NCBI GenBank assembly: GCA_046351675.1 | Contig: JAXLYB010000002.1 | Location: 128,001-192,000 of the forward strand | DNA from: Myxococcaceae bacterium | GTDB lineage: Bacteria; Myxococcota; Myxococcia; Myxococcales; Myxococcaceae | Length of the DNA: 64,000 bases | Reading direction: 5' to 3' | Shown here: positions 1-64,000 of the stretch, one piece after another | Position numbering within the stretch: the stretch's first letter is position 1 | Layout of the letters: each line of letters starts with the position of its first letter | The notes under the pieces: generated by a model | Databases searched by the model: none | What the model was told of the DNA's origin: nothing | Seen by the model: the letters and a program-made list of their open reading frames with translations, nothing else | Translations under genes and position numbers: made by a program

Positions 1-777
1 ACGTACGTCGAGCTGCCGTTCACGCCCGAGGTGGCCGAGACGCTGCCGGCAGGCGACGCGTGGCTGCGCGTCCTGGGTGGTGGGGCCGGCGGCGTGTCGG
101 GCGGCTCGCTGTGGTTCTTCGGCAAAGAGGTCGGGGGCGCGCTGCTCGCGGCCGACGGCAGCCTTTCGCTCGAGGTGTTGTCGTCACCCGCGGCGAAGGT
201 GCGCCTCGCCGGGCACGAAGCGACCGCCAACGAGATGGGCCGGAGCGAGCTGAAGTTCACGCCCGCCGAGGTGCTCGCGCTGCTCTCGTTTTCAGACGAC
301 GAACCCGTCGACGCGAGCGTGAACGGCAAGCCCGTGGCGCTGCGCGCGCACTGGACGTTGCAGGCGGCACAGGTGCGACCGCTGGTCGAGAAGCCGCTCG
401 GCGGTTCTCGCGCGAGTGAGTCGATGGCCCTGTTCTTCAACTCGCGCGGGCAGATGTCGGCCAGCGGGCGGGTGGGCAAGCTGTCGACCCTCGACGTGCT
501 CGCGGTGGGGACCGCGCAGCCCGAGCGCAAGATGCCGGCGTGCGGCGGCTACCACCTGCTCAAGCCCGGCGAGAAGGCGACCGGTGAGGGCGTCAAGCTG
601 GACCGCGTGGCCATCGACGAGGAAGTCGTCGCGCGTGATGCGCACACCGGCCAGGAACTCGCCCGCAAGGTCTTCACTGCCTCTGACTTCTGCCCGTCGG
701 AGCTGCGCCCAGGCGACTCGGTGCTCAAGAACGAGGTGAGCTCCGACGACGTCAACACCTGGCTCAAGACGTTGTGA
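1..777 (+). CDS. Hypothetical protein, 5'-partial (the reading frame is open to the window edge)
   Basis: ORF 31-777 continues in frame to base 1 (TYVELPFTPE...). GC3 is high. I recognised no motif. Confidence 0.45.
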   Translation, partial: TYVELPFTPEVAETLPAGDAWLRVLGGGAGGVSGGSLWFFGKEVGGALLAADGSLSLEVLSSPAAKVRLAGHEATANEMGRSELKFTPAEVLALLSFSDDEPVDASVNGKPVALRAHWTLQAAQVRPLVEKPLGGSRASESMALFFNSRGQMSASGRVGKLSTLDVLAVGTAQPERKMPACGGYHLLKPGEKATGEGVKLDRVAIDEEVVARDAHTGQELARKVFTASDFCPSELRPGDSVLKNEVSSDDVNTWLKTL

Positions 778-951
778 GCGCACTCCCAAGGTGTGCAGGC
801 TCACCTCGCCTCGGCTTTCTGAAGAACACCGTCAGGGTCTATCCCAGCGATTTCACGCCGGAACGTGGACTGGATGAGCTGCGCGACGCGGACCCCTCGG
901 GTTTGCGTTCGCGGTTCACTCCCACCGGGAGCGCCGGGTCGATTCCACACC

Positions 952-1644
952 ATGAGTTCTCTCTTCTTTCCCGACGTGGTGCGCGCCGTTTGTTCCGCGG
1001 GAGGCGTGGCGCTGCTGCTTCGCGCGACCGCGTTCAACGAGCACTTGAAACTCCTCCCCGCGGGCTGGGCAGTGCTCGCGTTGATGGTCGCGCTGTGGGG
1101 ATGGGCGAGCTTCCGCATCGTGCAGCGCGACGCGAGCGCACCGCCTGCCGACGTCGTCATCGGCCGCTGGCGAACGCTCAGCGTCGTTCAGGAGTTCGTC
1201 ATCGCCGGCACCGGCGCGCTCCTCGCAGTGGCCGGTTGCTTCATGCTCATCGGCCCGCTCTGCATGGAGGTGTGGGGCACTTCCCCGCCCGAGCCCGCGC
1301 GCATCAGCACACCCGAAGTGGTCATGGGCGCAGTCTTCGCCGCGCTCGGGTTCATGCTCATCTTCTACCGGCCCGTGATGCACATCACGCGCACCGTCTC
1401 GCGCTGGTTCCCCTTCGGCCTGGCGCTCGGGTGGGCTCGACGGGAGTGGCCGACTTCGAAGCTGCGCGTCGTGAGCGAGGGCTTTCACCGCACCAACCGC
1501 GGTGGTCGCCTCGGCGAGATGCTTCGCGTGAAGGTCGCCGGACACCAAGCCGACCTCGAGTACCTCCCGGGGAGCAGCGGCGACGAGGCGCTCACCCAGA
1601 AGCGCGCGTGGCGCGAGCGGCTCGGGCTCAACGTCGAGGACTGA
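952..1644 (+). CDS. Hypothetical polytopic membrane protein
   Basis: ORF 865-1644 has an internal ATG at 952 (MSSLFFPDVV...) followed by several hydrophobic helices (GVALLLRATAF..., WAVLALMVALWGWASF, AGTGALLAVAGCFMLIGPL, GAVFAALGFMLIFY). The choice between 865 and 952 as start is unresolved. Confidence 0.45.
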   Translation: MSSLFFPDVVRAVCSAGGVALLLRATAFNEHLKLLPAGWAVLALMVALWGWASFRIVQRDASAPPADVVIGRWRTLSVVQEFVIAGTGALLAVAGCFMLIGPLCMEVWGTSPPEPARISTPEVVMGAVFAALGFMLIFYRPVMHITRTVSRWFPFGLALGWARREWPTSKLRVVSEGFHRTNRGGRLGEMLRVKVAGHQADLEYLPGSSGDEALTQKRAWRERLGLNVED

Positions 1645-1653
1645 ACTTCAGCC

Positions 1654-3087
1654 TCAGCCGACCGATTCGTTCTCGAACGCGATGGGCGGCGGCGGCGTGT
1701 CGTGCGCGCGCACGTGGCGGCGCAGCGCGACGGTCGGCACGTGGAAGTCGAGCTCCAGCGCGCGGCGGCCGTCGTAGGTCGCCAGCCGCTGGTAGCAGAA
1801 GGCCGACAGCGACTCCGCAAGGCGGCGGCGGTGGAAGCGCGCGTCGAGCACGCCCGCGCGGTGCACGGCCATCGCCACGTTCGGCGCGCGGAACACGCAG
1901 AGCGCGAGGCGCCCATCCATCGCGGCGTCGAGGGCGAGCTCGAGGCCCAGCCCGTCGTCGACGAGGTCGAAGCCCACCACCTGCAGCGGCTGCAGCTTCG
2001 TGGCCCGCATGAACTCGTCGGGCTCGGCGTCGCTGCCGTACATGTACTGCCGCGCGGCGCCGGGGCCGGGCCGGAGCGGGAGACCCAGGGGTTCCTCGAG
2101 TGACGCGACGTGCCGGCCGAGCTCGACGAAGCGCTGGAGAATCGCCGAGAGCAGCGTGGTGCGGCCGCTCCCGGGCTCGCCGCTGATCAACACCAGCCCG
2201 CGCTCGAGCTTGAGCAGCGGCGCCTGGACGAGCGGAGAGACGCCGAGCGCGTCGAGGGTCGGCGCGGTGCGCGGCAAGGCACGGAAGGTCGCGGCGCGAA
2301 ACCCGCGCTCGGTGGTGAGCGTGACGCGGAAGCGCCCGAGCTCCGCCGACGCGATGGAGTGGATGGTCGGCCCACGCCCGTCGAGCGCCTCGGGCTCGAG
2401 CACGCCGCCCAGGTACTCGTGGATGTCGTCGGGCGTCAGCGCCTCGCTGCCCACCGCGCGGCTGCCGAACGGACCATGCAGCGTCGGCGGCAGGCCCACC
2501 GTCAGCGTGAGGTCAGACGCGTCGAGCTCGCGCATCTGCTCGAGGAGCGCGCGAATGCGGGACTCGGGCTCGTCGTCTCCCGCCTGGACCGGCGTGGCGC
2601 GCGGCGTGACGCCCTCGCGCAGCAACACCACGTGCTCTTCCTCGGCGCGTTGAGAACGCAGCGCGCCGGACTCGAGCAGGTTGACGAGCTCACTTTCCCA
2701 CCCGAACTGCACGGCCTCGCGCGCGGCCCGCAGCGACTCGCGGCTGACCTGGCGGGCGATGATGCGCAGCGGCAGCGAGCCGAACGCCTGCGCCCCGACG
2801 CCGCGGCGGTCGAGCCAGCCGCCCTCGAGCAGCTGCGCGGCGAGCGCGTCGTCGGCCAGCGCGAGCGAGGCGATGAGCAGGAAGCGGTCTTCCCAGTCGT
2901 CGGGGCTCTCGAGGTCGAGCGTGCCGCCGTGCTCGCCCGCACCGAGAATGGACTTCTTCAGCGCGCCCGCGGCCTCGTCGTCGAGCGTGCCGGTGTCAGC
3001 GGTGCGCGCGATGGCTTCCTGCGGGGCCGTGCGGAGGTGCGAGCGCAGGGCCTCGGGTTCGAGGAAGCGGGCGTGGAGAACGGGCAT
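1654..3087 (-). CDS. PilT/GspE-family (type IV pilus retraction / type II secretion ATPase-like) protein with variant Walker A and an extended N-terminus
   Basis: ASDLTLTVGLPP...GRFRVTLTTERGFRAATFRALP...LERGLVLISGEPGSGRTTLLSAIL follows the PilT core order. Walker A reads GSGRTT, with Arg in place of the usual Lys. ATG at 3087 lies 17 bp from the upstream gene's stop. A GTG at 3138 is an alternative start. Confidence 0.55.
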   Translation of the reverse strand: MPVLHARFLEPEALRSHLRTAPQEAIARTADTGTLDDEAAGALKKSILGAGEHGGTLDLESPDDWEDRFLLIASLALADDALAAQLLEGGWLDRRGVGAQAFGSLPLRIIARQVSRESLRAAREAVQFGWESELVNLLESGALRSQRAEEEHVVLLREGVTPRATPVQAGDDEPESRIRALLEQMRELDASDLTLTVGLPPTLHGPFGSRAVGSEALTPDDIHEYLGGVLEPEALDGRGPTIHSIASAELGRFRVTLTTERGFRAATFRALPRTAPTLDALGVSPLVQAPLLKLERGLVLISGEPGSGRTTLLSAILQRFVELGRHVASLEEPLGLPLRPGPGAARQYMYGSDAEPDEFMRATKLQPLQVVGFDLVDDGLGLELALDAAMDGRLALCVFRAPNVAMAVHRAGVLDARFHRRRLAESLSAFCYQRLATYDGRRALELDFHVPTVALRRHVRAHDTPPPPIAFENESVG

Positions 3088-3104
3088 GCGCGCGCGAAGG
3101 TAGC

Positions 3105-5969
3105 TCAGGGCAGCGACGGGTGCGTGGCGGTGATCCACACCGTGTAGAAAATCGTGCGCACGTCGCTGCCCCGGTAGTCACTCTTCGCGCGCAGGTAGAG
3201 GTACGTGCCGTCGAAGAAGTACTTCTCGGCCAGCGCGTCGTTCGCCACTTCGGTCACGCTCGACGCGGCGGTGAAGGTGCGAATGCCGGCGCCGTAGGGC
3301 GGGTAGTACGAATAGTACGAGCTGATCGAGAACGTGGTGCCCGCGGGGTAGGCGATCTTGAGCACCGAGCTGAGGCCCGGCGCAGCGCTCCACGGAACGA
3401 AGCTGATGCGGCGCGGCGTGAAGGCGTAGCCCGGGAACTCGAGGCGCACGGTCTCGCCCGCGGGCACTGGCAGCGCGGGGTAATCGGCCTGCAGCCCCAT
3501 GGCGAGAGCCGGGTAGCCAATCACCGGCGTGCCGGTCACCTCGCGGCGCAGCTGCGCGGCGGGGACGAGCGGCGTGCCCGTGCCGGTGCCGACGCCGGCG
3601 CCGATGTACGCGAGCCCGAAGTAGTTGCCGGTGCACAGCACGCCCGAGGTGGCGCTGGCCGGAGGCGCGGGCGAGCAGGTGTTGCCCTGCGTGTAGAACG
3701 GCAGGTTGTTCACCCACCAGCGGCCGGGGAAGCCGCCGGCACCATCGGCGTCGAGCACCGGCCCGTCGACGATGAACGAGGTGGGCGCGGGCAAGGTGAC
3801 GCGATCTCCGACCCTGACGTTGCTGAACTGGTTCGCGGAGAAGTCACCGATGCGCGTGTGGCCGAAGTACTCGAAGCCAAACATCGACCACATCGTGGCG
3901 TTGACGAAGCGCGAGCGACGAATCGCGCGCAGGTCGAAGCCCATCTGCATGACGGCGCTGTCGCCCAGGCTCTGCGCGAGCGGCGCGTTGAGGCGCGGCA
4001 CGAAGAGCCCGTCGTTGATCTGCAGGCCGGCGCGGGTGTTGTTGATCGCGAGCGACACGGTGTTCCACACCACCGGCGCGGCGAGCGTCAGGTCGGCCCC
4101 CGCGAGGAGGAAGCCGCTGCCCTGGCTCCCCACCACGCGAATGTTCTGGAACGTGGTGGCCAGCAGCACGCCCGTCGGCGCCGAGAGATGCGCGTCAGCC
4201 TGGGGTGCGTAGTCGGCGCTGTCGGCGACGCCGCTGGTCGTGCTGGCGATCGACTGGCCCATCTGCACGCCCATGCCGAGGGTGGCGTGCGCGAGGTTGT
4301 CATCGAAGCTGCCCAGCGCCCGGCGCCGCGGGCTCAGGTCGAGGCCCTGCGCGAGCCCCAGCGGCTGCTGCGCGAACGAGAGCCAGTACCCGCACCCGGC
4401 GACCTCGGTGGCCACGTTGCGACGCACGAAGTTGGCGGGGGCGCCCAGCACGAAGGCCGACGCGCCGCAGAGCCCCGGGGAACTCCCCGGGCCGGGCGTC
4501 ACGAACTCGGTGATGGTGGTCGGCGAGTTCGAGGGCCGGCGCACCGCGGCGACGAGGTTGTGCTCGAGCACGTTGTTCTCCTCGATGCCGCTGAGGAGCC
4601 ACACGGCATGGCCGGTGACGCGCGCGATGACGTTGTCGCGAACCACCGCGCCGTTCGCGAGGTGGATCACCACGCCGCGGTTCACGTCGGTGATGGCGTT
4701 GTTGCTGAGCTGCACTCCGGCGTCGGCCATGGCGCGCAGCTCGATGGCCGCGGTGCCGTCGCCGCCGTAGCCGCCGCGGTTGAGGCGCACGCCGTCGAGC
4801 ACGAGCACGCCGTTGCCCGTCGCCTGGATCGCCGCGCCCGTGCCCGCGTCCCACGTCGCGTCGCCCTCGCCTTCGATGACGATGTTGCGCGTGAGGTTGG
4901 CGATCTGCGCGCGGAGGTCGAGCGGCCAGCCCGCGTCGAACACGCCGTAGCGCGTGCCCACCAGCGGGCTCGAGACGGTGACCGACGCTCCGCTGGCGGC
5001 GGCGAGCTGCAGGAACTCGGTCCGCGAGCGGCCGCCGTCGGGCATGGTGTACGGCGAGGCGTCGTCGGCGTGGTGACCGCTGGGCGTGACGAGCACCTCG
5101 TCGCCCGCGCGCCAGTTGGTCGAGGTGCTGACGGTGAGCTGCGTCGTGCCGGCGTCGGCCGCTTCGAGCGTCGAGAAGATGGGCGTGGGGAAGACGCCGT
5201 GGAATTCGAGCCGGCCGTCTTGCTGCACGCGGATCATGCGGTCGCGCGAGTTGAGCGGGAAGTTGGAGCCGGTCAGCGTGATGCGCAGTGGAGAGGCGTG
5301 CGGCATCGCGGCAGTGCCGGCGACCCACGAGCCCCCGGAGAGATCGATGGCGCGCGCGCGAACGGTGAGCGCGGTGGGCGCCGTCGTGAGCTGACCGCGA
5401 ATCGTCAGGCGGCCGACGTCGACGTTCTCGTCGAGGAGGATGCGCTCGCTGGTGGCGATGGTGACGTCGAGGCCCCCTGCGTCGGGGCGCGAGGGCCAGC
5501 ACGACCAGCAGGTCTCGCCGGCAGGAGACAGGCACGAGGACGAGCAGAAGCCCGCGGGGCCGGCGTCGACTCCAGCGTCGAAGCCAGCGTCGGAGCCCGC
5601 ATCGAAGCCGCCCGCGTCGGAGATGCCCGCGTCAGAGCCGCCCGCATCGGAGCCGCCTGCATCGAGTTCGCCCGCGTCGAGTTCGCCCGCGTCGTTGGCG
5701 CCCGCGTCGTTGGCGCCCGCGTCAGCGTCGCCCGCGTCGATGCCGCCGGCGTCGGCGTCGCCCGCGTCGTTGGCACCCGCGTCGACTTCGCCCGCGTCCG
5801 CCTGGCCAGCGTCGAGACCTGCGTCGACGGAGCCCGCGTCGTCACCACCACCCGCATCGAGCACGTTCGCGCCGCTGTCGCTCGACGGCCCGCCGTCGTC
5901 AGAGCCCATGGGCGTGCCGCAGCCGAAGGCCCCCGCGACGAACACCAGCACCACGCACCGCTTGATCAT
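3105..5969 (-). CDS. Lipoprotein with DAG-repeat linker and right-handed parallel beta-helix (NosD/pectate-lyase-like) domain
   Basis: MIKRCVVLVFVAGAFGC lipobox. Roughly 30 copies of xDAG follow (DAGSVDAGLDAGQADAGEVDAG...). Later come beta-helix-type repeats (NNAITDVNRGVVIHLANGAVVRDNVIARVTGHAVWLLSGIEENNVLEHNLV). Confidence 0.6.
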   Translation of the reverse strand: MIKRCVVLVFVAGAFGCGTPMGSDDGGPSSDSGANVLDAGGGDDAGSVDAGLDAGQADAGEVDAGANDAGDADAGGIDAGDADAGANDAGANDAGELDAGELDAGGSDAGGSDAGISDAGGFDAGSDAGFDAGVDAGPAGFCSSSCLSPAGETCWSCWPSRPDAGGLDVTIATSERILLDENVDVGRLTIRGQLTTAPTALTVRARAIDLSGGSWVAGTAAMPHASPLRITLTGSNFPLNSRDRMIRVQQDGRLEFHGVFPTPIFSTLEAADAGTTQLTVSTSTNWRAGDEVLVTPSGHHADDASPYTMPDGGRSRTEFLQLAAASGASVTVSSPLVGTRYGVFDAGWPLDLRAQIANLTRNIVIEGEGDATWDAGTGAAIQATGNGVLVLDGVRLNRGGYGGDGTAAIELRAMADAGVQLSNNAITDVNRGVVIHLANGAVVRDNVIARVTGHAVWLLSGIEENNVLEHNLVAAVRRPSNSPTTITEFVTPGPGSSPGLCGASAFVLGAPANFVRRNVATEVAGCGYWLSFAQQPLGLAQGLDLSPRRRALGSFDDNLAHATLGMGVQMGQSIASTTSGVADSADYAPQADAHLSAPTGVLLATTFQNIRVVGSQGSGFLLAGADLTLAAPVVWNTVSLAINNTRAGLQINDGLFVPRLNAPLAQSLGDSAVMQMGFDLRAIRRSRFVNATMWSMFGFEYFGHTRIGDFSANQFSNVRVGDRVTLPAPTSFIVDGPVLDADGAGGFPGRWWVNNLPFYTQGNTCSPAPPASATSGVLCTGNYFGLAYIGAGVGTGTGTPLVPAAQLRREVTGTPVIGYPALAMGLQADYPALPVPAGETVRLEFPGYAFTPRRISFVPWSAAPGLSSVLKIAYPAGTTFSISSYYSYYPPYGAGIRTFTAASSVTEVANDALAEKYFFDGTYLYLRAKSDYRGSDVRTIFYTVWITATHPSLP

Positions 5970-6039
5970 CCGCGCAGACTACGCGCTCGCCCCGCAGCGC
6001 ACGAGCCTGCGAACAGACCCGTGCGAGGCAACTTTGGCC

Positions 6040-8574
<2,535 letters not shown>

Positions 8575-8732
8575 CTAGCATGTTTCGGGCTGTTGCAGCG
8601 AGCCGAAGTGCCACCGCAACACGATGTTTTTACGGGCCTTTTTGACCCTTTCGGCAAGCCCCGAAACACCCGTGTGACGTGAACTGCCGTGCACAGTTTC
8701 GGGCGCGATTTGTCGGCCCAAAAGTGCACGTC

Positions 8733-10331
8733 ATGACGAGCCTCGTGCTGATCATTTTGAGCAACGTCTCGCAGCCATTTCCGGGCGTGACGCTGGTGGA
8801 GAACGGTCAGTCGGCGATGACCATCGTGAACCTCTGCGCGCCAGGCGTGGCGGTGCGCGCGACGAAGTACGACGAGCGGCGCGGCACTCCGCAGGCGTGG
8901 GCGCAGCGCGTGGGCGCGCAGGTCGCCATCAACGCCGACTTCTTCGACTTCCCCGGGTGGTCGCTGGTGGTGGGCCGCGCGCGCGGTGCGGGTGAAGACT
9001 GGCCGAGCGACAAGCAGTTCCTCGAGTCGCGGCTCTACTGGTACTTCGGGCTCTTCACCGCGGGGCTGCAGGCCGATGCGAACGTGCCGCCCGCGGGCGC
9101 GCCGTGGATGACGGAGATCGTCGGCGGTCACAACCCGCTCATGCGCGACGGCCACTCGCTCGGGCCGACGTTCGATGGAGACGGCGTGCTGCAGAGCGGT
9201 CACCGGCGCACGGCGGTGGGGCTCTCGGCCGACAAGCGCACGCTCTATTTCATGGCGAGCAACAAGCTCCTCGATGGCAACGGCATGGTGGCCGAGCTCA
9301 TCGCGCTGCAGCAGGAAGCGGGCGCGCCGCCCATCGACGTGGCGACCAACATGGACGGTGGCGGCAGCTCGCAGCTGTACGTGCAGGGGCGTGGGCAGGT
9401 CATCACCAGCGGGCGGGAGGTGAACAACCACCTCGGCGTGTTCGCCAGCGGCAGTGGCTTCGCTCCGAACTGCAACAACCTGCCGCCGCGCGGGACGCTC
9501 GACGCCGCGACGTGCGAGGGCATTTCTGGCTGGTCGCAGGACCCGACGACGCCTGATGCGCCGGTCGACGTGCAGCTCGACTTTGGCGACGGGCACGTGA
9601 CGACGGTGAAGGCTGATCAGCGGCGCGAGGACTTGTGCAGCAACCTCATGAGCTGCAACCACGGCTTCACGGCGCGGGTGCCGAAGGCGCTGCTCGACGG
9701 GCAGGCGCACCTCGTCACCGCGCGCGGCGTCGACCTCGAGAATGGCTCGGCGTGGAAGCTCGAGCAGGGTGAGAAGACGTTCAGCTGCCGGGTCGATCCA
9801 CCGGCCGGTGGGCTGCGGCACGTCATCAACCCCGAGAGCTTCGCGGCGTGGCGGTTCTCGTTCTTCGACGACGTGCAGAGCGTGACCGACGCGCAGCTCG
9901 CCGCGCGCGACGTGCTCGCGGATTTTCCAGCGAAGCCCGAGCTGATTCGCGCCGAGGGGCGGCCCGAGGTGTGGCTCGTCGATGGCGAAGAGCGGCGGCA
10001 CGTGCGCGTGGAGGTGGTGGGGCCGTGGCGGTTGGATTTGGCGAGTGTTCGCGTGGTGGCGAGCACGGAGCTGGCGCGGCTGCGCGAGGGGGCGCCGCTG
10101 GGGATGCCGTGGTTGGTGAAGGGTTCGGGGCCGGCGGTGTACGTGGTCGACGTGCCGGCTTCTGCGCCGCTCGTGCTCACGTCGCTCGGCGTTCCGGCGC
10201 GGAGCAGCAGCGCGGGGTCAGCGTCTTCGGATTCGGGTGGCGTGGTTGGCGGGTGTTCGACGGGTGGTGCGGGGGGTGGTGCGGGGGGTGTGGTGCTCTT
10301 GCTCGCGCTGTGGTGTCGACGCCGGCGCTGA
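8733..10331 (+). CDS. Phosphodiester glycosidase (NAGPA/DUF2233-like) family secreted protein with MYXO-CTERM tail
   Basis: The central region resembles phosphodiester glycosidase (RTAVGLSADKRTLYFMASNKLLDG...NMDGGGSSQLYVQG). The C-terminus is GGCSTGGAGGGAGGVVLLLALWCRRRR. The start could be 8679 or 8733. Confidence 0.55.
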   Translation: MTSLVLIILSNVSQPFPGVTLVENGQSAMTIVNLCAPGVAVRATKYDERRGTPQAWAQRVGAQVAINADFFDFPGWSLVVGRARGAGEDWPSDKQFLESRLYWYFGLFTAGLQADANVPPAGAPWMTEIVGGHNPLMRDGHSLGPTFDGDGVLQSGHRRTAVGLSADKRTLYFMASNKLLDGNGMVAELIALQQEAGAPPIDVATNMDGGGSSQLYVQGRGQVITSGREVNNHLGVFASGSGFAPNCNNLPPRGTLDAATCEGISGWSQDPTTPDAPVDVQLDFGDGHVTTVKADQRREDLCSNLMSCNHGFTARVPKALLDGQAHLVTARGVDLENGSAWKLEQGEKTFSCRVDPPAGGLRHVINPESFAAWRFSFFDDVQSVTDAQLAARDVLADFPAKPELIRAEGRPEVWLVDGEERRHVRVEVVGPWRLDLASVRVVASTELARLREGAPLGMPWLVKGSGPAVYVVDVPASAPLVLTSLGVPARSSSAGSASSDSGGVVGGCSTGGAGGGAGGVVLLLALWCRRRR

Positions 10332-10346
10332 GGGTTGAGGGCTTTT

Positions 10347-10392
10347 CTCCTCACCCCGACCCTCTCCTCTGAAGAGGAGAGGGAGAAGGGTA
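10347..10392. repeat. REP-like intergenic hairpin (CTCACCCCGACCCTCTCC...GGAGAGGG family)
   Basis: ctcctcaccccgaccctctcctctgaagaggagagggagaaggg, with stem CCCTCTCCTCT/AGAGGAGAGGG. It lies between the glycosidase stop and the next start codon. Confidence 0.55.
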
Positions 10393-12131
10393 TGATGCGC
10401 TTCCCCATGACTTCCTTGCGCGCGTCAGTCGTCGTCGTCGCTTCCGTCTTCGCCCTCACCTTCGTCAACTGCGGCCCCGACCAGCTCGACACCAGCGCCC
10501 GCACCCAGGCGCGCGCCCAGCGCTTCGACGGCCTCTCGCAGGGCGTGGTCATCAGCCAGGTGTACGGCGGCGGCAACAGCGGCACCGCCATCTACAACCG
10601 TGACTTCATCGAGCTCTTCAACCGCGGCACCGCGGCGGTGAACTTGAGCGGCTGGTCGGTGCAGTACGGCAGCGCCGCCGGCACGGGCGCCTGGTCGGTG
10701 ACGCCGCTGAGCGCGACGATGCTGCAGCCGGGCCAGTACCTCCTCGTCGGCGAGCAGAGCGGCACCTCGGGCGCGCCGCTGCCCGTCACCGTCGACGTGA
10801 GCGGCTCGACCCCGATGGCAAATGGCGCCGGCAAAGTCGCCCTCGTGAACAACGCCACCGCGCTCACCGGCGCGTGCCCGACGTCGGCGGCCATCGTCGA
10901 CCTCGTCGGCTACGGCACCGCGTCGAACTGCAAGGAAGGCATGTCGACGCCGAACACCAGCCAGACCACGGCCGCGCTCCGCAAGGTCTTCGGGTGCACC
11001 GAGACCGATAACAACGCGAACGACTTCTCCATCGGCACGCCGGCGCCGCGCGCCACGGGCTCGGCGCGGGTGAACTGCACGACCGTCGACGCGGGGGTCG
11101 ATGCCGGCTTCGACGCGGGTGTGGACGCCGGGGTCGACGCGGGGCTCGACGCGGGCCGGCCCGACGCGGGCGCTGACGCCGGAGTCGACGCGGGTGGCTT
11201 CGACGCGGCGTGCACCGTGTACGCGACGTGGCCGACCGCCTTCTCCGCCGGCTCGTACGACCCGGGCTTCGTGACCGCGTACGCCGACTTCTACACGCAG
11301 CGGCCCTCGCAGATGGACGGCGGCATGCTGCTGTCGATCGAGGCGTACTTCGGCAACGGCACGCTCATGCCTCCCACCACCGCGACGTTCGACTCGATGA
11401 CCGACTACGCGACGTGCGACGTCTGCCCGCGCGCGTATTCCGGCTGCCAGGCGAGCGGAGCGTGCGCCAAGAAGTACCTCGCGCAGTCGGGCTCGGTGAC
11501 GGTCACCACCGCGACCGAGAACGACGTCGCGGGCCAGTGGGTCGGCTCGGTCAGCAACGTCACCTTCCGCGAATGGAACTTCGGCAGTGACACCCTCGTG
11601 CCGAACGGCGCGTGCATCACCGTCACCTCGCTGGCCATCAACCTCTCGTGGGACGCGGGCAGCGGTCCGACCGGCGGTGGTGGTGGTGCGACGGGCGGCG
11701 GTGGCGGCACCACGGGCGGTGGCGGTGGCGCGACGGGCGGCGGTGGTGGCGCGACCGGCGGCGGCACGGGCGGCGGTACGACGGGCGGCGGCGGTGGCGC
11801 GACCGGCGGCGGCGCGGGCACCGGCGGTGGCGGTGGGCGTCCTCCGCGCATGGACGGCGGCACCGGCGGCGGCGCGGGCGGTGGCGGTGGCACGACTGAC
11901 GCGGGCAGCGACGCTGGCGCGACGGGTGGTGGCTCGGGCGCCGGTGGCGGCGGCGGCTCGGCGACGGGTGGTGGCAGCAGCGGCTTCGGCGGTGGCGGCG
12001 TGCTCGGTGGTGGCGCCGGGGGCGGCTCGACGAAGGGTGGCAGCGGCTGCGCGTGCAGCACGGGCGCGGAGCTGGTGGTGCCGCTCGCCTTCCTGCTGGG
12101 CCTGATCCGCTCGCGGCGCCGTCGCAACTGA
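10392..12131 (+). CDS. Lamin-tail-domain (LTD) lipoprotein with DAG repeats, Gly-rich low-complexity region and MYXO-CTERM tail
   Basis: MMRFPMTSLRASVVVVASVFALTFVNCG lipobox. LTD-like VISQVYGGGNSGTAIYNRDFIELFNRGTAAVNLSGWSVQYGSAAGTGAW...GKVALVN. Then (DAG)n, (GGGGATG)n, and the ending GSGCACSTGAELVVPLAFLLGLIRSRRRRN. Confidence 0.65.
   Translation: MMRFPMTSLRASVVVVASVFALTFVNCGPDQLDTSARTQARAQRFDGLSQGVVISQVYGGGNSGTAIYNRDFIELFNRGTAAVNLSGWSVQYGSAAGTGAWSVTPLSATMLQPGQYLLVGEQSGTSGAPLPVTVDVSGSTPMANGAGKVALVNNATALTGACPTSAAIVDLVGYGTASNCKEGMSTPNTSQTTAALRKVFGCTETDNNANDFSIGTPAPRATGSARVNCTTVDAGVDAGFDAGVDAGVDAGLDAGRPDAGADAGVDAGGFDAACTVYATWPTAFSAGSYDPGFVTAYADFYTQRPSQMDGGMLLSIEAYFGNGTLMPPTTATFDSMTDYATCDVCPRAYSGCQASGACAKKYLAQSGSVTVTTATENDVAGQWVGSVSNVTFREWNFGSDTLVPNGACITVTSLAINLSWDAGSGPTGGGGGATGGGGGTTGGGGGATGGGGGATGGGTGGGTTGGGGGATGGGAGTGGGGGRPPRMDGGTGGGAGGGGGTTDAGSDAGATGGGSGAGGGGGSATGGGSSGFGGGGVLGGGAGGGSTKGGSGCACSTGAELVVPLAFLLGLIRSRRRRN
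11685..11830 (+). repeat. Imperfect 21-bp tandem coding repeat (GGGGATG heptapeptide units) inside the LTD gene
   Basis: ggcggtggcggcgcgacgggc-like units repeated about six times. The same Gly codon tract continues, more degenerate, to about 12060. Confidence 0.5.
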
Positions 12132-12177
12132 CGTCCGTCGGGAACCCGCGCGACCGCGCTGGTGTAAGGAGCGTCGA

Positions 12178-13974
12178 ATGCGAACGCTCCGATGGCTGTG
12201 CGCGGTGACGCTGCTCCTCGCCGTCTTCACGCCGCGCGACGCGAACGCGTTCTGCGGCTTCTACGTCTCGGGCGGCGGCGGCCAGCTCTTCAACGACGCG
12301 TCGATGGTGGTGCTGGTGCACGACGGCACGCGCACCGTGCTGTCGATGCAGAACAACTACCGCGGCCCGCCCGAAGACTTCGCGCTCGTCGTGCCGGTGC
12401 CGGTGGTCCTCCAGAAGGACCAGGTGAAGACGATTCCCAAGGAGGCCTTCACGCGCCTCGACGAGCTGACGGCGCCGCGCCTGGTCGAGGTGCCGCGCGA
12501 GCCCTGCGGCATGGGCCTGGGCGTGATGGGCGTCGGCGCGGGTGGCGGCGGCATGGCGCTGGCGGGCAGCGCCGACATGCCCCGCGACCTGGGCGTCAAG
12601 ATCGAGGCGAAGTTCGACGTCGAGGAATACGAGATCCTCATCTTGAGCGCGAAGGACTCGCTGGGCCTGGAAATCTGGCTCAAGGAAGAGAAGTACAAGA
12701 TTCCCGACGGCGCGCAGGCGGCGCTCGCGCCGTACGTGCAGCAGGGCTCGAAGTTCTTCGTCGCGAAGGTGAACGCGAAGAAGGCAAAGATGGTCGACGG
12801 CCACGCGGTGCTGTCGCCGCTGCGCTTCCACTACGACAGCGAGCAGTTCTCCCTGCCGGTGCGCCTCGGGTTGCTCAACAGCAACGGCGCGCAGGACCTC
12901 ATCGTCACCGTCATCGCGAAGAGCCGCTACGAGCTGGCGAACCTGAAGAACGTGCTGGTGCCCACCAACGTCGACGTGCGCACCCGCACCCAGCCGCAGT
13001 TCGGCGGCTTCTACCGGGAGCTCCTCGACCGCACGTTCAAGAAGTACCCGCGCGCGGCGGTGACGGAGTTCGCGTGGCAGGGCGCGCTGCCTCCGCCGAC
13101 CGAGATGGTGGGCGGTGGCATCTACGGCGTGACGTGCGACCCGTGCCCGCCTCCGCACCCGGTCGACAACCCGCTGGCGAAGTACCTCGGCGTCAACCTG
13201 CTGCCGAAGATCAAGACCGACGAGGGCATCGCCGCGTTCGCCGCGGCCGCGACGGTGACGCGCCTGCACCTCCGTTACACGAAGGAGACCGCGCCGGACG
13301 ACCTCGTCTTCAAGGCGGCCGACCCGGTGGCGGGCGGCGTGCCCGAGGTGAAGGTGGCGGGGCCGGCGAAGACCAACCGCTTCCAGGGCCGCTACGTGAT
13401 GTGGGTCGACGGCTGCGGCGGCGGGCTGCTGGGCGGCAACGGCTTCTTCACGCCGGGCAACCCGCTCGCGCCGGTGACGGGTCCGTCGGCGCCGTCGGGC
13501 AACAAGCTCATCGACCCGTTCGAGCAGCTCATCGTGTCGGACCTCACCGAGCTCGAGGTGAAGGCCGTGCCCCTGGCGAAGGACGCGCCGAAGGTGACGT
13601 TCACCGCGCCGCCGCCTCCGCCGCAGGTCACGTACGTCAGCTCGGGCGGGCCCCGGGTGCAGTTCGGCGGCGTGCAGACCACCGAGGGCTACGACACGGT
13701 GATCGTCACCCGCGTGATGAAGATGAACCAGAACCAGCTCAAGTATTGCTACGCGCGCGCTCTCAACCTCAACCCGACGCTCGCGGGGAAGCTGATGCTG
13801 CGCTTCGAGGTCGGCGAAGAAGGCCGCGTCACGAAGTCGGAAGTGCTGACCAGCACGGTGGCGAGCGACGACGTGACGGCGTGCGTGACGACCCGCACCA
13901 GGGTGTGGCAGTTCCCCAAGCCGGCCGGCGCGCCGGCGGTGGTGACCGTGCCCATCGTCTTCACGCCGCAGTGA
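12178..13974 (+). CDS. Secreted DUF2330-like protein with C-terminal AgmX/PglI-type (TonB-C-like) domain
   Basis: Signal peptide MRTLRWLCAVTLLLAVFTPRDANA. A long conserved body follows. The last ~90 residues (QLKYCYARALNLNPTLAGKLMLRFEVGEEGRVTKSEVL...VWQFPKP...VTVPIVF) match the widespread myxobacterial AgmX/PglI C-terminal pattern. AAGGAG Shine-Dalgarno lies 8 bp upstream. Confidence 0.55.
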   Translation: MRTLRWLCAVTLLLAVFTPRDANAFCGFYVSGGGGQLFNDASMVVLVHDGTRTVLSMQNNYRGPPEDFALVVPVPVVLQKDQVKTIPKEAFTRLDELTAPRLVEVPREPCGMGLGVMGVGAGGGGMALAGSADMPRDLGVKIEAKFDVEEYEILILSAKDSLGLEIWLKEEKYKIPDGAQAALAPYVQQGSKFFVAKVNAKKAKMVDGHAVLSPLRFHYDSEQFSLPVRLGLLNSNGAQDLIVTVIAKSRYELANLKNVLVPTNVDVRTRTQPQFGGFYRELLDRTFKKYPRAAVTEFAWQGALPPPTEMVGGGIYGVTCDPCPPPHPVDNPLAKYLGVNLLPKIKTDEGIAAFAAAATVTRLHLRYTKETAPDDLVFKAADPVAGGVPEVKVAGPAKTNRFQGRYVMWVDGCGGGLLGGNGFFTPGNPLAPVTGPSAPSGNKLIDPFEQLIVSDLTELEVKAVPLAKDAPKVTFTAPPPPPQVTYVSSGGPRVQFGGVQTTEGYDTVIVTRVMKMNQNQLKYCYARALNLNPTLAGKLMLRFEVGEEGRVTKSEVLTSTVASDDVTACVTTRTRVWQFPKPAGAPAVVTVPIVFTPQ

Positions 13975-13982
13975 CTGTTCGG

Positions 13983-14033
13983 CCCCTCACCCCGGCCCTC
14001 TCCCCGCATCCGCAGGGAGAGGGAGGCTCAGCT
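13983..14033. repeat. REP-like hairpin in a convergent gap
   Basis: ggcccctcaccccggccctctccccgcatccgcagggagagggaggctcag, with stem CCCTCTCCC/GGGAGAGGG. Confidence 0.5.
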
Positions 14034-14739
14034 CGAGCGACGCGTCGAGGTCGAGGCGGTGGAGGAACAGCACCGCGCCCCGCTGATCGACCCTGACCTG
14101 GCTCGTCTGCCCCGCGCGCGTGGTCCACGCCGAGAGCGCGTCGGCCGCGGGCCCCTGCGGCGTTCCTTCCGGCCAGGTGATGGTGAGCACGTCGGCCTCG
14201 CGCGACACCGTGCCCTTCGCTGACCACGGCGTGGTCACGGCCTTCACGCCGGTGGTGGTGGTGAGCTCGCTCGTCGTCTCGCCGCTCCACGTGCAGTCGG
14301 CGCCGTCGAACGACACGGTCAGCGTCGCGCGCGGGTCTCTCGACACCGAGTCACCGCGGTGAAACGCCGTCACGCGCCACGCACCCGAGAGCGTCGGCGT
14401 GGCCGTCGCAATGCAGCGGCCCGCGCGGCACTCGGCGGTGAAGGTCGCGCCGTGCGAGCAAAGCCTGGGCGGCGCGGGCTGACAGTCCTTGCGGGCGCAG
14501 GCGCTGCGCCGCTCGACTCCGCGCGCCGGGGTCTCGGCGCTGATCAGCTCGTCGCAGGAGCTCGGGTTGCAGCACTCGTCTTCGCGCACCAGCACGCAGT
14601 CGGCGGCCGCGCGGCACGCGTCGAGGTCCTTCCGGGCAGAGCGGCAACCCCCGAGGGCCACCACGAGCACGACGAGGAGCACCGGGCGCAGGCGCTGCTT
14701 CGACGGCGACGCGGCGCCCGGAGTTCCCTCGCGGCTCAC
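13987..14739 (-). CDS. Cys-rich lipoprotein, last gene of the copper operon
   Basis: GTG start overlaps the oxidase stop (GTGA). KQRLRPVLLVVLVVALGGC lipobox. Ten or more Cys in the first 90 residues (CRAAADCVLVREDECCNPSSCDE...). Confidence 0.45.
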   Translation of the reverse strand: MSREGTPGAASPSKQRLRPVLLVVLVVALGGCRSARKDLDACRAAADCVLVREDECCNPSSCDELISAETPARGVERRSACARKDCQPAPPRLCSHGATFTAECRAGRCIATATPTLSGAWRVTAFHRGDSVSRDPRATLTVSFDGADCTWSGETTSELTTTTGVKAVTTPWSAKGTVSREADVLTITWPEGTPQGPAADALSAWTTRAGQTSQVRVDQRGAVLFLHRLDLDASLELSLPLPADAGRGPG

Positions 14740-16001
14740 AGCACCACGCCGTCCTTCGCGGCCTGCTCGGCCGTGACGACGCTCGCCACCGTGCCCTTCG
14801 GGTGCTGGTACCAGCCCGTGCCATCTTCCTTCTCGGGCTGCGTGCGCACCTTGAGCAGCGTGAACATGCCGCCCATGTCGATGCGGCCGAACGGCCCGTC
14901 GCCGCCGCGCATCGGAATGGAGTTGGGCGGCGCGGGCATCTCCATCTCCGACATCGAGGCCATGCCGTCGTGACCCATGGTCATGTACTTCGGCACCAGC
15001 TTGCGCGCGCGCGCGTCGATGCGCGCCCCGTCGGCGCCGAGCATCAGCGGGAAGCCGTGGCCCATCTGGTTCATCACGTGGTGGGTCATGTGGCAGTGCA
15101 TCGCCCAGTCGCCCGCCTCGGTGGGCACGAACTCGAACACACGCACCGAGCCCACCGGCACGAGGAAGGTCGTCTCGGGGTGGCGCGCCGAGAGCGGCAC
15201 CTCGCCTCCATCGGTCCACGTCAGCTCGGCGCTCACGCCGTGCAGGTGAATCGGGTGGTGGTCCATCGGCGAGAGGTTGCCCACGCGCACGCGCACGCGC
15301 TCGCCGACGCCCATCACCAGCGGCGCGGTCGCGGGGAACGCCTTGCTGTTGAAGGTGAGCACGTTGAAGTCGGCCATCGCGTTCGGGTCGGGGCGCATCG
15401 TGCCGGGGTGAATGAGCCACTCGTGCGCCATGAGCACGAAGTCGCGATCGACGCGCGGGCCCTTCGGCGCCTTCGGGTGCACGACGATCATGCCGTTCAT
15501 GCCCAGCGCCATCTGCGTCATCTCGTCGGCGTGCGGGTGGTACATGAACGTGCCCGCGCGCTTGAACGTGAACTCGTAGAGGTACGTCTCGCCCGGCTGC
15601 ATCGGCGTCTGCGTCAGCCCCGCCACGCCGTCCATGCCGTTGGGCAGAATGACGCCGTGCCAGTGCACGCTCGTCACCTCGGGCAGGCGGTTGGTGACGT
15701 AGAGCCGCACGCGGTCGCCCTCGGTCACCTCGAGGGTCGGGCCCGGCGTCGAGCCGTTGTAGCCCCACGCGCGAATCTTCAAGCCCGGGGCGATCTCGTG
15801 GTCGAACTCCTCGGCGATGAGGTGGCCGACCTTCACGCCGTTGATCAACTTGAGCGGCAGCGTCGAGCCGTTGGGCGTCACCACCGCGCGCTGGCCACCC
15901 GGCGCGACCACCACCGGCGCGGGCGCGGTCGCCTTCGCGAGCGCGTCCTTCGCGGCGAGCGCTCCCAGCGCGGTCCACTGCATCAGTTCCCGGCGGTTCA
16001 T
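14736..16001 (-). CDS. Multicopper oxidase (CueO/CopA-like), Tat-exported
   Basis: MNRRELMQWTALGALAA twin-arginine signal. HWHG, HPH and HxH...HCH...H copper-site motifs (SVHWHGVILPNGMDG, YHPHADEMTQ, HPIHLHG, WAMHCHMTHHVMNQM). GGGGG Shine-Dalgarno. Start codon overlaps the upstream stop. Confidence 0.85.
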   Translation of the reverse strand: MNRRELMQWTALGALAAKDALAKATAPAPVVVAPGGQRAVVTPNGSTLPLKLINGVKVGHLIAEEFDHEIAPGLKIRAWGYNGSTPGPTLEVTEGDRVRLYVTNRLPEVTSVHWHGVILPNGMDGVAGLTQTPMQPGETYLYEFTFKRAGTFMYHPHADEMTQMALGMNGMIVVHPKAPKGPRVDRDFVLMAHEWLIHPGTMRPDPNAMADFNVLTFNSKAFPATAPLVMGVGERVRVRVGNLSPMDHHPIHLHGVSAELTWTDGGEVPLSARHPETTFLVPVGSVRVFEFVPTEAGDWAMHCHMTHHVMNQMGHGFPLMLGADGARIDARARKLVPKYMTMGHDGMASMSEMEMPAPPNSIPMRGGDGPFGRIDMGGMFTLLKVRTQPEKEDGTGWYQHPKGTVASVVTAEQAAKDGVVL

Positions 16002-17404
16002 CAGTGCCCCCCTTCCATCGCGCGCGCGTCGACGCCGCTGTTGCTGGTGCTGACCGCCTGGAACTCGAGCGGCGTGAAGCGGCCCGCCTTCAGCAGCTCG
16101 AGCGCGGCCAGGGCCCGCTGCGCCTCGAGCCGCGCGTCGACCTCGGCCAGCGCCGTCTCGGTGACCGCGCGCTGCGCCGCCAGCACCTGGAACACGCCGA
16201 CCTGCATCGCGTTGTACTGGAGCACCGTCTCGTCGAGCGCCTGCCGCCGCGCGGGCAACAGCCGCGTCGCGTAGTGCGTCGCGCGCTTCGTCGCCGACTC
16301 GAGCCGGTTCCACGTCACGCGCACCGCCGAGCGCACCGCGAGCGCCTGCCCCTCGGCCCGCGCGCGCACCACGTGGTACTCGCTCTTCGCCGAGAGCTGC
16401 CGGCCCTGCGCCTGGTCGAGCAGCGGCAAACCCACCGTCATGTGCGCGCCCAGTTCCCACAGCGCGCCGTCGCGCTCACCGTGAAAGCCCGCCTGCAGGT
16501 GCGGGAGCCAGCCCTCGGTCGCGGCGAGCGTCACCTTGCGGCTGGCGGCCTCGGCGCGCGCCTTCGCCTCGGCCAGCTCGAGCGAGTTCGTCACCGCGAG
16601 CGCCTCGGTCAACGCGTCGGCCGCGGGGAGCACCGGCGCCTCGAGCGAGCCAGCGAGCTTCCACCCCAGCTGCGCGCCCGACAGCCCGAGCCGCCGCGTC
16701 AGCGCCTCGCGCGCATCGAGCAGCGCGTTCTCGGCCTCGGCGACCTGCAGCCGCGCCTGTTCCACCGCCACGCGCTCGGTGGCGACCTGCAGGCCGTTGA
16801 CGTTGCCCGCCTTCTCGAGCGTCTCCATCGCGTCCCACGAGGCCTGCTGCGACTCGAGCGCCGCGAGCCGCAGCTCGAGCCGCCGCGCCGACGCCTGCAC
16901 GTCGAGCCACGCCAGCCGCGTGCGGTAGGAGAGATCGAGCAGCGCGCCCGCCGCCTTGAGCCGCTCGGCCTCGAGCGCCGACTCCGCCACTGCCGAGCGC
17001 AGCGGCGTCATCACCGTGGCCGCGATGTTGAGCTCCAGCCCGAAGTCGAGCTGCGCCGGCTGCGGACCGCCGGGGTCGCGAATCGCGAACTCCACCTCGG
17101 GGTTGGGCAGCAGCCCCGCCTGCACGAAGGCGCCGCGCGACACGCCCACCTCGGCGAGCGCCGCGCGGGCGTCACGGTTGGCGAGGAAGGCGACCTTCAC
17201 CGCGTCGTCGGCGCTCAGCGGCTTCTCGAGCAGCGCCTGCACTTCCGACGGCACGTCTTCGGGCACGTCGAAGCGCGGCAGCGCGAGGGTGGCGAGCGTC
17301 GAGCTCCGCGCCGACACCGTCGCCTCGACCGCCGCGACCTCCGACGACATCGTGGCGCAGCCGCCCAGCGCGAGCGCGACGAGCAGACCGGTGAGCCGCT
17401 TCAT
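16001..17404 (-). CDS. TolC-family outer-membrane efflux lipoprotein (CusC/OprM-like)
   Basis: MKRLTGLLVALALGGCA lipobox. Two coiled-coil/beta-barrel repeats (LSYRTRLAWLDVQASARRLELRLAALE...; ...LEAQRALAALELLKA). ATGA overlap with the upstream YHS gene. Confidence 0.75.
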   Translation of the reverse strand: MKRLTGLLVALALGGCATMSSEVAAVEATVSARSSTLATLALPRFDVPEDVPSEVQALLEKPLSADDAVKVAFLANRDARAALAEVGVSRGAFVQAGLLPNPEVEFAIRDPGGPQPAQLDFGLELNIAATVMTPLRSAVAESALEAERLKAAGALLDLSYRTRLAWLDVQASARRLELRLAALESQQASWDAMETLEKAGNVNGLQVATERVAVEQARLQVAEAENALLDAREALTRRLGLSGAQLGWKLAGSLEAPVLPAADALTEALAVTNSLELAEAKARAEAASRKVTLAATEGWLPHLQAGFHGERDGALWELGAHMTVGLPLLDQAQGRQLSAKSEYHVVRARAEGQALAVRSAVRVTWNRLESATKRATHYATRLLPARRQALDETVLQYNAMQVGVFQVLAAQRAVTETALAEVDARLEAQRALAALELLKAGRFTPLEFQAVSTSNSGVDARAMEGGH

Positions 17405-17808
17405 GGGACCTCCTTCGCCGTGGGGTGCTGCCCGAGGAACGTGTCGCGGCAGCGCTTCGAGCAGAACGAGACGCGGTGACCATCCAGCTCGAGCGTCGCG
17501 GCCGCCTTCGCCGGGTCGACCTTCATGCCGCACACCGGGTCGCGGCCCTCTTCGAACGCCGGCGCGGCCATCGGCATCGGGTGGTGGTGGTGACCGCTCG
17601 GCGCGGCCTCGGCGCACTCGCGCGAGAGCGAGGGCAGCGTGCAGCTCGAGGCCGAGAGCGGGTCATCGCCGCCCAGGGTCGAGGCGACGGCGGCCCGCGC
17701 GCCGGCGGGGGTCGCGGGGTCGAGCGCCGAGCCGGCGACGGGCTTTCGGTGGGCATCGGGCGCCGCGCAGGACACCCACAGCAAACTCAAAATCCAGTGA
17801 GACCGCAT
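17401..17808 (-). CDS. Secreted YHS/TRASH-domain metal-binding protein
   Basis: Signal peptide MRSHWILSLLWVSCAA. His-rich stretch GHHHHPMPMA. YHS motif DPVCGMKVD...FCSKRC. Confidence 0.6.
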   Translation of the reverse strand: MRSHWILSLLWVSCAAPDAHRKPVAGSALDPATPAGARAAVASTLGGDDPLSASSCTLPSLSRECAEAAPSGHHHHPMPMAAPAFEEGRDPVCGMKVDPAKAAATLELDGHRVSFCSKRCRDTFLGQHPTAKEVP

Positions 17809-17895
17809 GCCCCGCACTGACCCGCATTCGCGCCCGGTTTCAACCGCGGAGTCGACTTCTCGCGTTGGCGCCGATTCGGGTGAGAATCGCGCCGG

Positions 17896-19554
17896 ATGGG
17901 CGACGGGGAAGCGAGCGCGAGTGACTCAGGCAGCCCTTTTCCGGGGGCGAGCATCGCGGAGTGGCGGCAGCTGCTCCTGCGCCGGCTGGTGGGCTTCGCC
18001 GCGGTGGTGTCGGGCATCGCGACGGTGGCGCTCGCACCCCGACAGTTCAACCTCGGGCGCCCGGCGCTGACGGCGGCGCTGGCCATCGCCACGGTGGTGC
18101 TGGCGTTGATGGCGGTGCTCGAGCGGCCGACCGCGCAGCTGCGGGGCCTGGTGCTCTCGGTGTGTCTGCTGGGGCTGGCGACCACCGGCATCGTGGTGAC
18201 GCACTCGTGGCTGCCCAATTCCTTCGTCGCGATGATGCTGGTGACGCTGGTGCTCGCGGTCACCGTGGGCGCGCGTGCGGCGTGGCTCGCGCTCGCGGCG
18301 TCGCTGTTGATCATCACCGCGCTCGGCGCGTGGCTCATCACCGGGGGGCCCTTCCCGCCCGACGCGGGGTCTGACGTCTCGTCGGCCTACAACTGGGTGC
18401 GCATCACCAGCATCTTCGCCGGCGTGTCGGGCTCGGCGCTCTTCGCCGTGACGCGCCTCATTCGCCGGCTCGAGCAGGCGCTCGCGCGCAACCACGTGCT
18501 GCTCGAGCGCGAGCGGCAAGCCGCGGCCGAGCGCGTGAAGCGGCTCGAGGCCGAGCAACAGCGCCTGCTGGTGCAGCAGGAATCGCAGCGCCTCGAGGCG
18601 CTGGGCCGGCTCTCGGGCGGCATCGCGCACGACTTCAACAACCTGCTGACGGTGGTGGTCTCGAACGCCGAGCTGCTGCTCTCGCGCGGCGGCGACGCGC
18701 AGCTGCTGGGCGAGGTGCGCGACGCGGGGCTGCGCGGCGCCGAGCTGTCGCGCACGCTGCTCACCTTCGGCCGCATCAGCTCGACGGGCGTGTCGGCGGT
18801 GCCGCTCAACGCGACGGTCGACGACGCGCTCAAGCTGCTGCGGCGGCTGCTGCTGGCCGGCCAGTCGCTGGAGTTCCACCCCGACCCGCGCGTCGAGCGC
18901 GTGCGCTCGAACGTGGGCGAGCTCAACCAGGTGGTGATGAACCTGGTGCTCAACGCGCGCGACGCGCTGCACGACTCGAGCGGCGACCGCGTGGTGCGGC
19001 TGGCGACCTCGCTCGAGGCCGACGGGCGCGTGGCGCTCACCGTCGCCGACCGCGGCGTGGGCATGGACGCGGCGACGCAGCAGCGCGCGTTCGAGCCGTA
19101 CTTCTCGACCAAGCCGTTGGGGCGCGGCACGGGCCTGGGCCTGTCGACGGTGCACGGCATCGTCACCAGCCACGGCGGCGAGGTCTCGCTCACCTCGACG
19201 CCCGGCGCGGGCACCACGGTGAAGGTGCTGCTGAACCCCGCCGAGGCTGACGCGGAACCCGCTCGCGCGCCCGAGCCGGCGAGCGACGCCGCGAAGGTGG
19301 AGCTCGCCCGACGCCTGGTGCTCACCATCGACGACGAGCCGCTGGCGCTGAAGGTGCTCGAGCGCCTGCTGCGCGCCGAGGGCTACGAGGTGGCGCGCGG
19401 CGCGCAGGTGCCGTTTCTCTTCTGCACCGGCTATTCCGAAGACGCACTGCCCGACGCGTTCCTCGCACAGCCCGGGCGCGCGCTGCTGCAGAAGCCCTTC
19501 ACGCGCGACGACCTGATGGCGCGCGTCGACGAGCTGCTCAGGGCACGCCCTTGA
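17896..19554 (+). CDS. Membrane hybrid sensor histidine kinase with degenerate C-terminal receiver
   Basis: Six or more transmembrane helices. HisKA H-box GIAHDFNNLLTVV. HATPase N/G boxes (LVLNARDAL, DRGVGMD, GTGLGLS). A receiver-like tail LVLTIDDEPLALKVLERLL...LQKPF lacks the middle segment that normally carries the phospho-acceptor Asp. Confidence 0.75.
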   Translation: MGDGEASASDSGSPFPGASIAEWRQLLLRRLVGFAAVVSGIATVALAPRQFNLGRPALTAALAIATVVLALMAVLERPTAQLRGLVLSVCLLGLATTGIVVTHSWLPNSFVAMMLVTLVLAVTVGARAAWLALAASLLIITALGAWLITGGPFPPDAGSDVSSAYNWVRITSIFAGVSGSALFAVTRLIRRLEQALARNHVLLERERQAAAERVKRLEAEQQRLLVQQESQRLEALGRLSGGIAHDFNNLLTVVVSNAELLLSRGGDAQLLGEVRDAGLRGAELSRTLLTFGRISSTGVSAVPLNATVDDALKLLRRLLLAGQSLEFHPDPRVERVRSNVGELNQVVMNLVLNARDALHDSSGDRVVRLATSLEADGRVALTVADRGVGMDAATQQRAFEPYFSTKPLGRGTGLGLSTVHGIVTSHGGEVSLTSTPGAGTTVKVLLNPAEADAEPARAPEPASDAAKVELARRLVLTIDDEPLALKVLERLLRAEGYEVARGAQVPFLFCTGYSEDALPDAFLAQPGRALLQKPFTRDDLMARVDELLRARP

Positions 19555-20320
19555 AGACGATGCCCAGCGACACGCCGTAGTACGCGTCGGTCGCGGTCTG
19601 CCCGGCGCCGAGCGTCAACGCGTGCACGGTGAGGTCGAAGCCCAGGCGCACGTCGAGCCAGGTCCACGTGCGGAACGCGAGCCCGGCCTTGCCGTCGAAC
19701 GCGCTGCCCCTGGCGCCGGGGAAGAAGCCCGCGGTCGACAGCTCGCCCATGCCCAGCAACCACGTGGCGCCGATGCCGATGTCGAAGGTGATGCGCCAGA
19801 ACTCGAGCAGGCGCAGGCCGACGGCGACGCGCGGGCCCTGGAAGGTGACGTTGGGCACGCGCGGGCGAGGCGTGCCGTCGCTCGCGAAGGGCGAGGCAGT
19901 GGCCTCGAAGAGGTGGAGCCCCGCGTGGAACGAGGGCTCGGCGTAGCGCATGGGCAGGCGGAACAGCAGGCCGGTGCGCAGCTGGGTGGCCGAGCTGGTG
20001 AAGCGCGCGTCACTGCCGCCCATGCGGGTGATGAACTCGGGCGCGAGGTCGACGCGCATGAAGACGCCCACGTCGGCGCCGCGGTCATCGACGAAGTACG
20101 CCGCGGGGAACCACTGCACGTCGAAGGTCGCGCCGGTGGGCGAGGTGCCGATGCTGGTGCCGAGCGCGTTCGCCGCGGGGGAAAACTGCAGGTTGCGCCC
20201 CCACCAGCGGTAGTCGACGCCCAGCCGCAGCTTCTCGCGGGGCGTGGTGGTCGACGCACTGGTGCCGGCCGGGTCGGCGGCGAGCACCAGCGCGCTCAAG
20301 GTGAGGGCGAGCGGGCTCAC
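19538..20320 (-). CDS. Hypothetical secreted, possibly outer-membrane beta-strand-rich protein
   Basis: Signal peptide MSPLALTLSALVLAADPA. Alternating hydrophobic pattern and aromatic-rich C-terminal strands. Confidence 0.4.
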   Translation of the reverse strand: MSPLALTLSALVLAADPAGTSASTTTPREKLRLGVDYRWWGRNLQFSPAANALGTSIGTSPTGATFDVQWFPAAYFVDDRGADVGVFMRVDLAPEFITRMGGSDARFTSSATQLRTGLLFRLPMRYAEPSFHAGLHLFEATASPFASDGTPRPRVPNVTFQGPRVAVGLRLLEFWRITFDIGIGATWLLGMGELSTAGFFPGARGSAFDGKAGLAFRTWTWLDVRLGFDLTVHALTLGAGQTATDAYYGVSLGIVFKGVP

Positions 20321-21438
20321 TTCGCGGGGTGCGCCTTGTCGTACGCCTTGCCTTCCTTCGAGGCGAGGAAGCCCTCGAAGCCCTGCGCGTGCGCGTCGAA
20401 GGTGACGCCGGTGTTCTTCTCACACTGGTTCATCCACTTCGCGACGTCGGCCCACTTCTTCTCGCCGAGCGCCATGTCGATGAGCGTGTAGTACGGGTCG
20501 GGCAGCTTCGGCTCGGCGCTCATGGCGAGCTCGAGTTCCTTCTTCGCCTCGGCGGCCTTGCCGTTGCCGACCTGCGCGTTGCCGCGGAGCACCGAGAACC
20601 ACGCGTCGCTGCCCGCGCGCTTCTCGACGGCGGCGATGGACTTCATGCACTCCGGCCACTTCTTGCGCAGGAAGTAGAAGTCGATGCCCATCACCTGCGC
20701 GGCCGCGTCGTCGGGGTACAGCGCGAGGAAGCGCGCCATCGCCTTCTGGTACTTGCCCTCGTCGCCGTTCGAGAGCGCCGAGATGTACGGCTTGATGAAG
20801 AGGCGGTGGTCCTGCACGTCGCGCGGCAGCGAGGCCCAGATGGTCTCGACGCCCGCCCAGTCACCCTTGAGCGACGCCTCGTTCATCTTCTTGAGCGAGT
20901 CGATGTGCTTGATCAGCTGCGACTCTTCCTTGCCGAGCATGCGGTCGAGGGTGTCGAGCTTCAGGTCGGCGAGCAGCGGGAAGGCGAGCATGCGCACGTC
21001 TTCCGAACGCCAGCTGCCGTTGGCGAGGTCGTAGAAGTCGACCAGGCGCAGGGCGTTGCTGGCGTCCTTGCTCACGAGGAACTCGACGAAGTTGAACGCG
21101 CCGCCCTTGTAGAGAATGCGCAGCTGCACGCCGCGCTGGCCGTCGATGGACAGGTTGCGAGTCCACTTCACGCTGCCGCCCTGGCTCAGCTCCTTCGCGA
21201 GCGCGCCCCAGCTCTGCTTGAAGCCCTGCAGGAGGCCCTTGGTGAAGCCGCGGCGGAAGTCGTCGGGCACCTTGGTGCCGTTGAGCGAGCGGTCGAGCAT
21301 CGCGTTGGCGTCGACGCGGCTGGTGACCGGGTCGCTGCCCGACATGAATTCCTGCGCGAGCGTCTTGCCCAGCTCGGTGAGCTCGGCGTCGGTGGGGGCC
21401 GCGGATAGAACGAGGGTGAGGGCCAGGGCGATGGACAT
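20317..21438 (-). CDS. Hypothetical secreted alpha-helical protein
   Basis: MSIALALTLVLSAAPTDA signal. The 5' extension of this ORF in the track (to 22167) is Arg-rich, lies antisense to the next gene, and was discarded. Confidence 0.5.
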   Translation of the reverse strand: MSIALALTLVLSAAPTDAELTELGKTLAQEFMSGSDPVTSRVDANAMLDRSLNGTKVPDDFRRGFTKGLLQGFKQSWGALAKELSQGGSVKWTRNLSIDGQRGVQLRILYKGGAFNFVEFLVSKDASNALRLVDFYDLANGSWRSEDVRMLAFPLLADLKLDTLDRMLGKEESQLIKHIDSLKKMNEASLKGDWAGVETIWASLPRDVQDHRLFIKPYISALSNGDEGKYQKAMARFLALYPDDAAAQVMGIDFYFLRKKWPECMKSIAAVEKRAGSDAWFSVLRGNAQVGNGKAAEAKKELELAMSAEPKLPDPYYTLIDMALGEKKWADVAKWMNQCEKNTGVTFDAHAQGFEGFLASKEGKAYDKAHPAK

Positions 21439-21468
21439 GGCCGCCCTCTTAGTCGGATCATCTGCGCC

Positions 21469-22275
21469 ATGCGCGTCTCGACGTGGTTGCTCGCGGCGGT
21501 GGTGTGCACGGGCTGTCCTTCCATCGACAATCCGCTCCTCGGTGACGGTGGTGCGGGAGGTGGCGCGACCGGCGGTGGGACCACCGGCGGCGGCGCGGGC
21601 ACGGGTGGCGGCAGCGCGACGGGCGGCGGCGCGACGGGTGGCGGCGCGACGGGTGGTGGCGCGACCGGCAGCGGCACGGGCGGCGGTGGAGCCTGCGTGC
21701 CGAGCTGGCGCTGTACGCCGTGGCGCGAGGCCGACGGCGGCGCGGTGCGCACCTGTCTCGACGAGAACGCGTGCGGCGTGACGACGGGCCAACCGACCGA
21801 GGGGCCGCAGGCGATTCCGCAGCTCGACGCTCCGTATTACCGCTGCGTGGTGCAGCCGATTCTCGAGCGCTCGTGTGGCCAGCTGGCGTGTCACGGCACC
21901 GAGCAAGACCGCGCGCTCAAGCTCTTCGCGCGCGGCCGGCTGCGGCGCAACGAGACGGTGCCGCAGGTGTCGACGTGCCCGAACAACGGCCCGGTCAACC
22001 TGCAGATGGAGGGCAGCGCGACGGTGATGTGCGTCGGCTGGAGCCGCCTCACCGCGGGCGAGTGGTCGAGCAACCTCCTCTCGGCGCGGCTGCAGGGCGT
22101 GATGCTCAGCAACCCCGACGACAGCGAGCTGCTGCAGCAACCGCTCGAGACGAGCCCCTTCGCCCACGCAGGCATCAAGACGTGGAAGACGACGAGCGAC
22201 CCCGAGTACCAGGCGCTCAAGGCGTGGCTCGGCGGGGCGACCGCGAGCGCGTCGTGCGACGGAGGTGCCAATTGA
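21469..22275 (+). CDS. Lipoprotein with Gly/Thr linker and planctomycete-cytochrome-like CX4CHG motif
   Basis: MRVSTWLLAAVVCTGC lipobox. (GGGATG)n linker. VQPILERSCGQLACHGTEQDRALKLF resembles PSCyt-type heme-binding segments but with CX4CH spacing. Confidence 0.45.
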   Translation: MRVSTWLLAAVVCTGCPSIDNPLLGDGGAGGGATGGGTTGGGAGTGGGSATGGGATGGGATGGGATGSGTGGGGACVPSWRCTPWREADGGAVRTCLDENACGVTTGQPTEGPQAIPQLDAPYYRCVVQPILERSCGQLACHGTEQDRALKLFARGRLRRNETVPQVSTCPNNGPVNLQMEGSATVMCVGWSRLTAGEWSSNLLSARLQGVMLSNPDDSELLQQPLETSPFAHAGIKTWKTTSDPEYQALKAWLGGATASASCDGGAN

Positions 22276-22928
22276 AGCGCGCGTTGATGGGCTTCGCAGC
22301 GGTGTGCGTCGCGGCGTCGGGCGCGGCGCTGGCGTGGGACGGCAACAAGCTGTGGGAAGAGCCGACGACCGGCCCCATCAGCGGCGGCGCCGGCATCTGG
22401 GGCGTGGGCGGCAAGCAGGACAAGGGCATCACCTGCGCGCACTGCCACGTCGGCGGCCAGGGGCGCGTGGGGCTCGGCCTCGCCTTCGTGCCGGCGCTCG
22501 GCGCCAACGACGCGTACGTGCCAGGGCAGCGCTACGCCATCACCGCCACGCTCACCGGGCAGTGGCTCGGGCGCGGCTTCCAGACGTGCGGCCAGTACCT
22601 GATGTCGATGAACGGCATGGGCGCGGCGTTCGAGTTCCCCGACGGGCGCGTGGCGGGCGTCATCGAGTCAGACAACGCGCAGAGCGCCGCGAGCTGCCCG
22701 CAGACGGTGGCTGATCAGCTGACCGGCACCACCATCACCTGGAAGCGCTGCCACGCGGTGGTGGGCGGCAACCGCGAAGACCTCACCACCTGGACCTTCG
22801 CGTGGACGGCGCCCGCCGCGGGCTCGGGTCCCGTCACGCTCTTCTGGGGCGTGGTCGACGGCAACTGCGACATGACCAGCAAGAACGACGACGTGAAGGT
22901 CGGCCGCCGCGCGCTGGTCGAGCAGTGA
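22272..22928 (+). CDS. Secreted protein with a single CXXCH motif
   Basis: TTG (22272, TTGA overlap) or ATG (22287) start. Signal MKRALMGFAAVCVAASGAALA. ITCAHCHVGG. Confidence 0.45.
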   Translation: MKRALMGFAAVCVAASGAALAWDGNKLWEEPTTGPISGGAGIWGVGGKQDKGITCAHCHVGGQGRVGLGLAFVPALGANDAYVPGQRYAITATLTGQWLGRGFQTCGQYLMSMNGMGAAFEFPDGRVAGVIESDNAQSAASCPQTVADQLTGTTITWKRCHAVVGGNREDLTTWTFAWTAPAAGSGPVTLFWGVVDGNCDMTSKNDDVKVGRRALVEQ

Positions 22929-24119
22929 TCAGCTCTTCTTCGCCTTGAGGAACTGGTCGAGGCGCGCGAACGCCTCGCCGAGCACCTGTTCCGACGGGAG
23001 GAAGACGACGCGGAAGTGCTGCGTGCCGGCCTTCTGGCCGAAGCCCTCGCCGTGCACGAAGAGCACGCCCGTCTCGCGCACCAGCTGCAGCACGAATTGC
23101 TCGTCGCCGCCCGGCCACGGCGTCTCGAGCGAGGGCAGCGCGTAGAAGGCGCCCTTCGGCTCGACCACCGACACGCCCGGCATCGCGCGGAGCGCCTTCA
23201 CCATCAGGTCGCGGCGCGAGCGGAGCTTCTTCATCATCGCCGGCACGTGGTCCTGCGGGCCCTCGAGCGCGGGCTTGATGGCGTACTGGAACGGGCCCGG
23301 GCCGCAGAGGCGCGCGTCGGCCAGCCGCTGCACGGCGGTGACGACGTCGGGCATCAGCTTCGGGGTGTTGAAGACCAGCCAGCCCACGCGCCAGCCGGGC
23401 GCGAGGTACGCCTTCGAGAGTCCGTTGAAGGTGATGAGCGGCACGTCGTTGGCGAGCGTCGCGGTGGCCACGTGCGCGTCGTCGAAGAGCAGCTTGTCGT
23501 AGATCTCATCGCTCAACACGACGAGCGAGTGCTTGCGCGCGATGTCGAGCACCGCCTCGAGCTGCTGCTTCGTCGCGATGGCGCCGGTCGGGTTGTTGGG
23601 GTTGCAGACCAGGATGGCCTTGGTCTTCGGCGTCACCATCTTCGCGATGGCGTCGGTGTCGATGGCCCAGCCCTTCGACTCGTCGAGCGGGTAGCTCAAC
23701 ACCTTGGCGCGCAGGCGGGCGGCGATGGCGTTGTAGAGCGGGTAGCCGGGCGAGGGCAGCAGCACCTCGTCGCCCTCTTCGAGCAGCGAGGTGAGCGCGA
23801 GGTCGAGCGCCTCGCTGACGCCGGAGGTGACGAACACGTCTTCGGGGCGCACCGCGGGCTTCTGGGCGGCGGCGATGGACGCGCGCGCTTCCTTCAAGCC
23901 GGCCGAGGGCACGTACTGGTTGCAGTTGTCGCGCAGCGCCTTGTTGACCACCTCGACCAGGTGCGGCGGCGTCTGGAAGTCGAACTTGAGCGGGTCGCCG
24001 ATGTTGCAGCTCAGAATCTTCATGCCCGTCGCCTCGAGGCGCGCGGCCTCGGCGGCGATGTTGCGAATGGCGTACTTCACGTTCTTGATGTGGCTGGCGG
24101 GCTGGACACCGGTGGTCAT
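22929..24119 (-). CDS. Class I/II pyridoxal-phosphate aminotransferase (AlaA/AspC-like)
   Basis: Fold-type I order with PLP lysine in NGLSKAY, CNPNNPTG, and the conserved R near the C-terminus. Confidence 0.85.
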   Translation of the reverse strand: MTTGVQPASHIKNVKYAIRNIAAEAARLEATGMKILSCNIGDPLKFDFQTPPHLVEVVNKALRDNCNQYVPSAGLKEARASIAAAQKPAVRPEDVFVTSGVSEALDLALTSLLEEGDEVLLPSPGYPLYNAIAARLRAKVLSYPLDESKGWAIDTDAIAKMVTPKTKAILVCNPNNPTGAIATKQQLEAVLDIARKHSLVVLSDEIYDKLLFDDAHVATATLANDVPLITFNGLSKAYLAPGWRVGWLVFNTPKLMPDVVTAVQRLADARLCGPGPFQYAIKPALEGPQDHVPAMMKKLRSRRDLMVKALRAMPGVSVVEPKGAFYALPSLETPWPGGDEQFVLQLVRETGVLFVHGEGFGQKAGTQHFRVVFLPSEQVLGEAFARLDQFLKAKKS

Positions 24120-24242
24120 GGCGAGGCGCCTTATCGCTGATCACCCGGCGTCGGAAGTGACAGCACAGGTGGGCACGCCGCTGTGCGTCACAGGGAGCGA
24201 TGCCCCGGTCGGGTCCCGAGCGGCTACAACGTCAGCCGTCGC

Positions 24243-24821
24243 ATGACCGAGCGCAAACGCTGGCCCCGCCGCCTCTCGAACGTCATCGGCTTCGACGACG
24301 CCCCGCACGAGAAGGGGAGCGCCGGGCGGGTCGGCCTCATTGGCTGCGTGTGCTCCGGGCCGCGGCTCGACATCGTGGTGCGCGATTCCATCGAGAAAGA
24401 CGGCACCGACGTCACCGACGTGATGACGCGCGTGGTGAAAGACAAGCAACTGGTGCACGTGCGCGGCGTGTTGCTGCAGGGCATCACCTTCGGCGGGTTC
24501 AACGTGGTCGACATCCACCGGTTGTCGAAGTCGCTCGAGCTGCCGGTGCTCGTGGTGACGCGCAAGAAGCCGCGGCTGGGCCTGGTGTTCGACGCGCTCA
24601 AGCGGCTGAGCGACTGGGAGCCCAAGCAGGCGTTGATGGAAGCGGCCGGCGAGCCCGAGTCGTGCGGCGAGGTGTGGGTGCAGCGCGCGGGGCTGACCGC
24701 GGCCGAGGCGCTCGACATGCTCACGCGCACCACGCAGCACGGCATCATTCCCGAGCCGCTGCGGCTGGCGCACATCATCGCGGGCGGCACCACCACCGGG
24801 AAATCGCGCGGCCGCACGTGA
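24243..24821 (+). CDS. DUF99/UPF0215-family protein (predicted nuclease-like fold)
   Basis: MTERKRWPRRLSNVIGFDDAPH...GCVCSG...VRGVLLQGITFGGFNVVD matches the conserved DUF99 block order. This family is mostly archaeal. Assignment is from memory. Confidence 0.45.
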   Translation: MTERKRWPRRLSNVIGFDDAPHEKGSAGRVGLIGCVCSGPRLDIVVRDSIEKDGTDVTDVMTRVVKDKQLVHVRGVLLQGITFGGFNVVDIHRLSKSLELPVLVVTRKKPRLGLVFDALKRLSDWEPKQALMEAAGEPESCGEVWVQRAGLTAAEALDMLTRTTQHGIIPEPLRLAHIIAGGTTTGKSRGRT

Positions 24822-25543
24822 GCGCCCCTCGTCAGCGTGGCGAGCTGGTGCTCGGGCACAAGGCGTACCTCAAGATTCCGCACCTCCCCGGGTCGCGCAC
24901 CGGCTCGAAGGACCGCTTCATGCCGCGTGAGCAGGCGCGGTGGCTGACGCACGCGTGCAAGAGCAAGCACGTGGTGGTGGTGCAGGAAAAGCTCGACGGC
25001 TCGTGCGTGGCGGTGACGAAGAAGGCGGGCGACATCATCGCGCTCGGCCGCGAGGGCTACCGCGTGTCGGAATCACAGAACCCGGGGCGGCTGATGTTCG
25101 GCCGCTGGGTCGAGACGCAGCGCGCGCGCTTCGACTCACTCCTGCGCGAGGGGGAATGGGTGGTGGGCGAGTGGCTCGCGCTCGCGCACTCCACCCGGTA
25201 CGCGCTGAAGCACGAGGCCTTCGTGTTGTTCGACCTGTGCGAGCTGCGCGAGGGGGCGATTCACGCGTTCTCGACCGAGGTGACCGACGCGCGCGTCGCG
25301 GGTGGGTTCGCGCGGCCGCACGTGGTGCACCGCGGGGACGCCATCAGCGTCGAGGCGGTCGACGCGGCGCTCGGGGCGCATGGGTTTCATGGCGCGCTCG
25401 ACCGCGTGGAAGGCGCGGTGTGGCGGCTCGAGAAGGGTGACGGCGTGGTGCTGCGCGGGAAGTTCGTGCGGCCGGGGAAGACCGACGGCGCGTTGTTGCC
25501 TGAGAATTCGGGGCAGCCCGCGGTGTGGAACTGGCGGGACTGA
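24818..25543 (+). CDS. Small ATP-dependent ligase-type nucleotidyltransferase (RNA-ligase-like), KxDG motif
   Basis: GTG start overlaps the DUF99 stop (GTGA). Motif I VVVQEKLDGSCVAV (lysine-adenylation KxDG). Downstream motifs compatible with Rnl2-like adenylyltransferase domain (EGEWVVGEW, HEAFVLFDL, LRGKFVRPGK). Confidence 0.5.
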   Translation: MSAPRQRGELVLGHKAYLKIPHLPGSRTGSKDRFMPREQARWLTHACKSKHVVVVQEKLDGSCVAVTKKAGDIIALGREGYRVSESQNPGRLMFGRWVETQRARFDSLLREGEWVVGEWLALAHSTRYALKHEAFVLFDLCELREGAIHAFSTEVTDARVAGGFARPHVVHRGDAISVEAVDAALGAHGFHGALDRVEGAVWRLEKGDGVVLRGKFVRPGKTDGALLPENSGQPAVWNWRD

Positions 25544-25544
25544 A

Positions 25545-25649
25545 GCCCCTCACCGCAGCCCTCTCCCCGCTGCGCAGGGAGAGGGAGTCCGCGAGTGACG
25601 ACAAGTCTCCCTCTCCCTGCACAGCGGGGAGAGGGTCGGGGTGAGGGGC
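25545..25649. repeat. 105-bp nested palindrome formed by two inverted REP-like units
   Basis: gcccctcaccgcagccctctccccgctgcgcagggagaggga ... tccctctccctgcacagcggggagagggtcggggtgaggggc. Each half is itself a hairpin. Confidence 0.6.
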
Positions 25650-25652
25650 CGA

Positions 25653-26039
25653 CTATCTCTTCTTCACGCCATCGGGCTGCCCCGCAAACAACACCGCCGT
25701 CGGCTGCCCGCGCAGATACGCCGTCACAGCGACCGCCTGCCCACGCTCGAGGCTCTCGACGAACGCATCATGATCAGCCTCGATGACCTTCTTCGCGGGC
25801 GTGCGCGACCCAAACCGGTCATGCAGGTCCTCCCCCGTCAGCACCCAGATGCGCCCGAGCATCTGGTGATCCGACAGCTCGTGAACGGTGAGAATCCCCG
25901 GAGACCCGGTGCGCGAGGCCTGCTTCTGCGCCTCCCCGAGCGAGACATCACCCGCCGCGAGGTGCTGCGCGTCGATCAACGTCTGCTCCATCGAACGGTT
26001 CCACTTCACCCACAGTTGCCAGGCGGACATGCGCCGCAT
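25653..26039 (-). CDS. Hypothetical small protein
   Basis: GC3 above 80% over most of the ORF but it drops in the last ~90 bp. No motif recognised. Divergent from the tetR gene. Confidence 0.35.
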   Translation of the reverse strand: MRRMSAWQLWVKWNRSMEQTLIDAQHLAAGDVSLGEAQKQASRTGSPGILTVHELSDHQMLGRIWVLTGEDLHDRFGSRTPAKKVIEADHDAFVESLERGQAVAVTAYLRGQPTAVLFAGQPDGVKKR

Positions 26040-26092
26040 TGTGCGGCGGAACCCGCGGTGAAACCACTTCGACTTGCGCGACCCTCTTTAGC

Positions 26093-26106
26093 TGAGTATC
26101 TACTCA
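26093..26106. promoter_or_regulatory. Perfect 14-bp palindrome TGAGTATCTACTCA, candidate TetR operator, 7 bp upstream of the tetR ATG
   Basis: Lies in one of the few low-GC patches. Overlaps the position expected for the tetR promoter. Confidence 0.4.
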
Positions 26107-26112
26107 CTCGTC

Positions 26113-26688
26113 ATGGCCCGCCCGCTCGACGAGAACCGCCGCACGCTCATCCTCTCCGCGGCGACGAAGGTCTTCGCCGAGCACGGCCTCTCGGCCCCGA
26201 CGGCGCTCATCTCGAAGACGGCGAAGATCTCCGAGGGCTCGTTCTTCACGTACTTCAAGACCAAGGACGACCTGATCGCCGCGCTGTACGTGCAGATTCG
26301 CCGCGAGGTGGCCGCCGCCATCAACGACGGCTTTCCCGTGCGGGGCACCATCGAGCAGCGCCTCGAGCACGTCTTCACGCGCTTCGTCGGCTACGGGCTG
26401 CAACAGCCGCTCTCACGGCGCGCGCTGGCGCACCTCAACCTCGCGAAGGCGGTGACCGCGCGGCTGCGCACCGAGACGCAGTTGCTCTACGCCGAGGTCG
26501 ATCGCATCCAGGCTGACGCCATCGCACAGAAGCGGCTCCACCTGCCGCCGGTGTTGCCTGGCCCCACCATCGCGGCGCTGGGCGACATGACGCGCGAGCT
26601 CATCGAAGCCCACCCCGCGCAGGCGAAGACGCTGATGGCGGCGGGGTTCCAGATGCTGTGGGCGGCGCTCAACAGCAAGCCGGACTGA
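26113..26688 (+). CDS. TetR/AcrR-family transcriptional regulator
   Basis: HTH LSAPTALISKTAKISEGSFFTYFKTKDDL at the N-terminus, helical C-terminal ligand domain. Confidence 0.85.
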   Translation: MARPLDENRRTLILSAATKVFAEHGLSAPTALISKTAKISEGSFFTYFKTKDDLIAALYVQIRREVAAAINDGFPVRGTIEQRLEHVFTRFVGYGLQQPLSRRALAHLNLAKAVTARLRTETQLLYAEVDRIQADAIAQKRLHLPPVLPGPTIAALGDMTRELIEAHPAQAKTLMAAGFQMLWAALNSKPD

Positions 26689-26695
26689 GGTTGTT

Positions 26696-26715
26696 GGCTG
26701 AGTAATGACTCACTC
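26696..26715. promoter_or_regulatory. Second operator-like motif TGAGTAATGACTCACTCA upstream of the reductase gene
   Basis: Matches the 26093 palindrome at 15 of 18 positions and sits 20 bp upstream of the next ATG. Confidence 0.35.
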
Positions 26716-26734
26716 ATTGTCAAAGGAGCCGGGC

Positions 26735-27748
26735 ATGAGCACGGTGCTGGTCACGGGCGGTTCAGGGTTCATCGGAGGCCACGTGGTGCTCGCCGCCCTC
26801 GCGGCCGGGCACACGGTCCGCACGACGGTGCGCTCGCTGAAGAAGGAAGCCACCGTTCGCGCCACCTTGAAGCGCGCGGGCGCCGACGACTCGCGGCTGA
26901 CCTTTTACGAGCTCGACCTCGAGCGCGACGCGGGCTGGGCCGAGGCCGTCGCCGGGTGCGACTTCGTGCTGCACGTCGCCTCTCCGATGCCGCAGGGCGA
27001 GCCGAAGAACCCCGACGACGTGCTGGTGCCCGCGAGAGAAGGCGTGCTGCGTGCCCTGCGCTTCTCGCGCGACGCCGGCGTGAAGCGCGTGGTGCTCACC
27101 TCGAGCTGTGGCGCCGTCTATTACGGCCACCCGCCGCAAGAGGCCGCCTTCGACGAGACGAGCTGGACCAACACCGACGGCGACATGAGCACCTACGTAC
27201 GCAGCAAGGCGTTGGCCGAGCGCGCGGCGTGGGACTTCATGCAGCGCGAAGGCGGCGCGCTCGAGCTGAGCGTCATCAACCCGGCAGGCGTGTTCGGTCC
27301 GGCGCTGAGCACCGAGGCGCTCGGCTCGCTCGGCCTCGTGCAGCGTCTGCTGCGAGGGATGCCGGGCGCGCCGCGGCTGTACTTCTCGGTGGTCGACGTG
27401 CGCGACGTGGCCGACCTGCACCTGCGCGCGATGACGTCTGCGGCTGCGAAGGGCGAGCGCTTCATCGCGACGACCGAGGGCGTGCTGTCGATGCTCGACG
27501 TGGCGAACGTGCTGCGCGCGCGGCTCGGCGCGGCGGCGGCGAAGGCGCCCCGGCGTGCGCTGCCAAGCTGGCTGGTGCGCGTCCTCGCCCGGGTCAACCC
27601 GCAACTGCGACAGCTGTTGCCCCTGCTCGACGTGAAGCGCCAGGCGTCCAGCGCGAAGGCGAAGCGCGTGCTGGGCTGGTCGCCGCGCGCGCCGGAAGAC
27701 GTCATCGCCGCGACGGGTGAGAGCCTGCTGCAGCTCGGCGCCACGTGA
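26735..27748 (+). CDS. NAD(P)-dependent epimerase/dehydratase-family reductase (aldehyde/cinnamoyl-CoA-reductase-like SDR)
   Basis: MSTVLVTGGSGFIGGHVV Rossmann motif. Extended-SDR layout with catalytic Y...K (YVRSK). Confidence 0.8.
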   Translation: MSTVLVTGGSGFIGGHVVLAALAAGHTVRTTVRSLKKEATVRATLKRAGADDSRLTFYELDLERDAGWAEAVAGCDFVLHVASPMPQGEPKNPDDVLVPAREGVLRALRFSRDAGVKRVVLTSSCGAVYYGHPPQEAAFDETSWTNTDGDMSTYVRSKALAERAAWDFMQREGGALELSVINPAGVFGPALSTEALGSLGLVQRLLRGMPGAPRLYFSVVDVRDVADLHLRAMTSAAAKGERFIATTEGVLSMLDVANVLRARLGAAAAKAPRRALPSWLVRVLARVNPQLRQLLPLLDVKRQASSAKAKRVLGWSPRAPEDVIAATGESLLQLGAT

Positions 27749-27775
27749 TGATCAGAACCGCTAACGTCCGCTGGC

Positions 27776-29239
27776 GTGACGCCGCTCGAGAAGGCCGCCG
27801 CTGAAGGCAAGCTCGCGCTCGTCCGCGAGTTGCTCGAGTCGAACCGCTCGTCGTTGAGCTCGGCCCTCGGCACCGCGGTGCGCATGCGCCACCTCGACGT
27901 CGCGCGCCTTCTCCTCGAGCACGGCGCCGACGCGAACGGGCGCGACACCGAATGGTCGCCGCTGATGCACGCGGTGAAGTCGGGGCTCGACGCCGTTCAG
28001 CTGTTGCGCGAGTTCGGCGCTGACGTTCGCGCACGCGCGAAGGACGGAAAAGACGCGCTCCACGTCTATCTGGTGGTGACGCACTCGATTCGCGACGAGG
28101 TGACGGCCGACCTGGGCGTGGTGCAGTACCTGCTCGACGCGGGGCTCGCCGTGCGGAGCGGCACCCACTCGCACCTGATGGCGGCGTGCTTCACCAACAA
28201 CGCGTCCATCGTGGAGTTGCTCCTCGCGCGCGGTGCGGACCCCAACGAGCAGGGAATCCTCGGCGCGGTGGCGCTTCGCTCGCACGGACGAGAGATGTTG
28301 GCGGCGCTGGTGAGGGCCGGCATCGCGCCCAACGCGCATGAGGTCGACCGGTTCCGCGACACCACGGTGCTCACCGACGTCTGTGCGCGCGGAGATGTCG
28401 AGACCGCCACCACCCTGATCGACCGCGGCGCCGACCCGAACTTTCGCGGCACGAGCTCGCCGTTGGCCCGCGCGGTCGAGAGCGGCAACCAGGTGCTGGT
28501 CGACCTGCTGCTCGAGCGCGGAGCCCGCCCACTCGTCGCGCCGCTCCCCGAAGAGACCACCCGCGCGCTCGACCTCGCCGAAGCCGCCGCGCGCGCCAGA
28601 CCCGGCGACGCGAGCGCACGACTCACGTGGGCCAAGACGCTTCACGCGAGTGGCTTTCGCGCCGCTGCTGCGTGCGAGGCCGACGCGCTCCGCCGCACCG
28701 GGGTCGACGTTCCGCTCGAGCTCTCGTCGTTCGACGCGCACGGCACCCGGTGGACCTTCGTCGACCTGCCCCGCCTCGAGGGCCTCGCCCCGCGCACCAC
28801 CGACGAGCGCTATCCACGCGCGATGGTGAGCGAAGGCCGGCGCACCGTGCCGCTCCTCCTCACGTCGAGCCCGCCCTGCACCACCTGCGACGAGAAGGGC
28901 GAAGAGGTCTGCACCGACTGCGACGGCACCGGCACCCACTTCGAGCCCACCGACTTCGGCGACTTTCGCGAAGAGTCCTGCCCGACGCGGCAGCCGTGCA
29001 GCAACTGCTTCGGGCTCAAGTTCGTCGTGGTGGCGCGGCGCTTCAGCAAGGGCGCGTGCGTTCATTCCGAGCTCGACGAAGAGCTGACGGTGGGCCTCAA
29101 CGTCTTCCGCCGCTGCCGGGTGTGCGGTCTGGCGTCGATCTACGGCGAGACGCACTGGCGCTACCGCCGCGACGATTACTTCGCGTGCGCCGTCTGCGGC
29201 CGCTTCCTCTGCACCTGTGCCGCGAACACCGTCGGGTAG
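27776..29239 (+). CDS. Ankyrin-repeat protein with C-terminal DnaJ-type CxxCxGxG zinc-finger/zinc-ribbon cluster
   Basis: Seven or more ANK repeats (G.T.LH.A...G....V..LL..GAD.N). C-terminus CTTCDEKGEEVCTDCDGTG...CSNCFG...CRVCG...CAVCG. GTG start 27 bp after the reductase stop. Confidence 0.7.
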   Translation: MTPLEKAAAEGKLALVRELLESNRSSLSSALGTAVRMRHLDVARLLLEHGADANGRDTEWSPLMHAVKSGLDAVQLLREFGADVRARAKDGKDALHVYLVVTHSIRDEVTADLGVVQYLLDAGLAVRSGTHSHLMAACFTNNASIVELLLARGADPNEQGILGAVALRSHGREMLAALVRAGIAPNAHEVDRFRDTTVLTDVCARGDVETATTLIDRGADPNFRGTSSPLARAVESGNQVLVDLLLERGARPLVAPLPEETTRALDLAEAAARARPGDASARLTWAKTLHASGFRAAAACEADALRRTGVDVPLELSSFDAHGTRWTFVDLPRLEGLAPRTTDERYPRAMVSEGRRTVPLLLTSSPPCTTCDEKGEEVCTDCDGTGTHFEPTDFGDFREESCPTRQPCSNCFGLKFVVVARRFSKGACVHSELDEELTVGLNVFRRCRVCGLASIYGETHWRYRRDDYFACAVCGRFLCTCAANTVG

Positions 29240-29577
29240 TCACGCTCAGCCGATTCGTCAGCGCTGTATCGAACTGCGCACGAGCCCTACTGGGCAGAGA
29301 AAATGCTCTGGGAGAACAACGTCTCTACCCAGTGCGTGAACTTCGCCCGCAGTCGAGGGGCTGCTCGCGTTGAGCAGTGCCGAAGCCCTTCACACCACGC
29401 GTCGCCCTGAGGCCAGCCGCGCGGGAGAACAACTTCTCTACCCAGCGGTCGACCGTGGCGCCCGGGCCACGGTCTGATGCCGTGCCGAGCAGCGCCGCCG
29501 CATCGCGCGCCATCTTCACGCGGCCTTTCAGTCTCCGTCGCCGCCGCGCGTCGGCGCCCGTCATAAGGTCTCGACCC

Positions 29578-30723
29578 ATGCCGGCAGCGCTCGTCTTCGT
29601 CACCCCCAATTCGTGGAACGCCGACGAGGCACAGCGCCTGCTCGCGGGGCTCTCGGTGGAGTTCTCCCGCGTCGCGCTCCCGAAGGGCGACTCGCCACGC
29701 CTCGAAGACGTGGCGCGGTTTCGCGCGCGCGCCGCGTGGGAGCAGCTCCGCCGGCCGTGCTTCGTCGAGAACACGCAGCTGCAGCTCGAGGGCGAGGCGC
29801 CGTGGACGGGCGCGGCCTTCAAGCAGCTTCACCGTGAACTCGGCGACGCCGGCTTCTGCGCGAAGTTCGGCGGGCGGCGCGGCGAGACCCGGGTGGTGGT
29901 GGCGCTCGCGACGAGCGCTGATCAGCTCACGCTCTTCGAGGGCCGCGGCGAGGGCACGGTCGCGTCGTCACCGCGCGGCGAAGGCGGCTACGGGTGGGAC
30001 CGGGTGTGGATTTCCGACGGCTACTCGCGCACCCAGGCCGAGCTCGGCCCCTCGAGCTTCCTCATCAACATGCGGCAGCGGCCGTACGTCGACCTCGCGG
30101 CGCACGTGCGCGGCGACGGCACGCCCGGCTACTTCGAGGCGCACGTCACGGTGAAGCCGTGCGACATGACGAAGTTCGCGGCGACCTGCGAGCGGCTGGG
30201 CGTGAAGTGCCTGCACATCGTGATGCCCGAGCGCACCGCGCAGCACGAGCAGCCGATGACCGGCAGCTACCACCTCGGCACGCTCTCGCAGGTGCGGGAG
30301 CAGGTGCTGACGCTCTCTCGTGCGCTGGTGCACGACGGCTTCGAGGTGACGCGCATGAAGCTCGAGGCGACCGGCAAGGCGTTCGGCGTGCCCGAGACCG
30401 AGGCCGAGGGCCGCGCACTGCCGAAGGACGTCTACTTCGAGCACCACGCGACGGTGACGCTCCCCGAGGGCTTCGACGAGCGTGCACTGCAGACGCGCTG
30501 CGCCGCGCTGGGCGGGTACGTGTCGAAGAACCTGCGCAAGCCCGGCCGCGAGCGCTTCGTCACCGTGCGCAGCTACCAGGTGCACCGCGCGGTGGCCGAC
30601 GCGCGCTTCGAGGCGCTGGTGGGCGAGCTGCTCGCGCTCGGCGTGCCCATCAAGAACCGCGCGCGGGAGTTCGCGGTGTTCGACTCCGCGCCGCAGATCG
30701 ACCTCGGCTGGTTCGAGTCATGA
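29578..30723 (+). CDS. Fusion protein: N-terminal Ham1/ITPase-like NTP pyrophosphatase domain + C-terminal 2H-phosphoesterase-like domain
   Basis: N-terminus LVFVTPNSWNADEAQRLL...GEGGYGWDRVWISDGYSRTQAEL parallels RdgB (VVLATGN.GK / GFGYDPIF / T.AEL). The C-terminus carries two H-x-T-x motifs about 90 residues apart (EAHVTVKP and EHHATVTLP), as in LigT-type 2H enzymes. Confidence 0.5.
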   Translation: MPAALVFVTPNSWNADEAQRLLAGLSVEFSRVALPKGDSPRLEDVARFRARAAWEQLRRPCFVENTQLQLEGEAPWTGAAFKQLHRELGDAGFCAKFGGRRGETRVVVALATSADQLTLFEGRGEGTVASSPRGEGGYGWDRVWISDGYSRTQAELGPSSFLINMRQRPYVDLAAHVRGDGTPGYFEAHVTVKPCDMTKFAATCERLGVKCLHIVMPERTAQHEQPMTGSYHLGTLSQVREQVLTLSRALVHDGFEVTRMKLEATGKAFGVPETEAEGRALPKDVYFEHHATVTLPEGFDERALQTRCAALGGYVSKNLRKPGRERFVTVRSYQVHRAVADARFEALVGELLALGVPIKNRAREFAVFDSAPQIDLGWFES

Positions 30724-31439
30724 GCGGGTCGTCTCTCTCGCTCGACGAGGTGCTCGACTGGCTGCGCGCGTCGGCGCTCGGCCCGAAGCTCGTGCTGCGT
30801 GGCTCGTTGCTCAGCGAGCAGTGGCTGCCGGGGCGCAAGGCGAACGACGTCGACGTGCTGGTCGACGGCGAGTGGAACCCCGCCACGCTGACGCCCGTGG
30901 TGCGGGAGCTCTTCGCGCCGATGCGCGACGTGGCGTGCGTGGTGACGACCATCTGGGCCGAGACCGAGTTCCCGGGAGTGCGCGCGTCGCTCGGGCGCGG
31001 CGGCGTCGCGGTGCAGGTCGACTTCGGGTGGGGCGAGCAGCTCGCGGCCGAGCCGGTACCGCTCGTGGTGCGCGGTCATTCGTGGCGCACCGTGGTGCCG
31101 GAGGTGATGTTCGGCTGGAAGACGCACTCGCTCGTCGAGCACGGTCCGCGCGGCAAGTGGCACGCCAAGACGGTGGCCGACCTCGCGCTCTTTCACCGGC
31201 ACGTGAAGCTCGACCCCGCGCTCGCGAAGGAAGCCATCGTGCGCTCGTTCGCGACGCAGCGGCTGTCGCTCTCGCTCCTCGACGCGCTCTTCGATGACCC
31301 GACGTGGGGCATGAGCCGCGGCTCGCGGGGGAAGTGGAAGAGCTACCGCAAGAAGGCGCCGTGGGTGACCTTCACGCTCGAGGAAGCGCTGACGGACGTG
31401 AGAGCGGCGCTCGGGCCGTTGTTGCGGCCGGGGCGGTGA
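30720..31439 (+). CDS. Minimal pol-beta-superfamily nucleotidyltransferase (AbiEii/MNT-like)
   Basis: ATGA overlap with the upstream gene. LVLRGSLLSEQWLPGRKANDVDVLVDG fits hG[GS]x9-13DxD. A third acidic residue is candidate in VQVDFGW. About 240 aa. Confidence 0.5.
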   Translation: MSGSSLSLDEVLDWLRASALGPKLVLRGSLLSEQWLPGRKANDVDVLVDGEWNPATLTPVVRELFAPMRDVACVVTTIWAETEFPGVRASLGRGGVAVQVDFGWGEQLAAEPVPLVVRGHSWRTVVPEVMFGWKTHSLVEHGPRGKWHAKTVADLALFHRHVKLDPALAKEAIVRSFATQRLSLSLLDALFDDPTWGMSRGSRGKWKSYRKKAPWVTFTLEEALTDVRAALGPLLRPGR

Positions 31440-31452
31440 CGCACGTTCCCCG

Positions 31453-32004
31453 ATGTGCACGCGCGCGCGGTGGGGGCTCTGCTCGTGGTCGGCTGCATCT
31501 TCGTGCGTGCCAGACGCCACGCCGGTCGCGCCACCCGTCACCTGCAGCGGACCTGATCAGGTCTCCTGCGGCCAGACGTGCGCCATCCTCCAGACCGACG
31601 ACGAGAACGCGCACGCCTTGCCCGCGCCGCAGTTGACCCCCACGCTCTTCGCGTCGACGCACACGCCGTGGTCGCAGACGGCGAGCGGGACGCAGGTGGT
31701 GATGCCGCAGTCGTGCGGGAAGCACGTCGACGCGGCGCACTTCTCGCCGCTGCCGCACGCGCCACAGTTGGCCGAGTCGGTGCGGGTGTCGACGCACGTG
31801 CCTCCGTCACCGCCGCACGTGCTGCTCGCGCCCGAGCACACCACGCCGACGCACGGCTTCTCAGTGCACGTGTTCGGGAAGCAGACCGAGCTCGGGTCGC
31901 ACACCTCTCCGCTGCAGCTGCGGTCGAAGCAGGCGCCGTTCGCGGAGGCAACTGCGGCGTCAGCCCGTACAACTGGGGCGTGGGCACGAACTTCACGTGG
32001 CTGA
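31453..32004 (+). CDS. Hypothetical Pro/Thr/His-rich putative lipoprotein (strand assignment uncertain)
   Basis: Codon-position GC is 65%/54%/~100% for this frame, against 54%/65%/~100% for the antisense Cys-rich ORF 31557-31904. A possible lipobox reads AASSC. Confidence 0.3.
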   Translation: MCTRARWGLCSWSAASSCVPDATPVAPPVTCSGPDQVSCGQTCAILQTDDENAHALPAPQLTPTLFASTHTPWSQTASGTQVVMPQSCGKHVDAAHFSPLPHAPQLAESVRVSTHVPPSPPHVLLAPEHTTPTHGFSVHVFGKQTELGSHTSPLQLRSKQAPFAEATAASARTTGAWARTSRG

Positions 32005-32032
32005 TCTCGGCGGCGACCGAGCCGTGAGCTGA

Positions 32033-34696
32033 TCAGCGTTTGCGCCGCGAGAGCACCGGGTCGATGGTCGAGCGCTGCCCGACCACCTGCACCGCGAGCG
32101 TGTCACTGCACGCGGCCCACGCCTCGTCGACCCACTTCAGCGGCACCGAGGCCAGCGTGCGCGGCAGCCCCGCCGCGGCCTGGAGCGTCGACCCGCGCGC
32201 CATCTCGCGGGCCAGCGAGCGCGCGAGCACCCGCGACGTCAGCAGGCTCCCGAGGTTGCGCTTGGCGAGGCGCCAACGGGCGAGGTCGACCACCTGGTCT
32301 TCCCACAGCGCGCCGTCGAGCGAGTCGAGCCGCGTGAAGAAGTCAGCGAGCCCCTGCTGCTTGTTGCGCGCGTCGAGGTTGGTGGTCAGCAGCAGCAGGT
32401 TGTCTTCGAGCGCGAAGTCGGTGACCTCCGCGCTCACCCCGTAGGTCAGCCCGCGGGCGCGGCGCAGGTCGTCTTCGAAGACCATCGCCAGCGCTTCGCC
32501 CAGCAACAGCGAACCACCGCGCTGCTCGAGCGTGGTGGCCGGCGGCAACCGGCACGCCACACGCACCGAGGTCTGCGCGGCGTCGGGGCGGTCGACCACC
32601 AGGGGCTTCGCCGGTCGCGTCGGCACCGCGCCGAGCTCGCGCAGCTTCCCCGTTCGGCCCGACCCGGCGCCCCAGGAGCTGAAGAGCTCGTTCACCAGCG
32701 CCAGCGTCGGCTCGACGTCGACGTCGCCGTCGATGAACAGCACCGCGCCCTTCGCGCGGAAGGCGTCGCCCACGAAGGCATCGAAGTCGCCGAGGCTGAT
32801 GTCACGCAGGTCGTCGAGCGTCGCCTCGACGTGCGCGCTGCCCGGCGGGAGCACCTGCAGCAGGAGGTCGCGCAGGCCATCGCTGGCGTCGAGCGGCTGG
32901 TCGGCCCTGCGCCGGAGCCGCTCGACGACGCGGTCGGCGGCCCACACGCGATTCACCCCGACGCGGGGCGGCAGGTTGTGGGCGAACACGTCGAGCACCA
33001 GCGGGAGCAGCCGCGCCTCGGCGGTGAGGGTGACGGTGGTCACGTCGGGCTGCACCACCACGTCGGGCCGCGGCAGCGTGGCCGGGTGTTCCGGCGGGAA
33101 GTTGTCCCACCACTCGAGCATGACGCCCGCGAGCTCGCTGACCTCGCGCGTGGTGTGGCGCGCGCCGAGCGGCATCGCGAGCGTGACCGAGGCGACCGGC
33201 ACCGGGAGTCGGCGCGAGACCACCACGCGCAGCCCGTTGGGCAGCGTGGCCTCGTGCACGTCGGGCAGCGACGCTGGCAGCGCGGTGGCCGCCATGCGCG
33301 CGGGTTCGACCACCACGTTCTTGCGCTCGGCCTGCGGCGCCGGGCCGCGCTCGCCCCGGTCGCTCGAGGCGACGACGCGGGGCACGAGGAGCAGCTCCGC
33401 CGCGCCTCGCCACACGAGCGCTTCGCGGCCGAGCCGGGTGAGCTCAGCCCAGCCGGCGTCGGTGAGGCGCAAGGGCCGTTCGCTCTTCCAGTAGGTGGAG
33501 CTCGCGCGCGACTCGGCCTCGGCGAGCAGGTCCTGGCGGGCGAGGAGGTCACCGAAGGCGCGGTCGTGTTCGTCGGAGCGCTCGACGCGCCAGTCGAGCG
33601 GCTTGGCGCGCGCGCGGGCGCTGAGCTGGTCGAGGTCGGCGCCCGGCGCGACAGCGACCGTGAGGGTGATCATCGGCGCGAAGAGGCCCGGGAGGAACTG
33701 ACCGCCGACGCCGAGCACTGCCGCGTCTCCGGCGAGGTTGCGGGCGAGCGCGTCGGCCATCGCGTCGGCGACGAGCGGCATCGCGCTGTACGCGGCCCCG
33801 GCTGGACCCGGCACCGCCCACACGAAGACGAGCTCGCGTTGCCGCACGTCGACCTCGAGCACCGGGCGATCGGCGAACGGCCTGGGCAGACCCGGCTTCT
33901 CGATGAAGCGCTCGAAGGGTGGCGTCGGCGTGCCCGGGGAGACCCAGCTCGCGGGGAACGCCTTGCGCGCCAGCCGTTCGGCGTCGGTGGGCTCGACGTC
34001 GCCGACCAGCACGAGGGTGGTGGTCTCCGGGCGGTAGTAGGTCTCGACGAAGTGCTCGAGGTCGGCGCGGGTGATGGCGGCGAGGCTCTTCGGGTCGCCG
34101 GAGATGGGGCGCGCCGCGCGTGAGACGGGGCCGAACGCGAGCTCTCCGAGCGTGGCGAGCACCGCACCACCGCCGTGGGGGTACCGCTCGAGGTACTCGT
34201 TGCTCACCACCGCGCGCTCGATCTCGAGGGTCGCCGCGTCGACGCCCTGCAGCGGGTGGAGCACCATCGAGGTGATGAGCGGCAGCACCTCGCCGAGGCG
34301 ATCGGCCGCGACGACTCCGCTGTAGACCGTGGAGTCGAGCGAGGTCGCACCGTTCGCGGTCGAGCCACCGTTCGAGGCGACGCCCGCGAAGTCGAGCTCG
34401 TCCCACGCTGACAGGCGGTTCACGGGCTTCGAGCGGAAGGCGAGGTGCTCGACGAAGTGCGCGGTGCCCGACTTGCCGGCCGGGTCATCGCTCGCGCCCG
34501 CGCCCACCAGGAGTGCGACGCCGACGCGGCCAGAGCCGGCGTGACGCTCGATGACGACGCGCAGCCCCGAGGGCCAGGTGACGACGCGGTTGGGCACCGC
34601 GTTGGAACGCGGCGGGAGCGCGGTGTGAAACGGAAGGCAGGCCGAGCCGACGCACAGCAGCGAGAGGGCGAGAGTCGCGCGACGCATCGCGCGCAC
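32033..34696 (-). CDS. Tandem-domain M16 (pitrilysin/insulinase) family zinc peptidase, secreted
   Basis: Signal MRAMRRATLALSLLCVGSA. Inverted zinc motif HFVEHLAF (HxxEH). Second M16 unit in the C-terminal half. 17 bp downstream of the preceding gene. Confidence 0.8.
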   Translation of the reverse strand: MRAMRRATLALSLLCVGSACLPFHTALPPRSNAVPNRVVTWPSGLRVVIERHAGSGRVGVALLVGAGASDDPAGKSGTAHFVEHLAFRSKPVNRLSAWDELDFAGVASNGGSTANGATSLDSTVYSGVVAADRLGEVLPLITSMVLHPLQGVDAATLEIERAVVSNEYLERYPHGGGAVLATLGELAFGPVSRAARPISGDPKSLAAITRADLEHFVETYYRPETTTLVLVGDVEPTDAERLARKAFPASWVSPGTPTPPFERFIEKPGLPRPFADRPVLEVDVRQRELVFVWAVPGPAGAAYSAMPLVADAMADALARNLAGDAAVLGVGGQFLPGLFAPMITLTVAVAPGADLDQLSARARAKPLDWRVERSDEHDRAFGDLLARQDLLAEAESRASSTYWKSERPLRLTDAGWAELTRLGREALVWRGAAELLLVPRVVASSDRGERGPAPQAERKNVVVEPARMAATALPASLPDVHEATLPNGLRVVVSRRLPVPVASVTLAMPLGARHTTREVSELAGVMLEWWDNFPPEHPATLPRPDVVVQPDVTTVTLTAEARLLPLVLDVFAHNLPPRVGVNRVWAADRVVERLRRRADQPLDASDGLRDLLLQVLPPGSAHVEATLDDLRDISLGDFDAFVGDAFRAKGAVLFIDGDVDVEPTLALVNELFSSWGAGSGRTGKLRELGAVPTRPAKPLVVDRPDAAQTSVRVACRLPPATTLEQRGGSLLLGEALAMVFEDDLRRARGLTYGVSAEVTDFALEDNLLLLTTNLDARNKQQGLADFFTRLDSLDGALWEDQVVDLARWRLAKRNLGSLLTSRVLARSLAREMARGSTLQAAAGLPRTLASVPLKWVDEAWAACSDTLAVQVVGQRSTIDPVLSRRKR

Positions 34697-34713
34697 TCTA
34701 CCTGTTCATCTGT

Positions 34714-37329
34714 TCACGGCCGGCCGTTCTGCACCCACTGCGCCGCCGCGTCGATCGCGCTCTGGTTGTACGTGAGCGCGCCCGTGTCTTCGTCGACCTG
34801 CACGCGCGCCGCCTTCTGCGCATCGAGCGCCTTTTGCCGCTTCTCGGTCGCCCCGGGCGGCACACCGCCACGCCCGTAGAACGCCGGCGGCGGATCTTCG
34901 AGCGCGTCGGCCGTCTTCTGGCCCAGCACGTGCGCCGCGTTGTCGTGGCGGTGACCGTTGTTGCCGTCGGTGTCGTGCTGCAGCCGCGCGGCGTCGATGA
35001 AGTTGGTCACCTGCTGCTCGGTCCACCCGTTCATCGAGCGCACGAAATCGCCGGGCGTCATGTTGAGCTTCTTCGCGACCGCGCTCACCCACGTGCCGAG
35101 GTTCTGCCCGTCGCCGTTGAAGTCCTTCAGCTGCTCGGCCACCTCGTGCTTCACACCGATGCTCTCGAGCATCTTGCCGAGGTCGTCTTGCTGGCCCTCG
35201 AACGGATCATCGTGGCCCGCGAAGAGCGTGACCACCGCGCCCGCCGCCGCGATGACGCCGCCCGCGATGTTGAGCACCACGCCCGCCGGCGCGCCCGCGA
35301 TGGTGCCGTCGAGGAAAAGGCCCGCGGTCGCCACCGCACCGCCGATGGCCGCCATCGTGTCGCCCACGCCTTCCTGGATCTTCCCGTCCTTGAAGGCGTC
35401 GAAGGCCTGCCAGCCCGAGACCACCGTGCCGAGCACGCCGATGCCCGCGCCCAGCAACTTGCCCGCGGTGAGGCCCACCGTGCTCGCCACTTCTGCGTCG
35501 GTCGCCGCGCTGCTCGCGAAGCGCGAGAGCGTCGAGGCCACGAAGTCGGCGCCCTGCTTCCCGACCGAGAGCGTCTCGGTGATGGTCGCCAGCTTCGTCT
35601 TCATGTCGGCGTCGCTGAAGTTCGCCCAGTCCTTCACCGCGGCGACCGCGCCGAACACCACCGTCAGGCCCTTGAGCGACTGCGAGAGCGCGCTGTCACT
35701 CGCGCCCAACTTGGTGATCTTCGCGCCGGCTTCCTCGGTGAGCTTGCTGAGCTCTTCCTCGGCCATGCCCGGCTTGAACTTGTTGAGCGTCTCGCCGAGG
35801 TCGGCGAGCTTGTCTTCGGTCGTGCCGAGCAGCTTCGCGTTCTTCTGCAGGCCGGCGAGCAGCGCGCTCTTCTCGGCCTCGAAGTTGCCCGTGCTCGCCG
35901 CGTTGAGCAGCGCCACGCCCGAGGCCTGCAGCACCGCGCCCCGCAGCTTCTGGAGGATCTTCGCGCCGTCCTTCACGTCCTTCAGCACGTCCTTCGCCTG
36001 GTCGAGGAACGTGGTGCGGCCCTGGCCCTGCGCCTTCACCGCGTCGCCGATGGCCTGCGCGCCCGCCTTGGTGTTCGCCAGCTCGGGGATGTCCTGCATC
36101 GCGCCCTTCGCCGCCGACACGAGGTCTCCCTCGTTGCCGTACTTCGGGAAGGAGCCACCGCGCCCCGCCGGCACGCGCTCGTTCGCCGCCTTCGTCAGCA
36201 CCGGGTCGGTCGCCGCGAGGCCCGCGCCGTTCTCGACCGACGCCAGCAGCGCGGCCTTCGACTCGAGGTCGTTCGTCGCGTCCTTGAGGTGGTTCTGCTC
36301 GTCGAACGCCTTGAGCGCCTTCGTCTGATCCGCACCGCTGAGCTGCCACTGCGGGAGCTCCTGCGCGAGGCGCACGTGGAGGTCGTCGACCTTCTTGTTC
36401 GCCTCCTCGAAGTCCTTCTTCACGTCGTTGATGGCCTGGCCGACGAACTTCGAGGTGTCGTTGGCCGCGGTGGTCTTGCCCGTGCCCTGCAGTTCGCTCG
36501 CGAGCCGCACGCCGAACGACGCGCCCGCGCCCGACTTGATGCTGTTCTTCAGCATCGTGCCGAACTCGTCGTCGTCGTCGCCGACGTTCTGGTTCTTCAT
36601 CGTGCCGGCGACCGTCTTCACCAGCGCCTGCTGGGAGTCGGCGTCGAGCAACTCGGTGGTGCGGCCCAGCGAATCGAGCGCGGCCTGGCGCTGTTCCTTC
36701 GTCGCGCCCGAGTCCTTGTCGACGACCTTGCGCGAGATGTCTTCGATGGCCGGCTTCGCGGCGTCGAGCAGCTGCTTGCGGTACGCGGGGTCGGGGTTGC
36801 TGGTGACGAGCGACTCGAGCTTCTTCGCCTTGGCCGCCGGGTCCTTGATGGCGTTGACGCTCGCCGCGTCCTTCACCGGGTCGGGCTTCGCGGTCGCCTG
36901 CGTGGCGCTGGTGGCGCTCGTGGCGTTCGCCGCCTTCGCCTGCGCGGCGCGCTCGGCCTGGTCGGCGCTCATCGTCATGCGCACGCCATCGGGGCCGCGG
37001 CCCATGCCGAACGACCGCACGCTCGTGGCCGACAGCTTGAGGTTCGGCTGCTCGATGGCCTTCGCGTCGAGGCCGAGCGCGGCGAGCTTCGTCGAGCTGT
37101 TGCGCCGCAGCGCCCCGCCCTTGCCCGTCGACATCTCGTCCTTCTTGAACTTGTTCGCCTTGGCCTGCGCCTGGGCCTTCGCCTTCGCGGCAGCCTCGGC
37201 GGCCTTCTTCGCGGCTTCGGCGGCGGCCTTGCGACGCGCCTCTTCCGCGGCCCGGCGGCGTGCTTCTTCGGCGGCGCGTTGACGAGCGGCTTCTGCGGCT
37301 GCAGCGGACGACGACGAGCGGGTGGTCAT
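34714..37329 (-). CDS. Large Ala/Lys/Asp-rich alpha-helical protein with C-terminal Gly-zipper hydrophobic hairpins (pore-former/translocator-like)
   Basis: The N-terminus is [24 protein letters not shown] coiled-coil. Two hydrophobic GxxxG-rich segments lie near residues 640-720 ([22 protein letters not shown]... and [43 protein letters not shown]). There is no N-terminal signal peptide. Confidence 0.55.
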
Positions 37330-37501
37330 GGGCGTGGGGCCTCCGAGGAGAGTCTTCGCAGCGGGAACGCGCACGACTTTCCCCCGCGAAACGAAGCGAC
37401 TTTACAGGGTCGCACGCGCGGCCTGGATTGATCAGGGAAGACTGACGCTTCCGCGTGACACCGACGTGTCGGTGCAGGTGCGCAACAGCGTGTCTTCTTC
37501 T

Positions 37502-38029
37502 TCAGAACCGCGCGAGCAGCGCACCGGGGCGCGGGCCGAGGTCGACGCCCGGCGGCGCAGGCGGCGGAGGCACGCTGCGGTCGTCGTCTCGCGACTTCGC
37601 CACGCGGAGCGCCTGCTCGACCTTGCGCAGCGCGGTGGCGTTCTCGGCGCGCTCGGGGCCCTTCATCAAGTAGAGCACCAGGCCGACGACGAACACGGCG
37701 GCGCTGACTCCGATGAAGACGCCGCCCACCACCATCGAGCTGAAGAGGAAGAAGCCGAGGCCGACCGAGAAGCCGACCGCGCCGACCACCATCACGGTCA
37801 CCGGCAACACGGCCGAGGGGCGGCTGTCGAGAATGCGCTGACGTTCCGCGGTGAGCTGCGCGACCGTCATCTGCTCGAGGGGCAGGAGCGCGGGCGCGGG
37901 CGGCTGCACGTTCGGAGCGGCGACCTCGGCCTCGGCCACCAACAGCCCGGGACGTGGAGCCTGGTCGGCGAGGAGTCCTCCGGAAGCCAGCAGCGCAAGG
38001 TTCACCAACACGAGCGTCATGTGGTGCAT
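37502..38029 (-). CDS. Small membrane protein
   Basis: [18 protein letters not shown] then a second helix [40 protein letters not shown]. Divergent from the cyclophilin with a 9-bp gap. Confidence 0.4.
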
Positions 38030-38038
38030 TCTGCGCCC

Positions 38039-38551
38039 ATGCCCAACCCCACCGCTACCTTCCAGACGTCGCTCGGCAACTTCACCGCCGAGCTGTTCCT
38101 CGACCAGATGCCGCTCACGGCGGGCAACTTCCTGAAGCTCGCGAAGAGCGGCTTCTACGACGGCCTGCACTTCCACCGCGTCATCAAGAACTTCATGGTG
38201 CAGTTCGGCTGCCCGAACTCGAAGGACCCGATGAGCCCCGAGGCGGGCATGGGCGGCCCTCCCGACGGCGACATCAAGGACGAGTTCACGGTGAAGCTGT
38301 CGAACGAGCCGATGACGCTCTCGATGGCGAACACCGGCCGGCCCAACAGCGGCGGCAGCCAGTTCTTCATCAACACCGTGCACAACGACTTCCTCGACTG
38401 GTTCACGCCGGGCCAGTCGCGGCACCCGGTCTTCGGGAAGGTCGTCTCGGGCCAGGACGTGGTGAAGAAGATCGAGACCACGCCGTGCGACGGCGACGAC
38501 CGGCCGCGCACGCCGGTGAAGGTCATCAAGGTGACCGTCGCGGGCGCGTGA
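38039..38551 (+). CDS. Cyclophilin-type peptidyl-prolyl cis-trans isomerase
   Basis: [15 protein letters not shown]...[18 protein letters not shown]...[14 protein letters not shown]. Confidence 0.9.
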
Positions 38552-39030
38552 AGCCCTCGCCGCTCGTGGTGGTGGTGTTCGGCCTGCCGGGCGCGGGGAA
38601 GACCTTCGTCGGTCGCCAGCTCGCTGCGCAGCGCGGAGCCCACTTCCACGACGGTGACGCCGACCTGCCGGCTGACATGCGCGCGGCCATCGACGCCGCA
38701 CAGCCGGTGACCGATGAGATGCGCGAGCGCTTCGTCGACGCACAGGTGGCGCGGGTGAAGTCGTTGCTCGGCGCCCACGCGACCGTGGTGCTCGCGCAGA
38801 CGTTTCCGAAGCAGGTGCACCGTGAGCGCTTCGCGCGGGAGTTTCCACGCGTGGAGTGGGTGCTCGTCACCGCGCCCGACGCGCTGCGGGCGGAGAGAAT
38901 TGCGCACCGGTCGCACCAGCCGCTCGATGCGGCGTATGCGAAGCGCATGGCGTCGTTCTTCGACGCGCCGCCTGCGGGGACGAGGGTGGTGGTGAATGAT
39001 GGCGTGAGGCCGCTGCCGACCTCGGGCTGA
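38548..39030 (+). CDS. Gluconokinase/IdnK-family P-loop kinase (AAA_33-like)
   Basis: GTGA overlap with the cyclophilin stop. Walker [21 protein letters not shown]...TDEMRERF parallels GntK F.DGDDLHP...DEDR. Confidence 0.6.
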
Positions 39031-39342
39031 GCGTGCTCGGACGCGGCGCACCGGGCCTTGAAGGGTGATGGGCGGCGCGAGGTCCGGGTGAAGTGCCGAG
39101 CAGCGGGCGTGCCTCTCGGCGTCGGGCGTCGCGTGACTCGTTGATGCACGCGTCGTGATGATCACGCGTGCACGTGTTCAGACTTTTCGTAGTGGGGACT
39201 GCGAATTCTCCGAACACGTGCCCATCACGAAGCCTGCAGACGCGAGTCACGTGCTCGAAGTGAGAGGCACGCCCGTCTCGCGGCAGTGCGTCGACCCACC
39301 AGCCCACTGCCACCCCGAGAAGGCCAGCGCACGAGCCACCGA

Positions 39343-39511
39343 CGATGCGCGTGACGTTCGCGGCGGCTGGCGCTGGCAGCGTCACACGCACGGTGCTCTC
39401 TCGATGCGCGTGACGTTCCCGGCGGCCAGCGCTGGCAACGTCACACGCACGGTGCTCTCGATGCGCGTGACGTTCCCGGCGGCCAGCGCTGGCAACGTCA
39501 CACGCACGGCG
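39343..39511. repeat. Three tandem ~57-bp direct repeats, each containing an inverted repeat (GTGACGTT...AACGTCAC)
   Basis: Units begin at 39343, 39403 and 39460 (gatgcgcgtgacgttcccggcggccagcgctggcaacgtcacacgcacggtgctctc). Copies 2 and 3 are identical for ~55 bp and copy 1 differs at 3 positions. The array abuts the stop codon of the 1058-aa gene. Confidence 0.6.
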
Positions 39512-42500
39512 TCACAGCTCGACTTCCGTCACCCGCCCATGCTCATCGGCGATGCCCAGCCGATCGTGCGCCAGCTCCCGCAGCGTGACCTGCCGCGTCC
39601 CCGCCAGCCGCGCCACCAACCGCATCGGCGCTTCGCTCGCCAGCGACGCAATCAGTGACGGCGACCAATCGACCACCGACACCTCGGTGCTCCCGTTCAC
39701 CACCCGCGCCAGCACCAACCCCGCATCCATCGGGAGCTGCTGCCACCCACTCGCGTCCAACACCCGCTCGCGCACCGTCGTCGCACCCGAGCGCGGCAGG
39801 ATCTTCAACGTCAGGGTCAGCCGCGCGTCGTCGCGCACCTTGAACGACCACGTCACGAGATCACCGCTGCGCCACCACGCGAAGTCCGACGGGTCGAGCC
39901 GTCGCTCGAGGGTCTGCGCGCCGACCTCGAACACGATGCGCCGCGACTCGTTCTGCGCCAGCTCGGTGCCGAGCGCCGAGACGAACCGCCCCTGGGCGTC
40001 GAGGTCACGCGCGTTGAACTGCGGCACGCGCCACCACTCCATCGCGGCGGGCGTCGCCGGGTCGAGCAGCACCAGCGAGCGTTCCATGCCGACCGCCCAG
40101 CACAGGCCGTCGAAGCGCCGCGAGAACGCGTCGATGCCCGCCTGGAACCAGCTGTCGATGCCGAAGTGCAGCGGATCGAGCCGCCACACCCGCGTGAGCG
40201 CGCCGTCGAGCGAGAGCACCAGCACGCGCGACCCGAGCGGCCCCACCACCAGCGCATCGGCCTTCACGAGGTGGTGCTTGAGCGTCTGCCCCGAGGGAGA
40301 CACCACCTTGAGCCCCGCCGCCCCGAGCGCCAGCACGCGACGGCCCTTCGGCAGCGGCGCGACGTCGAACACCCGCAGCTGCGACGCGATGGGCGCGGGC
40401 ACTTCGAGCGGCTGCCGCTCTCGCGCAGGCCGCGGCGGCGCGTTCGGCACTGCGTCGGCGACGAGCACGCGGTCGTTGGTCGACTTGAGCACTTCCTGCA
40501 CGAGGTATCGGTCGACGGGCCGGCCATCGCTCGCGTCGCGCATCAGCTCGCGCCACAGGTCGCGGTGAATCGGCCCCGTCGCCGCGGGCGCGTGCTTGAG
40601 CAACGACTGCGCGGCGAGCGGCAGGAGCGCGCGGTCTTGCTCGATGACCTCCCGCAGGCGCACGCGCGCGTCGTCGAGGTGCTCGGGGTTCCGACGCAGG
40701 TCGGTCGCGAGCGCGGTCACCGCCGCGGCGCCGCCGACCTCCAGCGCCTGGTCGCGCCAGCTCGCCCATTGCTCAGGCGCCTCGCCCAGCGGCGCGGTGG
40801 CGAGCAGCGCCTCCGCCCAGCGCTGGCGCTGCGCGAGGTAGTCGCCCCAGATGACGCGCAGCCGCGTGGCGACCTCGTCGGACCGGGGCGTCAGCGCGGT
40901 GATCAACGCCTCGAAGTCGTGGCTCCCGCGCACCAGCCGCAGCGCCTCGTCGGTGCGGCCAGCGAGCAGCCACAACCGAATGCGCTCGGTGTCGGACAGG
41001 TGCTGCGCGGTGGCGACCTGCGCGGCGAGCTCAAAGCGGCCGTGCTTTTCGAGCAGCGCCACCGCGGCCGTCGCGTCGTGGAGCAGCTTCGCGAGCACGA
41101 ACGCCGCCTCGTCGATCTGCCCGCGCGCGATGAGCGCGTCGGCGGTCTCGCGGTAGAACTTCCGCATCGCCTCGAACTCGCCGTCGGGCACGATGACCGC
41201 GGCGCCACCACGCGTCGGCGGCGTCAGCAGCGAGAGCGAATCGCGGCGAAACGGCGTGATGCCCGTGGTGGTGCGCACCGGACCAACGCCCCCGTTCGCG
41301 AGCGGCACCGCGCGGCGGAGCGCTTCACCGAGGTTTTCCTCGAAGGCGCGCCGCAGCTCGTCGAAGTAGCGGTCGGGCCGCTGCGCCGGGGGACGCGAAG
41401 CGCTCGCGGTGTCGCCGCCACGGAACCAACGGCCGAGCGACGCGAAGAACCCACCTTCGCCCGCCGCGACGGGAGGAACGGGCGGAACGATTCCCCCCGA
41501 GCCACGCGCGCCGTTGCCGCGGAACCAGCGACTGAAGGACGAGAGGAAGCCGCGTCCGCCCGGAGTGACTGGAGGGGCAGGAGGAACGACGGGAGGCAAA
41601 GCGAGACGCGAGGTCCGCTGCGTGCGCCGTGTGCCGTCGCCGCCGAGCCACGCGCGGAGACGTGACCAGAGTCCCGGACTGCGCGGTCGCGCGTCGTCTT
41701 CAACCGGCCGGCGAGCGAGCGGGCCGGGCGGTGGAGGTTGTTCGTCAGCTGCGGGCGGACGCGGCGCGCCGCCAAGCCACGCGCGGAGACGCGACCAGAG
41801 TCCTGGGCCGCGCGGTGGCGCGTCGTCTTCAACCGGTGCGAGCGGGCGCTGTTCGTCAGCTGCGGGCGGCGGGAGCGCGGTCGGCTGTTGCGCACCGCCG
41901 AGCCACGCACGGAGACGCGACCAGAGACCCGCGTCACGAGGTGGTGGAGCCGCGGGTGGGTCTTGCTCTTCGACGGGCGGAGGGAGCGCGGGAGGTGCTC
42001 CACCACCGAGCCACGCGCGAAGCCGAGCCCACATTCCCGGGGGAGTAGGAGACTGATCAGCACCATCGACACCCGGCTCGACCGGCAGCGCGTTCTGCTC
42101 GGGGCCGCGACGATTCGCCCACCACTGCGCGAGCCGCTCGCGCCACGTCGGCGGGGGCGGCGGTTCCGGCACCGGAGGCGGCGCTGGCGGACGACCCTGC
42201 GCGGCGAGTTGCTCGAGCAGCGGCGCGAAGAGTTCGTCGAGTGACTGACGCGCTGGCGCGGGCGCGGGTGGCGCGACGGGGCGAGGCGGGGGCTCGAGCG
42301 TCGCGACCTGCTCCACCCGTGGCGTGGGCAGTGAGAGCAGTGTCGAGGGGTGCACCGCGAGCGTCGCTGAGAACGTGACGGTGCGGAGAGTTCCCGCAAT
42401 GAGATCGACCAACGCGTCGCGTGGCACGTCGGCGAGCGCCGCCGGATCGAGCGCCGTCGTCAGCCAGCGCCCGTCGAACTGCACCACGGGCAGGCCCGGC

Positions 42501-42688
42501 GCTTCCCGCGAATCGACGCGCCGCCCGCGCAGGCCGACGAGGTACCAGCGCGTCCCGTCGCGGAAGAGGCGCGCGCCGTCGGTCCACGAGGCGAGTACGC
42601 GCTCGACCACGCGTGCGCGGCCCACCAGCGCCTCGTCGAACACGAAGCCGCTTGCGTGCACCGAGCCGAAGAAGGGCTGCGCGCTCAT
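39512..42688 (-). CDS. 1058-aa hypothetical protein with Pro-rich tandem peptide repeats (GLWSRLRAWLGG motif x5) and helical plus beta-rich C-terminal domains
   Basis: Last gene of the MoxR operon. Four to five repeats of ~40 aa (PPRDAGLWSRLRAWLGGAQQP...). High GC3 throughout. Alternative-frame ORFs inside it were discarded. Confidence 0.6.
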   Translation of the reverse strand: MSAQPFFGSVHASGFVFDEALVGRARVVERVLASWTDGARLFRDGTRWYLVGLRGRRVDSREAPGLPVVQFDGRWLTTALDPAALADVPRDALVDLIAGTLRTVTFSATLAVHPSTLLSLPTPRVEQVATLEPPPRPVAPPAPAPARQSLDELFAPLLEQLAAQGRPPAPPPVPEPPPPPTWRERLAQWWANRRGPEQNALPVEPGVDGADQSPTPPGMWARLRAWLGGGAPPALPPPVEEQDPPAAPPPRDAGLWSRLRAWLGGAQQPTALPPPAADEQRPLAPVEDDAPPRGPGLWSRLRAWLGGAPRPPAADEQPPPPGPLARRPVEDDARPRSPGLWSRLRAWLGGDGTRRTQRTSRLALPPVVPPAPPVTPGGRGFLSSFSRWFRGNGARGSGGIVPPVPPVAAGEGGFFASLGRWFRGGDTASASRPPAQRPDRYFDELRRAFEENLGEALRRAVPLANGGVGPVRTTTGITPFRRDSLSLLTPPTRGGAAVIVPDGEFEAMRKFYRETADALIARGQIDEAAFVLAKLLHDATAAVALLEKHGRFELAAQVATAQHLSDTERIRLWLLAGRTDEALRLVRGSHDFEALITALTPRSDEVATRLRVIWGDYLAQRQRWAEALLATAPLGEAPEQWASWRDQALEVGGAAAVTALATDLRRNPEHLDDARVRLREVIEQDRALLPLAAQSLLKHAPAATGPIHRDLWRELMRDASDGRPVDRYLVQEVLKSTNDRVLVADAVPNAPPRPARERQPLEVPAPIASQLRVFDVAPLPKGRRVLALGAAGLKVVSPSGQTLKHHLVKADALVVGPLGSRVLVLSLDGALTRVWRLDPLHFGIDSWFQAGIDAFSRRFDGLCWAVGMERSLVLLDPATPAAMEWWRVPQFNARDLDAQGRFVSALGTELAQNESRRIVFEVGAQTLERRLDPSDFAWWRSGDLVTWSFKVRDDARLTLTLKILPRSGATTVRERVLDASGWQQLPMDAGLVLARVVNGSTEVSVVDWSPSLIASLASEAPMRLVARLAGTRQVTLRELAHDRLGIADEHGRVTEVEL
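41640..42050 (-). repeat. ~120-bp tandem coding repeats (3-4 copies) underlying the GLWSRLRAWLGG peptide repeats
   Basis: gagccacgcgcggagacgcgaccagagtcc recurs near 41645, 41768, 41886 and 42010. Confidence 0.5.
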
Positions 42689-42712
42689 GTCGGCAGCCTC
42701 GTGGCGACGGTT

Positions 42713-42864
42713 TTCTTCTCACCCCGACCCTCTGCTCCTCGGGAGGAGAGGGAGACGCGCGCGTAGGCCGGCAGCCTCCTGCCGATGGCTTTCTCCTCAC
42801 CCCGACCCTCTCCTCCTCGCGAGGAGAGGGGGCCGCAACCCCGAGCCTCTCCTCCGCTCATGGC
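42713..42864. repeat. Two and a half tandem REP-like units in the 169-bp gap between the 589-aa and 1058-aa genes
   Basis: cggcagcctc..ggttttcttctcaccccgaccctctgctcctcgggaggagagggagac, then ccggcagcctcctgccgatggctttctcctcaccccgaccctctcctcctcgcgaggagagggggcc, then a partial ccccgagcctctcctcc. Confidence 0.6.
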
Positions 42865-44627
42865 AGCTCCTTCCCCGCATCGCGCACGTGGAGCCTCAGC
42901 ACGGTCTCCTTGCGCGTACGGCTGTGCACGCCAATCTCACCGTTCACATCGCGCCACGCGAAGACCTCGCCGTGCACCCATGCCGTCGCGACCTCGATCT
43001 GCGCGCGCGCCCGGGCCTCGATGATCCACTGCGGCGCGGTCTGCCCGGTGTCGAGCGAGCGAATCGTGCGCCCGTCCTTGCCGACCGCGATCACCGTCAC
43101 GCCATCGTTCTCACTGTTGGGCCACAGCGTCGCGCACACCGCGACGGGACTCGCGCCGTCGAAGACCTGCGCCGGCAGCGTGCGCACCCGCACCGCCTGG
43201 TGGCCGGCCAGCATCTCGACGCGGCCCGGGTAGGTGCACATCGCCAGCACGCCCAGCCGATTCGACCACCCGAGCACCGCGTGCAGCGGCAGCTCGTTCA
43301 AGTAGAGCTGGCGCACGAGGCCGCGCTTCACCACCTGGCTGCCGCCGAGTCCGAGCCCGACCACGCCATCACCCAGCTGCGTCGCCCAGTGCAGCGAGCC
43401 GTCGACCGCGCGGAGCGAGCGCGCGTCGTAGAACTTCCGCTCGAACACCCAGCCCGCCTCGAGCGGCCACGCCGAGAGGAAGAGCTGATCAGCCGTCGGC
43501 ATCGGCGCCGACGCCGAGACGCGCCCGCCGAGGTGCCCATCCCAATCGCTCGCGAAGACCGCGCCGTCTTGCCACGCGAGCGTCACGCCCCTCGCGCGCT
43601 TGCTCGACCACGCCGCCGAGACGAGGCGCGCACCCGCGGGGAGGTTCGCGACCGACGGCCAGCCGAAGCCCGCGCGCGCCGTGTTGCGCAGCGGAATCGC
43701 CACCACCGAACCCGATTCGGTGCGCGCGAGCAGCCGGTGGCCGTCTTGCGAGAAGGCGAGCTCGGTGTGGGGCGCGAGCGGAATCGGCGAGCCCTGCTTT
43801 CGGCGGTGCGTCGGGTTGACCTTCGGGCGCGTCCACCCGAACGGGTCGCGCAGCACGCGCAGCTGCGTCGCCTCGTCGGGCAGCGCGAGCTCGAGCGTGC
43901 GCGGTCGCGCCTGGCGCGCGGTCGTCAGCGACAGCTTCAGCGCCCCGGTCGTGTCGGCGTCGTCGACCACCAGCATGCTCCAGCGCCGCGGCGTCACGAG
44001 CGGGGCGAGGTGCGCGCTGCCCACCACCAGCACGTCGCGCTCGACGCCGTCGTCGACCCAGGCGTCACGCCAGCGATCGAGCAGCGCCGCGGTCGGCACG
44101 TGCGGGTTGCGCGAGTCGAGCCACGCCTGCACCGACGCCTGCGTGAGCGCCTCGTGCGGCGGGAGCTCGAACATCCACAGCGGCGCCCAGCGCAGCCGCA
44201 CGCCCGCCTCTCGCGCGCGACGGGCGAAGGCGACGAGGGCCGCGAGCTGCGCGATGCGCGGTGCGCCCTGCTGTGCGGGGCCGGTGTCGAGCAGCAGCCA
44301 TGCTTCGAGCGCGACCTTCGGGGAACGGCGTTCGAGCTCGACGAAGAGCTGCTCGCCCGAGGTCGCGCGGCGAATGAACTCGTCGGGGGCCTCGAGCTGG
44401 AGCGCCCACTCCGACGCGAGCAGGCGTTCCCACGGGCCGCGGCGGCCGAGGCCCGAGTAGCCGTGCGGGTCGTCGGCGTGCGTCTCGTCGCGCACCTTGA
44501 GCGGACCGAGGATGTTCTGGAGCCGCTCGGCGAGCGGGGCGAGCGCGCCGAGCAGCTCGCGCGCGAACAGGCGGAGCTCGGGTTCCCACGCGTCGAGGTG
44601 CCGTGGCCAGGGCGCGAGTTCACTCAT
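42858..44627 (-). CDS. 589-aa hypothetical protein (third gene of MoxR operon), beta-rich C-terminal half
   Basis: ATG at 44627 (MSELAPWPRHLDAW). The first ~110 codons of ORF 42858-44969 are Arg-rich, include the REP element, and were discarded. Confidence 0.5.
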   Translation of the reverse strand: MSELAPWPRHLDAWEPELRLFARELLGALAPLAERLQNILGPLKVRDETHADDPHGYSGLGRRGPWERLLASEWALQLEAPDEFIRRATSGEQLFVELERRSPKVALEAWLLLDTGPAQQGAPRIAQLAALVAFARRAREAGVRLRWAPLWMFELPPHEALTQASVQAWLDSRNPHVPTAALLDRWRDAWVDDGVERDVLVVGSAHLAPLVTPRRWSMLVVDDADTTGALKLSLTTARQARPRTLELALPDEATQLRVLRDPFGWTRPKVNPTHRRKQGSPIPLAPHTELAFSQDGHRLLARTESGSVVAIPLRNTARAGFGWPSVANLPAGARLVSAAWSSKRARGVTLAWQDGAVFASDWDGHLGGRVSASAPMPTADQLFLSAWPLEAGWVFERKFYDARSLRAVDGSLHWATQLGDGVVGLGLGGSQVVKRGLVRQLYLNELPLHAVLGWSNRLGVLAMCTYPGRVEMLAGHQAVRVRTLPAQVFDGASPVAVCATLWPNSENDGVTVIAVGKDGRTIRSLDTGQTAPQWIIEARARAQIEVATAWVHGEVFAWRDVNGEIGVHSRTRKETVLRLHVRDAGKELP

Positions 44628-45129
44628 GGGCAACTCCCTCTCCTCCCGAGGAGCTCCCGAGGAGGAGAGGGTTGGGGTGAGGAGGAGAACCCCTCGGCGC
44701 CAGGGAGTTCCTGGCCCACGCCTCGAGACGAATCGGATCGATCGGCCCCGCTCTGCCGACCGGCAACAGCACCGGCACCCCACCGACGTCTCGCACCACG
44801 CACGGCCAGTCGACACCGGGCTGCGACGACCGCCACGCATGCTCGAGCCACGACGCCGGCACCGACAGCGCGCCCCGCATCGCCTGCTGCGCGGTGGGCA
44901 CCAGCAGCCACGGCGCGTCCGGCTCCCGACCGAAGTACTGCGCGCCGTCGACCCACGGCAGCTCGTCACCCGTCAAGGCGAGCACGTTCCCCGCGACGAC
45001 GCCGCGCAGCTGCGCGAGCCGCGGACTCCCGGCGAGCCGGCGCGCCAACGCCCGGGCCGCCTCGCCCTCGACCACCACGTATTCCGGCTGGAGCGTGGGC
45101 CAACGCGGCGCCCAGTGCAGCTCGTCCAT
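44620..45129 (-). CDS. 170-aa hypothetical protein (second gene of MoxR operon); its C-terminus reads through the REP element
   Basis: MDELHWAPRWPTL... A GGAG Shine-Dalgarno lies 8 bp upstream. Start is 23 bp after the MoxR stop. The C-terminal residues PRGSPPHPNPLLLGSSSGGEG are encoded by the hairpin repeat, so the true stop is uncertain. Confidence 0.35.
   Translation of the reverse strand: MDELHWAPRWPTLQPEYVVVEGEAARALARRLAGSPRLAQLRGVVAGNVLALTGDELPWVDGAQYFGREPDAPWLLVPTAQQAMRGALSVPASWLEHAWRSSQPGVDWPCVVRDVGGVPVLLPVGRAGPIDPIRLEAWARNSLAPRGSPPHPNPLLLGSSSGGEGVAHE
44631..44695. repeat. REP-like unit in inverted orientation at the junction between the small ORF and the 589-aa gene
   Basis: ccctctcctcccgaggagctcccgaggaggagagggttggggtgaggaggagaa is the reverse complement of the 42790 unit. 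Confidence 0.55.
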
Positions 45130-45151
45130 CACGACTCCACGGTGAGGCTGA

Positions 45152-46252
45152 TCAGGCCAGCGCGTCGACGATGAGCGCGCGGCGACTCTTGAGGCTGTCG
45201 GGCAACGTGTCGCTCGAGAACGCCGCGTCGATGTCGCGCGCCACGCCCTCGAGCTGCAGGCGCCACCGGTCGTCGCGCACCTCGGCGACGAGCAACTGCG
45301 CCGCGCGGTCATCGAGCAGCTTCGCGCGCGCCGCGCGTCCCTGGGTCGCCTCGAGCGCCGCGCCCGGCGTCGCGTCGTTGGCCGCCCCTTCGAGCTGCTG
45401 CTTGAGCACCGTGCGCGCCAACGCCTGCTGCTCCGCGGTCGGCAACGCGAAGACCAGCGGCCAGAGGTCCTCGGCCTCGGCACGGGAACGCCCCGCGAGG
45501 GTCGCCGCGGCGGCGATGAGGCGCTGCACGCGCACCAGGCGCCGGTCGGTCAGCTCCACGCCGGCCTGCCGCAGCAACCGCACGCACTGCGCGTAGAGCG
45601 GGCGAATGCCCGAGAGATCAGCGCCGTCGGCCGCGCGCGCGAGCACGTCGAGGTCGTCGATCGACGCCACCGCCACCGGCCGCTTCGGCCGCGCGCCGAG
45701 CAGGTCTTCGAGCAGCGCGTCGGGGAGCGGCTCGACGAAGGTGCGCAGCAAGAAGCGGTCGGCGAAGGCCGCGAGCGCGTCTTCGGTGGGCAGCGCGTTC
45801 GACGCGCCGACGCACACCCGCAGCGGCACCTGGAGTTGCGACTTGCCGCGCCGAAACGTGCGCTCGTTGAGCAACCCCAGCAGCGTGTTGAGGATCGCCG
45901 ACGAGCCGAGGAACACCTCGTCGAGGAAGGCGATGTCGGCCTCGGGCAGCATGCCGCCGACCTCGGTCTCCACCACGCCCTCGCGCAGCTTGCGCAGGTC
46001 GACCGGCCCGAAGATTTCAGACGGCTCGGTGAAGCGGCCGAGCAGGTACTCGAAGTACCGCGCCTCGAAGACCTGCGCCGCGCGCCGCGCCGCGAGCGAC
46101 TTGGCGGTGCCGGGCGGGCCGATGATCAGCAGGTGCTCCTCGGCGACCGCGGCCAGCAACACCAACTCGACCAGCACGTCGCGCGCGACGAGCCCGTCCC
46201 TCGCGGCCGCCAACGCCTGACGCACCCGACCCAGTGCCGTGCTCTCCGTCAT
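45152..46252 (-). CDS. MoxR/RavA-like AAA+ ATPase
   Basis: Walker A IIGPPGTAKS, Walker B IAFLDEV, sensor/Arg-finger region LNERTF...ASNALP. Start MTESTALGRV at 46252. The 41 upstream codons of the ORF are probably not coding. Confidence 0.75.
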   Translation of the reverse strand: MTESTALGRVRQALAAARDGLVARDVLVELVLLAAVAEEHLLIIGPPGTAKSLAARRAAQVFEARYFEYLLGRFTEPSEIFGPVDLRKLREGVVETEVGGMLPEADIAFLDEVFLGSSAILNTLLGLLNERTFRRGKSQLQVPLRVCVGASNALPTEDALAAFADRFLLRTFVEPLPDALLEDLLGARPKRPVAVASIDDLDVLARAADGADLSGIRPLYAQCVRLLRQAGVELTDRRLVRVQRLIAAAATLAGRSRAEAEDLWPLVFALPTAEQQALARTVLKQQLEGAANDATPGAALEATQGRAARAKLLDDRAAQLLVAEVRDDRWRLQLEGVARDIDAAFSSDTLPDSLKSRRALIVDALA

Positions 46253-46437
46253 GGTCGCCGGACTGTACTCGCGCCGCCCCCCTGACCACTGCCGTTCACA
46301 CTCTGGAGCGCGAGAGCACCACTGCGCTGTCGTGATCCCGGGCGACACCCGCGGGTGACGAAGGAAGATTCGAGTCAATCTGTGATGTTGGCGTCGCTGG
46401 CGTCGCGGCGTCAGCGTTGCAACACCGCGTCACTCCG

Positions 46438-48084
46438 ATGCCGAGGCTGACCCCACTCCTCCCCGTGCTGCTGGTGTTGAGCGCCTGTGAAGGCGCCATC
46501 GTCGGCGACCGCGCCGCGCCGCCCGACGCCCCGACGACGCCCCCCGTGGTCGAGCCCGAGCTGCCCGCGTTCGCGCCCGCGCCGCTGCGTCCGCGGCTGC
46601 TCCTCGGCGCGCAGTACCTCGCCGCCATCACCGACCTCCTTGGGCCCGAGGCCGCGCGCCCGGTGACGCCGCCGGCCGACGTGCCGGTGAACGGGCTGAC
46701 CGCCATCGGCGCCACGGTGCTCGAGGTCAGCTCGTCCGCGGTGACGCAGTACGAAGACAACGCGTACCTCGCCGCGACCGCCGCGCTCAACGCGCGCCGC
46801 GCGAGCCTCATCACCTGCACGCCGAGTTCGAGCACCGACGCCACGTGCATGCGCCAGGTCGCGACGCGCTTCGTGCCGCGCGCGTTCCGCCGCCCCGCGA
46901 CGACCGTCGAGCTCGACCGGTGGACGCAGGTCGGCCTCACCGCGGCGCAGGCGTACGACGACTTCGACCAGGGCGTGCTCTTTCTCTTCGCGGGGCTGCT
47001 GCAGTCGCCGGCGTTCCTCTACCTCGACGAGACCGGCGAGCCCGACCCCGCGGACGCGAGCCGCCGCCGCCTCACCTCGTACGAGCTGGCCAACCGCCTC
47101 GCGTTCTTCCTCACCGGCGCTCCGCCCGATGATCAACTGCGCGCAGCGGCCGCGGCTGATCAGCTCCACGACGAAGCCACGCTGCGCGCGCAGGCCACGC
47201 GCCTCCTGCAGAAGCCCGAGGCCCGCACCGCGATGACGGCGTTCTTCGACGAGCTGCTCGGGTTGCAGGGCCTCGACCACCTCGCGAAAGACACGGTGCG
47301 CTTCCCCGGCTTCGACGCGGTGACGCTCGGCCGCTCGATGAAGGAAGAGACGCGCCGCACGCTGCTCGACCTCGCCTTCGACGCGCCCGCCGACTTCCGC
47401 GACGTGCTGACGCGCCAGACCACCTTCGTCGACGGCCCGCTCTCGCGGCACTACGGGCTGACGCCGGTCACGCAGTGGTCGAAGGTCACGCTGCCCGCCG
47501 GGCGCGGCGGCCTGCTCACCCAGGGCGCGTTTCTCTCGCTGCAGTCGCACCCCTCAGCCAACTCGCCGACCTACCGCGGGCGCTTCATTCGCGAGACGCT
47601 GCTCTGCCAGACCGTGCCCGCGCCGCCGCCCGACGTGAACACCACCCTCCCCGCGCCGCCGGCCAACACCCAGCGCACGCTGCGCCAGAAGGTCGAGCTG
47701 CACATGAGCGTCACCGGCTGCAGCGGCTGCCACCAGCTGATGGATCCACCGGGCTTCGCGTTCGAGGGCTTCGACGCCACCGGCCACGCGCAGTCACTCG
47801 ACGACGGCTTGCCGGTCGACACCACGGGCACGTTCGAAGACAAGGGCAGCTTCTCCGACGCACCGGGCCTCGTCGCACTGCTCCACGACGACCCGCGCAT
47901 CGTCTCGTGCCTCGCGCGGCAGGCGTTCCGCCAGGGCACCGGTCACGTCGACCTGCCCACCGAGGCGCGCCCCCTGAAGAAGGCCACCGAAGGCTTCGCC
48001 GCCGCGGGCTACCGCTGGCAGGCGCTGCTGGTCGAGCTGGTCGTGTCCGACGCGTTCCGCACTGGCGCCCCGGAGGCCCCGTGA
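46438..48084 (+). CDS. DUF1592/DUF1588/DUF1585-family secreted protein (planctomycete-type PSD/PSCyt architecture)
   Basis: Lipobox LLVLSAC. Conserved heme-like motif VTGCSGCHQLMDPPGFAFEGFDATG. Confidence 0.7.
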   Translation: MPRLTPLLPVLLVLSACEGAIVGDRAAPPDAPTTPPVVEPELPAFAPAPLRPRLLLGAQYLAAITDLLGPEAARPVTPPADVPVNGLTAIGATVLEVSSSAVTQYEDNAYLAATAALNARRASLITCTPSSSTDATCMRQVATRFVPRAFRRPATTVELDRWTQVGLTAAQAYDDFDQGVLFLFAGLLQSPAFLYLDETGEPDPADASRRRLTSYELANRLAFFLTGAPPDDQLRAAAAADQLHDEATLRAQATRLLQKPEARTAMTAFFDELLGLQGLDHLAKDTVRFPGFDAVTLGRSMKEETRRTLLDLAFDAPADFRDVLTRQTTFVDGPLSRHYGLTPVTQWSKVTLPAGRGGLLTQGAFLSLQSHPSANSPTYRGRFIRETLLCQTVPAPPPDVNTTLPAPPANTQRTLRQKVELHMSVTGCSGCHQLMDPPGFAFEGFDATGHAQSLDDGLPVDTTGTFEDKGSFSDAPGLVALLHDDPRIVSCLARQAFRQGTGHVDLPTEARPLKKATEGFAAAGYRWQALLVELVVSDAFRTGAPEAP

Positions 48085-49445
48085 AGCTCTCTCGCCGTCA
48101 CCTCCTGCGCGGTGCGGGCGCGGTGCTCGCGCTGCCCGCCCTCGACGCGATGTTCGATTCCAACGGGCTCGCGTTCGCCGCCGACGGGATGCCGCCGCCG
48201 CGCCGCTTCATGACCTGGTTCTTCGGCAACGGCGTCATCCGCAGCAAGTGGACGCCCGCGCAAGTGGGCACCAGCTACGTGCCGACCGAGCAGCTCGCGC
48301 CGCTGGTCGACGCCGCGCGCAACATCGACGTGCGCGGTGACGTGTCGGTGCTCTCGGGCTTCAACGTGAAGACGCCCAACGTGCGCGGCCACCACAACGG
48401 CGCCGGCGCGTTGCTCTCGGGCGCGCCCGTCATTCCGCTGCCGCCCGGCGGTGCGCCGTACAACTCGAAGTTCGGAATGATGTCGGTCGACCAGGTCGCC
48501 GCCGACGCCATCGCGGGCGACACGCGCTTCAAGTCGCTGCAGCTCGCGGTGAGCAAGCGCTACACGACCGGCGAGGGCCCGACGCTCGCCAACTGCTCGC
48601 ACCGCGGCCCCGACTCGCCGATGCCGCAGGAAGTGAACCCCGCGCGCCTCTTCAACACGGTGTTCGGCGGCTTCACCCCGAAGGACCCGCGCGACCCGAG
48701 AGATCAGCTCCGAGCCTCGGTGCTCGACGCCGTGAAGGACGACGCGAAGGCGCTGCAGGGCAAGCTGGGCGCGCGCGACCGGGCGCGGCTCGACGCGCAC
48801 CTCACCGGCGTGTCCGAGCTGCGCACCCGCATTCTCGCGCTCCCGCCGGTCATCACCTCGTCGTGCGCGCTGCCGATGCAGCCCACGCAGACCAACGTCG
48901 ACGTGAGCGGCGTCGAGCCCATCGAGCAGGTGTCGACGCTGATGAGCGACCTGCTGGCGATGGCGTTCGCGTGCGACCTGACCCGCGTCGCCTCGTTTCA
49001 GTTCTCGGGCTCGGTGGGCGGGCACTGCTTCAAGTTCCTCACGCCGAACGACCCGCGCGACACCGAGCACTCCATCACCCACGACGCCGCGCAGCAGGAC
49101 AAGGTGAACGAGGCGGTGAAGTTCACGATGCGGAACTTCGCGTACACGCTCGCGGCGCTGAAGAAGACGATGGACAGCCCGACCACCAACGTCTTGCAGA
49201 ACACGGTGGTGCTCTGCACGAGCGACGTCGCCGAGGGCATCGACCATTCCATCAACGACTACCCGGTGCTGCTCGCCGGCCGCGCGGGTGGCGCGCTCAA
49301 GTCGGGCTACCACTTCCGGTCCACCACGGGCCGCAACACGAGCGACATCCTCCTCACCGCGCTCACCGCGCTGGGCACCGGCATCTCGTCGGTCGGCAAG
49401 GACAGCGGGCTCTCGACGACGCCCATCGCCGAGCTGCTCGCCTGA
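48081..49445 (+). CDS. DUF1552-family Tat-exported protein (partner of DUF1592)
   Basis: GTGA overlap. SRRHLLRGAGAVLALPALDAMF twin-arginine signal. Conserved body also seen in the paralog at 60204-61769. Confidence 0.75.
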   Translation: MKLSRRHLLRGAGAVLALPALDAMFDSNGLAFAADGMPPPRRFMTWFFGNGVIRSKWTPAQVGTSYVPTEQLAPLVDAARNIDVRGDVSVLSGFNVKTPNVRGHHNGAGALLSGAPVIPLPPGGAPYNSKFGMMSVDQVAADAIAGDTRFKSLQLAVSKRYTTGEGPTLANCSHRGPDSPMPQEVNPARLFNTVFGGFTPKDPRDPRDQLRASVLDAVKDDAKALQGKLGARDRARLDAHLTGVSELRTRILALPPVITSSCALPMQPTQTNVDVSGVEPIEQVSTLMSDLLAMAFACDLTRVASFQFSGSVGGHCFKFLTPNDPRDTEHSITHDAAQQDKVNEAVKFTMRNFAYTLAALKKTMDSPTTNVLQNTVVLCTSDVAEGIDHSINDYPVLLAGRAGGALKSGYHFRSTTGRNTSDILLTALTALGTGISSVGKDSGLSTTPIAELLA

Positions 49446-49475
49446 GCGCCCAGAAGTGCTTTCATCACCCGCGCG

Positions 49476-50582
49476 ATGAGCGCTGATGACGCCGCGGGCC
49501 TGCACCGACCGAGGAAGGCCGCGCGCTGGTTGCTCGCGACGCTCGGCATCGCGGTGCTGCTCGCGGTCGGCACGCTGGTGGCGCTGCAGCAGACCTTTCG
49601 CCGGCTCGGAGTCGACGCGCAGGCCCGCTACCTCGCGCTGAAGCAACCGTGGCTGCACGCGGGCACGCGCGACGGCGACGAGCTGGAATGCATCAACGCC
49701 GCGATGTTGAGCGCGAGCCCGCCGTCGGTCGACGACCTGCGCGCCGGGAAGGCGGTCACGCCCGAGGCGTTGAACGAATCGGCGGCGTGGGTCGACCGCG
49801 TGCTCGACTGCACCGAGCGACGCGCGCTCTTGCAGGACCCGGAGCACCTCGTCGGCTGGGGCAAGGACGAGCCGGTGCAGCAGCGCAGTGACGTGGTGTT
49901 CTCGGCGGCGGTGAAGGTCGCCGCGCAGCGGGGCGCGACCGAGGAGAACGCCGAGCGTTGCGTGCGTTTGCTGCGGCTCGCCGCCGACCTCTCGCAGCTC
50001 GGAGAGACCTGGTCACTCAACCCGCGCGAGACGGTGCTCGAGGCGCTCGGCCCGTGCCTGAGCGTGCTGGCGAAGGTCGAGTCCCGGGCCGAGCGCGCGA
50101 AGCAGGTCGACGAGGTGGGCGCGCGCTTCATCTCCAACCGCCGCACGGTGGAAGAGATCAACGCCCACTGGGAGACGCGCTCGCTCTGGCGGTGGATTCC
50201 GCCCGAGCAGCGACGAATGCCTGCGCCGCAGTCGGTCGAGCAGCAGTGGTGGATGGAGTGGGACGAAGCGCGCGCGGTGCGGCGCATGCACGCGTTCGCG
50301 GTGCAGCTCGCCGAGGTGGCCGACACGCCGGGGCCGGAACGGGAGGCGCGCTCGAAGGCGCTCGACGACGCGGGCCGTACTCTGCTTGACGACACGCGCA
50401 AGCCCGAGCTCGAGCGGTTTCTGCAGGAAGCCGACGTGGTGCACGCCACGCTGAAGTGGGCCGCGGCGGTGTTGCGGCGCGAGTCGCCGACGTTGCCCGA
50501 TGGCGCCCGCCTCGATGGCACGACTGTCGAGTTGCGGCTGCGCGCGCTCGGTAGCTATCGCGTGCCGCTACCGGCCGAGTGA
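49476..50582 (+). CDS. Hypothetical membrane-anchored protein
   Basis: One N-terminal transmembrane helix (WLLATLGIAVLLAVGTLVAL). The rest is helical. Confidence 0.45.
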   Translation: MSADDAAGLHRPRKAARWLLATLGIAVLLAVGTLVALQQTFRRLGVDAQARYLALKQPWLHAGTRDGDELECINAAMLSASPPSVDDLRAGKAVTPEALNESAAWVDRVLDCTERRALLQDPEHLVGWGKDEPVQQRSDVVFSAAVKVAAQRGATEENAERCVRLLRLAADLSQLGETWSLNPRETVLEALGPCLSVLAKVESRAERAKQVDEVGARFISNRRTVEEINAHWETRSLWRWIPPEQRRMPAPQSVEQQWWMEWDEARAVRRMHAFAVQLAEVADTPGPEREARSKALDDAGRTLLDDTRKPELERFLQEADVVHATLKWAAAVLRRESPTLPDGARLDGTTVELRLRALGSYRVPLPAE

Positions 50583-50625
50583 CTCCTCCTCACCCCGACC
50601 CGGTCTTCACGTAGTCTCCGCGCCC

Positions 50626-53600
50626 ATGCGTTCCCCCTGGGTGCTCTTCACCGCGGCGCTCGCCGCGACGGTGGCGTGGTCTGCCCCGTCTGACGTCGAC
50701 GTCTTCCTCTCTTCCAACCGCGTGACGCCGCTCAACCGCGAGCTCCCGCGCGACACCGCGGCGCTCGTCTCGACCGCGACCATCACGCAGACCGAGCCGC
50801 GCTTCGGCGTGCCGACCTTCGTGTTCGCCGCGCGCGACCCGCACGCGCCCGACCTGCGCCTCCAGGGCCTGACGCCCGAGGCCGTCGCTCGCCGCGCGCT
50901 CTTCGCGTGGGCGCCGCTCTACCGCCTCGACCCGGTCGCGCTCGCCGAGGCGCCGCTGCTGCACGTGCACGACCTCGGCACCGGCGCCGTCATCGTGCAG
51001 TTCGGCCAGCAGCTCGACGGCGTGCGCGTGTTCCACCAGCGCCTCAACGTGGTGCTGACGCAGAAGCTCGAGCTCGTCGCGCTCAGCGGTGCGCTCGCGC
51101 CGCTGCCGTGGGTCGACCACCGCTTCGCCCTCTCGCCCGAGAGCGCGCTCGCCGTCGCCTTCGAGGCCTCGTACGGCCTGGTGACCACCGACGGCGCGTT
51201 CCGCTCGAGCGGCTTCGACTTCGCCGGCGCGCAGCGCTTCGACGCGTCGAACCTCGAGTCCCATGACGTCTCGCTCGCGCGCACCCGCCGCGTGCTCTAC
51301 CCCGACGTCGACCAGAAGCAGCTGGTGCCCGCCTTCCACGTCGAGCTCGACGCCGCGCCGCGCGGCAGCACCGACGCGCAGATGTTCAGCTGCGTCATCA
51401 GCGCGCTCGACGGCCGTGTGCTCTCGCGCCACTCGCTCACCGCGAACGACGCGTGGGACTACAAGGTGTGGGTCGACCCGGTGACGCTGCGGCCGCTCGA
51501 CGGCCCCAACGGCCGCGCGACGCCGCACCCCACGGGCCTGCCTGACAACACGGTGCTGCCCTTCGTCGCGCCGGTGGTGGTGCACGTCGGCAACGCGGGC
51601 TTGTCGACCAACGACGACTGGCTGCCCTCGACCGCGACGGTGACGACCGGCAACAACGTCGAGGCCTACGCCGACCTCGCTGCGCCCGACGGCTTCGGCG
51701 CGGGAGACCTGCGCGGCACGCCCACCGCCCCGGGCGCCTTCACCGACCTCTACGACGTGAGCCTCGACGTCGCGCCCGCCACGCAGCGCAACGCGGGCAT
51801 CACGCAGCTCTTCTACGACGTGAACTGGCTGCACGACGCGTTCTACGACAAGGGCTTCAACGAGGCGGCCGGCAACGCGCAGACCTCGAACTTCGGGCGC
51901 GGCGGCGCCGAGAACGACTCCATCAAGGCCGAGAGCCAGGACGTGGGCGGCCTCAACAACGCCAACATGTCGACGCCCGACGACGGCGCGCGCCCGCGCA
52001 TGCAGATGTTCGTGTGGCAGCCGCCCGCGCTCGCGACGCTGACGCTGCAGCCGGGCAACCTGACGCCGGCGGTGGGCACGGCGGCGTTCGGCCCGTCGTC
52101 GTTCAACCTGACCGCGAACGTGGTGCTCGCCAACGACGGCGTCGGGCCGACCAGCGACGCGTGCTCCGCCATCACCAACAACGTCACCGGCGCCATCGTG
52201 CTCGTCGACCGCGGCACCTGCACCTTCGAGAGCAAGGCGGTGCGCGTGCAGGCCGCGGGCGGCGTCGGCATGATTCTCGCCAACAACGCCGCCGGTGGTC
52301 CGCCCGCGCTGGGCGTCGACGCGGCCATCACCACGCCGCCGACCATTCCCTCGCTGTCGCTCACGCAGACCGACGGCAACGCGCTCAAGACGCAGCTGCT
52401 GGGCGGCCCGGTGAGCGCGACGATGCTGCGCGCCGCGGCGCTGCTGCGTGACGGCTCGGTCGACAACACCGTCGTCGCGCACGAGTGGGGCCACTACCTC
52501 TCGCACCGCCTCGTGCCCGGCCTGGGCTCACAGCAGGCCGCCGCGATGGGCGAGGGCTGGGGTGACACGGTCGGCATGCTGCTCACCGTCGAGGCGAGCG
52601 ACGCGAGCAAGCCTGGCAACGCGACCTTCGGCGGCGTCTACGCGATGGCCATCTGGGACACCGACTCGAACGTGGTGCCGACCAACGCCGCCTACTTCGG
52701 CATTCGCCGCGCGCCGTACTCGGTCGACTTCACGAAGAACGCGCTCACCTTCAGGCACATCGGTGATGGCGTCGCGTTGCCGACGCACCCGCTGGCGACC
52801 GCCGCGCCGGCGAACTCCGAGGTGCACAACGCCGGCGAAATCTGGGCGACCGCGCTGTGGGAGGTCTACGTGGCGCTGCTCCGCGCGACGCCGCGGCTCA
52901 CCTTCGCGCAGGCGCAAGACCGCATGTACCGCTACCTCGTGGGCTCGCTGAAGGCGACGCCGTCGGACCCGACGTACCTCGAGGCGCGCGACGCGTGGCT
53001 GGCGGTGGCGGCGGCGAACGACGTGGCCGACTTCCAGGCGCTCGCGGCGGCGTTCGCACGGCGCGGCATGGGCCAGGCAGCGATCGGCCCGGCGCGCAGC
53101 TCGACGACGTTGACCGGCGTGGTCGAAGACTTCGGCTGGGGCAACGAGGTGGCAACGACCAGCGCGACGCTGACCGACGACGACCCGCAGGACTTCTGTG
53201 ACCGCGACGGCGTGCTCGACGTCGGGGAACGCGGCCGGCTCCACGTCACGGTGAAGAACCTCGGCGTCGGCAACCTCGCCAACCTCACCGCGACGCTCAG
53301 CAGCACGGTGAGCGGAGTGACCTTCACGCCCGCGACGGTGCCGGTGTCGGCGCTCGCGCCGTACCAGGCGACGAGCTTCGACGTGGCGGTGCGCCTGCCG
53401 GCCTCGGTGACGGCGCGCTCGGCGCTCGACGTGACGGTGACGCTCGACGACCCCTCGCTGCGCCCCGCGACGCCGCGCACTCGCACGTTCAACTACACCA
53501 CGCAGCAAGACGTGGTCGCGTCGGCGTCGACGAGCGACGACTTCGAGGCCAGCCCGCTCGCGTGGACCTTCGACAACGCGGTGATGACGTCGGCGTACAA

Positions 53601-55332
53601 CTGGTCGCGCGCGGAGACGGATCCGCTCCACCACCTCGCGCACGGCCCCGACGCGGCCGCGCAGGCCGACCTGCGGCTCGTCAGCCCCCCGCTCGACGTC
53701 GGCACCGGCCCGTTCTCCTTCACGTACTCGAACCGCTGGTCCTTCGAATACACGGCGGGCGGTACGCCGACCGCGTGGGACGGAGCGGTGCTCGAGCTGT
53801 CGAACAACGCGGGCGCCACGTGGACCGACATCGGCGCGTCGGCCAGCCCCGGCTACGGCATCGCGCTCACGTCCACCTCGGGCAACGCGCTCGGCGGCCG
53901 CGCGGCGTGGGTCGGTGACAGCGCGGGCCAGCCGGCGTTCATCACCTCGACGGTGAACCTCGGCACCACCTACGCAGGCCAGACGGTGCGGGTGCGCTTC
54001 CGCATCTCGACCGACCAGGCGAGCGGCAAGACCGGGTGGGACCTCGACGACATCGCGTTCACCGGCCTCACCAACCGGCCGTTCCCCACCACCGGCAACC
54101 ACCGCGGCACGTGCTTGAACCGGCCGCCCATCGCGAACGCCGGCCCCGACCTCGTCGCCGACGAGCGCACGGTGGTGACGCTCACCTCGGCCGCGTCGAC
54201 CGACGCCGACGGCAACACGCTCACCGCGCGGTGGACGCAGACCGCCGGGCCGAGCGCGACGCTGACCAACGGCACCTTCACCGCGCCCGAGGTGAGCGCC
54301 GACACCACGCTCACCTTCGCGCTGGTGGTGAACGACGGCACGCTCGACTCGCTCGCACCCGACACGGTCGACGTGCTGGTGAAGCAGGTCAACCGCGCGC
54401 CGGTGGTGAGCGCCGGCGCCGACGCGACGTTCGAAGAGCGCGCCTCGTTCCAGTTGGTGGGCACCGCGACCGACCCCAATGGAGACCCGCTGACGCTGAC
54501 GTGGCGCCAGGTGTCGGGCCCGCTCGCGCTCGTCGGGGCGACCAACGCGCTCACGCTGCAGGGCGCGGCGCCCGAGGTGACCGCCGACGCGACGCTCGTC
54601 TTCGAGCTCGCAGCCAGCGACGGCACCACGTCGACCACCGACCAGGTCAGCGTCAGCGTGAAGCAGGTCAACCGCGCGCCGACGGTGCGGGCGTTCGCCG
54701 ATGGCTTCGTCGATTCCGGCGCGAGCGTGACGCTCACCGGCTTCGTGATGGATGCCGACGGCGACGCGACGACGCAGGCGTGGTCGCAGCTCGCGGGCCC
54801 GAGCGTGACGTTGAGCTCGACCACCGCGCTGTCACCGACGTTCACCGCGCCGGTCGTCACCAGCGACACGTCGCTCACGTTCCGCCTCGTGGCGAGCGAT
54901 GGGCAGGCGATGAGCACGCCGGGCGAGGTGACGCTGGTGGTGCGCGGACAGAACGCCGGCCCCATCGCGCGGCCTGGAGACGACGTGACGGTGGCCAGCG
55001 GCGGCACGGTGACGCTCGATGGCTCGGGCTCGAGTGACCCCGAGGGCGGGCCGCTCACCTTCGCGTGGGTGCAGGAAGGTGATGGCAGCCGGCTCACGTT
55101 CGATGACGCGAGCGCGGCGAAGCTGGTGGTGCATGCGCCGATCGTGAAGGCCCAGGAGCGGCTGTCGGTCACGTTGTACGTGCGCGATGCGCAGGGCGCG
55201 GTGGGCAATGCGACGGTGCACGTGACGGTGACGCCGGGGACGGCGGGCGGGTGTCAGTGCTCGGGTGGTGGGTTTGAGCCGGCGTGGCTGCTGGGGTTGT
55301 TCGTGCTGCGGCTCGCGCGGCGCCGCAAGTAG
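50626..55332 (+). CDS. M36 (fungalysin)-like zinc metalloprotease with FTP propeptide, PA domain, repeated PKD/cadherin-like domains and MYXO-CTERM tail
   Basis: Signal MRSPWVLFTAALAATVAWSAP. HExxH in VVAHEWGHYLSHRLV. PA-domain segment AIVLVDRGTCTFESKAVRVQAAGGVGMILANN. Five or more ~95-aa repeats (VNRAPVVSAGADATFEE...TLTWRQVSGP). Ending GGCQCSGGGFEPAWLLGLFVLRLARRRK. Confidence 0.6.
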   Translation: MRSPWVLFTAALAATVAWSAPSDVDVFLSSNRVTPLNRELPRDTAALVSTATITQTEPRFGVPTFVFAARDPHAPDLRLQGLTPEAVARRALFAWAPLYRLDPVALAEAPLLHVHDLGTGAVIVQFGQQLDGVRVFHQRLNVVLTQKLELVALSGALAPLPWVDHRFALSPESALAVAFEASYGLVTTDGAFRSSGFDFAGAQRFDASNLESHDVSLARTRRVLYPDVDQKQLVPAFHVELDAAPRGSTDAQMFSCVISALDGRVLSRHSLTANDAWDYKVWVDPVTLRPLDGPNGRATPHPTGLPDNTVLPFVAPVVVHVGNAGLSTNDDWLPSTATVTTGNNVEAYADLAAPDGFGAGDLRGTPTAPGAFTDLYDVSLDVAPATQRNAGITQLFYDVNWLHDAFYDKGFNEAAGNAQTSNFGRGGAENDSIKAESQDVGGLNNANMSTPDDGARPRMQMFVWQPPALATLTLQPGNLTPAVGTAAFGPSSFNLTANVVLANDGVGPTSDACSAITNNVTGAIVLVDRGTCTFESKAVRVQAAGGVGMILANNAAGGPPALGVDAAITTPPTIPSLSLTQTDGNALKTQLLGGPVSATMLRAAALLRDGSVDNTVVAHEWGHYLSHRLVPGLGSQQAAAMGEGWGDTVGMLLTVEASDASKPGNATFGGVYAMAIWDTDSNVVPTNAAYFGIRRAPYSVDFTKNALTFRHIGDGVALPTHPLATAAPANSEVHNAGEIWATALWEVYVALLRATPRLTFAQAQDRMYRYLVGSLKATPSDPTYLEARDAWLAVAAANDVADFQALAAAFARRGMGQAAIGPARSSTTLTGVVEDFGWGNEVATTSATLTDDDPQDFCDRDGVLDVGERGRLHVTVKNLGVGNLANLTATLSSTVSGVTFTPATVPVSALAPYQATSFDVAVRLPASVTARSALDVTVTLDDPSLRPATPRTRTFNYTTQQDVVASASTSDDFEASPLAWTFDNAVMTSAYNWSRAETDPLHHLAHGPDAAAQADLRLVSPPLDVGTGPFSFTYSNRWSFEYTAGGTPTAWDGAVLELSNNAGATWTDIGASASPGYGIALTSTSGNALGGRAAWVGDSAGQPAFITSTVNLGTTYAGQTVRVRFRISTDQASGKTGWDLDDIAFTGLTNRPFPTTGNHRGTCLNRPPIANAGPDLVADERTVVTLTSAASTDADGNTLTARWTQTAGPSATLTNGTFTAPEVSADTTLTFALVVNDGTLDSLAPDTVDVLVKQVNRAPVVSAGADATFEERASFQLVGTATDPNGDPLTLTWRQVSGPLALVGATNALTLQGAAPEVTADATLVFELAASDGTTSTTDQVSVSVKQVNRAPTVRAFADGFVDSGASVTLTGFVMDADGDATTQAWSQLAGPSVTLSSTTALSPTFTAPVVTSDTSLTFRLVASDGQAMSTPGEVTLVVRGQNAGPIARPGDDVTVASGGTVTLDGSGSSDPEGGPLTFAWVQEGDGSRLTFDDASAAKLVVHAPIVKAQERLSVTLYVRDAQGAVGNATVHVTVTPGTAGGCQCSGGGFEPAWLLGLFVLRLARRRK

Positions 55333-55378
55333 CCAGCTCCCTCTCCCTGCTGCGCAGGGAGAGGGAGATTTCAGATGA
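55331..55378. repeat. REP-like hairpin in a convergent gap
   Basis: ccctctccctgctgcgcagggagaggga. Confidence 0.5.
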
Positions 55379-56075
55379 TCCCCTGGGCTCGCAGCTCCGC
55401 GGTACGCACCGGCGTGTACTTCGGCGGCGCACCAACCCCGAGCCGCGCGCGCACCTCGTCGACCGGCAACGCGAGCAACTCTTCCCACCGCACCGCCGGC
55501 AAGAACGCCGCCCGCTTGCCGCGCACGAAGCCCTCGACCACCAGCCACGTGTCTTCCTGCGACAACCCACGCGCGAACGCGCCGCTGACGAGCAACGCGA
55601 TGCCAGGGTGCCAGTTCTGCCCGAGCGTGAACGCGAGCAGCGCGATTTCCCCGAGCACGTCACCCTTGTAGCCAGTCGCCGCGTGCCACAGGTCGTGCGT
55701 GTCGCGCAGGCGCTCGTGCTGGTAGCGGTACTCTTCGTCGACCTGCGTGGTCTCACCTTCCGCCGCCGCCGCGAGGATGCCCTGCGCGCTGATGTTCTCG
55801 CTCTCGACGAACGCGAGGTACGCGTGCGCGAGCGAGCCCGCCGGCATGGCCCGCAGCGCGTCGCGGTCGCTCAGCACCGGCACGATGTCGGGCCGCTGTT
55901 CCAACAGCGCCTGGCCGCCCGGCGCCGCGAGGATCTTCGCGCGCATGCGCTCCATCGCCGTTCCCGGCAACGCCTCGATGATGGTGAAGACCTTCGGCAG
56001 GTCATCGGGGTCGGCGAGCAGCGTCTTGAGCGCCTTTCCGGCGCGGATCACGTCGTAGCGGGGGCGAGCAGTCAT
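55371..56075 (-). CDS. Coq4-family protein
   Basis: HDLWHAATGY...E matches the Coq4 HDxxH-x10-13-E metal motif. ~235 aa. Confidence 0.6.
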   Translation of the reverse strand: MTARPRYDVIRAGKALKTLLADPDDLPKVFTIIEALPGTAMERMRAKILAAPGGQALLEQRPDIVPVLSDRDALRAMPAGSLAHAYLAFVESENISAQGILAAAAEGETTQVDEEYRYQHERLRDTHDLWHAATGYKGDVLGEIALLAFTLGQNWHPGIALLVSGAFARGLSQEDTWLVVEGFVRGKRAAFLPAVRWEELLALPVDEVRARLGVGAPPKYTPVRTAELRAQGII

Positions 56076-56099
56076 GGCGGGTTTCTCCGGTCGTCGACT

Positions 56100-56166
56100 T
56101 ATCGACAAGCTTGTTTATAACTTTGCCGACAACCCTGTCAACAACAACAAACAACCTTGTCGATGA
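56100..56166. promoter_or_regulatory. AT-rich divergent promoter/operator region with palindromes (AACAAGCTTGTT core; TATCGACAAG...CTTGTCGATA outer inverted repeat)
   Basis: atcgacaagcttgtttataactttgccgacaaccctgtcaacaacaacaaacaaccttgtcgatga. This is the lowest-GC 70 bp in the window. It lies between the divergent coq4-like and tetR genes. Confidence 0.4.
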
Positions 56167-56203
56167 CGTTGCGTCTCCGCGAGCGCGGTGTCACACCCTG
56201 CGC

Positions 56204-56806
56204 ATGGCGAAACGAGAGCCCGCACCGAGGAAGCGACGGAGCGCCGAGGACGCGCGCGAGGCCATTCTCGACGCCGCCGAGCACCAGCTGCGCGAGGTGG
56301 GCCCCGGCGGCCTGCGCCTGCAAGACATCGGCAAGGCGGTCGGCATGTCGCACCCCACCGTGCTGCACCACTTCGGCAGCCGCGAGGGCCTGCTCGAGGC
56401 GGTGGTCGCCCGCGCGCTCAGCTCGGTGCAGGAAGGCCTGATGCAGGCGGTCATCGCCAGCGAGGGCACCGACGACGTGGTGCGCCTGCTCGAGGAGGTC
56501 AGCAAGAAGCTGAAGGCCGACGGCCGCGCGCGCATGTTCCTGTGGCTCGCGCTGGCCGGCTACGGCGAGGGCGTGAAGGGCCTGCAGGTGCGCACGCTCG
56601 CCGAGGGGATTCACGAAGAGCGCAAGAAGCGCTGGGCCCCGCGCAAGGCGCCGCCGTTCGAAGACACGTGGTTCACGGTGATGATGCCCGCGCTCGCGCT
56701 CCTTTCCCTCTCGGTGCTCGAAGACTGCGCCGACCCTGACTTCGACCCCGCGCGGTTCCGCGCCTTCCTCGCGAAGGTGGTGCACCACCACCTGGAGAAC
56801 GGCTGA
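56204..56806 (+). CDS. TetR/AcrR-family transcriptional regulator
   Basis: REAILDAAEHQLREVGPGGLRLQDIGKAVGMSHPTVLHHFGSREGL helix-turn-helix. Confidence 0.8.
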   Translation: MAKREPAPRKRRSAEDAREAILDAAEHQLREVGPGGLRLQDIGKAVGMSHPTVLHHFGSREGLLEAVVARALSSVQEGLMQAVIASEGTDDVVRLLEEVSKKLKADGRARMFLWLALAGYGEGVKGLQVRTLAEGIHEERKKRWAPRKAPPFEDTWFTVMMPALALLSLSVLEDCADPDFDPARFRAFLAKVVHHHLENG

Positions 56807-57513
56807 TGCGCGCGCTGACGTGGAACGTGCTCCACCGCGTGCACGGCGAGCGTCACGGCGAAGAGGCGGTGAAGACCTGGCCCGACGAGGCGAGGCGCAC
56901 GCGGCGAATCCTCGAACTGCTCGACCACGCGCTCACGAAAGAGCGCTGCGAGGCCGTGCTGCTGCAGGAAGTGAGCGGCGACGTGCTCGCGGCGCTGCGG
57001 GAACGCTTCGACGCGGGCTTCAGCGTGGTGAACCACCGCTACGTGCGCGCGCCCCGCCCCACTCCCTCGGTGGACGACGCGAGCGAGCACCTGGTGGTCA
57101 TCGCGCCGAAGGGCAGCCGCACCGCGCAGGCCTCGGGCTACGCGAGCGACGGCGGCAAGGGCTTCCTCGCGGTGACGACGCCGGGCGGTGCGACGGTGGT
57201 GTCGACGCACGTGAGCTGGGGCGACAAGCGGGCTGATCAGCTCGTCGCGCTCGGCCAGGCCCTCGACCGGTGGACCGGCCTGGTGGTGGTGGGCGGCGAC
57301 TTCAACGTCGAGCTGCCTCCGGTGCAGCAAGCGCTGCGCGCGCACTCGTTGGTGCTCCCAGCCGACGGGCTCGCGACGCGCGAAGCCGAGGGGCGCCGCC
57401 TCTTCATCGACCACCTGCTGGTGCGCGCGGGCGAGCTGAAGACGCTGCGGGTGCTCGAGCACGAGGGGCTCTCGGACCACCGGCCCGTGCTCGGCGACGC
57501 GGTCAGTACTTGA
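56806..57513 (+). CDS. Endonuclease/exonuclease/phosphatase (EEP) family protein
   Basis: MRALTWNVLH...LQEV...GGDFNV...SDHRPV, the canonical EEP motif order. Start overlaps the tetR stop. Confidence 0.65.
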   Translation: MRALTWNVLHRVHGERHGEEAVKTWPDEARRTRRILELLDHALTKERCEAVLLQEVSGDVLAALRERFDAGFSVVNHRYVRAPRPTPSVDDASEHLVVIAPKGSRTAQASGYASDGGKGFLAVTTPGGATVVSTHVSWGDKRADQLVALGQALDRWTGLVVVGGDFNVELPPVQQALRAHSLVLPADGLATREAEGRRLFIDHLLVRAGELKTLRVLEHEGLSDHRPVLGDAVST

Positions 57514-59065
57514 GCGCGCGGTACGAGTAGACGACGTCGTCGTCGAACTGCAGCCGGAAGGTCTCCGCGCCGCCGTCGAGCGCGAACTCCAGCGCGTCGG
57601 GCGTACCGGGACCGTTCGCGCCGAGGCCGACGAAGAGCGTGTCACCGCGCAGCTGCGCCGAGCCCATCGCGAACGCGAACCACCCGAGGTCGAGCTCGCT
57701 GAACGACTGCACCACGCCCGCGTCGGGGTCGAGCTGGTACGTCACCACGCGGCTGCGGCCCACGGCGTTGCCGTTGTCGAAGACCTGCAGACTGTCGGGG
57801 CCAATCACCGACGTGAAGTGCTGGTGCGAGGTGCGCTGCGCCGGTGGAGTGCCGAACGAGTCGCCCTCTCCACCGAGCCTCCAGACGATCTCACCGGTGT
57901 GGCGGTCGAGCTTCAGCACCGCGTCGAGGTGGCGGAACGACGCCACGAAGTTCTCGTCGTTCGGGTCGATGACCACGGAGTTCAGGTGTGCGTAGTCGGC
58001 CGCGGCGGACGCGTTGCCGAACGCGTTGCCGTCGGTGCTCAGCGCGTACAGCTCGGGGTGCTCGGTGCTGTCCCACTCGAAGACGACCTGGCCGGCGTCG
58101 ACCTCCTGGATCAGCGCCGCGGTCACGAAGGCGCCGCCCACTGCGGGGCTCAGCGACGCGGGCACGTTGGTGGCGTACTCGTCGTAGTAGGCGACCAGCA
58201 CGCAGTGGTCGTCCGACAGCAGAATGAAGTCGTGCGCGTCAGCGGTGACCGACGTGCGCGCGGCCGTGGGGAGCACCTGGAACGTCCTCAGCGGCGCGAA
58301 GTGCTCGTCGAGCACCTGCACCACGCCAGCCGACCAATAGGAGTAGCGCACCGCGCCGCCCGGCAGCACGTGCCGCTGGAAGTCGAGCGCGATGGAGCTC
58401 ACGCGCCGGTAGAAGAGCACCTGCCCCTGCGCGTCGAGCGCGACGACGAAGTGCCCGTAGCGCGTCGTGTACCACTCGAAGGGCGTGAGCAAGACGAGGC
58501 CTGGCGAAGGGTCGCGGCTGGTGACGGTGAACGAGGGCCAGTCCGCTGGGCGCAGGCGCACGCGGTACTCGGTGCTGCCGACGGTGACGACGATTGGCGC
58601 GGGGTTTCCGTCGAGCGGGCCCGGAGTCAACGCGGCGGGCTGTCCGTCGCCGAGCACCAGCGTGCCGACGCGCGCGTCCGAAGCGCCGCTCACCGTGACC
58701 ACCGTCGGCGCGAGCGCGGAGTACTCACTGAGCTCGTACTCGGTGATGGCTGGGTCGAACGCGGGCACCAGCTGGCCCGGGCTGAACGACATCGTCAGCA
58801 CCGCCGCGCCGGCATCGACGACCTGCACACCCGCGTCGACCTGCACACCCGCGTCGACCTCCACACCCGCGTCGAGCTCCGCGCCGGCGTCGACGGCTGC
58901 CACCCCGGCGTCCACCTCCACGCCCGCGTCGACGGCGACCGTGAAGTCACCCGCGTCGACGCCCTCGGTCTCGTCGGGCTCGGTGGGCACGACGGACACC
59001 GGCTTCCACGCCGCTTCGCACCCGCAGAAGAAGACGACCGCCAGGGCCAGGACCGAGTGGTTCAC
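57503..59065 (-). CDS. Arylsulfotransferase (ASST)-like beta-propeller lipoprotein with DAG-repeat linker
   Basis: MNHSVLALAVVFFCGC lipobox. (xDAG)n. A Cadherin-like segment FSPGQLVPAFDPAITEYEL. The propeller region is compatible with the ASST family (from memory). Confidence 0.5.
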   Translation of the reverse strand: MNHSVLALAVVFFCGCEAAWKPVSVVPTEPDETEGVDAGDFTVAVDAGVEVDAGVAAVDAGAELDAGVEVDAGVQVDAGVQVVDAGAAVLTMSFSPGQLVPAFDPAITEYELSEYSALAPTVVTVSGASDARVGTLVLGDGQPAALTPGPLDGNPAPIVVTVGSTEYRVRLRPADWPSFTVTSRDPSPGLVLLTPFEWYTTRYGHFVVALDAQGQVLFYRRVSSIALDFQRHVLPGGAVRYSYWSAGVVQVLDEHFAPLRTFQVLPTAARTSVTADAHDFILLSDDHCVLVAYYDEYATNVPASLSPAVGGAFVTAALIQEVDAGQVVFEWDSTEHPELYALSTDGNAFGNASAAADYAHLNSVVIDPNDENFVASFRHLDAVLKLDRHTGEIVWRLGGEGDSFGTPPAQRTSHQHFTSVIGPDSLQVFDNGNAVGRSRVVTYQLDPDAGVVQSFSELDLGWFAFAMGSAQLRGDTLFVGLGANGPGTPDALEFALDGGAETFRLQFDDDVVYSYRALKY

Positions 59066-59135
59066 GAATCACCTCGCGCAATGGGGGAACGCGCTGGAGG
59101 TGTTCGCCGGCCGGCCAAACCGATCAACCGGGGCG

Positions 59136-59756
59136 TCAGTACCCGATCACCGGCGAGCTGCGCACGTGCTCAGCCGAGGAAAGCTGCCCGATCATGAAGT
59201 CCGCGAGGTCCTCTCGCGTGAGCTGCAGCTTCACGTCCTTGCCGGTCTTCGAGACGCGCACGCCCCCGCGCGCCGCCGTGTCGAGCAACTGCCCCGGGCG
59301 CACGTTGATGAACTCCAGGTCGCTGTTGAGGAGCAGCGGCTCCGCGCGGTTCTTGTCGGCGTACACGTGGCGCAGCACCGTGCCCCGGATGATCTTGAAG
59401 AAGAACGGCGAGGTGTGCGCGCTGTCTCCCGCGCCCGCCGCCGACAGGTTCACCACGCGCTTCACGCCGTGCTTCTTCATCGCGGCGACGAGGTGCCGCA
59501 TCTGCACTTCCTGCAAGTCGTCGCGCTTCAAGCTGCGCGGCCCGAAGGCGTTGAGCACCGCGTCTTGCCCCGCGACCGCGGCCTCGACCGTCGCGAGGTC
59601 ACGCGCGTCACCCTTCACCACGCGCAGGCGCTCGTGCTTCGTCGCGACGTCGGCCGGGTTGCGCGCGAACGCCGTCACCTCGTGGCCCTGCTCGAGCAGC
59701 TTGCGCACGAGGTGCTTGCCGGTACCGCCAGTCGCTCCGATGACGAGAACTTTCAT
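59136..59756 (-). CDS. NAD(P)H-binding atypical SDR (NmrA/BVR-B-like) oxidoreductase
   Basis: MKVLVIGATGGTGKHLVRKLLEQGHEVTAFARN. Confidence 0.7.
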   Translation of the reverse strand: MKVLVIGATGGTGKHLVRKLLEQGHEVTAFARNPADVATKHERLRVVKGDARDLATVEAAVAGQDAVLNAFGPRSLKRDDLQEVQMRHLVAAMKKHGVKRVVNLSAAGAGDSAHTSPFFFKIIRGTVLRHVYADKNRAEPLLLNSDLEFINVRPGQLLDTAARGGVRVSKTGKDVKLQLTREDLADFMIGQLSSAEHVRSSPVIGY

Positions 59757-59790
59757 GGTGCCCGGCACCTAACATGCAGTGCCCGCACGC

Positions 59791-60195
59791 ATGACCTCGT
59801 CTCTCGTGCTCGGGGTGTTGCTCCTCACGACGTCAGCGTCATACCCGCGCGACTCGCCGTTCGACGCGCCGTGGTTCGAGCCGCGCCCGACCGGTCACTC
59901 CACGAAGCCGGCGCACCTCAACCTGCGCGAGGTCTCGGCCGCGGGCTTCCTGATCTCGGGGCTCATCTCCGCGACAGGAGGCGTGGCGCTCGTGCTCGAG
60001 GTGCTCCACGCCACTCCCTTCGCCTACCTCGAGGCGTCAGGCTTTCAGCACCTCACGAGCAGCCTGGTGTTCGGCGTGGGCGGCGCGGTGTTCATCGCGA
60101 GCTGTTTCGCGCTCGGTGCGAGCATGTCCCACCGCACAGCGGACGCTGCGACGCGCGTGTCGTGGAATCGCTCGTCGGTGGTGGTGTGGTTCTGA
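59791..60195 (+). CDS. Small hypothetical membrane protein
   Basis: Three hydrophobic helices. No motif recognised. Confidence 0.35.
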   Translation: MTSSLVLGVLLLTTSASYPRDSPFDAPWFEPRPTGHSTKPAHLNLREVSAAGFLISGLISATGGVALVLEVLHATPFAYLEASGFQHLTSSLVFGVGGAVFIASCFALGASMSHRTADAATRVSWNRSSVVVWF

Positions 60196-60203
60196 TCAGC
60201 GCA

Positions 60204-61769
60204 TCAGCGCTTGAGCCACGGCAGGTCTTCGCCCGTCAGCGACCACAACGAATCGGGGTACGCCTGCGCCGTCGTGAAGTTGCCCCAGTTCACGTTCGCG
60301 TACTTGTAGCCGTAGCCACCGTGGTCGGGCTCGGCCCACTGCGCCGACGGCACGCCCATCGCGCGCAACGTCTGGCCGAACCACTGCTGGATGAAGAGGC
60401 CCGGGTGCTCGACCTCGGCGCGCATGCGGTCGTAGACGAGCGCGGTGTTGCGGTAGTCGACGTACTGCCCGGTGGCCAACGCCCCGCCCGCGCCGCCGAA
60501 GGTGATGACCGGCACCGAGAAGGTGTTGTGCGTGATGTTGCCGCTCTCCTGCGTCCACACCACCAGCGAGTGGTCGAGCAGCGTGCCGCCCTGCCCGTCG
60601 GGAATCGCCTCGAGCTTCGCCGCGAGGTCGAGCACCACGCGCTCGAAGAAGAGCCCGTTGCCGCCCGAGAGAATGGCCTGCGGCGCGCTCGGCGCCTGGT
60701 TGTCGGGCGCGGGCGCCTGCTGATCAGCCCGGTGCGCGACCGACTGGTGGTAGTCGCCCGAGAAGTCGGTGAACGTCGCGTCTGACGAGACCACCGCGAT
60801 GCGGCTCAGCCCGCAGGTGAACGCGGCGACGATGAGGTCGTTGAGCATCTGCGCCGACGAGCCCTGCTTCACCGGGTTGATGTCGTAGTCGCCGACGTAC
60901 GGCTGCCCGTACATCTGCACGTTGCTCTGCGCGCCGCGCGGCGGCTGCGTGCACTGCGCGCCGACCTGCACGTTGAGGCGCCGCTTCAGCTCGTCGAGGC
61001 GCTGCAGGTGCTGCTCGAGCCGCAGCTTGTCGTCGGCCGACAGGCGCCGCGTGGAGTCGTGCAGCTGCTGGTAGTGGTCGCGCACCCGGTTCACCGCGGG
61101 CGGGCGCGGCGCGGGGCCACCAATCATCGTGCCGGGCGGGAACAGCCGGTCGTACCAGGTGTGGCTGTCGCGCGAGCCCGTCACCTCTTGAATCGCGCCG
61201 CTGCGGGTCGACGGGTTGGCCCACGTGTAGCTGATGCGGTTGCCCATCGTGATGACGCGCTCTCGCACGCCCGAGAGGTCCGGGTAGAACTCCGGGCTCC
61301 ACGCCATCAACTGGTCGACCGTCACGCGCGGGTGCTGGCCCACGATGGCGCCGTCGCCCATCGCCTCACCCGAGCCGTCGTTGCGCGCGATGTTCCCGAG
61401 GTGGCCGCCGGTGTGGTGGCCCACGTAGAGCGGCCAGTCGAGGCCCTGCACCACGTTCATCTTCGAGGCGAGCGCCTGCGTGAAGACGCCGCTGTCACCG
61501 CTGAGCACCGGCGAGAGCCCCGCGCGTCCGCCGTTCACGTTCAGCGTCAGCGCCTGCTTGCGCACCGTGCGGCCGCCGTAGCTCATCGTCACCGGCGAGG
61601 CCGCGGCCGGGTACATGTTCTGGTTCCATACCGCGCCGTGGCCCGTGCAGAAGTGCACGTAGAACTTCGGCATCGGCATGCCCTGCGCGCGCGCGGTGCC
61701 AGGCGCGAGCGCACGCAAGAACGGCACGGTCGAGAGCGCGGCGAGCAGCTGACGTCGGGAGAGCGCCAT
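60204..61769 (-). CDS. DUF1552-family Tat-exported protein (second copy)
   Basis: MALSRRQLLAALSTVPFLRALAPGTA. Paralog of 48081-49445 (shared blocks FSG..GHC/..FTDFSGDYHQ, LTALG/LRAMG). Confidence 0.75.
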   Translation of the reverse strand: MALSRRQLLAALSTVPFLRALAPGTARAQGMPMPKFYVHFCTGHGAVWNQNMYPAAASPVTMSYGGRTVRKQALTLNVNGGRAGLSPVLSGDSGVFTQALASKMNVVQGLDWPLYVGHHTGGHLGNIARNDGSGEAMGDGAIVGQHPRVTVDQLMAWSPEFYPDLSGVRERVITMGNRISYTWANPSTRSGAIQEVTGSRDSHTWYDRLFPPGTMIGGPAPRPPAVNRVRDHYQQLHDSTRRLSADDKLRLEQHLQRLDELKRRLNVQVGAQCTQPPRGAQSNVQMYGQPYVGDYDINPVKQGSSAQMLNDLIVAAFTCGLSRIAVVSSDATFTDFSGDYHQSVAHRADQQAPAPDNQAPSAPQAILSGGNGLFFERVVLDLAAKLEAIPDGQGGTLLDHSLVVWTQESGNITHNTFSVPVITFGGAGGALATGQYVDYRNTALVYDRMRAEVEHPGLFIQQWFGQTLRAMGVPSAQWAEPDHGGYGYKYANVNWGNFTTAQAYPDSLWSLTGEDLPWLKR

Positions 61770-61772
61770 GGG

Positions 61773-63554
61773 TCAGGGCACGATTCGGCGGGTCTTGAAC
61801 GAAGGGAGGCGGGTGATGGCCGAGAGCGCGTCGTGCAGCGAACCGCCCCGGGCCGCGTCGTCGAGCGAGCGCAGCGAGCAGGCGTCGAGCGTCACGCTCT
61901 CCCCGCGCTGGAAGCTGTAGCGGAAGTACTGGCGCGCGAAGCAGCTGTCGAAGCGCTGGCTCTCGGCGATGCGCGCGGTGACGGGCCCCAGCCCGGTGAA
62001 GCTGCGCGTGTCGCCGAGGTCGACGCGCGGCACCGCGGTGGTGTCGACGGGCGGCGCCGAGGTGGGCACGCCGTTCGCGTCGTAGAGCTGCTGCGTGGTG
62101 CGCACGCGGCCGAGCGCGTCGAAGTTCTCCGACACGTAGCCGAGGTGGTTGAAGCTCACGTGGCACCCCGAGCACGAGCTGCCCGGCGTCTCGGTGAGGT
62201 TCGCCACCACCTGCCGCGTCGTCGCGTCCGGCGAGAGCTCGGGCGGCACCACCATCAGGTTGCCCGGCGGCGGCGGCAGCGCGTCGCACAGCAGCGCGTT
62301 GCGAATGCGCAGGCCCTTCATCACCGGCCGCGTGTTCGCCGAGTCGTTCGCGAGGAAGGCCGGGCGCGTCAGCAGGCCGCTGCGCTCGGCGGGGAGCTCC
62401 ACCGGCTCGCTCGTGCCGTCCCACGCCGGCGCGCCGTAGAGCGCAGCGAGCTCGGCGCTGGTGGCGAACTGGCGGCGGTCGGTGAGCAGTCCGTCGAGCG
62501 ACGCGCCGTGGCGCACGTTCCACCGCACCGCGCTGAGCACGTCGTCGAACATCGCGTCGCGCAGCTGCGCGCTGGGCCGGTTGGCGCCCGCGAAGGCGTC
62601 GTACTGCGGCGTGCCCAGGCGCGAGGTGAGCGAGCCGAGCTCGTGCAGGCGGAACCACTGGTCGAAGAACTCGTTCACCATGCCGTCGGCGCGCGGGTCG
62701 GCGAGGAGCCGCGCCACCTGGGCGTCGAAGGTCGCGCTCTGCAGCAGGTCTCCCGACGCGGCGGCGGCGCGCAGCTCGGCGTCGGGCGGCGCCTGCCAGA
62801 ATTGGAACGAGAGGCGCGCGGCGAGCTCGTACGCGTCGAGCGAGTAGAGGTCACCGCCCAGCGACTGGTCGCCCGACTCGAGGTGGTAGAGGAAGTTCGG
62901 CGAGGCGAGCATCACCGTCAGCACGTCGGCCACCGCGTCGGGATCGACCGGCGTGGTGCCCGCGGTGGCGACGAAGAAGGTGCGGTCTTCGGCGGTCAAC
63001 GCGTGGCGCACGGCCAGCGGCCCGAGCTTGTCGACCAGCGCCGAGAGACAGGAGGCGTCGTTGGTGGTGCTCGCGTCGGTCGCGCAGCTGCCCATCAGCT
63101 CCGTGAGGCGCGCGGCCGGGCGCGTGGCCTGGCGCGCGAACGCGTTGGCCACCGCGTACGTCGAGTCGACGTTGGCCTGCTGCATCGTCTGGTCGAGCCG
63201 CGTGAAGCCGCCGTGGCTCTCGCCGTTCGCCTTCACCACCGCGTCGTCGGGCACCTGCGAGAGCTCGGTGGCGATGGCGCCGAGCGCGGCGGAAGAAGAG
63301 GTCGGCAGCGCCTGCGTCGCGAAGGCCTGCACCGAGTTCACGTACTCGCGGCGCGTCAGCCGGCGCAGCGGGAGCTCTTGCGGCGTCTGCGTCGGGTCAC
63401 ACGCGTACGGGCTCGGCGTGGGGCCGGTCGGGCCGGCGGGGTTCATCGTGCCGTCGGGGTTGATGGTGGGAATGGTGTCGTCGCGCGGGCCGGTGAGCGC
63501 TCCCTCGCAGGCGCAGAGTCCCGCGAGCAGCAGGCTGAAGAGGGCGCGGCGCAT
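61773..63554 (-). CDS. DUF1592-family secreted protein (second copy)
   Basis: MRRALFSLLLAGLCAC lipobox. PGSSCSGCHVSFNHLGYVSENFDALG equals the conserved motif of the 46438 paralog. Confidence 0.7.
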   Translation of the reverse strand: MRRALFSLLLAGLCACEGALTGPRDDTIPTINPDGTMNPAGPTGPTPSPYACDPTQTPQELPLRRLTRREYVNSVQAFATQALPTSSSAALGAIATELSQVPDDAVVKANGESHGGFTRLDQTMQQANVDSTYAVANAFARQATRPAARLTELMGSCATDASTTNDASCLSALVDKLGPLAVRHALTAEDRTFFVATAGTTPVDPDAVADVLTVMLASPNFLYHLESGDQSLGGDLYSLDAYELAARLSFQFWQAPPDAELRAAAASGDLLQSATFDAQVARLLADPRADGMVNEFFDQWFRLHELGSLTSRLGTPQYDAFAGANRPSAQLRDAMFDDVLSAVRWNVRHGASLDGLLTDRRQFATSAELAALYGAPAWDGTSEPVELPAERSGLLTRPAFLANDSANTRPVMKGLRIRNALLCDALPPPPGNLMVVPPELSPDATTRQVVANLTETPGSSCSGCHVSFNHLGYVSENFDALGRVRTTQQLYDANGVPTSAPPVDTTAVPRVDLGDTRSFTGLGPVTARIAESQRFDSCFARQYFRYSFQRGESVTLDACSLRSLDDAARGGSLHDALSAITRLPSFKTRRIVP

Positions 63555-63661
63555 GCGGGGAACGGGAATCGAAGCAGAACTCCGGCTGCCGTGCGCAGTA
63601 GGGACTTCTCCCACCAGGTGACCTCCTCAGTGGAGAGGAGCCCTGGGGGCCTGATTTCGGC

Positions 63662-64000
63662 TCACGGGCGCTGCGTGCTGAGGATGTCGGCGTCGTCGCC
63701 TTCGCCGCCGGGGGCTGCGTCTGCCCCGAGCGAAATCACCACCGGGTCGCCGTCGCGGAGTTCCCAGTGGAGCACCGTGCCCCAGGGGTCGACGGGCGCT
63801 TCCTTGAGGGCGCGCTGTTTGATCAACGGCTCCCAGCCTTCGCGTTGATCAGGGTAGTGGCCGACGGAGGCGCGGTAGAGGTCGAACGCCGTCGAGGCGG
63901 TCTTCGTGTCGAGCCACGCCGTGCGGCGCTGCGATTGGCGGTGCTGGCCGATGGCGTAGACGGCCACGGCGGTGGTGAGCATCGAGATGATGGTGATGAC
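63662..64000 (-). CDS. Type II secretion pseudopilin GspG-like protein, N-terminus beyond the window
   Basis: YRASVGHYP...DPWGTVLHWELRDGDPVVISLGADAAPGGEGDDADI matches the GspG C-terminal signature (DPWG..Y.Y....F.L.SLGADG..GGEG.DADI). The frame is open to base 64000. Confidence 0.55.
   Translation of the reverse strand, partial: VITIISMLTTAVAVYAIGQHRQSQRRTAWLDTKTASTAFDLYRASVGHYPDQREGWEPLIKQRALKEAPVDPWGTVLHWELRDGDPVVISLGADAAPGGEGDDADILSTQRP

What the first reader, a model, noticed from the sequence alone, without database searches (positions are those of the whole stretch)
29240..31439. Translationally coupled Ham1(ITPase)-like/2H-phosphoesterase fusion plus a minimal pol-beta nucleotidyltransferase, next to an ankyrin/DnaJ-zinc-finger protein: candidate nucleotide-signal writer/eraser or nucleotidyltransferase toxin-antidote module
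Seen in sequence: gene 29578-30723 joins two nucleotide-processing modules in one polypeptide. The N-terminal half follows the Ham1/RdgB order (hhhhTxN..., GxGYGWD, TxAEL). The C-terminal half carries two His-x-Thr-x motifs (AHVTV, HHATV) about 90 residues apart, which is the catalytic signature of the 2H phosphoesterase superfamily (LigT, CNPase, AKAP18, and viral 2',5'-PDEs that erase nucleotide second messengers). Its stop overlaps (ATGA, 30720-30723) the start of a ~240-aa pol-beta-fold nucleotidyltransferase with an intact GS-x13-DxD motif, so the two genes are co-translated. The Ham1-like domain has lost the canonical phosphate-binding Lys (PNSWNADE instead of GNxxK), which suggests a changed specificity. 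Upstream (27776-29239) lies an ankyrin-repeat protein ending in CxxCxGxG zinc-finger knuckles. Established knowledge: minimal nucleotidyltransferases act as toxins (AbiEii, MenT tRNA nucleotidylation) or as signal synthases, and 2H and Ham1 enzymes act as nucleotide erasers or house-cleaners in conflict systems. Inference: a fused double eraser hard-wired to a nucleotidyltransferase, with a repeat-protein partner, is an arrangement I do not recognise as a described toxin-antitoxin, CBASS, Thoeris or Pycsar layout. It could be a self-contained nucleotide-modification/reversal pair.
Basis: partly seen in the sequence, partly recalled or inferred. Interest (0 to 1): 0.8.

Follow-up and report, generated by a model that had tools for sequence, protein, structure and literature searches.

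The report
Pseudo-ITPase fusion, AbiEii nucleotidyltransferase, RNA ligase operon
The two overlapping genes are real, but they are one half of a conserved myxobacterial four-gene operon (uracil/inosine-type endonuclease, RNA ligase, an inactive-looking ITPase fused to an uncharacterised double-histidine domain, and an AbiEii-family nucleotidyltransferase). The operon looks more like a nucleic-acid end-repair cassette than a signalling writer/eraser pair, the claimed 2H fold is not supported, and the ankyrin gene is not part of it.

Summary
The N-terminal half is a genuine Ham1/ITPase domain. It lacks the catalytic Asp (N, S or R across the family), as does the dITP sensor KomB.

The nucleotidyltransferase belongs to the AbiEii/DUF1814 family. 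PADLOC would call the pair "AbiE".

The ankyrin/Zn protein, TetR and epimerase are a lineage-specific insertion. They split a conserved Myxococcota operon: Endo_dU(DUF99)–RNA ligase–fusion–NTase. The same modules are also fused in other combinations elsewhere (ligase–C, ligase–Ham1–C, C–NTase, NTase–Ham1–C, tRNaseZ-like–C, MazG–C in phages). The flanking genes are ordinary housekeeping genes, not a defence island.

- **Best reading (~0.4):** an RNA/DNA end-processing and repair cassette.
- **Main rival (~0.3):** an AbiE/MenAT-type toxin–antitoxin with an enzyme-like, nucleotide-sensing partner.

I rate it a new variant of known kinds, of moderate-to-good interest.

The parts
24183..24821 (+). 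Endo_dU (DUF99), an EndoV-like endonuclease. First gene of the conserved operon.
   Evidence: Pfam PF01949, E 1e-49. Present in 16/33 related genome loci, directly before the ligase. The family cleaves 3' of dU without metal ions (PMC11585767).
24818..25543 (+). ATP-dependent RNA ligase (PF09414, KxDG motif EKLDGS). The probable GTG start overlaps the Endo_dU stop (GTGA).
   Evidence: Pfam RNA_ligase, E 7.7e-14 on 24902-25543. GTGA overlap read. Gene calls in relatives are 239-256 aa and overlap Endo_dU by 4 nt. Adjacent upstream of the fusion in 25/34 genome loci. Fused to the fusion protein in P0058.
25545..25649 (.). 43-nt inverted repeat (nested hairpins) directly after the ligase stop. 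It marks the start of the lineage-specific insertion.
   Evidence: Rfam gives only sub-threshold hairpin (miRNA-model) hits there.
26113..29239 (+). Lineage-specific insertion that splits the operon: TetR (26113-26688), NAD-epimerase (26705-27748) and the ankyrin + Cys-rich protein (27776-29239). Not a component of the system.
   Evidence: Pfam. tblastn of these three proteins finds them in no related locus other than this organism's own contigs. A different insertion occupies the same spot in L089.
29578..30084 (+). Ham1/ITPase-like domain of the fusion protein (residues 1-169). The catalytic Asp is replaced (FVENT) and the SHR motif reads NMR.
   Evidence: Pfam PF01725, E 1.5e-13. Best solved relative is KomB, E 1.1e-11 as a single sequence and 4.5e-27 as a profile. 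Alignment to human ITPA places E64-N65 at E71-D72 and N164-M165-R166 at S176-H177-R178. Position 65 is N, S or R in all 57 homologues.
30085..30723 (+). C-terminal domain of the fusion (residues 170-381): two tandem beta-alpha-beta-beta-alpha-beta units, each opening with an ExH motif (FEAHVTV, FEHHATV). The family is uncharacterised.
30720..31439 (+). AbiEii/DUF1814-family pol-beta nucleotidyltransferase (239 aa), translationally coupled to the fusion (ATGA).
   Evidence: PADLOC AbiEii PDLC02319, E 7.1e-51. Homologues at 68% and 54% identity pass the Pfam PF08843 cut-off. The profile hits PDB 9hlo 'AbiGII' at E 2.5e-13 over the full length. Conserved G28-S29, D43, D45, D101, K134, K150, D154.

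Best explanation
The finding is the downstream half of a conserved, vertically inherited Myxococcota operon: Endo_dU(DUF99) - RNA ligase - [Ham1-like + ExHx2 domain] - AbiEii-family nucleotidyltransferase. In this genome an inserted TetR/epimerase/ankyrin block has split the operon.

I read it as a nucleic-acid (most likely RNA/tRNA, possibly DNA) end-processing and repair cassette. The proposed steps are all inferred:
1. The EndoV-like nuclease, or an external toxin, breaks the strand at or near a deaminated base.
2. The catalytically degenerate ITPase-like domain binds a purine nucleotide. This could be a terminal or free inosine/xanthosine-type nucleotide or an NTP. It positions or gates the rigidly attached ExHx2 domain.
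3. The ExHx2 domain acts on the broken end as a phosphoesterase-like healing or trimming enzyme.
4. The AbiEii-type nucleotidyltransferase adds nucleotides back to the 3' end.
5. The RNA ligase seals the break.

Shown here: domain identities, motif conservation, operon conservation, translational coupling and the repeated domain fusions.

Inferred: every catalytic step, the substrate, and the order of events.
For: Operon conservation:
- NTase lies within 300 nt downstream in 33/37 genome loci.
- The ligase is adjacent upstream in 25/34 loci.
- Endo_dU is present in 16/33 loci.
- 4-nt overlaps link ligase to fusion and fusion to NTase in relatives.

Rosetta-stone fusions of the same modules:
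- RNA_ligase-Ham1-C (P0058)
- RNA_ligase-C (P0218)
- C-AbiEii (5 representatives, including Micromonospora WP_334625881.1)
- AbiEii-Ham1-C-X (P0318)
- metallo-beta-lactamase/tRNase-Z-like-C (P0249)
- MazG-like-C in phages (phrog_1247)

Association with ligases:
- The ligase accompanies 10/11 Ham1-type loci.
- A Deinococcus plasmid carries ligase | C-domain | AbiEii.
- In phages the stand-alone C-domain lies near RtcB (Arash), near Rnl1 and a CCA-adding enzyme (phiM12), and near a DUF2828/TROVE-like gene (LAh_8).

C-domain properties:
- Invariant polar residues alternate on strands (E-H-T, R-K-E, E-H, S-N, T-R, E..D), as in an active site.
- The full-length fusion models as one rigid unit, pTM 0.90.

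Genomic setting:
- Flanks are housekeeping genes.
- They are syntenic within Myxococcaceae/Archangiaceae (aminotransferase upstream, PPIase + AAA_33 downstream).
- They show no enrichment of defence or mobile-element genes.
- In three MAGs the NTase is separated from the fusion by 2.5-5 kb of opposite-strand genes yet remains intact, which is awkward for a toxin-antitoxin pair.
Against: - Every characterised DUF1814 enzyme (AbiEii, MenT1/3/4) is a growth-arresting toxin acting on tRNA (PMC3985639, PMC7450476, PMC10435456, 10.64898/2026.01.19.700257).
- The evolutionary core of the family is just C-domain + NTase, a bicistron with the small partner first, as in AbiE. Only 1/12 stand-alone-type loci carries a ligase.
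- No kinase or known phosphatase is present.
- The C-domain has no solved or characterised relative, so its phosphoesterase role is a guess.
- The chemistry of the ends left by Endo_dU is not established (the enzyme is metal-independent, PMC11585767).
- Endo_dU is missing from about half of the loci.
- The gene-neighbourhood logic in phages is weak, because nucleic-acid metabolism genes cluster there anyway.
Confidence: 0.4

Rival explanations
1. An AbiE/MenAT-type toxin-antitoxin (type IV/VII) or abortive-infection module. The AbiEii-family NTase is a toxin that nucleotidylates tRNA 3' ends. The fusion protein is its antitoxin: the ExHx2 domain neutralises the toxin, either by binding and inducing auto-phosphorylation of the GS-motif serine or by reversing the tRNA modification. 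The pseudo-ITPase domain senses a non-canonical purine nucleotide (as KomB senses dITP) and releases the toxin on infection or stress. The ligase and Endo_dU would be accessory damage-control genes.
For: - PADLOC HMMs labelled AbiEi (PDLC02277, E 2.7e-45, full length) and AbiEii (PDLC02319, E 7.1e-51) match the two proteins.
- NTase motifs I, II and III are intact, S29 is at least 90% conserved, and the profile hits the solved AbiGII structure.
- The arrangement is a bicistron with a 4-nt overlap and the partner gene first.
- The core pair is widespread and also found on plasmids of Deinococcus, Streptomyces and Kitasatospora.
- Partners of DUF1814 toxins are known to be diverse, and antitoxin-induced auto-phosphorylation is a general control mechanism (PMC11375011; 10.64898/2026.01.19.700257).
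- The Ham1 half shares with KomB the loss of the catalytic Asp and the SHR-to-xMR change. KomB is its best solved match (10.1101/2024.12.20.629578).
- Some relatives sit beside or enclose sensor-like repeat proteins: TIGR02996+LRR between C-domain and NTase, an AfsR-like NB-ARC/TPR protein, LRV/HEAT.
- Phage copies of the C-domain could be antitoxin mimics.
Against: - There is no DNA-binding domain.
- The partner looks like an enzyme rather than a labile antitoxin.
- C-domain-NTase, ligase-C and NTase-Ham1-C fusions are hard to fit to a TA logic.
- The ligase is conserved and translationally coupled.
- The locus is chromosomal and syntenic, and there is no defence-island context.
- The pair is split by opposite-strand genes in L001-L003.
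- Motif IV is KTxxD instead of +DxxD in the myxobacterial clade.
- Defensive HAM1s are reported to carry His at the catalytic position and to be tied to SIR2/KomC. Neither holds here.
Confidence: 0.3
2. The NTase synthesises a nucleotide second messenger or modified nucleotide, the fused Ham1 + '2H' protein is a double eraser of that signal, and the ankyrin/Zn protein is a partner.
For: - The NTase and an NTP-pyrophosphatase-family domain are genetically coupled.
- Kongming shows that HAM1-like proteins can work in nucleotide signalling (10.1101/2024.12.20.629578).
Against: - The 2H fold is not supported.
- The Ham1 catalytic Asp is absent in all homologues.
- The NTase belongs to the tRNA-modifying DUF1814 family, not to the CD-NTase/cyclase families.
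- No effector that would read a signal is conserved in the loci.
- The ankyrin protein is absent from all related loci.
Confidence: 0.05
3. An ordinary house-cleaning ITPase that happens to carry an extra domain and lies beside an unrelated nucleotidyltransferase.
For: Public annotation calls the protein 'non-canonical purine NTP pyrophosphatase'. The flanks are housekeeping genes.
Against: - The catalytic Asp and the metal-binding Glu are not conserved.
- The domain combination and the adjacency to the NTase and ligase are conserved across Myxococcia and Polyangia down to about 40% identity.
- The C-domain pairs with AbiEii NTases without any Ham1 domain in other phyla.
Confidence: 0.05

Closest known systems
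AbiE (AbiEi/AbiEii) and MenAT toxin-antitoxin systems (DUF1814 nucleotidyltransferase toxins)
   Same: - The downstream gene is a DUF1814/AbiEii-family pol-beta NTase with motifs hG[GS], DxD and the motif-III Lys.
- The partner gene lies upstream with a 4-nt overlap.
- PADLOC's AbiE HMMs match both proteins.
   Different: - The partner has no winged-HTH/COG5340 or COG4861 architecture. It is a pseudo-ITPase plus a tandem-plait ExHx2 domain.
- An RNA ligase and an EndoV-like nuclease are conserved in the operon and are sometimes fused to the partner.
- NTase motif IV is KTxxD.
- The locus is chromosomal and syntenic, not in defence islands.
- Toxicity is untested.
KomB, the HAM1-like dITP sensor of the Kongming defence system
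   Same: - Closest solved structure to the N-terminal half.
- Both have lost the catalytic Asp and the His of the SHR motif, while keeping the nucleotide-binding residues (T, N, K82-equivalent, D141, R166).
   Different: - Asn (or Ser/Arg) replaces the Asp instead of His.
- No SIR2 (KomC) or adenosine deaminase (KomA) partner is present.
- The domain is fused to a different domain and coupled to an NTase and a ligase.
- Nucleotide binding is not tested here.
RNA repair/healing-and-sealing systems (T4 Pnkp+Rnl1, fungal/plant Trl1 ligase-kinase-CPDase, RlaP NTase-ligase operons, CCA-adding enzyme with HD phosphoesterase domain)
   Same: - Combines an RNA ligase, a pol-beta NTase and an enzyme-like accessory domain.
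- The modules shuffle and fuse.
- Phage copies lie near RtcB, Rnl1 and a CCA-adding enzyme.
- The ligase-X-C architecture parallels Trl1's ligase-kinase-CPDase.
   Different: - No P-loop kinase, HD, 2H or metallophosphatase healing domain is present.
- The NTase is AbiEii-type rather than RlaP (PF10127) or class II CCA.
- The presumed healing domain has an uncharacterised fold and no demonstrated activity.
2H phosphoesterases (LigT/ThpR, CNPase, AKAP18, viral 2',5'-PDEs)
   Same: - Two His-containing strand motifs in a duplicated, pseudo-symmetric alpha+beta domain of about 200 residues.
- Association with RNA ligases.
   Different: - The fold search finds no 2H protein.
- The unit is a classical beta-alpha-beta-beta-alpha-beta plait.
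- The conserved motif is ExH. The Thr/Ser of the second HxT/S is not conserved (mostly Lys).
- No Pfam 2H family is hit even at E up to 10.
EndoV/Endo_dU alternative excision repair and LigD-type polymerase-phosphoesterase-ligase end repair
   Same: - A deaminated-base endonuclease, a pol-beta-superfamily transferase, a candidate end-processing domain and an ATP-dependent ligase are encoded together.
- A Ham1-type domain links thematically to inosine/xanthosine nucleotides.
   Different: - The components belong to different families from those of LigD (primase-polymerase, PE domain, DNA ligase).
- The ligase is of the RNA-ligase family.
- Endo_dU is absent from about half of the loci.
- There is no experimental link.

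Membership tests
Ham1/ITPase (PF01725) | Sequence and fold membership above the curated threshold | tested here: met
   PF01725 at 51.5 bits against a 22.5 cut-off, E 1.5e-13. The profile hits KomB, human ITPA and Mj0226 at E 1e-22 to 5e-27.
Ham1/ITPase (PF01725) | Catalytic Asp (human ITPA D72) and metal-binding Glu (E44) needed for pyrophosphohydrolysis | tested here: not met
   The D72 position is N65 in the window and N, S or R in all 57 homologues. No conserved acidic residue sits at the E44 position. SHR is NMR. Activity was not assayed.
Ham1/ITPase (PF01725) | Nucleotide-binding residues (T14, N16, K19, K89, D152, R178 of ITPA) | tested here: met
   T9, K82, D141 and R166 are invariant and N11 is at least 90% conserved. 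The K19 equivalent is lost in the window's clade (N14) but is K or R in many relatives.
2H phosphoesterase superfamily | Two HxT/S motifs | tested here: inconclusive
   The first motif H189-x-T191 is invariant. In the second motif H290 is invariant, but the T/S position is Thr only in the window's clade and Lys (or H, A, L, E) elsewhere.
2H phosphoesterase superfamily | LigT-like bilobal fold and profile similarity to a 2H family | tested here: not met
AbiEii / DUF1814 nucleotidyltransferases | Pol-beta motifs I (hG[GS]) and II (DxD) and a third carboxylate | tested here: met
   R27-G28 (invariant) and S29 (at least 90%). D43 and D45 are invariant. D101 is at least 90% conserved.
AbiEii / DUF1814 nucleotidyltransferases | Family-specific motifs III (K...R) and IV (+DxxD) | tested here: inconclusive
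   K134 is invariant. Motif IV reads K150-T-x-x-D154 in the myxobacterial clade and KDxxD in the Deinococcus, Streptomyces and P0190 relatives (motif definition from PMC3985639).
AbiEii / DUF1814 nucleotidyltransferases | Profile membership | tested here: met
   PADLOC AbiEii PDLC02319, E 7.1e-51. The window protein itself gives no Pfam hit, but homologues at 68% and 54% identity score 38 and 34 bits against a 22.5 cut-off for PF08843. The profile hits PDB 9hlo AbiGII at E 2.5e-13 over the full length.
AbiE toxin-antitoxin system | Antitoxin of COG5340/COG4861 type (N-terminal winged HTH repressor + CTD) | tested here: not met
   The partner is a Ham1 domain plus a tandem-plait domain, with no HTH by Pfam or NCBIfam or in the structure model. 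Only PADLOC's association-derived 'AbiEi' HMM matches.
AbiE toxin-antitoxin system | NTase toxic, neutralised by the upstream gene; phage protection | not testable with these tools
   Requires expression and infection experiments.
Kongming (KomABC) | HAM1 with catalytic Asp-to-His, associated with SIR2 KomC (and deaminase KomA) | tested here: not met
   Asn, not His, at that position. No SIR2 or deaminase appears among the module genes or among the 25 families listed by the 132-ORF neighbour census.
RNA repair operons (ligase + NTase + end-modifying enzyme) | RNA ligase and nucleotidyltransferase encoded together | tested here: met
   PF09414 ligase in 28/34 genome loci, together with the AbiEii NTase. 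Fusions with the ligase are seen.
RNA repair operons (ligase + NTase + end-modifying enzyme) | Recognisable end-healing enzyme (kinase, phosphatase or CPDase) | tested here: inconclusive
   No known healing domain is present. The ExHx2 domain is only a candidate.
Defence island residency | Neighbours enriched in defence or mobile-element genes | tested here: not met
   In the census of 132 flanking and internal ORFs, the commonest families are M13 peptidase, MatE, histidine kinase, aminotransferase and TetR. Individual loci show nuo genes, FtsX and PPIase.

The most novel reading that the evidence does not exclude
A second kind of base-modified-nucleotide sensing, outside Kongming. A catalytically dead ITPase domain, rigidly fused to a previously unrecognised ExHx2 enzyme domain, would read inosine/xanthosine-type nucleotides (free, or at a broken nucleic-acid end). 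It would thereby gate an AbiEii-type tRNA nucleotidyltransferase, with an EndoV-like nuclease and an RNA ligase built into the same operon. That would be a deamination-responsive 'damage, sense, rewrite and reseal' system. The ExHx2 domain would be a new phosphoesterase fold shared by bacteria, phages and Klosneuvirinae giant viruses.
Probability: 0.15. Interest if true: 0.85.

Novelty: new variant of a known kind. Interest (0 to 1): 0.6.

Why it matters
Four points make it worth following up.

1. **A large uncharacterised family.** The finding exposes a protein domain with an active-site-like duplicated ExH signature. It has 813 clusters at 50% identity, occurs in bacteria, phages and giant viruses, and has one eukaryotic transcriptome hit. 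Evolution has repeatedly welded it to RNA ligases, NTP pyrophosphatases (Ham1, MazG), a tRNase-Z-like nuclease and AbiEii nucleotidyltransferases.

2. **A question about automatic annotation.** Defence-annotation pipelines would call this pair 'AbiE', yet the partner bears no resemblance to AbiEi. This casts doubt on part of the automatically annotated AbiE space.

3. **A second pseudo-ITPase context.** It offers a catalytically degenerate HAM1 domain outside Kongming. Testing whether nucleotide sensing by pseudo-ITPases is a general principle becomes feasible.

4. **A candidate repair route.** If the repair reading holds, this would be a previously undescribed route for handling deaminated or broken RNA/DNA ends. 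It occurs in Myxococcota, including the model strain Sorangium cellulosum So ce56.

Tried and rejected
- **Ankyrin/Zn protein as partner.** tblastn against all fetched loci found it only in this organism's own contigs.
- **Repeat proteins as a general partner.** LRR, TPR/NB-ARC and LRV/HEAT neighbours occur in a few lineages. The 132-ORF census shows no general enrichment.
- **Defence-island context.** Not found.
- **Non-coding RNA or tRNA in the operon.** Rfam gave only sub-threshold hairpin hits on the 25545-25649 inverted repeat, and ARAGORN found no tRNA in the window.
- **Promoter and terminator scan of 23900-32100.** Nothing above the shuffled background.
- **Source names for the C-domain.** Only 'hypothetical protein'.
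- **Literature.** No held paper mentions Ham1 together with AbiEii/MenT. The 2016 Burroughs & Aravind RNA-repair survey is not in the library, so I could not check whether it lists this operon. The 'novel NTase associating with ligases' described there is RlaP/PF10127, a different family.
- **Scan with the diverse C-domain alignment.** A narrower alignment worked.


Full report
**What is at the coordinates**

The window is about 70% G+C. Homologue names place it in Myxococcaceae. ORF 29578-30723 (381 aa) and ORF 30720-31439 (239 aa) lie on the + strand. ATG 30720-30722 overlaps the stop TGA 30721-30723.

The two histidines are 101 residues apart, not about 90. Alignment of 57 homologues shows their N-termini at the position of the ATG at 29578, not at the upstream GTG at 29377.

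**N-terminal half: a Ham1 domain that has lost its catalytic residues**

Pfam PF01725 matches residues 5-159 at 51.5 bits against a cut-off of 22.5. The best solved relative is KomB, the HAM1-like subunit of the Kongming defence system. Human ITPA follows.

In the HMMER alignment to human ITPA:
- ITPA E71-D72 aligns with E64-N65.
- ITPA S176-H177-R178 aligns with N164-M165-R166.
- No conserved acidic residue sits at the E44 position.

Across 57 homologues, position 65 is N, S or R and never D. T9, K82, D141 and R166 are invariant, and N11 is at least 90% conserved.

The Kongming preprint (10.1101/2024.12.20.629578) reports that KomB has His at the catalytic Asp position, does not hydrolyse dITP, and acts as the dITP-recognition module. 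By analogy (inference) this domain is more likely a purine-nucleotide binder than a house-cleaning enzyme. Many relatives keep K or R there.

**C-terminal half: not 2H by fold**

An AF2 model of residues 170-381 is confident, with pLDDT 92.4. It shows two tandem beta-alpha-beta-beta-alpha-beta units.

- Foldseek against PDB gave only weak tandem-ACT and chlorite-dismutase/HemQ matches at TM about 0.3.
- Pfam finds nothing at E up to 10.
- A PDB profile search hits only the Ham1 half.

The conserved signature is ExH at the first strand of each repeat. E187, H189 and T191 are invariant, as are Y286, E288 and H290. The residue after the second His is Thr only in the window's clade and Lys in most others. 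Further invariant polar residues alternate along other strands (R-K-E, S-N, T-R, E..D), which looks like an active or ligand-binding site.

The domain is therefore a real, conserved, enzyme-like module. Filing it under 2H fails the fold test.

The full-length fusion models as one rigid body, with pLDDT 93.7 and pTM 0.90.

**The nucleotidyltransferase**

- PADLOC's AbiEii model PDLC02319 matches at E 7.1e-51.
- Homologues at 68% and 54% identity pass Pfam PF08843.
- A profile of 30 homologues hits the solved 'AbiGII' protein 9hlo at E 2.5e-13 over the full length.
- G28 is invariant, S29 is at least 90% conserved, D43, D45 and K134 are invariant, and D101 is at least 90% conserved.
- Motif IV (+DxxD, defined in PMC3985639) reads KTxxD here and KDxxD in more distant relatives.

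It is thus a member of the DUF1814 family. The characterised members of that family (AbiEii and the MenT toxins) are tRNA-modifying toxins controlled by antitoxin-induced auto-phosphorylation (PMC7450476, PMC10435456, PMC11375011, 10.64898/2026.01.19.700257).

**The real unit is larger, and the ankyrin gene is not in it**

A scan of one genome per species found 38 full-length fusions, all in Myxococcota. They include Sorangium cellulosum So ce56, Polyangiaceae, Labilithrix and Kofleriaceae.

In these loci:

| Feature | Count |
|---|---|
| NTase within 300 nt downstream of the fusion | 33/37 |
| NTase anywhere downstream in the locus | 36/37 |
| PF09414 RNA ligase directly upstream | 25/34 |
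| RNA ligase anywhere in the locus | 28/34 |
| Endo_dU/DUF99 gene present | 16/33 |

Gene calls in relatives show 4-nt overlaps between ligase and fusion and between fusion and NTase.

The window holds both missing genes: Endo_dU at 24183-24821 and the ligase at 24818-25543, joined by a GTGA overlap. They are separated from the fusion by TetR, an epimerase and the ankyrin/Zn protein. These three occur in no other locus. A relative has a different insertion at the same place. A 43-nt inverted repeat sits right after the ligase stop.

Within Myxococcaceae/Archangiaceae the site is syntenic, with an aminotransferase upstream and PPIase + AAA_33 downstream. A census of 132 flanking ORFs shows ordinary genes and no defence or mobile-element enrichment.

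**The C-domain family beyond Myxococcota**

An exhaustive phmmer search found 813 representative clusters, mostly stand-alone proteins of about 200-235 aa.

In 61 metagenome loci:

| Feature | Count |
|---|---|
| AbiEii-type NTase within 300 nt after the C-domain | 31/37 |
| Ham1-fused C-domain | 18/40 |
| Stand-alone C-domain | 22/40 |
| Ligase present with Ham1-type loci | 10/11 |
| Ligase present with stand-alone-type loci | 1/12 |

Plasmids of Deinococcus (ligase | C-domain | AbiEii), Streptomyces rimosus and Kitasatospora carry the pair.

Multidomain members:
- Ham1-C
- C-AbiEii (for example Micromonospora WP_334625881.1)
- RNA_ligase-C
- RNA_ligase-Ham1-C
- AbiEii-Ham1-C-X
- a metallo-beta-lactamase/tRNase-Z-like-C protein

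In phages the domain is the C-terminal part of phrog_1247, 'MazG-like pyrophosphatase'. As a stand-alone gene it lies near RtcB, near Rnl1 with a CCA-adding enzyme, and near a DUF2828 gene.

BFVD models of phage and Klosneuvirinae proteins match the fold at TM about 0.8, and all are unnamed. No source names the protein.

**Interpretation**

The evolutionary core is a C-domain + AbiEii NTase pair. The Myxococcota version adds a pseudo-ITPase domain and an RNA ligase, and often an EndoV-like nuclease.

Two readings compete.

*(a) Nucleic-acid end-processing and repair cassette (about 0.4).* This reading explains:
- the conserved, coupled ligase and nuclease;
- the many fusions among ligase, NTP-pyrophosphatase-type domains, a tRNase-Z-like nuclease, the C-domain and the NTase;
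- the enzyme-like conservation of the C-domain;
- the phage contexts;
- the stable housekeeping location;
- the survival of the NTase when it is separated from the fusion by opposite-strand genes.

The thematic link is Endo_dU, which cuts 3' of dU (PMC11585767), together with a Ham1-type purine-nucleotide pocket. This suggests deaminated bases as the lesion. That step is inference only.

*(b) AbiE/MenAT-like toxin-antitoxin with an unusual, nucleotide-sensing, enzyme-like partner (about 0.3).* This reading explains:
- the family membership of the NTase;
- the bicistronic core;
- the PADLOC models;
- the plasmid copies;
- the KomB-like degeneration of the Ham1 domain;
- the occasional neighbouring sensor-like repeat proteins.

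The two readings are not fully exclusive. A partner that reverses or heals the NTase's RNA product would be both an 'antidote' and a repair enzyme.

**Novelty**

The NTase and the Ham1 domain belong to known families, and PADLOC would flag the pair as AbiE. The partner domain is uncharacterised. I found no paper in the held library that links Ham1 with AbiEii/MenT or that describes this operon. I could not read the 2016 RNA-repair survey. I therefore class it as a new variant of known kinds, with moderate-to-good interest.

Noticed in passing
window 25545-25649: A 43-nt inverted repeat (91% complementary, arms 19 nt apart, each arm itself a small hairpin CCCTCTCCCCGC/GCAGGGAGAGGG) lies immediately after the RNA ligase stop, at the edge of the TetR/epimerase/ankyrin insertion. 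It looks REP- or MITE-like. Rfam gives only sub-threshold miRNA-model hits.
   Followed up: partly
window 29310-29332 and 29423-29445: A 23-nt direct repeat GGGAGAACAACNTCTCTACCCAG occurs twice, 113 nt apart, in the 338-nt spacer upstream of the fusion gene (part of a 61-nt, 70%-identical duplication). It could be an operator or the remnant of the insertion event.
   Followed up: no
L140 5561-7423, L146 5549-7432 (also L142, L148): In one GC-rich metagenomic subfamily a gene for a protein of about 620 aa (TIGR02996 'repeat-companion' domain plus STM4015/LRR-like region) sits between the stand-alone C-domain and the AbiEii NTase. Its start overlaps the end of the C-domain ORF.
   Followed up: partly
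L080 7646-9859 (Streptomyces rimosus pSRIMHP); L079 6397-8444 (Deinococcus sp. QL22 plasmid): Other repeat or sensor-like proteins lie directly downstream of the C-domain/AbiEii pair. In Streptomyces it is an AfsR-like NB-ARC/TPR protein. In Deinococcus it is DUF6915 plus an LRV/HEAT-repeat protein. Together with the window's ankyrin gene this hints at variable repeat-protein neighbours, but the 132-ORF census shows no general enrichment.
   Followed up: partly
L001-L003, about 9140-14000: In three Myxococcaceae/Archangiaceae MAGs the NTase is separated from the fusion gene by 2.5-5 kb of opposite-strand genes, including a response regulator and a conserved protein of about 400 aa. The NTase nevertheless remains full-length.
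   Followed up: partly
P0221 (201 aa): One stand-alone C-domain representative comes from a transcriptome of the amoeba Stenamoeba stenopodia (EukProt). BFVD shows the same fold in Klosneuvirus, Fadolivirus, Bodo saltans virus and Yasminevirus. The family thus reaches eukaryotic giant viruses and possibly their hosts, unless this is contamination.
   Followed up: no
window 31453-32004: Downstream of the NTase, a 128-aa gene is called on the + strand in public data (31618-32004, no Pfam hit). It overlaps a Cys-rich 115-aa ORF on the - strand (31557-31904). It is unclear which, if either, is real.
   Followed up: no
window about 37400-38900 (L092 12098-13089); L086 12499-13002; L089 13453-14907: A PPIase gene followed by an AAA_33/AAA_18 kinase-like gene (and a NUDIX gene in L089) is syntenic downstream of the operon in several Myxococcaceae/Archangiaceae. 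AAA_33 includes polynucleotide-kinase-like enzymes, so a functional link to the operon cannot be excluded. It was not tested.
   Followed up: no

Follow-up and report, generated by a model that had tools for sequence, protein, structure and literature searches.

The window analysed here, a 64-kb stretch of DNA with a GC content of ~70%, contains an array of three tandem repeats in a convergent gap of 481 bp between a bpX6-domain gene and an AAA_33-type small kinase gene (Table 1). An earlier note had placed the array immediately 3' of a 1058-aa gene and inside a convergent gap, and both statements hold: the long gene lies on the minus strand with its TGA stop codon next to the array, and the plus-strand kinase gene ends on the far side of the gap, with a cyclophilin gene before it. 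The stop codon of bpX6 is the native one, since the C-terminus of the protein (…DEHGRVTEVEL, directly before the stop) aligns with that of an orthologue (…DEHGRVTEVSL, likewise directly before the stop). Orthologous loci share the gene order bpMoxR-bpX5-(unnamed)-bpX6, so that the array lies 3' of the final gene in an operon of the MoxR-vWA-beta-propeller ternary system, which spans 39512-46378 on the minus strand. A literature search for the name of this system returned only unrelated chemistry papers.

The bpX6 open reading frame, at 1058 aa, is longer than its homologues, which have 884-896 aa. Its start may have been set wrongly, or the protein may carry insertions. M16 peptidases are also found among the neighbours of the array, and gyrB lies within the window, which makes the context of the array chromosomal. 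The presence of gyrB also means that the replication origin is possibly not far away.

Table 1. Positions of the array, its flanking genes and the other hairpins in the 64-kb window.
Feature	Position	Strand	Remarks
Repeat unit 1 (59 bp, diverged)	39339-39397		87% identity to reference unit; stem-loop core 39346-39390
Repeat unit 2 (57 bp)	39398-39454		Stem-loop core 39405-39449; apical palindrome GCCAGCGCTGGC at 39425-39436
Repeat unit 3 (57 bp)	39455-39511		Stem-loop core 39462-39506
Long imperfect hairpin	39081-39300		Arms ~95 nt (39094-39193 / 39198-39285), 76-83% complementary
bpX6-domain gene (1058-aa ORF)	39512-42688	-	Pfam PF19922 bpX6, E=4.4e-12; TGA stop 39514-39512
bpMoxR AAA+ gene	45152-46378	-	PF20030, E = 1.7e-78
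AAA_33-type small kinase gene	38548-39030	+	Pfam match; gene calls on same-strain contig L002
Cyclophilin gene	38039-38551	+	Pfam match; precedes kinase gene
gyrB (DNA_gyraseB, Toprim, GyrB_insert domains)	6040-8547	-	Domain matches
Dispersed REP-like hairpin family CCCTCTCCC(N9-10)GGGAGAGGG	13996-14023, 25559-25585, 25609-25635, 55339-55365		

Anatomy and folding of the array

TRF reports the array at 39343-39509 with a period of 57, 2.9 copies, 94% matches and a score of 290, the top score for any tandem repeat in the window. A repeat search sets the units in register at 39339-39393, 39398-39452 and 39455-39509, so that successive units start 59 and 57 bp apart. The three head-to-tail units of about 57 bp described in the earlier note are thus borne out by both methods, far above chance. 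Units 2 and 3 are 100% identical over 55 nt, in agreement with the ~55 bp stated before. Unit 1 had been said to differ from them at 3 positions, but it departs from them further than this, with 4 core substitutions (C>G, CA>TG, A>G), a 2-nt CT indel in the linker (TGCTCTCTC vs TGCTCTC) and 3 mismatches at its diverged left edge. When a 41-nt core was searched against the window with up to 3 mismatches allowed, units 2 and 3 were the sole matches, with 0.00 expected from shuffled sequence.

An inverted-repeat search found arms of 20 nt, TGCGCGTGACGTTCCCGGCG / CGCTGGCAACGTCACACGCA, that are 85% complementary and enclose a 5-nt loop. The arm sequences that had been given for all three copies are correct for units 2 and 3 and incorrect for unit 1, whose right arm reads AGCGTCAC, not AACGTCAC. 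At the apex of units 2 and 3 is a perfect 12-bp palindrome, GCCAGCGCTGGC, which is lost in unit 1. The stem-loop core of unit 3 ends 5 nt from the bpX6 stop codon, and this unit is the first hairpin on the strand of the operon.

Consistent with the inverted repeat inside each of them, all of the units fold into a stem-loop of ~45 nt with a free energy of about -30 to -33 kcal/mol, and the earlier statement that each copy can form a hairpin stands. Compared with all 50-nt windows of the 64 kb, this lies ~3.5 sd under their mean and puts the units among the ten strongest structures there. In units 2 and 3 neither strand folds better than the other (-32.7 kcal/mol for unit 2 on either), while unit 1 reaches -30.1 kcal/mol on the plus strand and -24.9 kcal/mol on the minus strand. 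For the array as a whole the folding z is -5.6 (plus strand) and -4.7 (minus strand). Two of the core substitutions in unit 1 fall in the loop, one breaks a pair, and the fourth leaves U·G when the plus strand folds but C·A when the minus strand does. It is this last substitution that gives unit 1 its more stable fold on the plus strand, opposite to the strand of the operon. A C·A/U·G position common to all units favours the minus strand, and the wobble signals therefore conflict.

The array is non-coding. The coding signature (GC3 ~0.9, GC2 ~0.5) is absent from every frame of the gap, in which the best GC3 is 0.76, against 0.92 in bpX6 and 0.88 in the kinase gene. A reading of the array as a coding repeat (57 bp being 19 codons) was rejected: the 59-bp first spacing breaks the frame, the GC3/GC2 pattern is missing, and the orthologue ends at the same residue. 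A stop-codon read-through or SECIS-like reading of the bpX6 TGA falls with it.

The frame of bpX6 stays open beyond its TGA for ~215 codons, across the whole gap (38867-39511, minus strand). We judge this open frame to be an accident of high GC.

Other hairpins and tandem repeats in the window

The lower-GC segment that the earlier note had seen in the gap is real (GC 0.57 at 39150-39249) and proves to be the apex of a second structure, a hairpin of ~200 nt that begins 51-64 nt past the stop codon of the kinase gene. Its minimum free energy is -129.5 kcal/mol on the plus strand (z -8.4) and -119.6 kcal/mol on the minus strand (z -7.4). The lower-GC apex itself, at ~39170-39221, holds three CACGTG palindromes and one TGATGATCA palindrome. 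This long hairpin could be a bidirectional terminator, the remnant of a foldback element or MITE, or a structured RNA. No homologue of it was found in plasmids or phages, and kinship with the 57-bp unit was rejected on a local alignment score of 16 against a shuffle mean of 16.5.

A family of REP-like hairpins, CCCTCTCCC…GGGAGAGGG, is dispersed through the window in four copies at three loci, where 0.00 would be expected by chance. The copies lie 7-22 nt past stop codons at the ends of three transcription units; two of them form a tandem pair with a spacing of 50 bp, and some are flanked by CCCCTCACCCC / GGGGTGAGGGG. The family and the 57-bp unit are alike in standing past stop codons and in occurring in tandem, but their sequences are unrelated, and the family is dispersed whereas the unit is confined to one locus. 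In a descriptive comparison across the window, the 70 nt downstream of genes that precede a large gap tend to outfold the ends of genes within operons. The 70 nt downstream of bpX6 are among the strongest, at -35.7 kcal/mol.

Further GC-rich tandem repeats occur at 5591-5841 (15/45 bp), 11084-11211 (12/24), 11668-12047 (21/33), 21559-21689 (15/30 bp) and 58799-58936 (18/39). Since their periods are multiples of three and at least some of them lie within long ORFs, these are presumably low-complexity regions of proteins.

Occurrence elsewhere and copy number

No second copy of the 57-bp unit was found in the window by core searches, motif searches or blastn-short, and with the unit, the long hairpin and the entire gap as queries the last of these methods returned exact matches of at most 12 nt in the window outside the gap. 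For scans of larger collections we used a stem pattern that matches all three units, GCGTGACGTTN{14,26}CGTCACACGC. It matched 14 times in 185,579 species-representative genomes, 20 times in the JGI metagenome contigs and once in the viral contigs. These counts apply outside the source organism's own genome, as the metagenome scan missed a same-strain JGI contig known to carry the array. All of the matches are single, come from scattered taxa and have unrelated loops and flanks, which is chance level. The idea that the 57-mer might be a common dispersed repeat, raised in the earlier note, gains no support from the 64-kb window or from the public collections scanned.

Comparison of the gap with plasmid and phage collections under the distant setting of blastn gave no match. 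At the gathering score, Rfam 15 has 0 matches in the whole window; relaxing the threshold to E<=10 for the gap brought up only chance matches of the miRNA-precursor type, far under their thresholds. No tRNA or tmRNA genes were found.

One different palindrome surfaced in these scans, only through an outer stem that fits the search pattern. This sequence, GTGACGTTGTGCCCCGAAC…GGGGCACAACGTCAC, is common to an Actinomycetota MAG (L006, at 2774-2809 and 3796-3831, ~1 kb apart) and a Propionicimonas MAG (L007, at 5723-5758), and could represent an operator in these genomes or one of their repeated hairpins.

The locus is also present in two further assemblies of the strain. The Logan contig L001 matches the window at 100% identity and terminates 30 nt into the last unit (L001 3310-3339). 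The JGI contig L002 differs by 8 SNPs in 9.8 kb, with 0 in the gap, and carries a run of 138 N (2653-2790) between unit 1 and the last unit. Base for base, L002 reproduces unit 1 with the left junction and the last unit with the right junction, and the right junction of unit 3 is independently present in both contigs. Since both junctions are reproduced in L002, at least two distinct tandem units are independently confirmed. Only the window's own assembly shows exactly three units, and the copy number is uncertain; the true number may exceed three, since the scaffold gap of 138 N is longer than the 61 nt that it replaces. Array copy number in MAGs is in general not to be trusted where an array at an operon end interrupts short-read assemblies as this one does, and the practical use of the finding is as a warning that such arrays fragment MAGs.

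An assembly artefact, in which the repeat or its copy number was created by short-read mis-assembly, is extremely unlikely on this evidence. The breaks of both other same-strain assemblies inside the array are what such an explanation would draw on, but the independent reproduction of the first and last units with their junctions makes at least two units real, and the length of the 138-N gap suggests a copy number not under three.

Outside the strain, homologues of bpX6 are at most 59% identical and those of the kinase at most 66%; the best named relative of the kinase is a protein of an Archangium MAG with 54% identity, which makes a myxobacterial source likely. Neither the array nor a conserved gap was found at the related loci L003, L004, L039, L040 and L041. 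The next gene abuts bpX6 in L003 and L041, L004 has a spacer of 221 bp that holds no similar hairpin repeat, and in the partly syntenic L040 the kinase gene is followed by a NUDIX gene. Since orthologous operons occur without it, the array is not a conserved component of the MoxR-vWA-beta-propeller system. The operon is missing from the equivalent site in L040, which indicates that its placement at the present site is lineage-specific.

Interpretation and comparison with known elements

We propose, at an even balance of confidence, that a 3'-end hairpin has been amplified in tandem at this one locus, and that it acts as a terminator, as an RNA-stabilising barrier, or as both. Most likely the array is an ordinary stem-loop of a gene end that has been duplicated locally, and not a new kind of element. 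Position supports this, with the first hairpin 5 nt past the native last stop codon of an operon that faces a convergent neighbour, and the strong stem-loops at other transcription-unit ends in the window lend further support to the same reading. If transcription of the operon runs on through the array, each transcribed unit would form a stable hairpin, and the stack beyond the stop codon would constitute a barrier at the 3' end. Stacked hairpins could pause or terminate RNA polymerase, possibly with Rho or in the manner of termination without a U-tract, and could also block 3'-to-5' exonucleases. Termination without a U-tract is often reported for high-GC bacteria. Such a barrier would define and stabilise the end of the operon mRNA and curb read-through into the convergent cyclophilin and kinase genes, and the long hairpin would serve the plus-strand genes likewise. 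A single hairpin would suffice for these roles, and triplication thus has no demonstrated benefit.

The units could have arisen by replication slippage or unequal exchange, with an older duplication that separated unit 1 from the rest (~8% core divergence) and then a very recent one that gave units 2 and 3. Copy number is probably close to neutral, and may be variable. From the near-identity of the copies the earlier note had concluded that there was either recent expansion or active maintenance; recent duplication or homogenisation agrees with what we see, but active maintenance is not needed, because slippage or unequal exchange accounts for identical copies. The same note had offered three candidate functions, a stacked terminator, a structured small RNA and an iterated protein-binding site. 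The stacked terminator, or 3'-end hairpin, is the best supported of these and partly so: the position at the operon end and the strong stem-loops at other transcription-unit ends speak for it, while the missing U-tract does not, and the support is positional. The other two candidates gained no support and are weighed below.

A quite different account, possible though unlikely, is that the array is a functionless minisatellite, an intergenic palindrome amplified by slippage that has no role in RNA or protein binding and lies near a stop codon incidentally. Its restriction to one strain, the identical internal copies, the slip of a CT dinucleotide in the linker and the decay of unit 1, with the apical palindrome lost and one stem pair weakened, all agree with this, as do the missing U-tract and promoter and the tendency of assemblers to break here as at any VNTR. 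However, a hairpin of -33 kcal/mol placed 5 nt past the last stop codon would affect the 3' end of the RNA if transcribed, and few local structures in the 64 kb are stronger than the unit. The account may also overlap with the amplified 3'-end hairpin, in that the hairpin could be functional and its copy number neutral. It is improbable that the array is a local cluster of a dispersed mobile hairpin family of the REP/BIME or MITE type with many copies elsewhere in the genome. An extragenic, GC-rich, imperfect palindrome at the 3' end of a gene in a convergent gap sits where REPs typically do (PMC3733652), and the copy search within the source genome covered the 64-kb window. Against such a family stand the absence of a second copy in that window and the chance-level matches in genomes, JGI metagenomes and viral contigs (14, 20 and 1), the head-to-tail units with a 45-nt palindrome and no unpaired tag, and the different sequence of the genome's evident dispersed hairpin family.

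Still less probable is a series of protein-binding sites such as sopC, a parS cluster, iterons or an operator array, in which the inverted repeat of each unit would be presented to a dimeric DNA-binding protein. Its architecture is sopC-like and the 12-bp palindrome of units 2 and 3 is perfect, but that palindrome is destroyed in unit 1, the 8-bp arms have 19 bp between them, an unusual distance for a dimeric site, and a period of 57 bp, or ~5.4 helical turns, would set successive sites on different faces of the helix. Furthermore, no ParA/ParB, Rep or transcription-factor gene was seen among the scanned neighbours, the locus is chromosomal, no further copy of the motifs was found in the window, and a convergent gap offers no promoter to regulate. 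We consider it very unlikely that the gap gives rise to a small structured RNA with repeated modules, or to tandem small-RNA genes. Strong structure on both strands and the slightly better compatibility of the unit 1 substitutions with plus-strand folding could be read in this way; transcription might begin, for example, in the lower-GC patch at the tip of the long hairpin, which on the plus strand precedes the array by ~150 nt. This reading is opposed by the lack of a promoter-like site on either strand, of any Rfam family even at E<=10 and of homologues in our searches; 57 bp is moreover too short for a promoter, an RNA and a terminator, and the strand preference comes from one substitution.

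It is likewise very doubtful that the array is a copy-variable 'dial' in the 3'-UTR, peculiar to the operon of this lineage, that sets bpX6 dosage, or a set of binding sites for the system's own proteins. If the dial existed, gain and loss of units by slippage would tune termination, mRNA stability and the dosage of the bpX6 effector within a population. The failure of both assemblies inside the array is compatible with a heterogeneous copy number, but neither the dial nor the version with own-protein binding has positive support. As an amplified 3'-end hairpin, the array is one more locally amplified stem-loop in a high-GC, probably myxobacterial, uncultured genome and matters little. It would become more interesting if copy number varies and alters expression of the adjacent conflict-system operon, or if the unit belongs to a dispersed family of head-to-tail hairpins outside the REP definition.

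Several classes of known elements resemble the array in part. It is not a CRISPR array, as had been stated before: the units abut at spacings (59 and 57 bp) equal to the unit length, which leaves no unique spacers. A template or variable repeat of a DGR was also rejected, as the copies do not differ specifically at adenines, the repeats are not part of the ORF and no reverse transcriptase was seen. Integron attC sites, the '59-base elements', come closer, being similar in length to the 57-59 bp of the units, with an inverted repeat that is imperfect and includes a bulged base, and being placed directly 3' of an ORF. An attC carries R'' (RYYYAAC) at its 5' side and R' (GTTRRRY) at its 3' side, with cassette ORFs between sites and intI nearby. 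In the array the core motifs run GTT…AAC on both strands, which is the reversed order, there is no ORF between units, and no integrase was found among the scanned window genes. The sopC site of the F plasmid and similar centromere-like sites consist of direct repeats that each contain an inverted repeat, and in this architecture the array agrees with sopC, parS clusters and iterons. Membership in that group was rejected on the lack of a par or rep gene among the scanned neighbours and the missing palindrome of unit 1.

Intergenic minisatellites, or VNTRs, have near-identical units of tens of bp with a diverged edge copy and identical internal copies, and short-read assemblies collapse or break at them, as they break at this array. 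VNTR loci are used in MLVA typing and are defined by copy-number polymorphism; the array is known from one strain or population, and its likeness to a VNTR lies in the make-up of its units and in the assembly breaks. With intrinsic terminators the array shares a stable GC-rich stem-loop directly past the last stop codon of an operon. It differs from tandem intrinsic terminators in that its hairpins are sequence repeats of each other and not independent, and in that no U-tract follows any stem on either strand; past the stems, the minus strand reads AUCGAGAGCACC and the plus strand CGGUGCUCUC. A scan for consensus terminators found 0 sites, and the array is therefore not a canonical intrinsic terminator, which would combine the hairpin with a U-tract.

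REPs are high-copy, dispersed palindromes of 20-40 bp with an unpaired GTAG or CGTC tag; they are typically extragenic, at the 3' ends of genes and in convergent gaps, their dimers are head-to-head or tail-to-tail with head-to-tail arrangements negligible, and the GTAG-tagged families are associated with RAYT transposases (PMC3733652). The REP clusters and BIMEs of Enterobacteria and Pseudomonas are like the array in being extragenic, GC-rich, imperfect palindromes that cluster in 3' untranslated or convergent regions. The array differs in its unit of ~45 nt within a 57-bp period, in being untagged and strictly head-to-tail, and in having been seen at one locus. Its stems are flanked by …CTCTCGA/TGCG… and …CGCA/CGGTG…; GTAG is absent, CGTC lies inside the paired stem, and no transposase family, which would include the IS200/IS605-type TnpA of RAYT genes, was found among the scanned window proteins. 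Membership in the REP/BIME class was rejected on the missing tag, on the lack of an inverted arrangement and on a palindrome longer than 20-40 bp. The array is thus a locally amplified extragenic stem-loop or minisatellite, and does not belong to the REP, attC, CRISPR or iteron families.

For the function that we propose, the closest documented case is a hairpin cluster in E. coli. REP325 is a partially Rho-dependent terminator and also stabilises the upstream mRNA, and where REPs lie between two convergent genes, both of these tend to be expressed more highly (bioRxiv 10.64898/2026.03.23.713779). Attenuation of read-through and protection of the upstream mRNA are documented there, and we regard REP325 as a functional analogue of the amplified 3'-end hairpin at the end of the bpX6 operon.

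What the first reader, a model, noticed from the sequence alone, without database searches (positions are those of the whole stretch)
39512..46252. MoxR-type AAA+ ATPase operon with a 170-aa, a 589-aa and a 1058-aa repeat-bearing protein, punctuated by hairpin repeats at each junction
Seen in sequence: four co-directional minus-strand genes. They are a MoxR-like ATPase with intact Walker A/B (45152-46252), a 23-bp gap, a 170-aa ORF, a 589-aa protein and a 1058-aa protein. The largest protein has five Pro-rich ~40-aa tandem repeats centred on GLWSRLRAWLGG, encoded by ~120-bp DNA repeats at 41640-42050. REP-type hairpin copies lie exactly at the 170/589 junction (44631-44695, inverted) and between the 589-aa and 1058-aa genes (42713-42864, two and a half tandem copies). 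A separate 3 x 57-bp tandem array with internal palindromes abuts the stop of the last gene (39343-39511). Established knowledge: MoxR ATPases usually pair with a vWA protein and frequently anchor multi-gene cassettes, including predicted NTP-dependent conflict systems. Inference: none of the three partner proteins shows an obvious vWA MIDAS motif (DxSxS) in the supplied translation. The cassette may therefore be a non-canonical MoxR system in which the big repeat protein is the effector or scaffold. Hairpins at every junction suggest differential mRNA processing or stability along the operon.
Basis: partly seen in the sequence, partly recalled or inferred. Interest (0 to 1): 0.7.

Follow-up and report, generated by a model that had tools for sequence, protein, structure and literature searches.

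The report
Known MoxR–vWA–propeller cassette, REP-invaded
The four genes are an ordinary member of an already described but never experimentally tested bacterial cassette (a MoxR ATPase, a small protein, a hidden vWA domain fused to a beta-propeller, and a large partner protein), and the hairpins are copies of a genome-wide repeat that landed recently in this strain's operon.

Summary

Three of the four proteins hit Pfam families built for the "MoxR-vWA-beta-propeller ternary system" of Kaur et al. 2020: bpMoxR, bpX5 and bpX6. The MoxR has that class's GxxxTAKS P-loop.

The gene order MoxR–bpX5–vWA/propeller–bpX6 protein recurs in about 70 of 80 species-representative genomes from several phyla.

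The hairpins are a dispersed REP element with 7 copies in the 64-kb window. Orthologous operons lack them at these sites and have 4–8-nt gene overlaps instead. One copy is fused in frame to the end of bpX5.

The Trp/Arg motif array (6–7 copies here, 0–2 in relatives) lies where some orthologues carry transmembrane helices, so it is probably a multivalent membrane anchor.

Function remains inferred. Interest is low to moderate.

The parts
46253..46416 (-). Divergent intergenic region upstream of MoxR. This is the probable promoter region of the operon. It contains TTGACT at 46379-46374.
   Evidence: Read from the sequence. The consensus sigma-70 scan found no site. Inference only.
45152..46252 (-). 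bpMoxR AAA+ ATPase, 366 aa, with P-loop GPPGTAKS and Walker B LDEVF.
   Evidence: Pfam PF20030 bpMoxR, E 1.3e-78, 263 bits against a cut-off of 27; also AAA_5 and AAA_lid_8. Orthologues are 365-369 aa.
44620..45132 (-). bpX5 small protein, 170 aa (169 aa if the ATG at 45129 is the start). The last 27 aa or so are encoded by a REP element.
   Evidence: Pfam PF19921 bpX5, E 1.5e-11. Orthologues are 135-147 aa and end just after RLEAW.
44630..44709 (.). REP insertion of about 80 nt fused in frame to the 3' end of bpX5. The hairpin is at 44634-44671. Its 3' arm supplies a GGAGG just upstream of the 589-aa start codon.
   Evidence: DNA alignment with L008 and L004 shows the block is absent in the relatives, while the start/stop overlap CC(A/G)TG(A/G)GTGA is kept.
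42858..44627 (-). vWA-beta-propeller component, 589 aa. It has a conserved N-terminal helical segment (aa 1-100), a vWA fold (about aa 104-262, nt 43842-44318) and a beta-propeller (about aa 285-589, nt 42861-43775).
42689..42857 (.). A 169-nt block of two and a half REP copies between the 589-aa and 1058-aa genes. The 7-mer ATGAGCG is present at both ends (42855-42861 and 42682-42688).
   Evidence: Relatives have a 4-nt GTGA/ATGA overlap at this junction.
39512..42688 (-). Third component, 1058 aa. It has a bpX6 domain (aa 8-156, nt 42221-42667), a Pro-rich linker with 6-7 Trp/Arg amphipathic motifs (aa 181-424, nt 41417-42148), a conserved helical TPR-like region (aa 436-760, nt 40409-41383) and a conserved beta-rich C-terminal region (aa 765-1058, nt 39515-40396).
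   Evidence: Pfam PF19922 bpX6, E 4.4e-12, found in 29 of 29 orthologues. The linker is 22% Pro. There are weak TPR_GEMI5/TPR_ELP1 hits in some orthologues and a weak six-bladed-propeller (DFPase) hit at E 0.07.
39343..39509 (.). A 57-bp tandem array of 2.9 copies, each with a 12-13-bp palindromic stem. It lies in the convergent intergenic region after the last gene and is probably a hairpin terminator or 3'-end stabiliser.
   Evidence: TRF. It occurs only here in the window. RNA fold -109 kcal/mol, z -4.7. The downstream gene is convergent (AAA_33 kinase on the + strand, ending at 39030).

Best explanation

Shown here:
- Family membership of MoxR, bpX5 and the bpX6 protein.
- A cryptic vWA fold plus beta-propeller in the 589-aa protein. 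The MIDAS site is replaced by a conserved D-x-G-P-x-Q-L-G-x-P-R motif.
- Strict conservation of gene order across phyla.
- Lineage-specific REP insertions and motif-repeat expansion.

Inferred mechanism:
- None of the four proteins begins with a signal-peptide-like hydrophobic N-terminus (read by eye from the translations; no predictor was run), so they are probably cytoplasmic.
- The MoxR hexamer docks the vWA adaptor, as in midasin-MIDAS, NorQ-NorD and RavA-ViaA.
- It uses ATP hydrolysis to remodel a complex between the vWA-propeller protein and the 1058-aa partner.
- The partner is held on the inner face of the membrane by a multivalent array of short Trp/Arg amphipathic helices. Some orthologues use true transmembrane helices at the same position.
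- Remodelling would expose or release the partner's N-terminal bpX6 module as the output, possibly in response to an invader.

The REP hairpins are secondary insertions of a genome-wide element. The bpX5 insertion preserved the reading frame and the start/stop overlap, so translational coupling is kept. The 57-bp palindromic array marks the 3' end of the operon.

The confidence of 0.6 is a blend: about 0.9 for membership of the class and about 0.4 for the mechanism.
For: - Pfam: bpMoxR at 263 bits, bpX5 at 44.6 bits and bpX6 at 46.6 bits, each against a cut-off of 27.
- The published description matches point by point: GxxxTAKS P-loop, a divergent vWA strictly followed by a beta-propeller, a third component with a variable N-terminal region and membrane segment plus TPR and propeller, and extra small linked genes.
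- Family-wide motif: D114 in 164 of 169, G116 in 168, P117 in 157, Q119 in 159, G121 in 169, P123 in 164 and R124 in 169 sequences. There is no Asp after beta4.
- Synteny: in 80 species-representative loci, same order and strand, MoxR is present in 74, bpX5 in 68 and the third component's C-terminal part in 69. Several of the misses lie where the locus is cut by a contig end.
- Flanking genes differ between loci, so the cassette is self-contained.
- Orthologues carry 0-2 motifs, or transmembrane segments (P0036, P0061, P0063), in the same linker. Two copies of an amphipathic membrane-targeting sequence bind membranes much more strongly than one (PMC6158289).
Against: - No experiment exists for any member of this class. 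A full-text search for 'bpMoxR' found no paper.
- PADLOC has no model matching any of the four proteins.
- The neighbouring genes are not a defence island.
- Foldseek against the PDB gave no significant hit for the vWA model. Its best probability, 0.72, was nevertheless the same midasin MIDAS entry.
- The TPR and propeller assignment of the 1058-aa C-terminal half rests only on weak hits (E 0.07). hhalign found no internal repeats.
- The two putative propellers show no detectable homology to each other.
- The hydrophobic moment of the GLWSRLRAWLGG unit is only moderate (0.26-0.44), against 0.58-0.74 for the GF-type units.
Confidence: 0.6

Rival explanations
1. The Trp/Arg motif array is not a membrane anchor. 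It is a set of short linear motifs in a disordered Pro-rich linker that are bound multivalently by a beta-propeller (its own or that of the vWA protein), or are captured by the modified vWA site. In that case they are the peptide 'handle' on which MoxR-vWA acts.
Against: Orthologues have real transmembrane helices in the same linker, and the published class description includes a membrane-spanning segment there. Both favour a membrane role. The number and sequence of the motifs are not conserved (0-2 in relatives), which is unexpected for a specific docking motif.
Confidence: 0.2
2. The cassette is a housekeeping MoxR-vWA assembly chaperone for a membrane or envelope complex, in the manner of RavA-ViaA, NorQ-NorD or CoxD-CoxE, rather than a conflict or immunity system.
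Against: No conserved client gene lies next to the cassette, and the flanks differ in every locus examined. The N-terminal part of the third component diverges much faster than its C-terminal part (tblastn detects it in 36 of 80 loci against 69 of 80), as expected for conflict-type modules. Distribution across phyla is patchy.
Confidence: 0.25
3. One reading: a vWA-less, non-canonical MoxR operon whose junction hairpins are a built-in device for differential mRNA processing or stability.
For: There is no DxSxS motif, and the 589-aa protein has no Pfam hit. Strong hairpins are present. From general knowledge of E. coli, REP hairpins can stabilise upstream mRNA, so some effect on relative expression is plausible.
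Against: A vWA fold is present. The class is already described. The hairpins are absent from orthologous operons at these sites. They are copies of a dispersed repeat, and the MoxR/bpX5 junction has none.
Confidence: 0.05

Closest known systems
Beta-propeller-containing MoxR-vWA ternary systems (vWA-MoxR subsystem 4 of Kaur et al., eLife 2020, PMC7159879; Pfam bpMoxR PF20030, bpX5 PF19921, bpX6 PF19922)
   Same: The MoxR clade and its GxxxTAKS P-loop. A divergent vWA with an incomplete MIDAS, fused to a C-terminal beta-propeller. A third large protein with an N-terminal globular module, a membrane-associating linker and a helical plus beta-rich C-terminal half. An extra small linked gene. No conventional effector. 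The same conserved gene order.
   Different: This copy has no transmembrane segment; it has 6-7 tandem Trp/Arg amphipathic motifs, the largest number seen among 36 relatives. REP elements were inserted at two junctions, one in frame. The propeller model has about 26 strands (six to seven blades), against the paper's 'about four'.
Characterised MoxR-vWA pairs: RavA-ViaA, NorQ-NorD, CbbQ-CbbO, and midasin/Rea1 AAA ring with its MIDAS domain
   Different: Those vWA domains have a metal-binding MIDAS (DxSxS...T...D). Here only the first Asp survives and a different conserved motif, DxGPxQLGxPR, takes its place. No client enzyme is encoded nearby. The vWA is fused to a propeller.
Esr threat-sensing pathway of oral Actinomycetes (bioRxiv 10.64898/2026.09.08.750141)
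   Same: MoxR plus vWA plus a beta-propeller-bearing sensor protein. This pathway is an experimentally supported example of such a module relaying a threat signal.
   Different: Esr includes Ser/Thr kinase, phosphatase and FHA components, surface-exposed filamentous sensors and an Esx secretion output. None of these is present here, and all proteins here look cytoplasmic.
REP/BIME elements of enterobacteria and in-frame Rickettsia palindromic elements (recalled from general knowledge, not tested here)
   Same: Short GC-rich palindromic units that are dispersed, often lie just after stop codons and are sometimes tandem. One copy here is translated in frame, as reported for Rickettsia palindromic elements.
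   Different: The sequence family is different (core GAGAGGGTYGGGGTGAG next to a CCCTCTCC...GGAGAGGG hairpin) and is found in Myxococcota MAGs. No RAYT transposase was looked for.

Membership tests
Beta-propeller MoxR-vWA ternary system (Kaur et al. 2020) | MoxR AAA+ ATPase of the bpMoxR clade | tested here: met
   PF20030 at 263.3 bits against a cut-off of 27, E 1.3e-78.
Beta-propeller MoxR-vWA ternary system (Kaur et al. 2020) | P-loop variant GxxxTAKS (frequent in this class and in the FtsH class) | tested here: met
   GPPGTAKS at aa 45-52 of the MoxR translation. The feature is described.
Beta-propeller MoxR-vWA ternary system (Kaur et al. 2020) | [quoted passage not shown] | tested here: met
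Beta-propeller MoxR-vWA ternary system (Kaur et al. 2020) | Third conserved component with a variable N-terminal globular region and a membrane-spanning segment | tested here: inconclusive
   The bpX6 domain is present (46.6 bits). No transmembrane segment is present (best 19-residue Kyte-Doolittle hydropathy window 1.66, in the helical region). The linker instead carries 6-7 amphipathic motifs. Orthologues P0036, P0061 and P0063 have transmembrane segments at that position.
Beta-propeller MoxR-vWA ternary system (Kaur et al. 2020) | [quoted passage not shown] | tested here: inconclusive
   TPR_GEMI5 and TPR_ELP1 hits occur in 4 and 2 of 29 orthologues. There are Sel1/IFT122 TPR and DFPase propeller hits at E 0.07-0.7. 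hhalign detected no internal repeats.
Beta-propeller MoxR-vWA ternary system (Kaur et al. 2020) | Conserved operonic linkage of the components | tested here: met
   MoxR in 74, bpX5 in 68 and the third component in 69 of 80 loci, in the same order and strand. Gene calls in four contigs agree.
Beta-propeller MoxR-vWA ternary system (Kaur et al. 2020) | Role in biological conflict | not testable with these tools
   This is a prediction in the source paper. There is no PADLOC hit and no experimental paper was found.
Canonical metal-dependent vWA (MIDAS) adaptor of MoxR ATPases | MIDAS motif DxSxS after beta1 and a second Asp after beta4 | tested here: not met
   The site reads D114-T-G-P-A-Q. Family-wide it is D-x-G-P-x-Q-L-G-x-P-R, and the position after beta4 is Gly (Asp in 9 of 169). 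The paper notes such exceptions in this class.
REP (repetitive extragenic palindromic) elements | Short palindromic unit that is dispersed in many copies and lies mostly just outside genes | tested here: met
   Seven copies in 64 kb against 0 expected. The hairpins fold. The other four copies sit at ORF ends. One copy here and two in L009 are inside bpX5 reading frames.
REP (repetitive extragenic palindromic) elements | Association with a RAYT (REP-associated tyrosine transposase) in the genome | not tested
   Only a 64-kb window was available and no search was made.
MinD/FtsA-type amphipathic membrane-targeting sequence | Short helix with a hydrophobic face flanked by basic residues that binds the membrane | tested here: inconclusive
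   On a helical wheel L, L, L, W and W fall within a 120-degree arc flanked by the two Arg. The hydrophobic moment is 0.26-0.44 for GLW units and 0.58-0.74 for GF units. Binding itself cannot be tested here.

The most novel reading that the evidence does not exclude
There are two readings.

1. The tandem Trp/Arg motif array is a copy-number-tunable avidity module. Replication slippage on the ~120-bp DNA repeats would add or remove amphipathic helices. That would set how tightly the third component sits on the membrane, or on a propeller, and so set the threshold at which the MoxR-vWA machine can pull it off.

2. The compact, overlapping-gene cassette is a recurrent landing site for a Myxococcota REP element that becomes translated. 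This is seen at three different in-frame positions in bpX5 orthologues. If so, REPs are a source of new coding sequence in this phylum, as Rickettsia palindromic elements are in Rickettsia.
Probability: 0.2. Interest if true: 0.5.

Novelty: new member of a known kind. Interest (0 to 1): 0.3.

Why it matters
It removes an apparent oddity. The supposedly vWA-less MoxR operon is a standard member of a large, published but unstudied family, with more than 1000 sequence clusters for the vWA-propeller protein alone.

The useful by-products are these:
- A structural confirmation that the Pfam-orphan 589-aa component is vWA plus propeller, with a family-wide replacement motif, DxGPxQLGxPR, at the MIDAS site. 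This gives a concrete target for mutagenesis.
- Evidence that the membrane-associating linker of the third component switches between transmembrane helices and repeated amphipathic motifs.
- Clear examples of REP elements translated in frame.

None of this changes the view of the system's biology, which remains untested.

Tried and rejected
- Sequence searches of the 589-aa protein against Pfam, NCBIfam and PADLOC gave nothing.
- Its family profile against PDB sequences gave only weak WD40 hits (E 0.018 at best) for the C-terminal half and nothing for the vWA part.
- Foldseek against the PDB on that model was not significant.
- The first homologue search with the whole 1058-aa protein found only 6 proteins, probably because of the low-complexity linker. 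Repeating it with residues 435-1058 found 35.
- Profile-profile comparison of the two putative propeller-bearing proteins found no relationship.
- hhalign self-comparison found no blade or TPR periodicity in the 1058-aa C-terminal half.
- PDB profile searches with that half and with bpX5 gave nothing significant.
- Rfam found no RNA family anywhere in the window.
- The promoter and terminator consensus scans found nothing in 38.8-46.8 kb.
- Strain comparison of the 57-bp array's copy number failed, because the second assembly has a run of N there.
- Assembly artefact was considered and rejected as an explanation for the protein repeats, because an independent contig is identical.

Full report
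**Source and layout**

The window has about 70% G+C. The 589-aa protein is identical to a protein of a MAG named "Myxococcaceae bacterium".

- a 366-aa ATPase at 45152-46252;
- a 170-aa ORF at 44620-45132;
- a 589-aa ORF at 42858-44627;
- a 1058-aa ORF at 39512-42688.

Upstream there is a 165-nt divergent intergenic region facing a DUF1592-family gene. Downstream the next gene, an AAA_33 kinase ending at 39030, is convergent. The four genes therefore form a self-contained unit.

**Check of the repeats**

Tandem Repeats Finder confirms the 57-bp array at 39343-39509, with 2.9 copies and 94% matches. The repeat finder confirms:
- four DNA copies spaced 129/126/108 nt at 41640-42040;
- two 78-nt tandem units plus a partial third at 42679-42855;
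- the inverted relationship between those units and the element at 44634-44684.

In the protein the units are G[LM]W[SA]RLRAWLGG at aa 218, 254, 296 and 339. Two diverged units, GFLSSFSRWFRG and GFFASLGRWFRG, lie at 380 and 413. A related TWRERLAQWWANRRG lies near 181. That makes six to seven units rather than five.

An independent JGI metagenome contig (L007) is 100% identical across 39459-42110, so the coding repeats are real. The same contig has a run of N in the 57-bp array.

**What the cassette is**

Pfam assigns the ATPase to bpMoxR (PF20030, 263 bits), the 170-aa protein to bpX5 (PF19921) and the N-terminus of the 1058-aa protein to bpX6 (PF19922). All three families are named for the "MoxR-vWA-beta-propeller ternary system".

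The source paper is Kaur et al. 2020 (PMC7159879). It describes this class as follows:
- a MoxR that often has a GxxxTAKS P-loop;
- a divergent vWA component that strictly carries a C-terminal beta-propeller, with a subset lacking one or both MIDAS aspartates;
- sometimes additional small linked genes;
- no conventional effector.

The MoxR here reads GPPGTAKS.

**The hidden vWA**

The 589-aa protein has no hit in Pfam, NCBIfam or PADLOC. It has 28 homologues of about 590 aa, apart from itself.

The MIDAS DxSxS is replaced by D114-T-G-P-A-Q. Across 169 family representatives the site is a nearly invariant D-x-G-P-x-Q-L-G-x-P-R, and there is no Asp after beta4. This is a conserved replacement, not decay.

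A profile of the family finds 1641 clusters at 50% identity in 1.84 billion representatives, 1009 of them at E<=1e-30.

**Linkage**

Gene calls on four contigs from relatives show the order MoxR, bpX5, the ~590-aa protein and the bpX6 protein. Most stop and start codons overlap by 4-8 nt, and the flanking genes are unrelated between loci.

In 80 loci from species-representative genomes, tblastn finds MoxR upstream in 74, bpX5 in 68 and the C-terminal part of the third component downstream in 69. All are on the same strand and in the same order, and several misses lie where the locus is cut by a contig end. These genomes span Myxococcota, Acidobacteriota, Armatimonadota, Pseudomonas, Massilia and Lysobacter.

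The N-terminal bpX6 part is detected in only 36 of the 80 loci. This is consistent with faster divergence of that end.

**The 1058-aa protein**

Relatives are 806-1029 aa, and this is the longest seen. The extra length is the linker between bpX6 and the conserved helical region.

In that linker, relatives carry 0-2 Trp-containing amphipathic motifs or genuine hydrophobic segments. P0036 has two such segments, and P0061 and P0063 have one each. The window protein carries six or seven motifs and has no transmembrane segment. The linker is 22% proline.

On a helical wheel the L, L, L, W and W of GLWSRLRAWLGG fall within a 120-degree arc flanked by the two arginines. Hydrophobic moments are moderate for these units and high for the GF-type units. 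From memory, not verified here, the units resemble the MinD and FtsA membrane-targeting helices. Tandem copies of such helices are known to bind membranes far more strongly than single ones (PMC6158289).

I therefore favour a multivalent peripheral membrane anchor that replaces the transmembrane helices of other orthologues. A role as repeated docking peptides for a propeller or for the vWA site is the main alternative.

Sequence evidence for TPR plus propeller is only weak.

**The hairpins**

The REP core GAGGAGAGGGTCGGGGTGAGGAG occurs seven times in the window, allowing up to 3 mismatches, against none expected by chance. Four copies lie at unrelated gene ends: 10347, 13983, 25626 and 50586.

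*bpX5/vWA junction.* DNA alignment with the two closest relatives shows an insertion of about 80 nt in the window, immediately before the conserved ATGAGTGA start/stop overlap. It extends bpX5 in frame by about 27 residues, LAPRGSPPHPNPLLLGSSSGGEGVAHE. Orthologues end just after RLEAW.

*589/1058 junction.* Relatives have a 4-nt overlap. The window has a 169-nt block of REP copies bounded by the 7-mer ATGAGCG at 42855-42861 and 42682-42688. The junction was therefore duplicated together with the insertion, which preserved both the stop and the start codon.

*Other junctions and relatives.* The MoxR/bpX5 gap has no hairpin. Relatives carry REP-like elements at other positions:
- L004 has one in the MoxR/bpX5 gap.
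- L009 has two inside bpX5, in frame. One lies just after the start codon and one in an internal loop.

The hairpins are thus recurrent, lineage-specific invasions of a compact operon and not a conserved regulatory design. Because ribosomes translating bpX5 read through the 44.6-kb hairpin, translational coupling to the next gene should survive. This last point is an inference.

The 57-bp palindromic array occurs only once in the window. It folds very stably (z -4.7) and sits in a convergent intergenic region, so it probably acts as a hairpin terminator or 3'-end protector. This too is an inference.

**Function**

No member of this class has been studied experimentally, as far as the searched library shows.

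The mechanistic model is carried over from characterised MoxR-vWA pairs and from Kaur et al. In it, a MoxR ring acts through the vWA adaptor to remodel a membrane-associated partner.

A recent preprint shows that a MoxR-vWA pair with beta-propeller sensors relays a threat signal in Actinomycetes. That pathway also has kinase, FHA and Esx components, which are absent here.

A housekeeping assembly role cannot be excluded. There is no effector, no defence-island context and no PADLOC match.

**Verdict**

It is wrong in two respects: the vWA is not missing, and the hairpins are not a designed feature.

This is a new member of a known, computationally defined class with some lineage-specific decoration.

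Noticed in passing
L009:1125-1610 (uncultured Myxococcales MAG); window 44630-44709: REP elements are translated in frame inside bpX5 orthologues at three different positions. In L009 one lies just after the start codon (SLPLPAKRGEGRGEG) and one in an internal loop (MAPHPDPLPASAGRGS). In the window one lies at the C-terminus. This resembles the in-frame palindromic elements of Rickettsia.
   Followed up: partly
window 44330-44480 (aa 50-100 of the 589-aa protein): The most conserved stretch of the vWA-propeller family is DEPxGYxxLxRRGPxERLLxSEWxLxxExPDEFxRRAxxGExLF. It lies N-terminal to the vWA domain and is modelled with low confidence (pLDDT 40-70). It may be the MoxR-docking or pore-inserting segment. 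No explanation was tested.
   Followed up: no
L020:3290-5480 and the other Corallococcus loci (L021, L024, L026, L027, L029, L030): In Corallococcus the MoxR and bpX5 genes are separated by about 1-3 kb (2.2 kb in L020). In L020, the only locus whose ORFs were listed, the spacer holds ORFs without significant Pfam hits (for example L020:4100-4855, 251 aa). These are possibly the additional linked genes mentioned by Kaur et al.
   Followed up: partly
window 46417-49445 (+); L001:15566-17776: A DUF1592/DUF1588/DUF1595/DUF1585 protein and a DUF1552 (HXXSHH) protein lie next to the cassette in the window. The same pair also lies near the cassette in an Archangium MAG, but on the other side. This is probably coincidental synteny within Myxococcaceae.
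   Followed up: no
window 39343-39509; L007:2653-2790: The 57-bp palindromic array is replaced by a run of N in an otherwise 99.9-100% identical metagenome contig. Its true copy number in the population is unknown.
   Followed up: partly
window 50500-55332 (+), 32033-34696 (-), 34714-37374 (-): The neighbours include a 1610-aa M36 fungalysin-type metallopeptidase with PA and PKD domains, an M16 peptidase pair, and an 886-aa Ala/Lys-rich protein with no Pfam hit.
   Followed up: no
L002:12523-13005: In one relative, a SUKH/SMI1_KNR4 immunity-type protein and a Ser/Thr kinase lie directly downstream of the cassette. This is the only conflict-flavoured neighbour seen in the loci inspected.
   Followed up: no
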